From a candidate division WOR-3 bacterium (lineage in GTDB: Bacteria > Hydrothermota > Tepidihabitantia > Tepidihabitantales > Tepidihabitantaceae), in assembly GCA_030612625.1 (NCBI GenBank), contig JAUWNN010000002.1, forward strand, positions 1 to 39,634: a stretch of DNA of 39,634 nt, read 5' to 3'. Numbering within the stretch: position 1 is the first letter of the stretch; the number at the start of each line of letters is the position of its first letter. Under the pieces are notes generated by a model. It had not been told where the DNA came from and made no database searches. It worked only from the letters and a program-made list of their open reading frames with translations. Below, piece by piece: positions 1-39,634 of the stretch. Position numbers and translations under genes: made by a program.

Positions 1-149
1 AGGCCGCAACTCAGGGCTTCTGACCGGGTTAGAGACCGGAATGGCCAAAAACATAACTCCGCGGATAACACGCTGACGAAGCGAGGGTTACAGCGTTATT
101 CCTGCAAATGCCCACTGTCCAGGGGGCAGTGGGCCCCCCCCTCCCCGTC

Positions 150-437
150 GATATGGCCGTTGTGACGGTTACCGACTCGGGCGGCCAGGCCGGTGTCGTC
201 CTGGTGCGTTTGATGGCAGGCGTCACGAAGTCCGACACGGTGTTCGTCACGCCCCTTGCTCTGACTTCGGACGCGGTCGTCGTGCTCTGGCTCGTCATGA
301 CATCCGGCATGAGCACCGGAAAGAAGCTCAGGCTGAGAACGATCATGGCCTTCGCCACGAAGCCCGACATGACACCCATGAACCTGCTCATCACCATCAC
401 CGTCACGACCCTCGACAAGACCGCCGCTACGACGACC
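150..437. repeat. Degenerate 12-bp-period array 1 (about 24 units, core GWCAYGAC, partly palindromic GTCATGAC)
   Basis: In 12-mers from 150: gatatggccgtt, gtgacggttacc ... gtcacgaagtcc, gacacggtgttc, gtcacgcccctt ... gtcatgacatcc, ggcatgagcacc ... gacatgacaccc ... gtcacgaccctc. Phase is kept while sequence diverges. Confidence 0.7.
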
Positions 438-727
438 CGGCCCTACCTTTGGATGTGGAGTGCAACGACTGCGGCGTTGCGCAATGGGAATTAAGGGGAC
501 ACAATATCTAACTCGGGCCGGGCCGGGGTCAGGTCTTGAATCTTGCGATTCGCGGAAGCCAGACGGCCGCACGCCGCCGCTTGACACGCGGGCGAATTGG
601 AGTAGAAGTTGCCCGTGGTGAACGATGACGGCCCGGCAGGAAAACGGGGGTGGTCCCTAATTTTCCCTAATTTTCCCTCGAATTCTAGCCCGAAATGCCC
701 AGCCTGCCCGCGCCGTTCACTCAGCAG

Positions 728-755
728 TTGACTTGTATTCACCTGCCGCTACGAT
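728..755 (+). promoter_or_regulatory. Sigma70-type promoter TTGACT-N16-TACGAT
   Basis: Hexamers at 728-733 and 750-755; ATG at 765 with no clear RBS, so near-leaderless. Confidence 0.55.
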
Positions 756-764
756 TCGGCTGAG

Positions 765-3122
765 ATGGCTAAGGTGACCGGCAAGTACGTGTTGTCGCTT
801 CTCATCACTGCAACCTGCCTGGTGGCGGCGCAACGGCTTCCCGTGGAGGCCCACCTCGTCTGGAGCAGGGATTTCTTCCGGGTTGCGCCCGCTGACCTGG
901 ACGGCGACGAGGAAGACGAACTGGTCACGATGCCCACCTGCACGAGACTCAACGTCCAGGACCAGCGCCTGTATCACCTGGCAGGCGGGTGCGCCTTCCC
1001 GCCCGGTACGTTCGAGCAGGGGTATCTCATTGGCGGCTCTGCCATGGCGGGTCTGTGGGTGACGTACGTGCGCGACGATTCGCTCTTCCTGCAGCCGGTT
1101 GGGAGGCGCGCCTACTTTGTCGCAGCCGGCCGTGATACTGCGCGGGACTGGGATGGGCACGCCGTTCAGGTTGACGTGCTCGACCTCGACGCGGATGGCA
1201 GGCTCGAAGCAGTCATTGCGGTCGCCTCCGGGTATGGACTCGCACCGCGGGGCATCGTCGTGCTCGACTGGGAATCGGGAAACAACCTCTGGCACCATTG
1301 GTGTGGCCCCAATCCCCAACGCCTGCTCTGCGCCGACATCGACTCGGACGGCAGGACTGAAATCCTGATGAGCACAAGTGCACCGGGCAACGGCAATTCG
1401 GACAACGGCACGGACGACCTGCACACGCACGTCTCCCTGCTTGGCTGCACAGGACAGGAGGTCTGGCGCACGAGCCTGGGCACGTACTCTTCCTCTGTGG
1501 TGCCCGCCTGGCTCACGCCTACCGAGAGCGAGGGCACCGTGCTGTTTGTCGGCGAAACGGGCAGTCCTGCCGGTGGCCGGAATTGTGACAGCGTCTTCGT
1601 GCTGGACCCCAACACCGGCCGGATTCTCCGTTCCGCCTGCCATCGCGAGTTCAACAGCGATTACGCGGTGCTCCACGACTCGTCCGGACGAAGCTTGGTG
1701 GCGTTCTGGTCATCCGATGAACTCCTGCTCATTGACGCAAACCTGGCGCTGGTCAGGCGCTCCCGTCTGCCGGGAACGCACGACTTGCAGGTTGCCGCCG
1801 GCCAGTTCTCAGGAACCGGTCGAGATGAACTGGCGGTTCTGCCCGGGACCGGCCGGCTGCAAGTCTATGACCTCGGCCTGAGGCAGCTCGTGGACATCCC
1901 GGTCGGGCATTATGCCAACTTGATACCGGTACGAGCAAGCGACCGCACGCGCCTGATGCTGCACAGGTCCTATGAAGACCGTGTCAGTTGCACGCTGTTT
2001 GACTTCCGCCCGGTCCCATTGCTCGACAGGGGAGTCCCTTTGGGATGGTCACTGGCCGCGGGCGCACTGCTGCTGGTCGTGTTCGGCATCGTGCTGGTCG
2101 CAGTACGCCTGCGCCAGACCCGGGACGTGCGCCTGCTTGTCCGCGGCCTGACCGGCCGAGCCGGGGTTATTGAACTGGACCGCAGAGGCCGCGTGACAAG
2201 AACCAATCGCAAGGCCCGGGATATCCTTCCAGGAGGTCATGCTGCCAACGGAAACGAGGCACTTCCGTCGGAGGGTCCGCTCGCCCCGCTCGCCGGGCTG
2301 GTCAGAGCGGTGCTGGCCGAACCGACGGACGTATCATCCCGGGAGATGCCGGTCTCCATCGGTCCGGACCAGACCCTGCTCGCTCGAGCCACCAGGGTGA
2401 AGTCAGGCGTGCTTCTCACCCTGGAAGACATCTCTGCAGTTGAGTACATGCGCCGAGTCAAAGCCTGGCTACCGGTCGCTCAGAAGCTGGCCCACGGCAT
2501 CAAGAACCCGCTCACGACCGTTCTCCTCACCGCCCAGCGCATCGGCAAGCAGGCGGACGACGAAGGCACCCGTGGCTATGCAGCCTCCATCGTGCGAGAA
2601 GTGGGCCGGCTTCGCAGAGTGTCAGACAGCTTCATGAAGCTCACCCGGCTTGAGGCTCCCAACAAGATGCCTGTCAACCTCAACGACATCTTGTCAACCG
2701 CTGTCACCAGGTTCCGAGAAGCACCTGGTGTTGACATCAAGCTCAACCTGGACCAGAACCTGCCCGCTGTTCCGGTTGACCGGGAGCACATTACAGCCGC
2801 ATTCACCAATGTCATCGAGAACGCTGTCTCGGCCATGCCTGTCGGCGGAACCCTGACCGTGACAACGTCCCTGCAGAAGAAGGACGATGGCCATGTGGCC
2901 AGAGTCGTCATAGCCGACACAGGAAAAGGCATTCCTGAACGCTACCTGTCCAAGGTGTTCGACCCCTACTTCACGCTTAAGGAAGGCGGGACTGGACTCG
3001 GCCTGGTGATAGTGAAGAAGATTGTCGAAGACCACGGCGGTGATATTCGCATAGACAGCCAGGAAGATGTTGGCACCTTTGTCACCATCGAGCTTCCTGT
3101 CACCGACAAGCGGCTGGCATAG
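765..3122 (+). CDS. Membrane sensor histidine kinase with extracytoplasmic FG-GAP/beta-propeller-like domain
   Basis: Signal peptide; DLDGD/DLDADG/DIDSDG repeats; TM helix; PAS-like segment; H-box LAHGIKNPL; N-box NVIENA; DTGKGI; FDPYFT; GTGLGL. Confidence 0.92.
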   Translation: MAKVTGKYVLSLLITATCLVAAQRLPVEAHLVWSRDFFRVAPADLDGDEEDELVTMPTCTRLNVQDQRLYHLAGGCAFPPGTFEQGYLIGGSAMAGLWVTYVRDDSLFLQPVGRRAYFVAAGRDTARDWDGHAVQVDVLDLDADGRLEAVIAVASGYGLAPRGIVVLDWESGNNLWHHWCGPNPQRLLCADIDSDGRTEILMSTSAPGNGNSDNGTDDLHTHVSLLGCTGQEVWRTSLGTYSSSVVPAWLTPTESEGTVLFVGETGSPAGGRNCDSVFVLDPNTGRILRSACHREFNSDYAVLHDSSGRSLVAFWSSDELLLIDANLALVRRSRLPGTHDLQVAAGQFSGTGRDELAVLPGTGRLQVYDLGLRQLVDIPVGHYANLIPVRASDRTRLMLHRSYEDRVSCTLFDFRPVPLLDRGVPLGWSLAAGALLLVVFGIVLVAVRLRQTRDVRLLVRGLTGRAGVIELDRRGRVTRTNRKARDILPGGHAANGNEALPSEGPLAPLAGLVRAVLAEPTDVSSREMPVSIGPDQTLLARATRVKSGVLLTLEDISAVEYMRRVKAWLPVAQKLAHGIKNPLTTVLLTAQRIGKQADDEGTRGYAASIVREVGRLRRVSDSFMKLTRLEAPNKMPVNLNDILSTAVTRFREAPGVDIKLNLDQNLPAVPVDREHITAAFTNVIENAVSAMPVGGTLTVTTSLQKKDDGHVARVVIADTGKGIPERYLSKVFDPYFTLKEGGTGLGLVIVKKIVEDHGGDIRIDSQEDVGTFVTIELPVTDKRLA

Positions 3123-3125
3123 AGA

Positions 3126-4511
3126 ATGCACGGCAAGAAGCAGATGACAAAGCGCATCCTGGTTGTTGATGACGACAAAGGCATCCGGGACATAGTCCGT
3201 GATACCCTGTCCAGCGAAGGGTACGAAGTAGTCGAGGCATTCGACGGAACCGAGGCGGTCAAACGTGTCGAAGAGAACGACCTGAACCTGGTCCTGCTCG
3301 ACTACAAGCTTCCTGACTTCGATGGCATCGAAGTGCTGCGCAAGGTCAGAGCTCTGAGACCGAACCTGCCCATCGTGTTCCTCACCGGCCACGCAACCAT
3401 CGACCTTGCTGTTGAGGCAACAAAGCTCGGAGCCTGGGACTTCCTGGAGAAACCGGTGGACGACGACCGTCTACTGGTAACGGTCAGAAACGCAATCGAA
3501 AGGGACATACTTGCCCGCGAGGTAGAAACCCTTAAGGACGAACTCCTCGGCAGGTATGAGATGGTCGGGGTCTCAGACCCGATGCAACAGGTGTATGAGA
3601 TGATTCGCAAGGTCGCGCCTTCCAAAGCAAACGTCCTTATCCTTGGCGAAAGCGGTGTGGGCAAGGAACTCGTTGCCAGGGCCATCCACTACCAGGGTCC
3701 ACGGTCAGGCAAGCCGTTCGTGAAACTCAACTGCGCCGCCATCCCCAAGGACCTGGTCGAAAGCGAGCTGTTCGGACATGAGAAAGGCGCGTTTACTGGA
3801 GCGGTCGCAGCCAAGCAAGGCAAGGTGGAACTGGCCGATGCGGGCACCCTGCTCCTGGATGAAGTCGGTGACATGAGCCTGCAGGCCCAGGCCAAGTTGC
3901 TCAGATTCCTGCAGGAAGGCGAGTTTGAGCACGTCGGTGGAACCAAGACTCTAAGTGTTGAAGTGCGCGTCATGGCTGCTTCCAACAAAGACCTGAACAA
4001 GGCCATCCGGAATGGCGAGTTCCGCGAGGACCTCTACTACCGTCTGAACGTCGTGACAATTGTCGTCCCGCCACTCCGGGAACGAAAGCAGGACATTCCG
4101 CTCCTTGCTGACCACTTCCTGAGCAAGGCCTGCGACGAAGACGGGTTGCAGCGCAAGGCCCTTACGGACGGGGCAAAGGAACTGCTCGCCAACCAGTCCT
4201 GGAAAGGCAACATCAGGGAACTTGAGAACTTGGTCCACAGAATTGCAGTTCTTAGGGATGAACCCATCCTCACTGCAGACTGCATCATGCCGTTCTTGAA
4301 TGAAGTGTACTTCACGCCCCAGCGCGGCCAGGCTCAGACTCTGCGCGATGCCAGACAGGAGTTTGAGCGAGACCTCATCCTCAGAGTCTTGTCCAAGAAC
4401 CAGTGGAATGTGGCTTCGGCTGCCAACGAACTCGGTGTCGAGCGCACCTACCTGTACCGCAAGCTCAAAGACCTGAACGTCACCCTGCCCGTTTCCAACA
4501 GCAACGAGTAG
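3126..4511 (+). CDS. NtrC/NtrX-type sigma54-dependent response regulator (start may be ATG 3144)
   Basis: Receiver domain (ILVVDDD, LLDYKLP), Walker A GESGVGKE, ESELFGHEKGAFTGA, LLLDEVG, FREDLYYRLNV, C-terminal Fis-type HTH. Confidence 0.95.
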   Translation: MHGKKQMTKRILVVDDDKGIRDIVRDTLSSEGYEVVEAFDGTEAVKRVEENDLNLVLLDYKLPDFDGIEVLRKVRALRPNLPIVFLTGHATIDLAVEATKLGAWDFLEKPVDDDRLLVTVRNAIERDILAREVETLKDELLGRYEMVGVSDPMQQVYEMIRKVAPSKANVLILGESGVGKELVARAIHYQGPRSGKPFVKLNCAAIPKDLVESELFGHEKGAFTGAVAAKQGKVELADAGTLLLDEVGDMSLQAQAKLLRFLQEGEFEHVGGTKTLSVEVRVMAASNKDLNKAIRNGEFREDLYYRLNVVTIVVPPLRERKQDIPLLADHFLSKACDEDGLQRKALTDGAKELLANQSWKGNIRELENLVHRIAVLRDEPILTADCIMPFLNEVYFTPQRGQAQTLRDARQEFERDLILRVLSKNQWNVASAANELGVERTYLYRKLKDLNVTLPVSNSNE

Positions 4512-4540
4512 CCCGGACGGGGTCCCAAGTCCCCCGGTTC

Positions 4541-4580
4541 TGTCTGATTCTCACAACAACTCTGTTGTCTGAATCATACA
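4541..4580 (+). promoter_or_regulatory. Putative upstream activator sites for a sigma54 activator (two TGT-N9-ACA boxes)
   Basis: TGTCTGATTCTCACA (4541-4555) and TGTCTGAATCATACA (4566-4580), 120-155 bp upstream of a -24/-12 element. Confidence 0.6.
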
Positions 4581-4696
4581 AGAAGGCCTGCATAACTCGC
4601 CTTGTTGAGCCATCTGCTTGAGTCCAGATACCCTAAGAGATTGCTGCATCTCAACATAGAACAGGTTAAGCTCAGTTCTCTGTTGTCCGCCAGACG

Positions 4697-4712
4697 CGGC
4701 ACGCCCGGTGCA
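4697..4712 (+). promoter_or_regulatory. Sigma54 -24/-12 promoter
   Basis: cGGCACgcccggtGCa: GG (4698-99) and GC (4710-11) separated by exactly 10 nt; lies between the activator gene and the 4822 gene. Confidence 0.7.
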
Positions 4713-4821
4713 GTCCTACTGAGCGATGAGAGAAATGCAGAACAGGCGGCACCGAGCCTCAGACGAATCTAGGCATCCGAGGTGCGCGGATGCAAACTAT
4801 ACAACAGTGTAGGAGGCTTGC

Positions 4822-6303
4822 ATGAAAAGTCAGTGTAGACAGATGAGGAACTCCCTCTTGTATGGCATTGTGATACTCCTCTGGGCAATGACCGTTTCGG
4901 CCCAACCACCGGGTACCTTATGGGAGAAGACATACGGAGGAACGAGCTTTGACAGAGCCCTCTCCGTGCAACAGACCTCAGATCACGGCTACATCATCAC
5001 AGGATTGACGTATTCGTATGGCCAGGGTGAGTGCGATGTCTTCCTGGTAAAGACAGATGCGAATGGGAATGCCCTCTGGACAAAAACCTACGGAGGTGCA
5101 GATGAAGATGTAGGTTTTTCAGTTCGACAGACCCCAGACAACGGATACATCATCGCAGGATACACAGGGTCATTTGGTGCAACTGTTGATGTTTATCTGA
5201 TAAAGACCGATGAGAATGGCGATACGATCTGGACACGGACATACTTAGGCCCAGGTGGTGGTGAGGATGTCGGCCAGTCGGTTCAGCTGACTCGTGACGG
5301 TGGATACATCATTGCAGGATACTGCGAACAATTCAGTAGCAAATATGTCTACTTTTTGAAAACAGATGCAGCTGGCAATCGCCTTTGGAGAGGGACATGC
5401 GGCGCGACTGAAGATGATTACGGCTTTTCAGTTGACACGACTTCAGATGGGGGATACATCATCGCAGGACGGACGAGTTCATACGGTTCAGGTGATGAAG
5501 ACGTGTACCTTGTCAAGTTGAACGGGAGCGGTAACGTTGTTGGGTTCCAGACATATGGCGGGACTCGCGGAGACAGAGGCTACTCGGTTCAGCAGACTTC
5601 CGACGGAGGGTATATCATCGCGGGGCGTACGTCCTCCTTCGCGGAGGTTGCTGACGTCTACCTCATCAAGACAAACAGGTTCCTGGATACGGTCTGGACA
5701 AGGACCTACGGAGGCGCAAGCGTAGATGAGGGCTATTCAGTCCAACAGACTTCTGACGGCGGATACATTGTCGCAGGAGAGACGTATTCGTTCGGGGCAG
5801 GTGCCATGGACGGGTATCTCATACGGACGGACCCAGGCGGTGATACCTTGTGGACGAAGACATACGGGGGTTCGGGGTGGGATGTATGTTGGTCGGTTCA
5901 GGAATGCCATGATAATGGATACATCGTTGCCGGGTACACTAGGTCATTCGGTCACCCGGATGGGGATTTCTATCTCATCAGGACAGAGCCCTACGTTGGC
6001 ATTTGGGATGAGAGTTTTCCTGAAGTCATACCGGCGATTTCACAGACAGCACCGAATCCCTTCAGCCGACGGACCACGATTCGGTATTCGTTGGCCAAGG
6101 AGACGGATGTTGACCTTGCGGTTCTGGATGTCACCGGAAGGGTCGTGCGGACTCTGGTCCGAGCGAAGCAGAAGGCCGGAGTCTACAAGGCGACCTGGGA
6201 TGTCGGCGGCGTCCCTCAGAAGCGTCTGCCCAAGGGCGTCTACTTCTGTCGTCTCAATGCCGGTGAGTTCACAGCGACCAGGAAGATGGTGAAGCTGGAG
6301 TAG
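4822..6303 (+). CDS. Secreted beta-propeller repeat protein with FlgD-Ig/T9SS-type C-terminal domain
   Basis: RBS AGGAGG; signal peptide; seven repeats of about 50 aa (W-KTYGG...SVQQTSDGGYIIAG...DVYLIKTD); tail PNPF...GVYFCRL...KMVKLE. Confidence 0.88.
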   Translation: MKSQCRQMRNSLLYGIVILLWAMTVSAQPPGTLWEKTYGGTSFDRALSVQQTSDHGYIITGLTYSYGQGECDVFLVKTDANGNALWTKTYGGADEDVGFSVRQTPDNGYIIAGYTGSFGATVDVYLIKTDENGDTIWTRTYLGPGGGEDVGQSVQLTRDGGYIIAGYCEQFSSKYVYFLKTDAAGNRLWRGTCGATEDDYGFSVDTTSDGGYIIAGRTSSYGSGDEDVYLVKLNGSGNVVGFQTYGGTRGDRGYSVQQTSDGGYIIAGRTSSFAEVADVYLIKTNRFLDTVWTRTYGGASVDEGYSVQQTSDGGYIVAGETYSFGAGAMDGYLIRTDPGGDTLWTKTYGGSGWDVCWSVQECHDNGYIVAGYTRSFGHPDGDFYLIRTEPYVGIWDESFPEVIPAISQTAPNPFSRRTTIRYSLAKETDVDLAVLDVTGRVVRTLVRAKQKAGVYKATWDVGGVPQKRLPKGVYFCRLNAGEFTATRKMVKLE

Positions 6304-6336
6304 TCGCCGGGAGGTGACCGGAAAGGGCCGGCGATG

Positions 6337-6366
6337 CGGCGGGGAGGTTCGGCTCCCCGCCGATTT
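6337..6366 (+). terminator. Putative intrinsic terminator
   Basis: CGGCGGGGAG-gttcgg-CTCCCCGCCG hairpin followed by only a short attt tract. Confidence 0.5.
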
Positions 6367-6433
6367 CAATCGGCTTGGGTAGGACCGTGGCATTATGCTC
6401 CAAGCCAGTCCAGGCTTCGTTTCCCGTGAGCGT

Positions 6434-6461
6434 TTGACTTCCTTGCTACTGTGGCTAATCT
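6434..6461 (+). promoter_or_regulatory. Sigma70-type promoter TTGACT-N16-TAATCT for TA module 1
   Basis: Hexamers at 6434-6439 and 6456-6461; ATG at 6470/6473. Confidence 0.55.
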
Positions 6462-6469
6462 ATGATGAG

Positions 6470-6757
6470 ATGATGGATATCCGGTTTCACACGGACCCGC
6501 AAACAGGCCTTTCGCATGTGCACAAACACGGGGTGACTGAGAGGGAAGTAGAGGAAATCCTGTCCCGGCCAGGCGAAGACCGGCCCGGCCGCGAAGGTTC
6601 ACGAGTTGCTATCGGCCGGACGCAGGCAGGGCGCTATCTCCGCGTCATCTACGTACCTGACCCCGAGCCTGATAGCCTGTTTGTGGTGACAGCATATGAG
6701 CTGCGAGGGAAAGCGTTGTTGGCTTTCAGAAGACGCAGGCAAAGGAGAAGAAAATGA
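6470..6757 (+). CDS. BrnT/DUF4258-like putative RNase toxin
   Basis: HVHKHGVTEREVEE...AIGRTQAGRYLRVIY...VVTAYEL, basic C-terminus; overlaps next gene (ATGA). Confidence 0.75.
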   Translation: MMDIRFHTDPQTGLSHVHKHGVTEREVEEILSRPGEDRPGREGSRVAIGRTQAGRYLRVIYVPDPEPDSLFVVTAYELRGKALLAFRRRRQRRRK

Positions 6758-6957
6758 AGGAGCGGAGATTTCCACCTGGCTGGAATGAAGAGCGAGTTCG
6801 TCGTGTCTTGGATCACTATGAACGTCAGAGCGAAGAGGAAGCAGTTGCTGAAGATGAGGCTGCGTACGACCAAGACGGCCAGAGCATGGTCGAGATTCCC
6901 TGCGAACTCGTTCCCAAAGTCCGGGACTTGATAGCTCAACACCAGCCGCAGAAATAG
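6754..6957 (+). CDS. Putative cognate antitoxin (small acidic protein)
   Basis: 67 aa, FPPGWNEERVRRVLDHYERQSEEEAVAEDEAA; translationally coupled to the toxin gene. Confidence 0.7.
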   Translation: MKERRFPPGWNEERVRRVLDHYERQSEEEAVAEDEAAYDQDGQSMVEIPCELVPKVRDLIAQHQPQK

Positions 6958-7019
6958 AATTCTCAGAAGCATCGGCGCAGCTTGCAGAGCCACTTGGCGG
7001 GTGGTTCCGGGCCAAGAGC

Positions 7020-7115
7020 GGCAAGCTGGTTCCGGCTGGCGTCTACTTCTGCACGCTTGAGGCTGAAGGCCGAAGCGTCACGTGCAAAGTGGTGCTGACC
7101 CGGACTGCTGAGTAG
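7020..7115 (+). pseudogene. Orphan 3' fragment of a C-terminal sorting domain gene
   Basis: Translates GKLVPAGVYFCTLEAEGRSVTCKVVLTRTAE*, matching the tails of the secreted proteins in this window; no upstream gene body. Confidence 0.7.
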
Positions 7116-7286
7116 CCAGGTACAGCCTTCAGCAGCGGACGTCCGAGATTGGGAATTCCGGGGACGCAATACCTATCTGTCCTACCCGCATTCGCGGCAG
7201 CCATCGCCTGAATTTAGGCAAAGACAAATGCCTTGCCAAGGAGACGCGGAAGGCATGATAGCTTACGGCTGACAGTCAACGGCTGA

Positions 7287-7337
7287 CGGCTCACAGCCAG
7301 CCGGAAACGGCTAGACTGCCACAAACCGGCGGATTTC
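7287..7337. repeat. 51-bp direct repeat, copy 1 (covers the 3' end of the YgiT-type gene)
   Basis: cggctcacagccagccggaaacggctagactgccacaaaccggcggatttc; 48/51 identical to 7922-7972. Confidence 0.85.
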
Positions 7338-7538
7338 TACCTGTGTGCCTGAGCGAACCGTTTGCTCGGCAGCCTTGAGCAGTTGGTCTGTTACTTCTTC
7401 GTCAACATAGTCTTCGCCGCAGTTCGGGCAAACCTGGGCCGGCACACCTTTGAACACCAGTGTCACCCCATTCCGCTCCAGAGTGACCGTGGTCGTACCA
7501 GGCTGCGTTTTGGCCTGCCTGCAAATAACACACTTCAT
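7311..7538 (-). CDS. YgiT-type zinc-finger (MqsA N-terminal-like) antitoxin
   Basis: MKCVIC...VPAQVCPNCGEDY; RBS AGGAG; start overlaps the upstream stop (TAATG). Confidence 0.85.
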   Translation of the reverse strand: MKCVICRQAKTQPGTTTVTLERNGVTLVFKGVPAQVCPNCGEDYVDEEVTDQLLKAAEQTVRSGTQVEIRRFVAV

Positions 7539-7819
7539 TACCTTCTCCTTTTGTACCCGGCATTCCACTGGACAGGGTCGGGTTCATATGCAGTTATTAC
7601 AATAACCTCGTTATCGTCGTAATTGCTCGCTACTACCACATGAATCGGCCGAGCACCGCGCCATCCCAGAACCAGCCTGCTGGGGTATGGCGTGTCATCC
7701 GGGTAATCTTCTACTACCTCGCCGGTGGCGACAATCCGCCGCACATCCTCCATTGTGACCTTGCGCTGAAACATGCGCTGGAGAGCGTGTACCCGGAAAA
7801 CCAACCGTTCAGATGCCAC
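7538..7819 (-). CDS. DUF4258 family putative toxin
   Basis: FRVHALQRMFQR...GEVVEDYPDDTPYPSRLVLG...PIHVV...VITAYEPDP. Confidence 0.85.
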   Translation of the reverse strand: MASERLVFRVHALQRMFQRKVTMEDVRRIVATGEVVEDYPDDTPYPSRLVLGWRGARPIHVVVASNYDDNEVIVITAYEPDPVQWNAGYKRRR

Positions 7820-7868
7820 AGCCCTGCCGATTCATCCATTGCGTGCTGCGCGCAACAACCATCACTTG

Positions 7869-7896
7869 AATCTAGGGCGAAATGACGGCTTGTCAA
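7869..7896 (-). promoter_or_regulatory. Sigma70-type promoter TTGACA-N16-TAGATT for TA module 2
   Basis: Minus-strand hexamers at 7896-7891 and 7874-7869. Confidence 0.55.
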
Positions 7897-7921
7897 GGAG
7901 GCGGAGAGCTAGGACAGCTAT

Positions 7922-7972
7922 CGGCTCACAGCCAGCCGGAAACGGCCGGACTGCCATAAACCGGCGGATTTC
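7922..7972. repeat. 51-bp direct repeat, copy 2
   Basis: Near-identical to 7287-7337; the minus strand still reads VEIRRFMAV versus VEIRRFVAV*. Confidence 0.85.
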
Positions 7973-8144
7973 GACCAGCACGACAGGAAGAACGTTGCGG
8001 ACTGGGGAAGTATGGAACCTGTAAGGCATGAGTGCGTTTGACTCGGCCGGAATCCTGGTTGTTGAACGAACAGCCGGTGGGCGCGGAGTGATGGAGCCCG
8101 GTCGAGCCTGGAACTGCCGCTGAGTTCAGAAGGCGCTACCGAAG

Positions 8145-8444
8145 GTGAGCCGGGTCCTGAACCTGGTTCTGAGCCGGAGGCTGAGCCTGGAACTGAGTTC
8201 GGAGTTGAACTCGGGGCTGAACCGGGTCCTGACTTCGGGACTGGAGCCCGGGCTGAGGCTGGTCTTGAACCCGGTTCTGATTTGGCAATTGACTAAGCAA
8301 CTGAAATTCCAAGTGATATGCCAACTGACATCCGTTCTGACCCGGAAACTGAGCCGGGTCCTGACCTCGGGCCTGACTCTGGAGCTGAACTGTGGGCTGA
8401 ACCAGGAGTTCAAAGGGGGAGTGACCCCCGGGGTGACTTCCCGG
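8145..8444. repeat. Degenerate 12-bp-period array 2 (25 units, consensus CTGANYYNGGNN)
   Basis: gtgagccgggtc/ctgaacctggtt/ctgagccggagg/ctgagcctggaa/ctgagttcggag/ttgaactcgggg/ctgaaccgggtc ... gtgacttcccgg; NTGA recurs at the unit start in 23 of 25 units with no indels. Confidence 0.9.
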
Positions 8445-8699
8445 AGCACCCTGAGAAGCGAATCCTGAGCTAAGTTCCCAAGCCACAAGCAATTAACTTC
8501 CCAGTTACTGAGACATGCAATTTCTTTGGTGGTTTTCAGGTCCAGCGGCAAATAACATTACAGGGGTAGATGAAGAGGGCCTCTGTCCGTGACGGCCGCA
8601 GAGGAACTGCATGGGGTTGGGAAGAGGAGGAACAAAGAGGCCGGTGCATGGTTTCAGCACTGGCATGAGTATAGGCGTCCTCAAACAAAGGAGGAAATC

Positions 8700-9074
8700 A
8701 TGGCAAAGGACGCAGACAAACGAATCAAGACCTGGGAAGCGAAGTTCAACACCCAGCGCGTCAAGGAAACCCTGGACGACCTGCGCGGACAGATGCTCAT
8801 TCGGGTGCATGGAGCCTTTGCTGCCTTGTGCTCGATGGAGGAACAGGTAAGACAGGTACTGAACAGCGCCGCTGTGCCGACGATTCTGTACGTCGCCTAC
8901 CTGGACTATGCCCGGCAGTTGTACAAGCTGTCGATGCAGAAAAACATCTCGGGCGACTCCTTTGCCCGCGAAGCCCAGGTGCTGCTTGAGAAGTGGCAGG
9001 GCCGGAGTCTTGACCCTGAAATCCTCGCGAAAATTCTGCACGATGTGTTTAACGTAGCCTTAACCGGAGGCTGA
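8700..9074 (+). CDS. Small alpha-helical protein resembling the SIRV2-type (Adnaviria) DNA-wrapping major capsid protein
   Basis: RBS AAGGAGG, ATG at 8700, 124 aa; motifs R..W.AKFN, S.EE.V..VL, Y..Y, SG, DPEIL align by eye with the rudivirus MCP as recalled. Confidence 0.7.
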   Translation: MAKDADKRIKTWEAKFNTQRVKETLDDLRGQMLIRVHGAFAALCSMEEQVRQVLNSAAVPTILYVAYLDYARQLYKLSMQKNISGDSFAREAQVLLEKWQGRSLDPEILAKILHDVFNVALTGG

Positions 9075-9126
9075 GGAAATCAGGTAGACACGCCGCGCCG
9101 GACCATGTTCTGGGCCAAGTCTGGAC

Positions 9127-9747
9127 CTAGACTTCAGGCTCGGGCAGGCTGAGCGCTTCGCGGATGGTGTCGGCAGAGAAGCCGCGGCGGACAAGCAGAG
9201 CGTAGAGTCGTCTTTTGCGCACATCCGGTTCGAGCCGGGCATAGCGAATGCGGTATTTCTTGACCAGTTCCTTTGCCCCTGCCAACTCGTCCGGCGCATC
9301 AGCCAGTGCCCGGTCAATCTGCTGTTTCTCAACCCCAAGCTTGAGGAGTTCGCCCCGCACCTTCCACTTGCCCTTTTTGCCGATGTTCATCCGGTCCTGG
9401 GCGAAGTCGTGAGCGAACTGGGCATCATCAACCAGCTTAAGCTCCAGCAAACGGGCAATCGCAGCCTCAATGATGTCAGGTTCGAACTTCTTGCGTGCGA
9501 GCCGGTCGCGCAGTTCCTTCACAGTCCTTGCCCGGTAGGAAAGCAGGAGCACCGCATACTCCTTGGCTTTGCGCAACTGTTCTTGCCGGGTGATGCGCTC
9601 GACATCCTGCTCGGTAAGCTCCATCCCAGGCTCAAGCCCGAGCTCAATTACCGTCTTCCCGTCCAGAGAAAAGGAATAAGCCCGGTCGAGGAAAACCGAA
9701 TACCGCCGGCTATTCCTTCTTTGGGGCTTGAGCCGGGTGACTTTCAT
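9127..9747 (-). CDS. recX: Regulatory protein RecX
   Basis: [29 protein letters not shown]; directly downstream of recA. Confidence 0.92.
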
Positions 9748-10759
9748 TTGCGGCTAGCTTGGGCCTCGTGATATTCAGCTTCTCATACAGAGTCGCTTCA
9801 GCCTTTTCCGCCTCTTTGGGATTCTCCTTAAGGAATTCAACCGCCGCATCCCGACCCTGGCCGATGCGTTTGTCTCCGTAAGCATACCAGGAACCGGACT
9901 TGGAAAAGATCCCGTGCTCCACGCCAAGGTCCACCAGTTCGCCGTACCGGGAAATGCCTTCGCCGTACATCAGGTCGAATTCGGCAATCCGGAACGGCGG
10001 AGCAGCCTTGTTCTTGACGACCTTCACCCGGCACCGGTTGCCGACAGCCCTGTCACCTTTCTTGATAGTGGCAATACGACGGATATCCAGCCGCATCGTC
10101 GCATAGAACTTCAGGGCCAGACCGCCCGGCGTAGTTTCCGGGCTGCCGAACATCACCCCGATTTTATGCCGAATCTGGTTAGTGAATATCGCGCAGGTCT
10201 TGGACCGGCTCGTAACACCGGAGAGCTTCCGCAGAGCCTGGGACATCAGCCGGGCTTGGAGCCCAACGTGCGCGTCGCCCATCTCGCCTTCGATTTCGGC
10301 CCTGGGCACCAGAGCCGCGACCGAATCAATGACAAACAAATCAAGCCCGCCCGAACGGGTAAGGATTTCGGCAATCTCCAGAGCCTGCTCACCGGAATCA
10401 GGCTGAGAAACCAGCAACTGGTCCACATCAACACCCAGAGCCCCAGCATAAGTCGGGTCCATCGCATGCTCGGCATCAATGAAAGCTGCCTTGCCGCCCA
10501 GCTTCTGGCACTGGGCGATTATCTCGAGCGCCAGCGTGGTCTTGCCTGAAGCTTCAGGCCCGAATATCTCGATGAACCGGCCGCGCGGCACCCCGCCGAC
10601 GCCGACTGCCGCATCAAGCCCGATTGAACCGGTCGGAATCGCCTCAAGCAAAACAGCGGCGTGCTCGTCGCCCAACCGCATAATCGAGCCTTTGCCGAAC
10701 TGCTTTTCAATCTGTCCCAGTGCGATGCCTAAAGCTCTGTCTTTGTCCTCTTTGGCCAT
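9710..10759 (-). CDS. recA: Recombinase RecA
   Basis: [54 protein letters not shown]. Confidence 0.99.
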
Positions 10760-10798
10760 AGTTCCTCCAGTGTTGCGAACAAGTCACCTGCTTGTGGC

Positions 10799-10826
10799 AG
10801 TATAGAAACGGCATGGTGAAAGTCAA
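10799..10826 (-). promoter_or_regulatory. recA promoter TTGACT-N16-TATACT
   Basis: Minus-strand hexamers at 10826-10821 and 10804-10799. Confidence 0.6.
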
Positions 10827-10835
10827 GCATACGGA

Positions 10836-12215
10836 CTACTCTGCGACCACCACCTTGGCTTGATGAATCCCGTTGCCGGTATCAAGCACCAGGAAGTAGG
10901 CACCGGTCTGCAATCCGGCCCGGCCAAGAGGCACCGAATGGTTGCCGCAGTCAAGATTCGTGTCCACCAATTGCCTGACTTTTCTTCCTGCCGCATCGAA
11001 CAGGGAAATCCGCACCGGCCCGGGCTTGCGTATACTGAACCGGACCATTGCCGTGGAAAACACCGGATTGGGCGAAACCTCAAGCATCGGCATGGACTGT
11101 GGCTTTGGCCTTTCCTCAACCGCCTGACCCGCATCTTGCCTGATATGATAAACGTATTTGGTCTGGTTGCGGCCGTACGTCCCTTGCTCGAATATCACAT
11201 GGGCCCGGTCATGCGAATCTACACAGATTTTCGGCCCGGCGACCCTTATCGGGTCATACTGAATGACTGTGTCAGAAACCAGGGTCAGAACCGAGTCAGG
11301 CACTGGCTGGCCACCGGTATCCAAATCCCCGCGCAGCGCCGTGTAGAAGATATTGTGAGCACCGGTCGCACCATCAATATAAACGATTCTCAGATTGCCT
11401 GAACTGTCCAAAGCCACATTCGGGTCCCAGCGCGCCGAGCCCTGGGCAAACACCGACTGGCCCACCGCGACCGAACCATCAGGCCTGAGTTTAAGATAGC
11501 GTAACTGGTCACCCGTGGTCCAAGTCCGGAAAACGAAGTGAATGCAGGTGTCAGGCGTTGCGACAACTCGGGCATGGGACATGATGAAGATGCTCGCCAG
11601 CGTATCCCAGGCCCAGGTCGCGCCTTTGTCAGTAGAAATACCATAAACCAGATGCTCCCGGTCGTCAGCGTATGTGCAGTGCAGCCAGCCGCGTGGGTCA
11701 ATAGCAAGACTGGTGCGGCCGGACCACGGGTCTCCGGTATGGATGGTCTGCAACCAGACAATACGCTCACCGTTCGGCCCGAGCCGGGTGAACTTGATGT
11801 TGCTTCCCCGGGCATGGGTGGTGCTGACGCAGTTGGAATCATCAGTAACACCCGCGTCCATATGCGGGCTGTCAGCCGGGCCCTGACCCAGCAGCGGTTG
11901 GCCCACGTAGATGTTGTTGCCCTCCGCGTCCTGCACAATCGGCTGGTACTCATACCCGGGCCAGACCATGACCGACCGTATCGTGTCGCCATCATCGTTG
12001 AGCACATACAAGTCATGCTCAGGGTCGGACTGCGAGTAGTTGTACCGACAAACTGCACAATAGACCGTGTCGAACCGGTCAACCCCGATGCGGACATTCA
12101 GCCACCAGTAATCCCAGTTGACACGGGTAGCGACCAGCTTGCGCTCGGTCCAGAAACTCTGGGCCGCAGCAACCGCCACAAGAACCACCAGGCAAACCAG
12201 AACTGTCTTCTTCAT
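10836..12215 (-). CDS. Secreted beta-rich protein (BNR/Asp-box-like) with C-terminal sorting domain
   Basis: Signal peptide MKKTVLVCLVV; STDKGATW; tail VSPNPV...FDAAGRKV...GAYFLVL...KVVVAE. Confidence 0.8.
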   Translation of the reverse strand: MKKTVLVCLVVLVAVAAAQSFWTERKLVATRVNWDYWWLNVRIGVDRFDTVYCAVCRYNYSQSDPEHDLYVLNDDGDTIRSVMVWPGYEYQPIVQDAEGNNIYVGQPLLGQGPADSPHMDAGVTDDSNCVSTTHARGSNIKFTRLGPNGERIVWLQTIHTGDPWSGRTSLAIDPRGWLHCTYADDREHLVYGISTDKGATWAWDTLASIFIMSHARVVATPDTCIHFVFRTWTTGDQLRYLKLRPDGSVAVGQSVFAQGSARWDPNVALDSSGNLRIVYIDGATGAHNIFYTALRGDLDTGGQPVPDSVLTLVSDTVIQYDPIRVAGPKICVDSHDRAHVIFEQGTYGRNQTKYVYHIRQDAGQAVEERPKPQSMPMLEVSPNPVFSTAMVRFSIRKPGPVRISLFDAAGRKVRQLVDTNLDCGNHSVPLGRAGLQTGAYFLVLDTGNGIHQAKVVVAE

Positions 12216-12667
12216 AATTGCTCCCTTCGGTTTATTGCTTTCACAGCCTGTTTCTCCAAATCATATAACCGGAACCGAATCGCCTTGAGCTTTGCGCTCT
12301 GGCGTGGCTCCTCTATTTTCAACACTTCCTCCAGCACCCGGGCCGCTTCTTCGGCCCGCTTGAAATTAGCCAGCAGCACATCTCCCAGGCTCTTACGCTT
12401 CAAGCGGTCGAATCGGTCACCTCGGCCCAAGTCCTTTTCTGAGTCCCGGCTCAGCACAACCCGCTTCCGCAACGCCCGGGTTTCTTTCCCGACCCGGGTC
12501 CGCAGCGCCCGGATACTGCGCAGCAACCCTTTGCGCTCAAGCCCGAGCCGCACCACATCCTCAACCACCCGCAACCCTTCGGTCAACCGGTTCAGGTTGA
12601 CGTCAATTATCCGGCCGGTCCTTGAGAACACCGCGTTTAGCTTACGCCTGACCGGCCATCTAGTCAA
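12212..12667 (-). CDS. Stand-alone ThiD2-like protein (N-terminal domain of long thiamine-phosphate synthases); start may be GTG 12631
   Basis: RIIDVNLNRLTEGLRVVED...RDSEKDLG...ANFKRAEEAARVLEE...RFRLYDLEK. Confidence 0.75.
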   Translation of the reverse strand: MTRWPVRRKLNAVFSRTGRIIDVNLNRLTEGLRVVEDVVRLGLERKGLLRSIRALRTRVGKETRALRKRVVLSRDSEKDLGRGDRFDRLKRKSLGDVLLANFKRAEEAARVLEEVLKIEEPRQSAKLKAIRFRLYDLEKQAVKAINRREQL

Positions 12668-12688
12668 GGCGACAGCCCTGCAGGCTGA

Positions 12689-13648
12689 TTACGACTTTGA
12701 CCGCAGTGGAAAGATGTAAGCAAAGCTCCTCTTCCCTGCCGGTAGAATGCCCTTCAGATTCTGCTCTACCTGCTCCTGTGTGACGCCGCTCGCAACAATC
12801 GTCCCTTCAAGCGTGGCAAACCACCCTTGAGTCAGACCAATCTCACGTAATCGCCTCCGAAGCGACCGGGCGTGAATCCTGCCCATCTCCTGGTGGTAGA
12901 ATGCAAGCAAAGCTCTATTCTCACTGACCAGACGCTCTATGTCATCCCAGTGCCGCTCCCGGCTGTCCTTGGTTTTCAGATACGCCTTCAGCAATCTGAT
13001 GTCGCTGTCATCTGACGGCTCGGTCCTGAACGGCAGAGAAGTGATAATGCCGAATCTCGCCTTCGCTTCCGCATAGGCATCGGCGAAACTGCGCCGGAGT
13101 CCGGGACCGATGCGCACCCGATAGCTCTGGATGAGACCGTCGTACACGATTCGTCCTTTGAAAGGCAGAAGAACAGCCTCAAGCATCACCGGGGGCTCAA
13201 GCTGGAGAACTTCGTCAAATGGTTGGTTGAGCGCCAGCACCCCATAGGCCCGGTGTGGAGAACCGCTGTCCAGGAAGACCGCATGTTCCCTGAGGTACTT
13301 AAACAGAATAAAGTGGTCTTTGACAGAATGGTTCCAGCCTTGAACAATCTCCAATTCCTCAGCCGGGAATCCGCACGGATTCTCCTGGAGGTAGGAGTTG
13401 ATAAGCCCTCTGTTCCGCCACAGGACGTCTCTGATTCGGACCTTCGCCTCCAGTGGCAGTTTGTAGAATTGCTCCCTGGTCGTAACATTGCTGACCTCAG
13501 GCCTGCCGCCTCGGGCAGGCCTGAAGGATTCCGGATTCCGACCTGATTCCAATGTCAGTCCGACGTCCATCTTGTGCCGGTTGGCATAGACCAGAAGGTC
13601 AGTATGCAGTCTGTAGAACAACCTGACGTCTTCCGGGGATAGTATCAT
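12689..13648 (-). CDS. Hypothetical protein
   Basis: 319-aa ORF with RBS AAGGCAGGA and globular composition (LLPFKGRIVYDG motif); short palindromic insertion near the N-terminus. Confidence 0.7.
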   Translation of the reverse strand: MILSPEDVRLFYRLHTDLLVYANRHKMDVGLTLESGRNPESFRPARGGRPEVSNVTTREQFYKLPLEAKVRIRDVLWRNRGLINSYLQENPCGFPAEELEIVQGWNHSVKDHFILFKYLREHAVFLDSGSPHRAYGVLALNQPFDEVLQLEPPVMLEAVLLPFKGRIVYDGLIQSYRVRIGPGLRRSFADAYAEAKARFGIITSLPFRTEPSDDSDIRLLKAYLKTKDSRERHWDDIERLVSENRALLAFYHQEMGRIHARSLRRRLREIGLTQGWFATLEGTIVASGVTQEQVEQNLKGILPAGKRSFAYIFPLRSKS

Positions 13649-13688
13649 GTCCTGCCTTCGTCCGACTGCATTCCCATCAACGGCCTCC

Positions 13689-15380
13689 CTATCGCTTCAC
13701 CAGTTGCAGAACACCGGTGCTTGTATGGCCACCGGCCACGAGCCGGCAGAAATACGTGCCAGCTCCAACCTCTCTGCCGAAATTGCTTCTGCCGTCCCAA
13801 GTCGCAGTGTGCCGGCCGGACTCCTGCATCATGTTCACCAGTGTCCTGACCAGCTTGCCGGTGATGTCGTACACCTTCAGGCTCACGTCGGGCCCGGCTT
13901 TTGACTGATACCTGACCTCGGTCGACCGGGTGAAAGGATTAGGAAGGATCTGCACAAGTCCCGATCCGCCCCCTCGAACCCTGGAACCCTCGAACCCTGG
14001 AACCCTCTCCTCCGCGACCCCGACGTAGGTCCGGGGATTGAAGCCTGTGTTCCACAGGTTGTGCCGGAACGTGCCCCATTCGACGTTGCTCGTGTCATAG
14101 TCTCCAGCCAGGTCCCAGACAAAAAGCGAATCATTCAGTGAGCCGATGAGTATTTCCACGTCCCCATCTAGGTCCAGGTCGGCCAGGCACGGTGAGGACC
14201 TTGACCAGCCGGTGGGGAGCGGGTATCCGGGAAACAGCTCGCCAGTGTGATGCCAGACATAGACCCCGGAGTACGCACCACCGACAATCTCGATGTCGCC
14301 GTCGCCGTCAACGTCCCCAAGCGCCGGCGTGCCCTGCGTGAACGACCCGGTTTCCTGGGGCCAGCCTTCAACCCGCGTACCGTCGTGATGCCAGGCGTGC
14401 ATCTTGCGTCCCGCAGACCCGCATACAATCTCAATGTCACCGTCCCCGTCGATGTCGCCCAGGGCCGGTGACGAACGCTGATTCCCGTACCCCATCGACT
14501 GGGGCCAGCCTTCAACCGCGGTGCCGTCGTGATGGAATGCATACACCCGTTCCGACGTCGTGGCGAGGAATACCTCCAGGTCGTCATCTCCGTCAATGTC
14601 AGCCAGGGTCGGCGATGATTCCACCAGCCCGGATACATGAACCGGCCAGCCCGGAACGATAGTCGCGTCCGCGTTGAACGCCCACAGGCCGTGCGAATCC
14701 CTGCCCCCGACCACGATTTCCAGGTCGCCATCACCATCCAGGTCTCCAATCGCGGGCGTCGAAGCCACGGCAAAATGGTCAACCGAATCAACCGGCCAGC
14801 CTTCGTAGATGGTCCCGTCATGGTGGAAGACATAGAACCGGGCCGGGATATACCCGTTGTTGCCGTTCAGGTCACGGAACGTACCGATGGCAATCTCCAG
14901 GTCCCCATCACCGTCCAAATCAGCCAGGGCCGGCGAACAGGAAGCACCGTCATCGTCGCCCAGGGACTGCGGCCACCCTGTCTCCAGGGAACCATCGGAC
15001 TTGTACACGTACAGTTGCGACCGCTGGCCGGCAATCACGATTTCCATTTCATCGTCCTCGTCAATGTCGGCAATCGCCGCGGTCTGGCTGGCGTACCCGC
15101 CGACCGAAACCGGGAACCCGGTCGCCACGGTTCCGTCGTGGTTGTAGACCCGCAGACTCTGCCCGCCGCCGATCAGCACTTCCATATCACCGTCCCCGTC
15201 GATATCGGCAACCTGGGCCGACGTCTCACTGCTATTCCCGCCGGTGTGCACCGGGAACCCCTGCTGATACGGCGGGGCCGAATCGGTCGCAACACCAGGC
15301 TCACAACCACCTGCCCTGGCCGGCTGAACGAACGCACCGACCAACAACGCACCCAGGACTACAATCATGGTCCTAAACAT
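13689..15380 (-). CDS. Secreted FG-GAP/VCBS repeat protein with C-terminal sorting domain
   Basis: RBS GAGGAG; signal peptide; about eight SPALGDIDGDGDIEIV...GWP repeats; tail PNPF...YDITGKLV...GTYFCRL. Confidence 0.9.
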   Translation of the reverse strand: MFRTMIVVLGALLVGAFVQPARAGGCEPGVATDSAPPYQQGFPVHTGGNSSETSAQVADIDGDGDMEVLIGGGQSLRVYNHDGTVATGFPVSVGGYASQTAAIADIDEDDEMEIVIAGQRSQLYVYKSDGSLETGWPQSLGDDDGASCSPALADLDGDGDLEIAIGTFRDLNGNNGYIPARFYVFHHDGTIYEGWPVDSVDHFAVASTPAIGDLDGDGDLEIVVGGRDSHGLWAFNADATIVPGWPVHVSGLVESSPTLADIDGDDDLEVFLATTSERVYAFHHDGTAVEGWPQSMGYGNQRSSPALGDIDGDGDIEIVCGSAGRKMHAWHHDGTRVEGWPQETGSFTQGTPALGDVDGDGDIEIVGGAYSGVYVWHHTGELFPGYPLPTGWSRSSPCLADLDLDGDVEILIGSLNDSLFVWDLAGDYDTSNVEWGTFRHNLWNTGFNPRTYVGVAEERVPGFEGSRVRGGGSGLVQILPNPFTRSTEVRYQSKAGPDVSLKVYDITGKLVRTLVNMMQESGRHTATWDGRSNFGREVGAGTYFCRLVAGGHTSTGVLQLVKR

Positions 15381-15563
15381 CCTGTCTCCTCGTTATGCTG
15401 ACGCTATTCTACCGATTCTACTCGCAGCTCTAACCGTTATCCTGTCGAATACGGAACGCACGCCTGGTCGGAACGACCATCACTCACGCGGACGCGCCTC
15501 CTGAGCCGCCAGCCAGCATAGAGAAGAGATTCAGCCTGTCAAGTGGATTTCGGCCGCGAGCCG

Positions 15564-16496
15564 TCAGGCAGAACCACCAGGCGTTCCGCGATCGGCGGCG
15601 TCCTCAGGCTCGATATGAACCACGATGCTGGCGATGTCCGGAAGCGCCAAGCGGACTTTTTCCTCCACGCGGGTAGCGATGTCGTGACCCTGCTTGACCG
15701 TGAGTTCCGGGTCAACCTGGATGTGGACGTCCATTTCGACGAGCCCGCCCGAACGCCGGGCTCGAAACGCATGGAACCCGGCCACGCCCGGTATGCCGGA
15801 GATGATTCGCTCCACCCGGCGCTGCACCTCAACTGCTGGAGCCCGGTCGGTCAGGTCATGCAGCGCATCGCGGATTATGCGGATACCCACGACAACCAGG
15901 AAAGCCGCGAGCACCACAGCGGTAAGGTGGTCCAGAAATGCCCAGCGCGGGCCGCCGACAAGGGTCCCGGCAATCCCGGCCGCCACCGCAATTGAGGAAA
16001 AGGAGTCGGTCCGGTGGTGCCAGGCATTGGCAACGAGCGCGGGATTGCGGTATTTCCGGCCGACCGACCGCGTCACCCAGAAGAGCGCTTCCTTGAGAAC
16101 AATTGAGCCGACCGCAGCCCAGAACGGGAACCAGTTCGTCGGACCCGGATGGTTCTCGCCGATAGTCACGATACTGTGAATCGCTACGTAGAGCGCAGCC
16201 GCCACGAGCAGAATCCCGACGAACAAAGCAACGATGGTCTCATACCGCGCATGACCGTAATGGTGGTCGGCATCGGCCGGCACCTTGGCCGCGCGGATTC
16301 CCCAGAGCACCGCGAAGTCACTGGCAAGGTCGGAAAAACTGTGCAGGCCGTCGGCGATGAGCGCAGTCGAGTGGCTCGCAAGCCCAATGCCAGCCTTGAC
16401 GACCGCCAAGGCGATGTTTGCAACTAGGCCGGCCAGAGTGACCCGCCGTTCCTCGCGCAGGCGGGTGGGGCCAGCAGATAACTTTCGACTCTGCAC
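15564..16496 (-). CDS. Cation diffusion facilitator (FieF-like) transporter
   Basis: ALIADGLHSFSD, HHYGHARYE, ANAWHHRTD, DVHIQVDPELTVKQGHDI, VVHIEP. Confidence 0.93.
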   Translation of the reverse strand: MQSRKLSAGPTRLREERRVTLAGLVANIALAVVKAGIGLASHSTALIADGLHSFSDLASDFAVLWGIRAAKVPADADHHYGHARYETIVALFVGILLVAAALYVAIHSIVTIGENHPGPTNWFPFWAAVGSIVLKEALFWVTRSVGRKYRNPALVANAWHHRTDSFSSIAVAAGIAGTLVGGPRWAFLDHLTAVVLAAFLVVVGIRIIRDALHDLTDRAPAVEVQRRVERIISGIPGVAGFHAFRARRSGGLVEMDVHIQVDPELTVKQGHDIATRVEEKVRLALPDIASIVVHIEPEDAADRGTPGGSA

Positions 16497-16504
16497 TGCC
16501 TACC

Positions 16505-16532
16505 AAGGTATCCTGCTTCGGCTACCTGTCAA
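16505..16532 (-). promoter_or_regulatory. Promoter TTGACA-N16-TACCTT for the CDF gene
   Basis: Minus-strand hexamers at 16532-16527 and 16510-16505; GTG start at 16496. Confidence 0.5.
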
Positions 16533-16621
16533 GCGTTCCCGTGCTGGCCGGTAGCTATCCTGCGCCTTGTCCGGCGAGCGGGTCGTATCAGGTAGCCGTT
16601 ACCAGTCGGTCCCGGCAGGAG

Positions 16622-16664
16622 TTGACATTGAGATGCATTATTGTATCATTGCACCATGATGCAT
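16622..16664 (+). promoter_or_regulatory. Promoter TTGACA-N16-TATCAT overlapped by an inverted-repeat ArsR operator
   Basis: Arms ATGCATTATTGT (16633-44) and ACCATGATGCAT (16653-64), 10/12 complementary, straddle the -10 box and start codon. Confidence 0.65.
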
Positions 16665-16994
16665 ATATCTAATGATACACATCTGACAACACTCCTGGCT
16701 GCTCTCGGGAACGACCACCGGATTGAAATTGTCGAACTGCTACGTTCGGGCGAGCGTTGCGTCTGTGAAATTACACCCCATCTCGGCATTGACGCGTCGG
16801 TGGTTTCCCGCTACCTGGCGATACTGGTGCACACCGGCGTCCTGCGTTCCCGGCGCGAAGGCCGTAGAGTCCTCTATCAGATTGCCGACCACCGGGTGCT
16901 GCGGCTGCTTGATACCGCCCGGAGCATGACCGAGCACCCGGACAAAGGCAGGCCGGTCGGGCCGAAGGTCACCAGAGAAGCCATCAGATGCTGA
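16656..16994 (+). CDS. ArsR/SmtB family transcriptional repressor
   Basis: AALGNDHRIEIVELLRSGERCVCEI...SVVSRYLAIL..TGVLRSRREGRRVLY. Confidence 0.9.
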   Translation: MMHISNDTHLTTLLAALGNDHRIEIVELLRSGERCVCEITPHLGIDASVVSRYLAILVHTGVLRSRREGRRVLYQIADHRVLRLLDTARSMTEHPDKGRPVGPKVTREAIRC

Positions 16995-17689
16995 CATCGC
17001 TCCTGGCCAACGCTGAGAAGCTTATCAACACCCAACCGTTGCTTGCGGTGCCGGTCGTGTTCCTGGGCGGGCTGGTAACCGCGCTGAATCCATGTGTGCT
17101 CGCTTCTATCCCTCTGGCAATTGGCTTTGTCGGCGGGTATACCAGAGGCAGGAGCAAGTCCTATGCATTCCTTTTGGCACTGTTCTTGTTCCTTGGATTG
17201 GCCGCGGCGTTCACCCTGCTCGGGATAATTGCCAGCCTGGCCGGCACGCTGTTCGGCACCACAAGCAAGTTCTGGCCCTGGTTGATTGTGGTAGTCTGCC
17301 TAGTCATGGGCATTCAGATACTGTTCTTTCCGAACTTCGAAATCCCGATGCCGCGCGGCCTGACTCCAAAGACCGGTGGAGTCGTCGGCGCCTTCCTACT
17401 CGGTGGCCTGACCGGGCTTATCGCGACGCCGTGCGCGATGCCCATCCTCGCTGTCCTGCTCTCCTACGTCGCCTCCAAGGGCAATGTGGTCTACGGCGGA
17501 CTGCTGCTCCTCACCTACGCGCTGGGTCACTCAGTGCTTGTCCTGGCAGCCGGGACATCAATCGGCCTGGCCGAGGCGATGGTCAACTCAAGAGGCCTGA
17601 AGAAAGCCTCAACTATCATGAAAAAGGCCTCCGGCGTCCTGCTGTTGCTGGTCGCCGCATACTTCCTGTATGAGATACTCAAAAGATAG
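16988..17689 (+). CDS. CcdA/DsbD-beta family thiol-disulfide transporter
   Basis: Hydrophobic; ALNPCVLASIP and ATPCAMP redox cysteines; YALGH. Confidence 0.9.
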   Translation: MLTSLLANAEKLINTQPLLAVPVVFLGGLVTALNPCVLASIPLAIGFVGGYTRGRSKSYAFLLALFLFLGLAAAFTLLGIIASLAGTLFGTTSKFWPWLIVVVCLVMGIQILFFPNFEIPMPRGLTPKTGGVVGAFLLGGLTGLIATPCAMPILAVLLSYVASKGNVVYGGLLLLTYALGHSVLVLAAGTSIGLAEAMVNSRGLKKASTIMKKASGVLLLLVAAYFLYEILKR

Positions 17690-17705
17690 GACAGGAGGAA
17701 TCGAA

Positions 17706-18317
17706 ATGAAGCGTTTCATCATTGTGGTGCTGGCCGGGACCTGGGCTCTGTTGACCCAGCCCGGTTGCGGCGGTGCAGGTCCAGGGCCGGCAGCAAAGCC
17801 GGATTCGTTAGAACCAACCGTGGGCGAAGTGCTCGGCATATCAGCAAAGGCGGATTCCGTGACCCCGTTGGCGGACGACACGGCCGCTACCGATGCGGTC
17901 AATGCAAGCCAGCCTCAGGCTGAACAGCCTCAACCGGCAGGAGGCAACCTGAAACCAGCGGTCGAGAAGCCGAAGGAGCCACCGAAGGAGAACTCCCCTC
18001 CCGAAGTTGAGCAGCCGGCTCAGGTTCCCGAGAAACCGAAGCCGCTCCCACGAATGTGGGACTACGGGGCGGACAACTGTCTGCCCTGCATTCAGATGGA
18101 GCCCATCCTGGATCAGCTTGCCGAGGAGTACGAAGGCAGGATAGACATCAGGGTTATCAACGTGTATCAGCAGGGAGACTTGGCCCGGATGGCCAGGATT
18201 CAGGTTATCCCGACCCAGGTTTTCATCGACTCGGACGGCAAGGAACTGTTCCGTCACGTCGGGTTCTACCCCCGCGACTCTATCGTCGCCAAGTTCCGGG
18301 AGTTCAGCTTCGAGTAG
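17706..18317 (+). CDS. Exported thioredoxin-family (lipo)protein with Pro/Glu-rich linker
   Basis: RBS AGGAGG; signal peptide ending PGC; DYGADNCLPC; IPTQVFID..GKELFRHVGF. Confidence 0.85.
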   Translation: MKRFIIVVLAGTWALLTQPGCGGAGPGPAAKPDSLEPTVGEVLGISAKADSVTPLADDTAATDAVNASQPQAEQPQPAGGNLKPAVEKPKEPPKENSPPEVEQPAQVPEKPKPLPRMWDYGADNCLPCIQMEPILDQLAEEYEGRIDIRVINVYQQGDLARMARIQVIPTQVFIDSDGKELFRHVGFYPRDSIVAKFREFSFE

Positions 18318-18324
18318 GCTCAAG

Positions 18325-19497
18325 ATGAAAGAACGAACTAAGCTTGTCCTGCTCATTGCCATATTCCTCGCTGCCTATTTCCTGCCCTTCGAGAGCCTGC
18401 GTTTCAGGGGCGCAATCATGGAAGGGTTCCACCTGCTGCAGGAGTATGCCCGGTTGCACGTACTCTTCTGTCTGGTGCCGGCGTTCTTCATTGCCGGCGC
18501 GATTCAGAACTTCCTGTCCCAGGCAACGGTACTGCGCTATCTCGGACCCAAAGCACCGAAGCCGCTTGCCTACGGAGTCGCATCGGTCTCGGGCGCAATT
18601 CTGGCGGTCTGCTCCTGCACCGTCCTGCCGATGTTCGCCGGCATCTACACTGCCGGAGCCGGCCTGGGTCCGGCAATCGCATTCCTCTATTCGGGCCCGG
18701 CAACCAACGTCCTGGCTATCATCCTGACCGCCCGGGTCCTGGGGTTTGAAATCGGCATCGCCCGGGCTTTGGGCGCGGTCCTTTTCGCCGCGATTGTCGG
18801 CCTGCTCATGGCTTTCTTCTTCCGCCGCGAAGAAACCGCCCGCGCGAACAGCGCGATATTCGAACAGGAAGGCGAAAAGCTCCGACGCAGCCTTGGCCAG
18901 AACATCCTCTACTTCCTTGTCATGATTGGCATCCTCGTGTTTGCGGCCTGGGGCAAGCCTTCCCAACCGGTCGGGTTCTGGAACTTGGTCTACGGCATCA
19001 AGTGGTATCTGGTCATTGGCCTGCTGGTCGTCCTCGGTCTGATGCTCTGGCGCTGGTTCGAGAAGTCCGAACTCAAGGCCTGGGTGATGTCCACCTGGGA
19101 CTTCACCAGGAAGATTCTGCCGCTGCTCTTTGCCGGCGTTTTCGTGGCCGGAATTCTGCTTGGCCGGCCGGGCACGGACAGCGGGTTAATACCATCAGGT
19201 GCGGTTGCGGGTCTGGTCGGCGGCAACTCGATTATCGCCAATTTCTTCGCCTCGATTGCCGGTGCTTTCATGTACTTCGCCACCCTGACCGAAGTGCCCA
19301 TTCTCCAAGGACTACTTGGCAGCGGCATGGGTAAAGGACCAGCCCTGTCCTTGCTTCTCGCCGGCCCGTGTCTTTCGCTACCCTCAATGCTCGTCATCCG
19401 CTCGGTTATCGGCACAAAGAAGACGCTCGTCTACGTCTGCATCGTGGTCGCCATGGCAACCTTGACCGGCATACTGTTCGGGCTTGTCGCCCGCTAG
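18325..19497 (+). CDS. ArsP/DUF318 family permease
   Basis: LAVCSCTVLPMFAGI, AFLYSGPATN, FMYFATLTEVPI, LLLAGPCLSLPSM. Confidence 0.9.
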   Translation: MKERTKLVLLIAIFLAAYFLPFESLRFRGAIMEGFHLLQEYARLHVLFCLVPAFFIAGAIQNFLSQATVLRYLGPKAPKPLAYGVASVSGAILAVCSCTVLPMFAGIYTAGAGLGPAIAFLYSGPATNVLAIILTARVLGFEIGIARALGAVLFAAIVGLLMAFFFRREETARANSAIFEQEGEKLRRSLGQNILYFLVMIGILVFAAWGKPSQPVGFWNLVYGIKWYLVIGLLVVLGLMLWRWFEKSELKAWVMSTWDFTRKILPLLFAGVFVAGILLGRPGTDSGLIPSGAVAGLVGGNSIIANFFASIAGAFMYFATLTEVPILQGLLGSGMGKGPALSLLLAGPCLSLPSMLVIRSVIGTKKTLVYVCIVVAMATLTGILFGLVAR

Positions 19498-19510
19498 AAA
19501 AGAGAACGAC

Positions 19511-19813
19511 ATGTCCTGGCTTGCCGGAATCCCCAGAGACGAAATCCCGTGGTTCCCCATTATCGACGCGGACAGATGCGTCAAGTGCGGCATGTGTATG
19601 AACTGCGGCAGAAGTGTTTATGACTGGACCTCCGACGGAGCTCGGGTAGTCCGACCCTACGACTGTGTCGTCGGCTGCAACACCTGCGCCAATCTGTGCC
19701 TTGGCCAGTGCATCACCTTCCCACCTATTGAGGAAGTCAGGAAGGTCTATCAACAGCACAAGGTCTGGCCCAAGGTGAAGGAAGAACTGAAGAAAGAAGG
19801 CAGAATAACATAG
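19511..19813 (+). CDS. Ferredoxin family protein
   Basis: IPWFPIIDADRCVKCGMCMNC...CVVGCNTCANLC. Confidence 0.88.
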   Translation: MSWLAGIPRDEIPWFPIIDADRCVKCGMCMNCGRSVYDWTSDGARVVRPYDCVVGCNTCANLCLGQCITFPPIEEVRKVYQQHKVWPKVKEELKKEGRIT

Positions 19814-19821
19814 GAGGTATC

Positions 19822-20061
19822 ATGGATATCAAAGTCCTCGGCGTAGGTTGCCCGCGCTGCACTGAGACCGAGAAGCGAATTAGAAATGTCCTGGCTGAAA
19901 TGGACATCGCCGCCAACCTGGAAAAGCTTACCGACATCAAGCTCTTCGCCTCAATGGGCGTGCTCCAGACGCCGGGAGTCGTCATTGACGGCGAAGTCAA
20001 GTCCCAAGGCAAGATTCCGAGCAAGGAAGAAATCAGAAACTGGCTTGAAGCCAAAGAGTAA
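19822..20061 (+). CDS. MTH895-like small redox-active disulfide protein
   Basis: IKVLGVGCPRC...GVLQTPGVVIDGEVK..GKIPS; RBS GGAGG. Confidence 0.9.
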   Translation: MDIKVLGVGCPRCTETEKRIRNVLAEMDIAANLEKLTDIKLFASMGVLQTPGVVIDGEVKSQGKIPSKEEIRNWLEAKE

Positions 20062-20090
20062 GGAGAGTTTCGCGGTTTTGGAACCATCGC

Positions 20091-21128
20091 TCACACAACC
20101 CGAACCCTGCCCTGCCCTAAGTTAACATGACCAACCGTGACTGCCTGAGAAACTCCGGCTTGGTGCAACCGGGCCAACAGCTCCCCGGCCTTTTGTGCCG
20201 ATACCGCAATCAGCAGTCCGCCTGATGTCTGCGCATCACAGAGCAGCATCTGCAGTTCCTCTGACACCGCAGACGCAAACTCGGCCCTGGTCTTCATGAA
20301 TTGATAGTTCTTCACCGAGCCTTCGGGAAAAAGGCCCTGTCGTGCGAGGTCAAACGCCTCGGGTATGATTGGCACTTGATTTGCTTCAATCACCAGGTCA
20401 ACATTGCTGGCATCAGCCATTTCCCAGGCATGACCCAGAAGTCCGAACCCGGTAATGTCGGTTGCCGCATTCACCCCGACCGTAATCATCGCTTCAGCCG
20501 CAGAACGGTTGAGTTCACTCATGGTACGGTTGGCCTGTTCTACCGCTCGGGCAGAAGCCAGGTCTGCACGCAGCGCGGTCGTGATGATGCCGATGCCAAG
20601 CGGTTTGGTGAGAACCAGAGTGTCGCCGGGCCGGGCACCACTGTTAGCGATGATTCGCTTCGGATGAACCAGACCGGTGACCGCAAGCCCGCACTTCACC
20701 TCCGCATCCTTCATCGTGTGCCCGCCCAAGACCACGGCGTCCGCCTCCCGAACCTTATCCCACATCCCGGCAAGCACAGCACGGACTGTTTCATGCTCAA
20801 TCTCGCCGACCGGGTAGCCGACAATAGCCAGTGCGGCGATAGGTGTACCTCCCATCGCATACACGTCGCTCAAGGAATTGGCGGCTGCTATCTGCCCGAA
20901 TGCGTACGGGTCGTCCGCAATTGGAGTAAGCACATCGACCGTCTGCACAAGGGCCTGGTCTGGGTCTAAAGCATACACTCCGGCATCGTCCGAGGTTTCG
21001 CTGCCAACGAGCAGGCTCGGATGCTCGAATCGAGGAAGCTGATGCAGAACCTGCATCAGGTCTTCCTGGCACACCTTGGAGGCTCAGCCCGCAGCCCGAG
21101 CGTAGTCGATGAACCGTCGCTCTTCCAT
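20091..21128 (-). CDS. selD: Selenide, water dikinase; selenocysteine form (UGA at 21086-21084)
   Basis: RBS GAGGAGG, then MEERRFIDYARAAG-U-ASKVCQEDL in frame with the track ORF; DDAGVY, QTVD, AANSLSDVYAMGG, TDITGFGLLGH, DAQTSGGLL. Confidence 0.93.
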
Positions 21129-21137
21129 AATCCTCCT

Positions 21138-21761
21138 CTAGATTCCTATGACCTTGTCACTGTCCATGAGCATCTCGGCCAGCTCATACATGTTGGAAAC
21201 GGTGCCGACTCGCACCTGGTCCTTCAGTCCAAAGAAATCCAGACACGTGCCGCAAACCCTGACCTCCGTGCCCTGATTCTCAAGAGTCTTGAGTGCATCC
21301 AGAACCTCGGACTCGGCCAGGGACAGCTTCACCCCGCTGTTCATCAGCGCCAGGGATGCGGGCCTGGAAGGAAGTTCGACCAGGGTACGCAGGAACAGAC
21401 CCATGAGCAACTTGCCGAGCTTGTCATCACCCCGACCAAGCCGGTCCGAGCTGACGAACACTGCTGTTCCAGTCTTCGCACAGGGAGCCGCGACTTGCGA
21501 ACCTCTGACAATCGTGACCGCATAAACGCCCGGCTCCCGTTCCTTGCAGGAAACCTGACAACCGGCTCGTTCGGCAAATCGGACGATGTTGTCTCTGGAT
21601 GTTGGGCTGTCGGTGAGCACAACGACCTTTCCGCGCGGTGTGGATTCAATCGCCTTCCTGGTCCGGACAACCGGCTCAGGACAAACCAGACCCCTGACAT
21701 CCACCTCGGTTGCGCCGCCCTCATCACTTTGAGGCCCTCTGTCTTTGTCCGCATTCATCAT
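21138..21761 (-). CDS. yedF: YedF-like selenium metabolism protein (TusA/SirA + DsrE domains)
   Basis: VDVRGLVCPEPVV; LGRGDDKLGKLLM; MNSGVKL; CGTCLDFFGL; GTVSNMY; adjacent to selD. Confidence 0.85.
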   Translation of the reverse strand: MMNADKDRGPQSDEGGATEVDVRGLVCPEPVVRTRKAIESTPRGKVVVLTDSPTSRDNIVRFAERAGCQVSCKEREPGVYAVTIVRGSQVAAPCAKTGTAVFVSSDRLGRGDDKLGKLLMGLFLRTLVELPSRPASLALMNSGVKLSLAESEVLDALKTLENQGTEVRVCGTCLDFFGLKDQVRVGTVSNMYELAEMLMDSDKVIGI

Positions 21762-22108
21762 TTACCTCCTGAATCGCTGCCGACAGCATCCTGCTCAGAA
21801 ACTTTGTGTTCGGCACTGCTGTAATTTAGGACTTGTGACGGTCTGATTCCCTGTTCGGCCAGCATCGACAGAACGGCAGCCGCCGATCGCTCCTCAACCA
21901 GCAACAGCACCCCGCAGCCCTGAATTCGACGGGGTGCTACGAGAACATCGAAGCCCTTCTCTTTAAGGAACTCACCGGCCCGGAGCAACTGGTGAACCGA
22001 CCCGAAAGCCAAGGCAGAACAGGAAGCCAAGAAAGGGTGCACCCCGGACACAGGCTGCCCGTGTGCGAAAGTGGTGGAGACTCCACCACCATCATCTCCG
22101 ACAGTCAC
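21758..22108 (-). CDS. DUF3343-like putative Se/S carrier (start uncertain)
   Basis: AFGSVHQLLRAGEFLKEKGFDV..APRRIQGCGVLL; selD context. Confidence 0.6.
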   Translation of the reverse strand: MTVGDDGGGVSTTFAHGQPVSGVHPFLASCSALAFGSVHQLLRAGEFLKEKGFDVLVAPRRIQGCGVLLLVEERSAAAVLSMLAEQGIRPSQVLNYSSAEHKVSEQDAVGSDSGGK

Positions 22109-22184
22109 AAACGTGTCCTCACTGCTTGCTTCAGCGTCATCCTGCAGCTCTCCACAAACTTGCTCCGCCAGCTTTCTCCTGAAC

Positions 22185-22967
22185 CTATGGCCTCAACATC
22201 ACCTTGCAGACCGTGGACTCCGAGCCTGCGGTCAGCCGCAGCAAGTAAACACCGCCGGGCAGTTTCTCATCTTGTGACCACTGCAAACGATGCTGTCCGG
22301 CATCGCACCGGCTATCCAGCAGGGTCCTGACCGGCCGGCCGTTGATGTCGTAGAGAGCCATGTTGCACCGCGTCTGTCTGCTGTTCGGCAGCTCGGGCAC
22401 CTCGTAGTTCACCGTGGCCCCGCTTCTCACCGGGTTTGGCACGACCCGCAACCCGATTCTTCGGGACTTCCAAACCGGTTCGTCCTCTCCGATACCAACG
22501 CCTGCGAGGGTGTACGTCGTTATCGAATCTGCAAGGGACGGGTTTCCTATCGAACGGACGTGCAGATTCAGTATCTCTTCGCCGTGCGTAGTGCTTGTGT
22601 ACACCGTGATATGAATCAGTGTATCTTGCTCGCCAACTGCGAGGGTGTCATACAACACCTGTCCTGGCTCTGCTCACCTGAAACCAACACAGTAACTGAC
22701 ATACCAGTCCGGGACACCCTGAAGCACCCGGCAGTCGAACTCGTACACGTCCGGCTCGGTCCCGGTATTGGTCAGGGTGAAATGGAACTCGACAACCTCG
22801 CCCGGCTCGACCTGCTGCACCGTATCACTTCGACTGATGAACTCAAACTGGTAGCCAGCCAGGAGCGGGCTTGCGGCCAAGAGCAGCGCGGCGAGCAGGA
22901 CGGCCATGCCGCGCGCCGGCCGCTTCAGGATTGACTTTTGACTTCTGACTTCTGACTTCTGACTCAT
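22185..22967 (-). CDS. Secreted Ig-like protein with C-terminal sorting domain; putative selenoprotein (UGA at 22676-22674)
   Basis: Track ORFs 22674-22967 and 22185-22658 are one frame: WYVSYCVGFR-U-AEPGQVLYDTL; signal peptide in the first half, sorting tail in the second; hairpin GGUGUU-GUAU-GACACC 14 nt after UGA. Confidence 0.75.
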
Positions 22968-22970
22968 TGC

Positions 22971-23780
22971 CTACCTCCTCTGTTCTTCAAACCTCCTGCA
23001 GAAAGCGGTCTGCAGGATTTTTCTAGTTGTCATGTCCTGGACGAATGCGACCGCGCCCAGCATTGACCGGTTCCAGAACTCCTTGATTGGAAACGTCTCC
23101 TCCACCACCAAGGTATCGCCCTTGAGCAGGCTGACCCGAGTGCCGTTCTCGTCCGGCAACATCTGCCTCATGACGCCATTGAAGACCGAGTCGGTCGCAC
23201 CGGACGGACAGGTCCGAACACTGTCCTCCTGGACTACAATAAACAGCCTGAGACTTTCCACTGGAGTCGAATCCACGCCGGTCGCTCTCACGCGGACCGT
23301 GCCAGTGCCTGTTGCCAAGGTCGCTTCCAGACTCAACTGAGCCTTTGGAGTTACGCTCCGGGCCGCCAGGATGTAGTTACGGAACGTCTCGTAGTTATGT
23401 TCTGGCCCTGAAGTTCGAATCACATCGCCGCCATCGAATACCGTTGCCGGCTCACCGCCCGAGTCATAGTACAGCCGGCGCCGGGTTTCGACATACTCAG
23501 GACAGAGCGTATCTCCTGCCACGCGCCGGTGATAAGCAATAACCACCAGGCTGTCCGCGAACTCCTCGGCCAGGCTGTCGAGAGCATGTGCCGCATAGGG
23601 GCAGTAGACGCAGCGCACAAAAGTGAAGAACTCGACCAGCACCACCCGGTTCGTCGGAATAATCTGCAACTCCGGGGCCTCAGAGCAACCGGCAAGAGCA
23701 ACCAGAGCGGCTGCCAGCAAGCAAAGGAGCCTGCCGGAACGGACGAGACGGCCTAGTCCAGGCCGATGCATGGTAGTCAT
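22971..23780 (-). CDS. Omp28-related thioredoxin-fold lipoprotein (exact start uncertain)
   Basis: Lipobox LAGC; RVVLVEFFTFVRCVYCPYA; VIAYH; PATVFDG; VAFVQD. Confidence 0.82.
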   Translation of the reverse strand: MTTMHRPGLGRLVRSGRLLCLLAAALVALAGCSEAPELQIIPTNRVVLVEFFTFVRCVYCPYAAHALDSLAEEFADSLVVIAYHRRVAGDTLCPEYVETRRRLYYDSGGEPATVFDGGDVIRTSGPEHNYETFRNYILAARSVTPKAQLSLEATLATGTGTVRVRATGVDSTPVESLRLFIVVQEDSVRTCPSGATDSVFNGVMRQMLPDENGTRVSLLKGDTLVVEETFPIKEFWNRSMLGAVAFVQDMTTRKILQTAFCRRFEEQRR

Positions 23781-23890
23781 ATCTCTGTACTGAAGTAATG
23801 AATCCGGCCCCAGTCATCCTTCACAGTGCCGATGACCACCGCGGCCAGACCGCAGACGAGAAAAATAGCGAACAACACACGTCTGACCAC
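23753..23890 (-). CDS. CD1871A-like small membrane protein with UxxC motif (putative selenoprotein, absent from ORF track)
   Basis: GTG start; (M)VRRVLFAIFLVCGLAAVVIGTVKDDWGRIHYFSTEI-U-LPCIGLD*; UGA at 23779-23777; hairpin CGGCCUG-GAC-UAGGCCG 11 nt downstream. Confidence 0.75.
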
Positions 23891-24060
23891 TACACTCTCT
23901 TGTTCGGGATGAAGGATGGAACTGCCCGACCGAAAGGATGGCCGGACGAAAACGGAGGGGATGCTCTTCCTGGAGACAAACTGTCTCCTATGAGTCGAGG
24001 AGTCATGTGTTCCACCTCCGGCCCATCAGCAGCAGACGCTTGGTAGAACTCATCACATAT

Positions 24061-24088
24061 AGAATAGCTGACCCACTATTCCTGTCGA
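24061..24088 (-). promoter_or_regulatory. Promoter TCGACA-N16-TATTCT upstream of the selenium cluster
   Basis: Minus-strand hexamers at 24088-24083 and 24066-24061. Confidence 0.45.
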
Positions 24089-24146
24089 GCCCGCCCATCT
24101 GCACACGTACATCCGGGAACCTTGCGTCTTACGCCTTGCCGTCTGC

Positions 24147-24326
24147 CTATCCGCAGCAGCGGCTGTCGCCTTCCGGCGGAGCTTCATCTCCCGCCTTCCT
24201 GACCTTCAGCGGCGTGTCGCAGCACTTGATGACGCATCCCTTCTCGCAACTGCAGCTCTTGGTCACAGTCATTTCGAGCCCGCAGTCCGGGCAGTATACT
24301 ACGTCTCCGACCTCGAAAGATACCAT
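24147..24326 (-). CDS. Small Cys-rich metal-binding protein (desulforedoxin-like)
   Basis: RBS GGAGAG; MVSFEVGDVVYCPDCGLEMTVTKSCSCEKGCVIKCCDTPL...RCCG. Confidence 0.7.
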   Translation of the reverse strand: MVSFEVGDVVYCPDCGLEMTVTKSCSCEKGCVIKCCDTPLKVRKAGDEAPPEGDSRCCG

Positions 24327-24384
24327 CTCAACTCTCCCTTCAGATTGCGCCCGCAGTTCTGCTCTGACATACCACAAGCCGGCC

Positions 24385-24789
24385 TTATGCGCTGACCATC
24401 AGCTTTCCGGCATCGGGTCCGCGCGAGGCGTTATACACCTCGGTTACCTTAAACACAACCACGCCTTTGAAGTTCTTGTCCGGCTTTTTCTTGTGCAGGT
24501 TGCCGTTGGCCAGGTCATAGGCCGAGCCTGAGGTCTCGTAGGTTGCGGTCCCCTTCAGCTTGTAGGCTTCACCACCTTCGCTGCAGCCCGAGATACAGAC
24601 CCTGCCGTTGGCTTGAATGTTAGCCTTGGTCGCCTTCATGAACAGGTCGCCAATCACCATGGTATCTTCATCAAACCACCAGTACTGAAGCATCGGCACA
24701 ACATTGGGCACGCAGTTCTCATCAACTGTGGCAAGATAAACCATAAGACCATTGCCGAACATCTCTTTTACCTGCTCCGGAATCCGCAT
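24385..24789 (-). CDS. Pyridoxamine 5'-phosphate oxidase-like FMN-binding protein
   Basis: YLATVDENCVPNVVP...IGDLFMKATKANIQAN...AYKLKG; RBS AGGAG. Confidence 0.85.
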   Translation of the reverse strand: MRIPEQVKEMFGNGLMVYLATVDENCVPNVVPMLQYWWFDEDTMVIGDLFMKATKANIQANGRVCISGCSEGGEAYKLKGTATYETSGSAYDLANGNLHKKKPDKNFKGVVVFKVTEVYNASRGPDAGKLMVSA

Positions 24790-25061
24790 TACTTCTCCTT
24801 TCTGAAAAACACCCAGCATTCGCAGTGTCCATCCTCGTCCACTTCTTCGTCCATTTCCGGGCATGGACAGAGCGGGTCTTTTTCCGGGTCCAAGGGATGA
24901 TGCTGCTTGCACGGGCAGTAGTACTTTCCGAACTGCTCGAAGTTGTTGACCATCCGTTCGAGCATCTTATTCAGATGCTTCTCATTCGGATTCAGAATAC
25001 ATCCGTGTTCCTCAGCAATCGCCTTGACCCGGTCGAGGTTCTCCTGAAACGCATCAGCCAT
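24789..25061 (-). CDS. Ferredoxin:thioredoxin reductase catalytic subunit-like protein
   Basis: YYCPC...LCPC...GHCEC pattern. Confidence 0.85.
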   Translation of the reverse strand: MADAFQENLDRVKAIAEEHGCILNPNEKHLNKMLERMVNNFEQFGKYYCPCKQHHPLDPEKDPLCPCPEMDEEVDEDGHCECWVFFRKEK

Positions 25062-25078
25062 ATAGCTGCCTCGTTTTC

Positions 25079-25942
25079 CTACGGCAACGTCACCCAGAAA
25101 TCGAGCCCGATATCGAACGGCTGAAGCGAGCCGCCCTTGCACGCAAACTCAAGCGGCACCCCGACTTTGGGCCGAATTGCCAGCTTCGGAATCGGCTTCC
25201 ATATCGCGCCGAACCAGGCTTCATGCCGGTCCTTAGCGCTCTTCGCGTTCGTCACGCCATCGACTTTGGTTTCCGCCAGCATCATGCCGCCGACCGAAAG
25301 GAACACACCCGTTTTCTTGTTGAACTTGTAATCCACCTTCACGACGTACTCAAACATGTTGCCGACATCGTATTCCTTCTCGACTTCTTCCACTGTCTTG
25401 GTGTACTTGCCGTTCAGCCAGTACCCGAGTCGCAGATGGCCGATGAACCCGGCCAGCTTCTGGGTCTGGGCAATAGCGCCGAACCCGAAGTCCAGGGTCC
25501 GGTCGCCCAGCGACGGGTTCGCGTCTTCGGGTGCGGTCGGCAGAATCGCAGCAACCGACAGGGTCAGCTTTACCGGTGTCAGCTTGCCTTTGAGCACCCC
25601 GTATCTCGCCTTGAGCCAGGCATCGCCGAGCCCCAAAGAACTGTGGTCGCCTTTGCTCTTTGAATACAACGGGGCTACGACACCGAGCTCCAGGCCCTTG
25701 AACAGGCCGAGTCCGACCATTGGCAGAAACTTGATGACCGTGGTCTTCTTGTCGTCGGCAAGGTCTTTCCATTCACTGTTGTCCCAGTCGTACCCTCTCG
25801 CGGTCTGCATGTACCCGTTCGGCACCAGGACCATCAACTGCATCGGTTTGAGTGTCGATGCTCCGCGCCATATCAGCGGCGAAGCGGACACGCTGCTAAC
25901 GGCCACAGCAAGAACGGCCGCCAGTATCAGACTTTTCTTCAT
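25079..25942 (-). CDS. Putative outer-membrane beta-barrel (transporter-like)
   Basis: Signal peptide; GLGDAWLKARY; amphipathic strands; aromatic residues near the C-terminus. Confidence 0.7.
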   Translation of the reverse strand: MKKSLILAAVLAVAVSSVSASPLIWRGASTLKPMQLMVLVPNGYMQTARGYDWDNSEWKDLADDKKTTVIKFLPMVGLGLFKGLELGVVAPLYSKSKGDHSSLGLGDAWLKARYGVLKGKLTPVKLTLSVAAILPTAPEDANPSLGDRTLDFGFGAIAQTQKLAGFIGHLRLGYWLNGKYTKTVEEVEKEYDVGNMFEYVVKVDYKFNKKTGVFLSVGGMMLAETKVDGVTNAKSAKDRHEAWFGAIWKPIPKLAIRPKVGVPLEFACKGGSLQPFDIGLDFWVTLP

Positions 25943-25943
25943 C

Positions 25944-26879
25944 CTATCCTCCTTTGGTTGTTTCTATCTGCTTACTGCTTTCCTTCATCACTTCTTCCAG
26001 CACGGTCCGGACCCGCAGAAGCGCTTCGACGAATTCCGGTGCCACCCGGTCGCGCGGCCGCCTGATATCAACCGGAAAATCGTCGGCAATCCGCGAGGGC
26101 CGGTCCGCCATCGCCACCACCCGCTGCCCGAGGTAGACCGCTTCGTCGATGTTGTGGGTAACGAACAGGACCGTCTTGCCGGTACGCTCCCAGACCGACA
26201 GCAGTTCATCCTGCAGCCGGTGCCTCGTGCGCTCATCCAGGGCTCCGAACGGCTCATCCATCAACAGCAGGTCCGGGTCGGTCGCCAGGGACCGAGCGAT
26301 TGCCACCCGCTGTTGCATCCCGCCCGAAAGCTCGTACGGCCGGCTCCGGGCAAACCGCGCGAGCCCGACCATACCAAGCAGCTCCTTTGCCCGGGCGTGC
26401 CGCTCGCGCTTCCCGGTCCCGCGCATCTCCAGTCCGAACGCGACGTTGTCGAGCACGTTCCGCCAGGGGAAAAGCGAATACTGCTGGAACACCATCCCGG
26501 TATCCTGCCGCGGACCGGCCACCGGTTCCTCACCGACCATCACGATTCCCGAACTGGACGCGAGCAGCCCGGCCACAATCCGCAACAGCGTGGTCTTGCC
26601 GCACCCGGTCGGCCCGACCAGGCAGGTAAAGCTCCCCGGCTCGATTGCCAGGTCGATGCCGTCGAGTGCGATGACACTTCCGCCGTCCCGGCCCTGGAAC
26701 ACCTTGCTGAGGTTCTCAATCCTGATTCCCGCATTCGGCACTCGCAACTCACCCTGGAACCCTGGGACCCTTGGACCCTTGGACCCTTTCCTCTTGTCAT
26801 TCGTCACTCGAACTTCCCCCGTCACCGCTCCAAGGCCTGCCAGCCGGTGAACGGCCGCCCGAGCAACCCGATGCCCCAT
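25944..26879 (-). CDS. NitT/TauT family ABC transporter ATPase (true start probably near 26740-26805)
   Basis: GPTGCGKTT, LSGGMQQR, LLMDEPFGALD, FVTHNIDEA. Confidence 0.93.
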   Translation of the reverse strand: MGHRVARAAVHRLAGLGAVTGEVRVTNDKRKGSKGPRVPGFQGELRVPNAGIRIENLSKVFQGRDGGSVIALDGIDLAIEPGSFTCLVGPTGCGKTTLLRIVAGLLASSSGIVMVGEEPVAGPRQDTGMVFQQYSLFPWRNVLDNVAFGLEMRGTGKRERHARAKELLGMVGLARFARSRPYELSGGMQQRVAIARSLATDPDLLLMDEPFGALDERTRHRLQDELLSVWERTGKTVLFVTHNIDEAVYLGQRVVAMADRPSRIADDFPVDIRRPRDRVAPEFVEALLRVRTVLEEVMKESSKQIETTKGG

Positions 26880-27682
26880 GACAGCAGGGCCCCGACCAGG
26901 CCGATGAGAATCATCCCGGTAATCAGCACGTCCATCTCGGCCAGCTCATACGCGTAGATAATCAGATACCCGATTCCCGAATCACTGCCTGGCAGCATCT
27001 CAGCCGCGACAATCACCATCCACGCTACGCCCAGTCCGACTTTCAGACCAGTGAATATCGAAGGCAGGGCCGCGGGCAGCACCACTTTGCGGAATACCTG
27101 GCCCGGCTTCGCCCCGAGGGTCAGGGCCGACTCGACGTACACGTCCCTGACCCCGAGCACACCGTCCACAGTGTTGAGCAGTATCGGGAAGAACGCACCG
27201 TAGAACAGGATGAACAGCATCCCGACCTGGATTGTGTCGAAGACGGTGTCCGAATACCGCACCCCGAACAGGTTCACTACCGTGTAGGTCTTGAACACCG
27301 CCATCGTGAACGGCAGCCAGGCAATCGGGCACAGGGGCCGGAACATCTCGACAAACGGGCCGACTACCCGGCGCACAAACCTGATGCGGCCCATCAGGAG
27401 CCCGAGCGGCACCGCGACGACTGTCGCCAGGGTGAACCCCATCAATACCCGCACCCCGGAAACCGCGATGTTGTATACCAGGGACCCGGTTTCGAGCACG
27501 TTGTCGAGCGGGTGAATCAGCCGGTCGAATACCGCGCCGACGCGGGGCAGGAGCCACGGGTTGTGAAGCCGGACTGCCAGGAATTCCCAGACCGCAAGCA
27601 GGAGAATCGGCAGCACCACCGCCAGGCCGATGCGGCCCAGCTTCCTGCCCAATCCCTGCCTGCGGTCCGGGTTCTGAGGCAC
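26822..27682 (-). CDS. NitT/TauT family ABC transporter permease
   Basis: ESALTLGA...VVLPAALPSIFTGLK...WMVIVAAEM...GIGY. Confidence 0.93.
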   Translation of the reverse strand: MPQNPDRRQGLGRKLGRIGLAVVLPILLLAVWEFLAVRLHNPWLLPRVGAVFDRLIHPLDNVLETGSLVYNIAVSGVRVLMGFTLATVVAVPLGLLMGRIRFVRRVVGPFVEMFRPLCPIAWLPFTMAVFKTYTVVNLFGVRYSDTVFDTIQVGMLFILFYGAFFPILLNTVDGVLGVRDVYVESALTLGAKPGQVFRKVVLPAALPSIFTGLKVGLGVAWMVIVAAEMLPGSDSGIGYLIIYAYELAEMDVLITGMILIGLVGALLSWGIGLLGRPFTGWQALER

Positions 27683-27685
27683 GAG

Positions 27686-28810
27686 CTACTTGATTCTTAC
27701 GGCCGCAGCTTCGAGCGCCGGCTCAAGCAGCGAGAAGTCGTAGACCATCTCCTCAAACTCCTCCTGAGTCTTGTCCTTGAGCTTGTCCACAATCTTTCCC
27801 AGGCCCGCCATCTCCTGATACCAGACCCACATTCCGTTAAGGAAGGTCTCGTTCGGCTCAAGCCAATAACCGGAAGTGGCCATCGAAATCGACTCAACCT
27901 CAGGAGTGGTACCAATCCACTTGGCCACATACTCTACGGTCTGCTCCCGTTCCGTGTTGATATAGTGGGTGGAAACCACCATCAACTCCAGGAACTTCTG
28001 AATCACCTTGCCCTGCTTCTCAATCGCCGCTTCGGTCGCCGCAATGCAGCAGCAGGGATGGTTCTGGAAAACACCGGGTGGCAAATCGTGCAGTTCGCAC
28101 ACACAATGGCCCACGCCTTTGGCTTCGGCAAGTGCACACCACGGGTTGTTGGAAACATAGCAGTCAATCTGGTCGCTTGTCAGTCCCGGAATCAGATTCC
28201 TTTCACCTTTCATCAGGACAAACAGCACCTGGGCGTCGGTGTTCGCCTTATCACCGGTATGGGTGATACCCGCCTCGTCAAGGGCCCGCTGGAAGATAAG
28301 CTTGGCCACTGCGACCGGGTTCTTGTATCCGACTCTGACCTGCTGGTCCTGGGCATTGAGCCAAGCGACAAACTCCTCAAAAGAGTTCAGGTCAAGGTCT
28401 GGCTTGACCACCAGCATGTCGCCCTTGAAATGGAGCGGTGCGATAATCCTCATCGGCGCACCTTTATCCACGAAGAACGACACCGCGGCCACACCGCCAA
28501 GACCCACGTCAAACGCGCCCTGGCTCATCATCGTCGGCATCTTTGAACCGCCGCCGGCCTTGTACAGCTCAACTTCGGCAATCAGCTCATCGCCGTCGTA
28601 CAACTCATACAGGTCTTTGTAACGGACCTCCTTGAACCAGATGCCGTACAGCTCCTTGAAACTCTCGCCAGCCAGCGCGGCCACATAAGGTGCGCACTGA
28701 TGGTCATGGCCCACATGGCCCACTTTCAGAATCGGTACCTTGGCCGGCTGAGCATAGCCGATACTGACTATTGCCGCCGCCAGAACGACGGCAGATACTA
28801 TCCTCTGCAT
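27686..28810 (-). CDS. NitT/TauT family ABC substrate-binding protein
   Basis: RBS AAGGAGG before MQRIVSAVVLAAA; signal peptide; HPCCC motif. Confidence 0.85.
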   Translation of the reverse strand: MQRIVSAVVLAAAIVSIGYAQPAKVPILKVGHVGHDHQCAPYVAALAGESFKELYGIWFKEVRYKDLYELYDGDELIAEVELYKAGGGSKMPTMMSQGAFDVGLGGVAAVSFFVDKGAPMRIIAPLHFKGDMLVVKPDLDLNSFEEFVAWLNAQDQQVRVGYKNPVAVAKLIFQRALDEAGITHTGDKANTDAQVLFVLMKGERNLIPGLTSDQIDCYVSNNPWCALAEAKGVGHCVCELHDLPPGVFQNHPCCCIAATEAAIEKQGKVIQKFLELMVVSTHYINTEREQTVEYVAKWIGTTPEVESISMATSGYWLEPNETFLNGMWVWYQEMAGLGKIVDKLKDKTQEEFEEMVYDFSLLEPALEAAAVRIK

Positions 28811-28858
28811 GGTTCCTCCTTGGATTCTCCGGTCTGGGCCGGAATTTCTTATGGTATT

Positions 28859-29096
28859 GGGGCGACCGCCCCGGCAAGGCCCGTTCATGTCACGCACCTC
28901 GCCGGGGTAGGAAGTGAAACACAAAGGCACGAAGTGCACAAAGGAAGAGTCTGTCCGGAGAAATCTACTCCCTTAGTGTCTTCGTGTCTTTGTGGTAAAA
29001 CTCTGCCTGACTTGGCGTTCTTGGCGGTTGTTGGAAAGTCAGCTACGGGCAAACTGCCCGGAAAGTATCGGCTCAAGTCCGACACCTCCCGGTCAG
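28859..29096 (-). ncRNA. Candidate structured 5' leader (tandem hairpin motif), copy A
   Basis: Blocks 29011-29096 and 28859-28907 are conserved with copy B; G-U-containing stems form only on the minus strand; lies between a promoter and the ABC operon. Confidence 0.6.
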
Positions 29097-29127
29097 ATAG
29101 GCTCTTGAGGAAAGCGCCACTAACGGT

Positions 29128-29155
29128 AGGATACCACAAAAAAGGCTTCAGTCAA
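29128..29155 (-). promoter_or_regulatory. Promoter TTGACT-N16-TATCCT (TGn extended -10)
   Basis: Minus-strand hexamers at 29155-29150 and 29133-29128. Confidence 0.6.
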
Positions 29156-29234
29156 GAAGCTCGCCCAATCCTCTGTGCCTTGATGCCCCGCACGTTTTGG
29201 ATGTCAGAGCAGCCAGATTGACTACTAGGCCGCG

Positions 29235-29996
29235 CTAGGAGAGAGCCGCGCCCACGGCTGCCGCGAATAGAGGCATCTTGGCAATGTGGATTCGTTGGCC
29301 CAGGGCTGATTCCATCGCCAGTTGCATCCCTTTGTTCTGCGCGACGCCGCCCGTGAACACGACCTGTGGACGAACATCCAATGGTGCCATCATGTTTGCG
29401 ATGCGTCGCGCGAGTGCTTCGTGGAGTCCGGCAATGATGTCCTCCACCGGGGTGTCCGCCGCAACCAGGGACAATATCTCGGACTCGGCCATCACCACGC
29501 ACAGGCTCGATATCGCCACCGGCTTGCGCGACCTGAGCGCCAGCGGGCCGAACCGCTCGAGCGGCACCTGCAGCTTCTCGGCCAGCACCGCCAGGAAGTT
29601 GCCGGTGCCGGCCGCGCACCGGTCGTTCATCTTGAAATCGCTAACCCGGCCGCTCTCGTCCAGTACCACGACCTTGGAGTCCTGACCTCCGATGTCGATG
29701 ATTGCCCGGCATTCGGGGTGCCAGTGCCGGATCCCGAGCGCAGCCGCTTTGATCTCGGTGATGGATGCGTGGGCGAAGTCGACCGCATGCCGGGCATAGC
29801 CGGTTGCAACAAGCCTCCCGGCCCTGGACCTTTCGATCTCGGCTTCCTGCAAACAGGCTTCGTATGCGGCGTGCGCGGTCGCGCGCGGCTTGTAACCGGT
29901 AGGGCGAACATGGATGGCAACAGTCTCACCGGTATCGGTGTCTCGAATGGCAACCTTGGTGTTTATCGAGCCGACATCGATGCCAACTTTGAACAT
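29235..29996 (-). CDS. Acyl-CoA dehydratase activase (HgdC/BadF-BadG ASKHA ATPase)
   Basis: GIDVGSINTK, ATGYAR, IDIGGQDSK, MNDRCAAGTG, SLCVVMAESE, FTGGVA. Confidence 0.93.
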   Translation of the reverse strand: MFKVGIDVGSINTKVAIRDTDTGETVAIHVRPTGYKPRATAHAAYEACLQEAEIERSRAGRLVATGYARHAVDFAHASITEIKAAALGIRHWHPECRAIIDIGGQDSKVVVLDESGRVSDFKMNDRCAAGTGNFLAVLAEKLQVPLERFGPLALRSRKPVAISSLCVVMAESEILSLVAADTPVEDIIAGLHEALARRIANMMAPLDVRPQVVFTGGVAQNKGMQLAMESALGQRIHIAKMPLFAAAVGAALS

Positions 29997-29997
29997 G

Positions 29998-31080
29998 CTA
30001 CTTCCTCCGTCTTCCGTAGTCGGGATTGGACCCGGCTCTCTGGGCAGCGCGGACGAAAGCGGCAACGTTCTCTGCGGGCGTGGCCAGTGGAACCTCGCAG
30101 CCAGTCGAAGCGACGAATCCCATCGGGCAGTCGCGGTTCTCCATGACCATCCGCTCAGTTTCCCGTTCGATCGCCTCCGGTTCCGAAAGCCAGATTTCCG
30201 AGGTGTCAAAATTCCCGACGATGCGGACCTTTCTACCTACCTTGCTCACGACGTCGCCGAGATCGACGCGGTCGACGCTGATGAGGTCAGCATGAGTCTC
30301 GGGCATAGCCTCAATGATGCCGGCAGTGTCCCCGCAAATGTGGAGGATGACGTCGAGGTCGTAACGATGCCAGTAGTCAATAACTTCCCGTTCATAGGGT
30401 AAGGCAAAACCCTGATACTGGTCGGGTGATATGACGCTGCCGGAAGCGAGCGGGTCAACCAGCATTGGCAGCCCCCCTGCATTGATGACCGCGCGCGAGA
30501 ACGCAATGACTGACTCTGTGGCGTACTGGAGCAGACGGTGGACACGGTCCGGATCGAGCATCAGACCAAGCAGGAAGGTCTCTGTACCCACCAGATGCTG
30601 GGCGGTTGTGAACGGCGCCGGAATGTAGACGAGGACCGGAACCCTGTCCCCGCGAGCCTCGTATGCGTAGCGGATAGCCTCGAGATAGACATGGAGGCGT
30701 CCATCCTTTGACGGGTCAACGACGCGGCTATCAGGTTCCACCAGCTCGCTCCACTTTGGCCGTCTCAGCATCGGCAGGTCGTGCTCCGGGAACTCGAACT
30801 CAGACCCCAGTGCTTCGGCAACGATGCCTACTTCGGAGAAAATCGAGATAAAATCGTGGCCATACCGGTCCTGAGCCACGAGTTGCGCCCGGGCCATCGT
30901 TGCGCCATCGGTCACGTATTCCCGGAGCGGAACGCCCAGCACCTGCGCGGCGTGCGAGGTGATAAACGGGAAGACCGGCACTCTGTCCTGCTTTTCGTCA
31001 ATCACCAGGAGTCCGAACCGTTCGACGGAGGTCAACAGTTCCTTGTGCGGTCCGGAAGCGCCTGTTCCCTGCTCAGTCAC
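29998..31080 (-). CDS. Uroporphyrinogen decarboxylase/MtaA-CmuA family methyltransferase
   Basis: DRVPVFP, AEALG, PAPFT, DPLASG, ILHICG, GNFD, STGCEVP..TPAENV. Confidence 0.88.
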   Translation of the reverse strand: MTEQGTGASGPHKELLTSVERFGLLVIDEKQDRVPVFPFITSHAAQVLGVPLREYVTDGATMARAQLVAQDRYGHDFISIFSEVGIVAEALGSEFEFPEHDLPMLRRPKWSELVEPDSRVVDPSKDGRLHVYLEAIRYAYEARGDRVPVLVYIPAPFTTAQHLVGTETFLLGLMLDPDRVHRLLQYATESVIAFSRAVINAGGLPMLVDPLASGSVISPDQYQGFALPYEREVIDYWHRYDLDVILHICGDTAGIIEAMPETHADLISVDRVDLGDVVSKVGRKVRIVGNFDTSEIWLSEPEAIERETERMVMENRDCPMGFVASTGCEVPLATPAENVAAFVRAAQRAGSNPDYGRRRK

Positions 31081-32528
31081 CTTCGCTCCGTCAGCATCTC
31101 CAGAAACGCATCAATTCTGGTACGTATCTGCCGGCTGATTTCCTTTCCGTGCGGCGGCACGTCAAACTCGAGCACGGGCAGGTCGAGTTCCGCCTTGATG
31201 TACTCCGCGATAAGCCGTGATTCCATGGCGCAATGAGAACCACCGAGGATACCGGAGACGATAACCCCTTCAGCGTCATAGCGCCGCGCTTGGTGTATGG
31301 CAGAAGCGACCCGCTGCCGGGTCGAGCCGGTCAGCGACGCGGCCATGAACGATTCTGCGACGGCTTCAAGCGGTGGCTTGTTCTCGTCAAGAATCTCGAG
31401 GGACTGGTTGATGACATACTCGGTACCGACAACCCTCGCTCCCTGGTCTTCCAGGTAGCAGAGGAAAAGCGGGTCAGCGGGTGGTGTTATCCACACAACC
31501 CGCAGCGCATCTTCGGCCACCACGCGTTCCCTCCGTGCAGCCCGCGTTTCCGCGGTCGCGAGCAGGTGCTCAAGCACCTCGGGCCATTCGTCGATGTCCG
31601 AGTAGTGATGCAGGCATCCAAACTCGACCATCATCATCTCTACGGCAGGCAGAACTCCATCTCCGTAGGCAAGCTCGCGCAATAACTTGGTCAGTCTTCT
31701 GACCCGGTTGGCCTTGCGCACCCCGTTCCGCAGTTCCTGCTCGGTAATAGTGTAACCAGCGAACCTTTCGAGTCGGACGAGGACCCGTTCATACTCCTTG
31801 ACCAGGAAGCGAAGCGTGCCCGGGTCGTACTCGGTCTGGGAGTCAAACGTGCGTTCCTTCGCACCGGCGCAATGATAACAGTTAAGCGTCTCTCGGCGCA
31901 TGGGGGACTCTACCCACAGCACCTCAGTGGCGAATCGTTCCGCAAGCTGTTCGACCCCAGAGAAGTCGTCGCAGGAAACGCCGGTTGAAGCGATGGCTAA
32001 CTCGGGGTCTGGGAAGTAGGCGTGCTTGGCAAAGGCACCCAGCGCGGCCCGGGAGAAGCAGGCGGCGTCACCGATGCCCAGCTCAGCCGCGGCATCAAGC
32101 AACACGTTGCTCTCCATGACGAACGGCATCCACCAGATGCAGTCCGGATAGAACGCAACCAGTCCTGGAAACGAGTTGACAATCACCGGCACCGCGCCGA
32201 GGTCACCCATTGTGGCGATGACCTTCCGGCCGAGCTGACGGGCGCGGAAAAGCCGCTCAGTCTCATTCTGGACAAAGCCCCAGAGCCTCAGTGCGGCCAG
32301 CGAGTTGTCGTACTTCAGTCGCATCAGATGCCGGCAGCCGTAGATGGCAAAAGTCTGGGGCGGAAACATGTATGCCGACCACGGCCTCAGCCCATCACGT
32401 TCCTCTTGGTCCCTTCTGTAGTAGTGATAGCGGTCGAGCAGGTCGGTCGGGACTCGCTCGAACAGTCTGGCCCACTCGTCAAAGGTGATACGTTGGGCCG
32501 GAGGGTCTTGCCAGACACCTGCTATCAC
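31077..32528 (-). CDS. 2-hydroxyacyl-CoA dehydratase family subunit (HgdA/B, FldB/C-like)
   Basis: GTG start coupled to the upstream TGA; ACFSRA, GVSCDD, LPVLEFD...QIRTRIDAFLEML. Confidence 0.82.
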   Translation of the reverse strand: MIAGVWQDPPAQRITFDEWARLFERVPTDLLDRYHYYRRDQEERDGLRPWSAYMFPPQTFAIYGCRHLMRLKYDNSLAALRLWGFVQNETERLFRARQLGRKVIATMGDLGAVPVIVNSFPGLVAFYPDCIWWMPFVMESNVLLDAAAELGIGDAACFSRAALGAFAKHAYFPDPELAIASTGVSCDDFSGVEQLAERFATEVLWVESPMRRETLNCYHCAGAKERTFDSQTEYDPGTLRFLVKEYERVLVRLERFAGYTITEQELRNGVRKANRVRRLTKLLRELAYGDGVLPAVEMMMVEFGCLHHYSDIDEWPEVLEHLLATAETRAARRERVVAEDALRVVWITPPADPLFLCYLEDQGARVVGTEYVINQSLEILDENKPPLEAVAESFMAASLTGSTRQRVASAIHQARRYDAEGVIVSGILGGSHCAMESRLIAEYIKAELDLPVLEFDVPPHGKEISRQIRTRIDAFLEMLTERR

Positions 32529-33658
32529 AGGTTCTCCAGGAATGCCTCGACCCGGGTACGGAGTTGCTCCCGGTTCTCGGTCGAGTAGTTGCCGTCGATA
32601 TGAAGCATCGGGATACCGATTTCCTTGCGCAGCCGGACCGCCTCGAAGTTCCAAGGGTCACAGTAAAGCAGAGTCTTGTAGACCAGACCATGGACCCTGA
32701 ATTCCTCGACCCGGCGCTGGGCATTGGCATACACCTCATCATTGGGCCTCCGTGTCATGCACGGACTTCGCGTGAAGTAGAAGTTCGTGAGGTTGTCCAT
32801 CGCGTCACCCTCGGTGTTGCAATCGTCTGCGAACCAGCGGGTACCTTCACTCAAGAGGTCGGTGACGATGTCGGCCTTCTGCTCAATGGTTTCGACAAGC
32901 CACCGGTCCTGCTCAGCAACTTCACTGCCCCCGAGCATCAGTCTGGAGCGGTTGCTGCTTCGCGGCCTGCTTCCTGCTTTCAACTCCACATCTGCCGCGA
33001 ACTGCGCGAAGCGTTTGCCGTCCAGAATCGTTGCTAGTGTCACGAGGTTCAGGACATCGGATTCGGTGAGGGCAGGGCCGTCGTGCTTGCGCCGGTCGTC
33101 AAGTGTGCGCAGCAAACCCCGGACATGGTTGCTGCTTCTGACCTCCGGGGTGAGTCGTTCCCGCTCGAACTCCTGCCCGGTGAATGCCGCCAGTTCTGCT
33201 GCCAGCCACTCGAGCTGGCGCTTGAACTCAGTCAGCCGGTGCGGCAACGGCTCCGACGTGCGGGGCATGTATAGCTCGAACACCGGCAGATTGAAATAAC
33301 GATGGATCGATTCGGGCAGCCGGTGCAGCAGGTCGCAGGTATTCACCCCGACGATCGCATCCACCAGTGCGTACAACGAGTCAGCCGCACGCTCAGAGCG
33401 AGCCATGTCGAAGTTGCCCATTGTGCTCAGGCAGACCGGACAGGCGTCAGAACGCAGATAGCGCTCACCTCTGACCTCGGCATCGTACCCGCCTCGCATC
33501 AGGCGCACCGGAATCGCACCCGCGACCCGGATGATTTCCACTGGAGCATAGTATGAGAAGTAGCCGATAACCTTTATGCCGGCACGGCGGAAGTCTTGCA
33601 GTTCCGCGATCCGCTCGACACGGAATTCCTCTACCCGTTCTCTGGGAATCAGCGCCAT
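32525..33658 (-). CDS. 2-hydroxyacyl-CoA dehydratase family subunit
   Basis: KVIGYFSYYAPVEII..AGAIPVRL, ACPVC, NTCD, LYCDPW, QLRTRVEAFLE. Confidence 0.9.
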   Translation of the reverse strand: MALIPRERVEEFRVERIAELQDFRRAGIKVIGYFSYYAPVEIIRVAGAIPVRLMRGGYDAEVRGERYLRSDACPVCLSTMGNFDMARSERAADSLYALVDAIVGVNTCDLLHRLPESIHRYFNLPVFELYMPRTSEPLPHRLTEFKRQLEWLAAELAAFTGQEFERERLTPEVRSSNHVRGLLRTLDDRRKHDGPALTESDVLNLVTLATILDGKRFAQFAADVELKAGSRPRSSNRSRLMLGGSEVAEQDRWLVETIEQKADIVTDLLSEGTRWFADDCNTEGDAMDNLTNFYFTRSPCMTRRPNDEVYANAQRRVEEFRVHGLVYKTLLYCDPWNFEAVRLRKEIGIPMLHIDGNYSTENREQLRTRVEAFLENL

Positions 33659-35058
33659 TCAGCCAGTCTCATGGATTCAACGAATGCGTCCTCGAAGTCA
33701 CTGTGACTGCTCAGTACAACCTCGCGGCAAATGCCGGCGACCTGCTCGGCTTCAATCCTCTTGCTGCGGTCAAGACTGGCAAGGACTGCGCCACGCAGGG
33801 CAAGGTTGGAATGCCGGCGGACTGAGTTCAGCGGAACTTCAGGCAGGAGCCCGATCCGGACAGCGGCCTGTGGGTCAATCGCAGCTCCGAACTTACCGGT
33901 CAGGTAGACCCTTCCAATGTCTGCCGGCCGCTTCCCGGCAGAAACGAGCAGGAGTTTGATACCGGAGGCAAGAGCGGCCTTGGCGAGCTGGACCTCACGG
34001 ATGTCAGCCTGGGACAGGTAGACTTCCCGTGCAGAGCTGTGAGCGAGGACCAGCCTTTCCCCGCTGCTGATGCGGCCGTCAGGCCGCAGCCGTCCCGATT
34101 CAAGAGCAGCCGACACTGCGGACAGAACTCCTGAGCCGCATATCGATTGGGCCGGCCTATTCCCGATTGTCTCCACCTGAAATCCGTTTCGGGCAGGTCG
34201 GACGGTGCGCACTGCGCCCGGGCAGGCAAGGGAACCGCATTCCAATGTCGCGCCCTCGAACGCCGGCCCGGCCGCCGTCGAACAGACGAGAATCCTCTCG
34301 CGGTTCCCAAACACCACCTCGCCGTTGGTACCGGCATCGACCAGCAGGCCCAGACCGCGGGCCCGGTGGATGCCCGATGCCAGGATTGCAGCGGTGCAGT
34401 CCGCTCCCACGAAACTGCCGAGCAGAGGCGGCACCCGGACTCGGAGCGAAGGCTGCAGCGCGGTCCGGCCCGACACCGCCCGGCCCAGCGGGACCCGTGA
34501 GCGGTATGGGTACCTCCCGAGCCCGGCCGGGCTCAGACCGAGCAGGAAGTGAACCATGGTCGTGTTGCCGACCACGACAGCGGCGCGGCGGCGCGAAACC
34601 CCGGCGCGACGCATGAACTCGAGTACCGGTTCGAGCGCCCGGACCCGCCGCACCTGCCGGGCTCGGGAAATCCTCGTCATCACGTCGGAGCCGAACACCA
34701 CCTGCGGGTTAAGTACATCGCGGCGGCTTCGCACCCGACGCCGTTTGAGATCGACCGCAGCCATCGAGATGGTCGTCGTGCCGAAATCAACCGCCAGGAC
34801 CAGGTCGGGGTCGACCCTGCGGGGTTCGATGCTCGGTCGTCTGGTAGCCGGGGATTCTCCAAGCTCGACCCGCACGGCTCCTTCGGGAATGAACTGACAG
34901 GCAAGCACGTACCGGGACCCGGACCCATCACGCACCCTGACCCGGCATTTGCCGCACATCCCATGCCCGCCGCAGTCGGACCGGACCGCTACCCCCTGCT
35001 GCCGCAGCAACGCAAGCAGGCTGCGCCTGCCGTGGGGCTTGACCTCGTTCGTTGTCAT
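33649..35058 (-). CDS. ASKHA/RACo-type reductive activator of corrinoid proteins with N-terminal 2Fe-2S domain
   Basis: CGGHGMCGKC...LAC; DFGTTT; NPQVVFGSDVMTRI; DAGTNGE; STAAGPAFEG; SICGSG; DIREVQLAKAA. Confidence 0.9.
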   Translation of the reverse strand: MTTNEVKPHGRRSLLALLRQQGVAVRSDCGGHGMCGKCRVRVRDGSGSRYVLACQFIPEGAVRVELGESPATRRPSIEPRRVDPDLVLAVDFGTTTISMAAVDLKRRRVRSRRDVLNPQVVFGSDVMTRISRARQVRRVRALEPVLEFMRRAGVSRRRAAVVVGNTTMVHFLLGLSPAGLGRYPYRSRVPLGRAVSGRTALQPSLRVRVPPLLGSFVGADCTAAILASGIHRARGLGLLVDAGTNGEVVFGNRERILVCSTAAGPAFEGATLECGSLACPGAVRTVRPARNGFQVETIGNRPAQSICGSGVLSAVSAALESGRLRPDGRISSGERLVLAHSSAREVYLSQADIREVQLAKAALASGIKLLLVSAGKRPADIGRVYLTGKFGAAIDPQAAVRIGLLPEVPLNSVRRHSNLALRGAVLASLDRSKRIEAEQVAGICREVVLSSHSDFEDAFVESMRLAEWR

Positions 35059-35065
35059 CCGGGAA

Positions 35066-36058
35066 TCAACTTCGGGCGGCATCGACGATCGCCTGAACGT
35101 TCTCGGGCGGTGAGCCGGCCGGGACATCGCAGGCGGTAGACAGGATGAACCTCGGTCCGGCGTCGGCCAGGCACTGCCGCGCCGCCTCCCCGACCTCGCC
35201 AGGTGTGCCGCCTTGCACGAGTTGCGTCGAGACATTCCCCATCAGGATGACTTCCGGACCCAGCCTCCGGCGGGCCTCGGCGAGGTCGATATCGTCCACG
35301 CTCAGTACATCCGCGCCGGTAGCGGCCATGTCGGTGATGATGTCCATCGCGTCGCCGCAGATGTGAAGACCGGCCCAGCACCCGTGGGCGTGAATCTCAT
35401 CCACCAGCCTGGCCAGGTACGGAAGGGCAAGGTCACGGAAAACCTGCGGACTGATGAGCGATCCCGACGCCACCGGGTCGCCGATGAACGGGATGCCCCC
35501 GGCCCGGACGATTGCCGCGATGTATCGGGTCTGGTTCGCGTGCGCCAGGTCGAGATACCGACGAACTGTACCAGGTTCATCCAGGACCGCGCCCAGGAAT
35601 CGTTCCATGCCGGCCAGAAAGGAGGCGAGCGTGAACGTACCCTTGATCGACGTCACGAGCGGCACCCTGTCGCCGAGCAACTCCTTGAGCATCCGCGTCG
35701 CCGCCAGCATCATCGGCAGCCGTCCGTCGCATTCGGGGTCAGCCGACTGCAGGCCGGCGTCGTCCGGCGGCTCGACCAGGAACGCGTTGTCGTTCTCCTG
35801 GAACTCGACCACGGCCCCCATCGCCTCGGCCTCGACCACGGTATCGGCAAAAACCATAACCATGTCGTACCGATATCGCTGCCAGGCGGCATGCAGAACC
35901 CGGGCCAGCGTTTCCGCATCGGTCGCCGCCTCGCCCACTTTGACTCTCGCCAGCCGGGCCGCGTGGTCCGCGACAACCATCGGGAACACAACCCGGTCTT
36001 CAGGCGGATTTCCGGCCAGGAGTGCGGCCACTCTGGCTGAAGCCGGTTCCACGGTCAA
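35066..36058 (-). CDS. Second UROD/MtaA-CmuA family methyltransferase
   Basis: EAEAMG, KGTFT, DPVASG, GLHICG, MGNV, FILSTACDVP..SPPENV. Confidence 0.88.
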   Translation of the reverse strand: MTVEPASARVAALLAGNPPEDRVVFPMVVADHAARLARVKVGEAATDAETLARVLHAAWQRYRYDMVMVFADTVVEAEAMGAVVEFQENDNAFLVEPPDDAGLQSADPECDGRLPMMLAATRMLKELLGDRVPLVTSIKGTFTLASFLAGMERFLGAVLDEPGTVRRYLDLAHANQTRYIAAIVRAGGIPFIGDPVASGSLISPQVFRDLALPYLARLVDEIHAHGCWAGLHICGDAMDIITDMAATGADVLSVDDIDLAEARRRLGPEVILMGNVSTQLVQGGTPGEVGEAARQCLADAGPRFILSTACDVPAGSPPENVQAIVDAARS

Positions 36059-36699
36059 CTCGCGCTGAGCAGTTCTTCAATTGCCTGGACCGCAGAATGT
36101 GCGTTTGGAGCCCAGGTATCGGCACCGATTCTCTCGGCAAACATGGCGTTGACCGGCGCGCCGCCGATCACCACCCTTGTCTGCGGTCTCAACCCCCTGC
36201 GGTCAAGCGCCTTCACCACATCGGCCATTCTCGGCATGGTGGTGGTCATCAGCGAAGAGATGCCCACCAGCTCCACTCCCTGGTCAGCCGCGCGCACAAA
36301 CTCCGCAACCGGCACATTCCTGCCCAGATCCACAACCTCAAAGCCTGCCGCCTCCACCATCACCTTCACGATATTCTTACCAATGTCATGGATGTCACCC
36401 CTGACTACACCCAGGGCAACCCTGCCCTTTCGCTTCGGCTCATCTCCCAGCGCCTGGCGCAGGATGTCGAACCCGGCATACATCGCCTTTGAAGCCAGAA
36501 GCACTTCGGGCACGAAGTATACCTTGGAAGCGTATTTCTCACCAACCAGCCTCATCCCCGCAGCCAGACCCTCGGTGATGGCCTTGTCCGGAGACAGCTT
36601 GCGCTCAAGCACCTGCCGGGCCAGGTTCGCTACCCGGTCCGGTTTCATGGCTGCAACCGCTTCGGCCAGCAATGCGAACAGGTCTCCGGGGTCAGTCAT
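36055..36699 (-). CDS. Corrinoid (B12-binding) methyltransferase cognate protein
   Basis: YFVPEVL cap; GDIHDIGKNIV; DLGRNVP; SSLMTTT; IGGAP. Confidence 0.95.
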   Translation of the reverse strand: MTDPGDLFALLAEAVAAMKPDRVANLARQVLERKLSPDKAITEGLAAGMRLVGEKYASKVYFVPEVLLASKAMYAGFDILRQALGDEPKRKGRVALGVVRGDIHDIGKNIVKVMVEAAGFEVVDLGRNVPVAEFVRAADQGVELVGISSLMTTTMPRMADVVKALDRRGLRPQTRVVIGGAPVNAMFAERIGADTWAPNAHSAVQAIEELLSAS

Positions 36700-36736
36700 G
36701 TCTCCCGTTCCGTGCGGGTGCGCGATACCGGGACCG

Positions 36737-36769
36737 GAAGGCGGGCGCAGTCGAAGAGCGCCCGCCTTC
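36737..36769. terminator. 12-bp GC hairpin between methyltransferase and corrinoid genes (processing, stability or attenuation)
   Basis: GAAGGCGGGCGC-N9-GCGCCCGCCTTC; no clear U-tract. Confidence 0.4.
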
Positions 36770-36780
36770 TACGGCTCGGC

Positions 36781-37572
36781 TTACTTCTGGGCGATGTAGA
36801 ATCCGCGTCCGACCTTGTGAGCATGGGCTGCGTCGCGCCACATGTTGACCAGGTTGGTAGCAAACCCGAACAACTCCTCGCCGAAGTTCTCGATGATGGT
36901 CGGTTTCAGTTCAACCTCGACCTTCTGCTTGTAAGCGTCGAAGCACTTCGCGTAGTCCTCGGTCTGGTCCTTGGCGTCCAGTATCTTGAATCCCGCCTTC
37001 TTGAGCGCCTCCTGCCAGCCTTGGAAAGTCTCCATGTGTGGGAAAGACATCGACTCGTACAGCTTGGCGAGCAGGTCCTCCTCGACCTCGCCGGTGATGA
37101 TCCAGTCCGTGAACCCGAGCTTGCCGCCCGGCTTCAGGACCCGGAAGCACTCACGGGCCAGAAGGTACTTGTCGGTGACATAGCACCAGGCGTCCTGGCC
37201 CCAGACGATGTCGAAGGTGTCCTTCTTGAAGGGCATGTCCATCGCGTTGCCTTCGACAAAGGTGATGAGGTTGTCGAGGCCCGCATCCTTGGTGCGCTGG
37301 ATTGCCTTTTCGAGCATCGTCTTGGTGAAGTCAAGGCCAGTGACTTTGACCCTGTACTTCTTGGCGATGTGACGGGCCGGCGCGCCCAGGGCGCTGCACA
37401 CATCAAGCACGTGCATGCCGGGTTTGAGGCCGACCGCCATTGCCAGCGCGTCGGTTGCTTCCTCGCGGCCGGAGTGAATCTGCTCGGACATCACCGCTTC
37501 CCAGAGCAGTCCGCCGGGTCCGTCGTACACCTCCTGGACGTCCTTCATCGTATAGTCGTACCGCTTTGGCAT
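36781..37572 (-). CDS. Class I SAM-dependent methyltransferase (N-methyltransferase-like)
   Basis: RBS GGAGG; VLDVCSALGAP, VTGLD, GNAMDMPF, FDIVW, RVLKPGG. Confidence 0.9.
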   Translation of the reverse strand: MPKRYDYTMKDVQEVYDGPGGLLWEAVMSEQIHSGREEATDALAMAVGLKPGMHVLDVCSALGAPARHIAKKYRVKVTGLDFTKTMLEKAIQRTKDAGLDNLITFVEGNAMDMPFKKDTFDIVWGQDAWCYVTDKYLLARECFRVLKPGGKLGFTDWIITGEVEEDLLAKLYESMSFPHMETFQGWQEALKKAGFKILDAKDQTEDYAKCFDAYKQKVEVELKPTIIENFGEELFGFATNLVNMWRDAAHAHKVGRGFYIAQK

Positions 37573-37687
37573 TCTACCTCCTGTGTTTTGGGTTTTGTGT
37601 TGGCAGGCCGGCAGCGCCCCCGCGGGACCGACCATCCTTGTCCGTGGCGAGCATCCGCCCGCCGGTTGTTCTTACTGAGAAAGGATC

Positions 37688-37898
37688 GGGGCGACCGCCC
37701 CGGCACAAGGCGCTCATGTCACGCACCTCGCCGGGGACATGAAACCGCCAAGGCCGCCAAGTACGGACAGACAAAAACCGGGCCCTGATTTCAGGCCCGA
37801 CAATCTTCTCTTCTTGGCGCTCTTGGCGGTTGTTGGAAGGTCAGCTACGGGCAAACTGCCCGGAAAGTATCGGCTCAAGTCCGACACCTCCCGGTCAG
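37688..37898 (-). ncRNA. Candidate structured 5' leader (tandem hairpin motif), copy B
   Basis: 37813-37898 is 84/86 identical to 29011-29096; 37688-37736 matches 28859-28907. Confidence 0.6.
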
Positions 37899-37929
37899 GC
37901 AGACCGCATATGTTCTCAGCACTATGCCG

Positions 37930-37957
37930 AGTCTAGTCGAGAAAGAGCTAGAGTCAA
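37930..37957 (-). promoter_or_regulatory. Promoter TTGACT-N16-TAGACT
   Basis: Minus-strand hexamers at 37957-37952 and 37935-37930; same offset from the leader motif as in copy A. Confidence 0.6.
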
Positions 37958-38064
37958 GCGTGTCAGTGCAATTCTTTATTCACCCCTGACAACTGACAAC
38001 GGTGTCAGACTTGAATTGACTGTCCTTGCCCCGGGCCGAGACTGACAACAACCATCGAATGTAG

Positions 38065-38448
38065 CCCTGGGTAAAGCACCTTGTCAAATACCGAACCGGA
38101 CGCCTGGGCAAGTAACCAGCAAAGCGCATCCGCGGTCTGATTGGCAAACGCCTTGATAGGCCGCGGCGCAAACAGCAGAAGGAACTGCAAGGCAGGCAGC
38201 AGGGAAAACGGCATGGCAAACGGCCCTGAAAACAGCCTGGCAAACTGCGGGGAAAGCCGCAGAATGGGCAGCAGACGAAGCGGCCGGTGAAGCGGCAAAG
38301 CAAGCAACTCAAGCAACCCCTGAACGAACAACCGATGAAACGGGATGCAGAACTGCCTGGATTGCGGCTTTCACGACGGTCAGGAAAGCGACTCAGAAAG
38401 CCATTCTACAAACGATTTGAGGGACTATCCAGGAGACGACCCCTATGT
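38065..38448. repeat. Degenerate 12-bp-period array 3 (about 32 units, consensus CNGCNNGGCAAR)
   Basis: cgcctgggcaag ... ctgattggcaaa ... cagcagggaaaa/cggcatggcaaa/cggccctgaaaa/cagcctggcaaa/ctgcggggaaag; no indels. Confidence 0.8.
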
Positions 38449-38907
38449 GTTGGTTCTGAGCCCCCATTTCTTCAGCTAAGTCCATAAATACCAGGACTTT
38501 CCGCCTGTTAGAAGGACATACCAGAAACCCAGAACCAGGGTTGATTCCAATCTACAGTATTGTAGACTGAAACATAAGGGAGCAAACAGGGTAGCGACTG
38601 TTTCACGCCTTGGTGCCGCTTGCCAGAAAACCCTTTGTTTGTTCTAATTACCCATGCGTATGAAAACGATGCGGCTTGAGAAACCAGCACTGGGCGCGCG
38701 GTCGACCGGCCCGGAGCCGCAGTTGGCGGTCCTGGGGATGGCCAGACAGCGGTCACCGGATAGGCCCGGATTTCTTATCATCGGATGTCCGCCGTATCGA
38801 CGATATGGCGTGAGGCCAGCTGGGCCGCAGACACCTCGGGCCAAACCGGGTATTCAGCCTAACCAACGTTGCTACGCTACTTAACCCAGCAAGACCACTT
38901 GAAGGGG

Positions 38908-39135
38908 GGCCATCCGGGGGGCAGCCCCGGGGATAACCCCGGGTATGCCCCTGGGTATGGCGATCCTGGCGGCCAGGATGACGGTTACCCAGGTCATTAT
39001 CCAGGTAACCAGGGCAGTGATTATCCGGGTGACCAGGCTGGCGGCTATCCAGGTGGTACGGGTAGCTATACAGGTGGTTATCCCGGTGGCGGCTGCCTTG
39101 GCCGCCATCCCAGCCACCCTCCGGGCCACTCAGGG
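38908..39135. repeat. Degenerate 12-bp-period array 4 (consensus GGYTATCCRGGT, a few 3-bp slips)
   Basis: ggccatccgggg/ggcagccccggg/gataaccccggg/tatgcccctggg ... ggttacccaggt/cattatccaggt ... gattatccgggt ... ggctatccaggt ... ggttatcccggt. Confidence 0.75.
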
Positions 39136-39478
39136 AAGCCGGTACCCCCCTGGGGTGCGGGAGTCCGGAAGGTAGTCGGCCTGTTCTTCACACTGACCTT
39201 TGGCCCGGCCAAGTCCCCGGCCGCATCACCCCGCCGCCGACCCGGCATTGAAGGAGTCAAGAAAGCAGAGCAGGAGAAGCTGAATGTGCAGGAGATAAGT
39301 AATGTGTCGCCGAAACTCCCCGTCCGGCTTCGACCTGAATTCTGTCCCATTGAATCGCTGGGGGTAGTAAGACGACGCTGTTGAAAGAGACCGGTGACCG
39401 ACGCTACCCAACTGTGCGGTACCGCAGAATGAAACCAACTAGGTGATGAACCAGAACCCTTCCGTCAGTATGCAGTAA

Positions 39479-39634
39479 TCATTCTGTGGGTTTCCAAACA
39501 TACCTGCCCATCTTGTCGATATAGCCCCACTTGTCGCCGACCTTTACGGCTGCCAGCCCTCCTCAGGAAAAGCCATAGGCCTCACCGAACTGAGGCTTGC
39601 AAACGTAATAAACTGTGCTGTCGATATATCTCAA
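39479..39634 (-). pseudogene. 3' end of a WG-repeat (KWG) protein gene with an internal stop; runs off the window edge
   Basis: LRYIDSTVYYVCKPQFGEAYGFS*GGLAAVKVGDKWGYIDKMGRYVWKPTE*. Confidence 0.65.

Follow-up and report, generated by a model that had tools for sequence, protein, structure and literature searches.

Joints between small reading frames as a candidate selenium sensor in leaders of a candidate division WOR-3 bacterium

Two linked operons of a candidate division WOR-3 bacterium are each preceded by a leader with tandem hairpins, which raises the question of what these hairpins respond to. We analyzed the 39,634-nt stretch of DNA that contains them (hereafter the window) together with related genomes. 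An earlier note had described four related hairpin units ahead of the two operons and had interpreted them as an undescribed cis-regulatory RNA with overlapping alternative stems, sensing a methyl- or corrinoid-pathway ligand or binding a protein. The observation is confirmed and the interpretation is partly supported: our results support a cis-regulatory leader RNA with overlapping alternative stems, and we found no description of such leaders in the literature, but the repeated hairpins are probably joints between tiny translated frames rather than a small-molecule riboswitch, the ribosome itself measuring selenium supply. If true, the ribosome's reading of selenium would probably switch selenium-linked operons.

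Hairpin units and leaders in the window

All features given below are located on the minus strand, which is the strand of every sequence quoted in the earlier note. Those sequences were found there, each folds as described, and the four units are real. The leaders were also said to begin shortly after a -10 box; this holds, with sigma-70-like promoters whose -10 boxes end at 37930 and 29128, about 36 nt ahead of unit 1.

Leader 2 follows the promoter TTGACT, 16-nt spacer, TAGACT (37930..37957). Its frame 0 (37875..37922) opens with a GUG 7 nt past the -10 box and runs for 15 codons to the UGA of unit 1. There, a UUG opens uORF1 (37714..37878; 54 codons), whose UGA stop overlaps the AUG of uORF2 (37574..37717; 47 codons), which ends in a UAG 1 nt before the methyltransferase AUG. 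The long hairpin of unit 1 (37860-37894; 14 bp) holds the SD-like GGAGGUG within its 5' arm and the junction UUGA (37875-37878) within its 7-nt loop, and its 3' arm shares bases with the 5' arm of a SECIS-like hairpin, CGGGC-AGUUU-GCCCG (37848-37862). In unit 2, GAGGUG is part of the stem of the long hairpin (37698-37736) and AUGA (37714-37717) is part of its loop, and the SECIS-like hairpin is CGGGGC-GGUC-GCCCCG (37687-37702). Both SECIS-like loops start 17 nt past the UGA.

Leader 1 is built similarly behind TTGACT, 16-nt spacer, TATCCT (29128..29155). Frame 0 (29073..29120) again opens with a GUG 7 nt past the -10 box and has 15 codons ending at the unit 1 UGA; uORF1 (28885..29076; 63 codons) ends at the unit 2 UGA; and the frame of the unit 2 AUG continues in frame into the binding-protein AUG at 28810. 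Unit 1 (29046-29092; UUGA at 29073-29076) comprises a long hairpin (29058-29092) identical in its letters to that of leader 2 and a SECIS-like hairpin (29046-29060). Unit 2 (28859-28907) comprises a long hairpin (28869-28907), the junction AUGA (28885-28888) and the SECIS-like hairpin GGGGC-GGUC-GCCCC (28859-28872).

A fifth unit (23972-24006) had been missed, which brings the window to three leaders. Leader 3 (23890..24053), absent from the earlier note, follows TCGACA, 16-nt spacer, TATTCT (24061..24088). Its frame 0 (24003-24053) has 16 codons from an AUG 7 nt past the -10 box to the junction AUGA (24003-24006), which is followed by the hairpin GGAGAC-AGUUU-GUCUCC (23972-23988) and overlaps uORF1 (23890-24006).

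The four units of the earlier note fold with energies of -27.7 to -33.0 kcal/mol; relative to shuffles, their z-scores are -2.3 to -3.9. The combination of an SD-like run, NTGA and GGGC-loop-GCCC matched only these four units in the 2.9-Mb genome. A covariance model recovered, at E ≤ 0.002, only the four known units and the fifth (23961-24032); a single weak match (E = 0.02) lies elsewhere. The motif is confined to gene starts. No Rfam family was matched at the gathering score, and below that score only chance-level miRNA and lncRNA matches were obtained (E at least 2.6).

The spacers, which had each been thought to form an inverted repeat of their own, contain a short repeat that is dispersed genome-wide and is not part of the motif; it accounts for most of 68 BLAST matches, often at contig ends. 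We also observed a terminator-like hairpin with a U run at 37777-37801, within uORF1 of leader 2. In pattern scans of the three leaders, such a hairpin inside the leader was seen only in leader 2, where the second match on that strand is the unit 2 hairpin, and no general terminator was found.

Genes behind the leaders

Leader 2 precedes an operon (29235..37572) of a SAM methyltransferase (36781-37572), a corrinoid protein (36055-36699), an MtaA/CmuA-type methyltransferase (35066-36058), a corrinoid reductive activase (33649-35235), two HGD-D/double-cubane-like proteins (32525-33658 and 31077-32654), a second MtaA-type methyltransferase (29998-31080) and an activase ATPase (29235-30209). Leader 1 heads an ABC importer (25944..28810) made of an NMT1/SsuA-type binding protein (27686-28810), a permease (26822-27682) and an ATPase (25944-26879). 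Behind leader 3, a putative single transcript (20091..23878) includes a 33-codon membrane ORF (23777-23878), an Omp28-family protein (22971-23780), a T9SS-tail protein (22185-22658) and a second selD (about 20091-21128) with an in-frame UGA at 21084-21086.

Across the family, motif-headed operons encode a methyltransferase, a corrinoid system, an ABC importer and often a second selD. This selD lies 0.5-10.4 kb from the motif on one contig in 19 of the 37 genomes with the motif, downstream and on the same strand in 18 of these 19; ORF maps and Pfam place it within the leader-headed gene row in G016, G005 and G020. The motif-linked copy has no UGA in G016, G003, G044, G045 and G042, which fits a selenium-independent backup role. 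The putatively controlled genes look like a selenium-acquisition set that would be turned on when selenium is short. Judged by gene context and by the type of hairpin, the theme is selenium and the decoding of selenocysteine rather than methyl donors.

Small frames across the family

We compared 50 units of the family. They share an SD-like run, NUGA (a start codon overlapping the UGA stop of the previous frame) and a simple 5-7 bp hairpin with an NGU loop. The shared word GAC(U/A)UGA of the earlier note is indeed present; it had escaped that note that in (U/A)UGA a start and a stop codon overlap. NUGA is found in 50/50 units (AUG in 24, GUG in 20, UUG in 6, CUG never), with a GGAG, GAGG or AGGA core 4-18 nt upstream in 37/50. 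No stop codon other than UGA can form NUGA with an NUG start, so its exclusive use adds no independent support for selenocysteine.

For each unit n we measured the distance from its start to the UGA of the following unit, n+1. All 26 such distances, taken from 25 leaders and covering 15 distinct lengths (84-189 nt), are multiples of three without an in-frame stop. The other two frames contain at least one stop in 43/52 cases, bearing in mind that one of them always counts the UGA itself. The small frames also remain open across AT-rich stretches in low-GC relatives. These sequence comparisons speak for translation of the leaders. In 23/24 leaders, an in-frame start codon follows 4-10 nt behind the end of a sigma-70-like promoter (at least 8 of 12 matches), and the frame 0 opened there spans 9-21 codons to the unit 1 UGA. 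At the other end, the last small frame stops -16 to +26 nt from the main start in 22/25 leaders.

Hairpin covariation and similarity to SECIS elements

Covariation, one of the checks proposed for the motif, was found in the hairpin. Across 57 units, 86.5% of cells are paired versus 67.2% in shuffles (0/500 shuffles reach this value). In an alignment fitted to the model, 6/6 pairs changed on both sides, and the covariation score is 0.497 relative to 0.176 in shuffles and 0.08-0.18 in slid controls. Among the units listed, the loops (GGUC, GGUCU, AGUUU, AGUCU, AGUUC or CGUGY) start 17-21 nt past the UGA. There is no conservation of the peptide that the hairpin region encodes.

According to PMC4605307, the stem of a SECIS hairpin measures 6-8 bp, and its loop bears a conserved G about 20 nt past the UGA. 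The probable selenoprotein genes of the genome itself carry hairpins of a stem size and loop type like those of the units: AGUUG at 22 nt from the UGA in selD-A, GGUUC at 32 nt in selD-B, GGUC at 27 nt in HdrA, and GGUC or AGUU at 17-23 nt in five secreted paralogs. Such a hairpin is found at just 601 of the 100,706 TGA sites of the genome.

Selenium machinery and distribution of the motif

The genome harbors selB, two Sec-type selD genes and tRNA-SeC. We looked for selA in this assembly and did not find it; this is likely an assembly gap, because this assembly, in 303 contigs, reaches 92% completeness and selA is present in 41/43 relatives. Of the family's 44 genomes, 41 have selB, 43 have selD and 41 have selA. 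The motif is present in 37/44, all 37 of which possess selB, and it is absent from the three genomes without selB. No motif was detected by the covariance model in 22 genomes of sister families, though 20 of these have selB.

Discussion

On balance, and with moderate confidence, we favor the view that these leaders are a selenium sensor, in which termination at UGA leads to re-initiation and expression and insertion of selenocysteine breaks the chain. We infer SelB binding and selenocysteine insertion at the UGAs, re-initiation at NUG, the direction of control and the role of the operons. Transcription would start about 7 nt past the -10 box, nearly on the start codon of frame 0. A ribosome on frame 0 would open the long hairpin that masks the next SD-like run and start codon (a masking that is clear in this genome and its close relatives) and would then meet the UGA overlapping the next start codon, with the GC-rich NGU-loop hairpin 17-21 nt further on in the place and shape of the organism's own SECIS. 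When selenium is scarce, SelB would lack Sec-tRNA(Sec) and the release factor would terminate at the UGA; the SD-like run would hold the ribosome, which could restart one base back at NUG on the next small frame, pass one to three joints in this way and, with the last frame ending at the main gene start, translate the main gene. When selenium is plentiful, hairpin-bound SelB-GTP-Sec-tRNA(Sec) would insert selenocysteine, and the ribosome would pass the start codon in the wrong frame and stop 2-31 codons on, with no start codon within reach; the long hairpin would refold and the relay would be broken, an effect multiplied by serial joints.

Several observations count against this selenium sensor, among them the failure to find selA in this assembly and the lack of a motif match in sister families with selB, both described above. 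The frame read through past the UGA varies in length (2-31 codons, and without a stop before the next unit in 1/26 junctions), and in 3/25 leaders the last small frame continues in frame into the binding protein. Main genes mostly have a strong SD of their own and are only putatively dependent on the relay. If the methyltransferase operon detoxified selenium, the predicted direction (off at high selenium) would be wrong.

Rather unlikely, in our view, is an operator at which the hairpin binds SelB-GTP-Sec-tRNA and thereby blocks initiation or re-initiation, so that selenium is sensed and no selenocysteine is inserted. It shares with the selenium sensor the evidence from hairpin, context and distribution, and it has a precedent, to which the selenium sensor can appeal as well: according to a passage of PMC13449736 citing Thanbichler and Bock 2002, binding of SelB, GTP and Sec-tRNA to a SECIS-like element in the 5' UTR of E. 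coli selAB represses translation. An initiating ribosome could reach the hairpins, which lie 17-21 nt past the start codons, at the ribosome's mRNA entrance. However, an operator leaves unexplained why each hairpin has a UGA ahead of it at SECIS distance, in frame with a translated upstream frame (26/26 junctions and 23/24 frames 0) and why NUGA is present in first units too. Binding of a protein is plausible in either case, with SelB as the candidate; of the two options raised previously, it is the ligand that finds no support.

Doubtful to a greater degree is plain translational coupling, in which the small frames make the main gene depend on upstream translation or protect the leader from Rho, the hairpins serving as generic pause sites or roadblocks and the selenium context arising by coincidence in one gene cluster. 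An NUGA overlap preceded by an SD is the ordinary form of coupling (PMC12548453), the overlap itself forces UGA, and translation could also counteract termination at the terminator-like hairpin of leader 2 uORF1, although only this one of the three leaders has it. Coupling does not explain a covarying NGU-loop hairpin at a fixed SECIS-like distance in 57 units, its match to the genome's own SECIS loops, or three separately promoted leaders that all head genes clustered with selD.

We consider a tandem small-molecule riboswitch, whose paired hairpins would be aptamers for a methyl-, corrinoid- or selenium-pathway metabolite that hide the SD, highly improbable. Overlapping alternative stems, the sequestered SD, the tandem arrangement and the lack of a known family would suit it, but conserved letters are confined to the SD-like run, NUGA and the simple hairpin loop, no conserved internal loop or junction was seen among the 50 units, and both the stem letters and the spacing ahead of the start are free to vary. 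An untranslated aptamer, such as the proposed one for a methyl- or corrinoid-pathway ligand, is not supported, since it would not be expected to keep frames open and in register over 15 spacer lengths. Least probable of all are small functional selenopeptides (frame n, Sec and a short tail): a translated frame that leads into an in-frame UGA and a SECIS-like hairpin and, in this genome, Cys residues near the UGA would fit, but the peptides on either side of the UGA are conserved between genera neither in sequence nor in length, the existing similarity tracks the RNA hairpin, whose register relative to the frame shifts, and the operon-head position suits a leader.

The selenium sensor can be set beside known systems. 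As in bacterial SECIS elements, a translated ORF runs in frame to the UGA, the stem is rich in GC and its loop, with a G-U step, starts 17-21 nt past the UGA; the loop types recur in the genome's probable selenoprotein genes (selD, HdrA and secreted proteins), and selB, selD and tRNA-Sec are present. Unlike SECIS elements, which lie inside protein genes, the units sit serially in a 5' leader. Past the UGA there is only a short, unconserved frame, the start codon of another frame overlaps the UGA, and the likely purpose is control rather than selenoprotein production. The E. coli selAB element, as portrayed in the source cited above, likewise ties selenium genes to the SelB-Sec-tRNA state through translation, as the units putatively do; it consists of one hairpin, 3 nt away from the SD of selA, described there with no UGA and no upstream frames, whereas the present leaders have 1-3 UGA/start joints in a relay of small frames and target uptake and metabolism operons rather than selAB.

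The trp and his leaders are leader-peptide (ribosome-mediated) attenuators. The mycobacterial poly-cysteine short ORFs are leaderless sensing ORFs (bioRxiv 10.1101/834739), and frame 0 here is likewise of the leaderless type. With both the units would share a short translated leader frame whose decoding, and with it downstream expression, depends on the supply of one charged tRNA. In contrast to these systems, what is proposed to be sensed is whether a single UGA is recoded or terminates translation, rather than stalling over runs of sense codons. The proposed output likewise replaces a terminator/antiterminator pair by termination and re-initiation from one overlapping frame to the next. Finally, AUGA/GUGA coupling by overlapping stop and start codons (PMC12548453) resembles the leaders in its NUGA overlaps with the SD inside the upstream frame and in how near the last small frame comes to the main start, ending at it or a few nt away; here, by comparison, each joint carries a SECIS-like hairpin, and the stacked joints form an apparent decision point within a non-coding leader.

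Leader units in the window

The four hairpin units reported in the earlier note were found in leaders 1 and 2, all on the minus strand. In leader 2, which stands before the SAM methyltransferase operon, the long hairpin of unit 1 occupies 37860-37894 and its second hairpin 37848-37862, followed by the long hairpin (37698-37736) and the second hairpin (37687-37702) of unit 2. The corresponding hairpins of leader 1, before the ABC importer, lie at 29058-29092 and 29046-29060 for unit 1, and at 28869-28907 and 28859-28872 for unit 2. The units folded as first described (-27.7 to -33.0 kcal/mol; z-scores of -2.3 to -3.9), each of the two leaders was preceded by a sigma-70-like promoter, and the combined pattern matched only these four places in the 2.9 Mb genome (G000). 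The motif had been put forward as an unrecognised riboswitch candidate, and we observed no match to Rfam at gathering score across the whole window; both leaders yielded only chance-level matches in a search to E ≤ 10 (E ≥ 2.6).

Two elements of the earlier description were revised. The loop word (U/A)UGA is indeed common to the units, but the start codon overlapping the UGA stop had been missed: each unit is a joint made of a Shine-Dalgarno (SD)-like run, the overlap NUGA and a SECIS-like hairpin whose loop reads NGU. In G000, the long hairpin hides the SD-like run and the next start, and its 3' arm shares nucleotides with the 5' arm of the SECIS-like hairpin. The inverted repeats of the spacers, in turn, do not belong to the motif and represent a short repeat that occurs throughout the genome and also in relatives. 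This repeat is built on the words CCAAG and CGCCAAG in both orientations. It is located in the window at 37805-37835 and 37745-37775 (minus strand) and at about 29010-29035, is found on many G000 contigs, often within 300 nt of contig ends, and gave rise to the majority of the 68 BLAST matches obtained in this genome. It is abundant in the related genomes G015 and G018 as well. It looks like a REP/MITE-type element that landed inside the leaders and left their reading frames unbroken.

A fifth unit (23961-24032, minus strand) was found by the second covariance model and defines leader 3, with a promoter at 24061-24088, a first small frame (frame 0) at 24003-24053, an AUGA joint at 24003-24006 and a SECIS-like hairpin at 23972-23988, all on the minus strand. 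The genes 3' of this leader are a 33-codon membrane ORF and an Omp28-family gene, with a selD gene farther along the same strand. The 33-codon ORF is hydrophobic (23777-23878, minus strand), and its UGA overlaps the AUG of the Omp28 gene, forming a further AUGA joint without a clear SECIS-like hairpin.

Probable chains of translated frames in the leaders

We collected the units of relatives from three sources: a covariance model of eight units, a scan of species genomes with the downstream methyltransferase, and a second model of 50 units. The first covariance model (R1) was biased to G000-type units and found 13 of 44 genomes; R2 took its place. In leaders 1 and 2, and in every relative found, the frame starting at the NUG of unit 1 ends exactly at the UGA of unit 2. 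Across 25 leaders, each of the 26 unit-to-unit distances was divisible by three and contained no stop; 15 different lengths were represented, from 84 to 189 nt. Stops were present in the remaining two frames in 43 of 52 cases, one of these frames always counting the UGA itself. These counts were made on hand-checked units, including locus L055 (stop at -16) and three in-frame fusions.

The overlap NUGA was present in 50/50 units (AUG in 24, GUG in 20 and UUG in 6), an arrangement that forces the stop to be UGA, and a GGAG, GAGG or AGGA core was found upstream in 37 of them. A promoter was identified upstream of unit 1 in 23 of 24 leaders; 4-10 nt (mostly 5-7) separate the end of its -10 box from an in-frame start. 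This leaderless-type start (23/24 leaders) opens frame 0, which spans 9-21 codons and ends at the UGA of unit 1. At the other end of the chain, the stop of the last small frame falls between -16 and +26 nt relative to the start of the main gene in 22 of 25 leaders, and this frame is fused in frame to the main gene in the other three (the binding-protein genes of G000, G015 and G043). The frame, promoter and last-frame evidence together suggest that the leaders are relays of overlapping translated frames running from the 5' end of the transcript to the main gene. The main genes carry strong SD sequences of their own.

If the UGA is read through, the resulting frame meets a stop 2-31 codons on, and these lengths are not conserved. 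A conserved stop immediately after the hairpin in the read-through frame was rejected as a general feature: it is true of G000-, G015- and G014-type units, and hairpin-to-stop distances range from -34 to about +270 nt when all chain nodes from our chain-finder script are counted, some of them spurious, such as the -35 box TTGAC. Base pairing of the start-codon loop with that of the hairpin was set aside, its register being inconsistent by eye. Finally, a conserved leader peptide was discarded, as the residues encoded over the hairpin vary between units and the register of the hairpin against the frame shifts by 1-3 nt. This indicates that the constraint acts on the RNA.

The leaders share with leader-peptide attenuators a short translated ORF with a regulatory codon, which would be UGA read as selenocysteine (Sec). 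They differ from such attenuators in having no general terminator hairpin that alternates with an antiterminator. Pattern scans revealed no terminator-like hairpin in leader 3, nor inside leader 1 on the leader strand. In leader 2, a single terminator-like hairpin with a U run was found at 37777-37801 (minus strand), inside the small frame that follows unit 1 (uORF1), in a non-conserved spacer and flanked by the two arms of the dispersed repeat. This hairpin could add a layer of transcription attenuation to leader 2 alone.

A SECIS-like hairpin follows each UGA

Each UGA is followed by a GC-rich hairpin of 5-7 bp. Its loop, of the type NGU (GGUC, GGUCU, AGUUU, AGUCU, AGUUC or CGUGY), begins 17-21 nt past the UGA. 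The stem of this hairpin shows covariation. In 57 model-aligned units, 86.5% of the cells were paired against 67.2% in shuffles (0/500 shuffles reached this value), with the alignment fitted to the structure. Two-sided changes were observed in 6/6 pairs of the hairpin in these units, and the covariation score was 0.497 relative to 0.176 in shuffles and 0.08-0.18 in slid controls; fitting the alignment to the structure favors covariation in these comparisons.

A bacterial SECIS element is described as a hairpin after an in-frame UGA with a conserved loop G approximately 20 nt downstream (PMC4605307). The leader units share with this element the position of the loop, the covarying stem and a UGA in frame with a translated upstream frame; the difference is that read-through of the leaders would give no conserved functional protein. 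We compared these hairpins to those of likely selenoprotein genes in G000 and its relatives. The first selD gene of G000 (selD-A) presents a GC stem with the loop AGUUG (AGUUA once) 22 nt after the UGA, as in 10 relatives (a comparison that leaves out L138 and L140). The second one (selD-B) presents the loop GGUNC 32-33 nt after the UGA in 8/8 sequences. The HdrA-type gene of G000 has the loop GGUC at 27 nt, and in five secreted paralogs, which share a conserved SG(G)-U-G site, the loops read GGUC or AGUU and lie at 17-23 nt. The SECIS elements of G000 itself thus look like the leader hairpins.

Distribution of the motif and of the selenocysteine machinery

Using the second model (E ≤ 0.001), we detected the motif in 37 of 66 genomes of the order, all in the family of the window (G000 and 36 of 43 relatives). 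No motif was detected with this model in 22 genomes of four sister families, although 20 of these possess selB. All 37 genomes with the motif possess selB, a count over related genomes that are not independent and several of which are incomplete assemblies. Within the family, the three genomes without selB (G001, G050 and G058) lack the motif, as do four genomes with selB. In G000, we found selB, tRNA-SeC and two selD genes that each contain a single in-frame UGA, one of these genes lying in the window; selA was not found in this genome and is present in 41/43 relatives. One relative of the same genus as the window (G001; 1.6 Mb, 92% complete) yielded neither selA, selB, selD nor the leader motif, which indicates either that this close relative lost the whole selenocysteine trait or that the bin is incomplete.

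Genes behind the leaders

The operon behind leader 2 encodes a SAM methyltransferase, a corrinoid protein, two MtaA/CmuA-type methyltransferases, a corrinoid activase, two HGD-D/double-cubane-like proteins and an activase ATPase, and the operon behind leader 1 encodes an SsuA/NMT1-type ABC importer. The best NCBIfam models, all below their curated cut-offs, were SaoXPA for the transporter, double-cubane reductase for the HGD-D proteins and Omp28-selenoprotein for the Omp28 protein. Double-cubane proteins have been found to co-occur with SelD, according to Haft and Gwadz (bioRxiv 10.1101/2022.07.06.499078).

In 19 of the 37 genomes with the motif, the contig that carries it also contains a second selD gene, at a distance of 0.5-10.4 kb; in 18 of these 19 genomes the gene is downstream on the same strand. 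This motif-linked selD is without UGA in five genomes. ORF maps combined with Pfam illustrate how these genes are grouped. In G016, the leader is followed by the methyltransferase, two Omp28 genes, an unknown gene, SelD, a corrinoid protein and an MtaA-type gene; in G005, by the methyltransferase, HGD-D, an activase, TusA, SelD, a corrinoid protein and an MtaA-type gene; and in G020, the methyltransferase and the ABC importer are joined. The importer, selD (sometimes of the Cys type) and TusA fit an induction by selenium shortage.

The same methyltransferase is the first gene past the last unit in 17 of 18 further loci. Some relatives carry a small CPC protein similar to ferredoxin-thioredoxin reductase, or a DMT-like membrane protein, between the leader and the methyltransferase, and additional units are found near other genes on contigs of those relatives (L020/L054 of G022, about 1700-2100; L021/L156 of G020; L061, 753-824; L048, 3454-3522). 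The methyltransferase of the window (36781-37572; homologs L063-L121) is 81-84% identical across most aligned genera of the family and 63% identical to that of G014. Homologs of about 50% identity are found in MAGs of Chlorobiaceae, Methanoperedens, Bathyarchaeia and Thermoplasmatota, and the first covariance model, biased to G000-type units, detected no leader units before 21 such homologs.

A candidate selenium sensor based on recoding

We propose, at about even chances, that the leaders constitute a ribosome-based selenium sensor, in which serial UGA/SECIS checkpoints gauge SelB-Sec-tRNA(Sec) and a selenium-scavenging regulon is turned on when selenocysteine is not inserted. A ribosome translating a given small frame would open the long hairpin and arrive at the UGA while the SECIS-like hairpin stands at its mRNA entrance. 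Without Sec-tRNA(Sec), it would terminate; the SD-like run would retain it for a restart at the overlapping NUG, and the relay would reach the main gene. With SelB-GTP-Sec-tRNA(Sec), selenocysteine would be inserted, the start would be passed in the wrong frame, and the ribosome would stop where restart is impossible while the SD becomes hidden again. The presence of one to three serial joints would make the response sharper. Three features count against this model: the stop could only be UGA given the NUGA overlap, the read-through frames vary in length, and the main genes possess strong SDs themselves. The scavenging regulon would comprise the ABC importer, the corrinoid/SAM methyl-transfer system with its double-cubane-type reductases, outer-membrane proteins and a backup selenophosphate synthetase; the methyl-transfer system and the reductases might release selenide from methylated selenium compounds.

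Alternatively, bound SelB might merely block initiation, by analogy with what PMC13449736 describes for E. coli selAB; we regard this as less likely. In a selAB-type operator, the hairpin stands directly beside the SD of the regulated gene and there is no decoded UGA, whereas the leader hairpins follow UGA/start joints of upstream frames, 80-290 nt ahead of the main start. The sensor that we propose shares with known termination/re-initiation coupling the stop-start overlap (50/50 units) and an SD core in the upstream frame (37/50).

Bacterial selenium sensing is largely open. The selenium regulatory network is not understood according to a 2015 comparative-genomics paper; the regulators named in portions of that paper and of a 2022 review are LysR_Se/HrsM, and the selAB hairpin is described in a 2026 paper. 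UGA/SECIS leader frames are not described in the literature that we searched outside subscription journals, including portions of PMC5322559 and PMC9312934 and the main text of bioRxiv 10.1101/2022.07.06.499078. New here are the serial stop/start relay, the leaderless frame 0, the conservation across the family and the linked set of operons.

If the proposed sensor is true, the leaders would represent the first known cis-acting RNA device that uses recoding as its readout of selenium status, the sensor being the decoding event itself: UGA read as selenocysteine against a stop and restart, a choice repeated one to three times. It would provide a directly testable model of selenium homeostasis, as well as a natural switch design made from recoding and re-initiation. 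The motif would also serve as a marker placing unassigned genes in selenium metabolism (the methyltransferase, the corrinoid system, the double-cubane-like reductases, the SsuA-like importer and the Omp28 proteins), and would account for the second selD copies, often of the Cys type. For annotators, a leader UGA with a SECIS-like hairpin should not be taken for a broken selenoprotein gene.

Other candidate selenium genes

The Sec-containing selD (minus strand, about 20091-21128) faces a convergent group of three genes on the plus strand of the window (16988-19497), which encode a DsbD-type membrane protein, a thioredoxin-domain protein and an ArsP_1 permease. These three genes may represent further selenium-handling genes.

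We also scanned the genome for TGA sites followed by a SECIS-like hairpin, which was found at 601 of 100,706 sites, including 193 with a loop start at 16-21 nt. Long open frames contained 72 sites, 18 of which were compared with Pfam. The HdrA-type gene and the five secreted paralogs look genuine, while the site in pantoate ligase lies upstream of the real start; no Pfam family was found for 11 of the 18 genes. The five secreted paralogs are located outside the window on other G000 contigs (C37:2216, C44:3476, C44:5690, C65:4205 and C202:3893; L197-L200 and L206). Each contains a single in-frame UGA followed by a SECIS hairpin, and three present a FlgD_ig-type C-terminal domain. These paralogs may constitute an undescribed family of selenoproteins.
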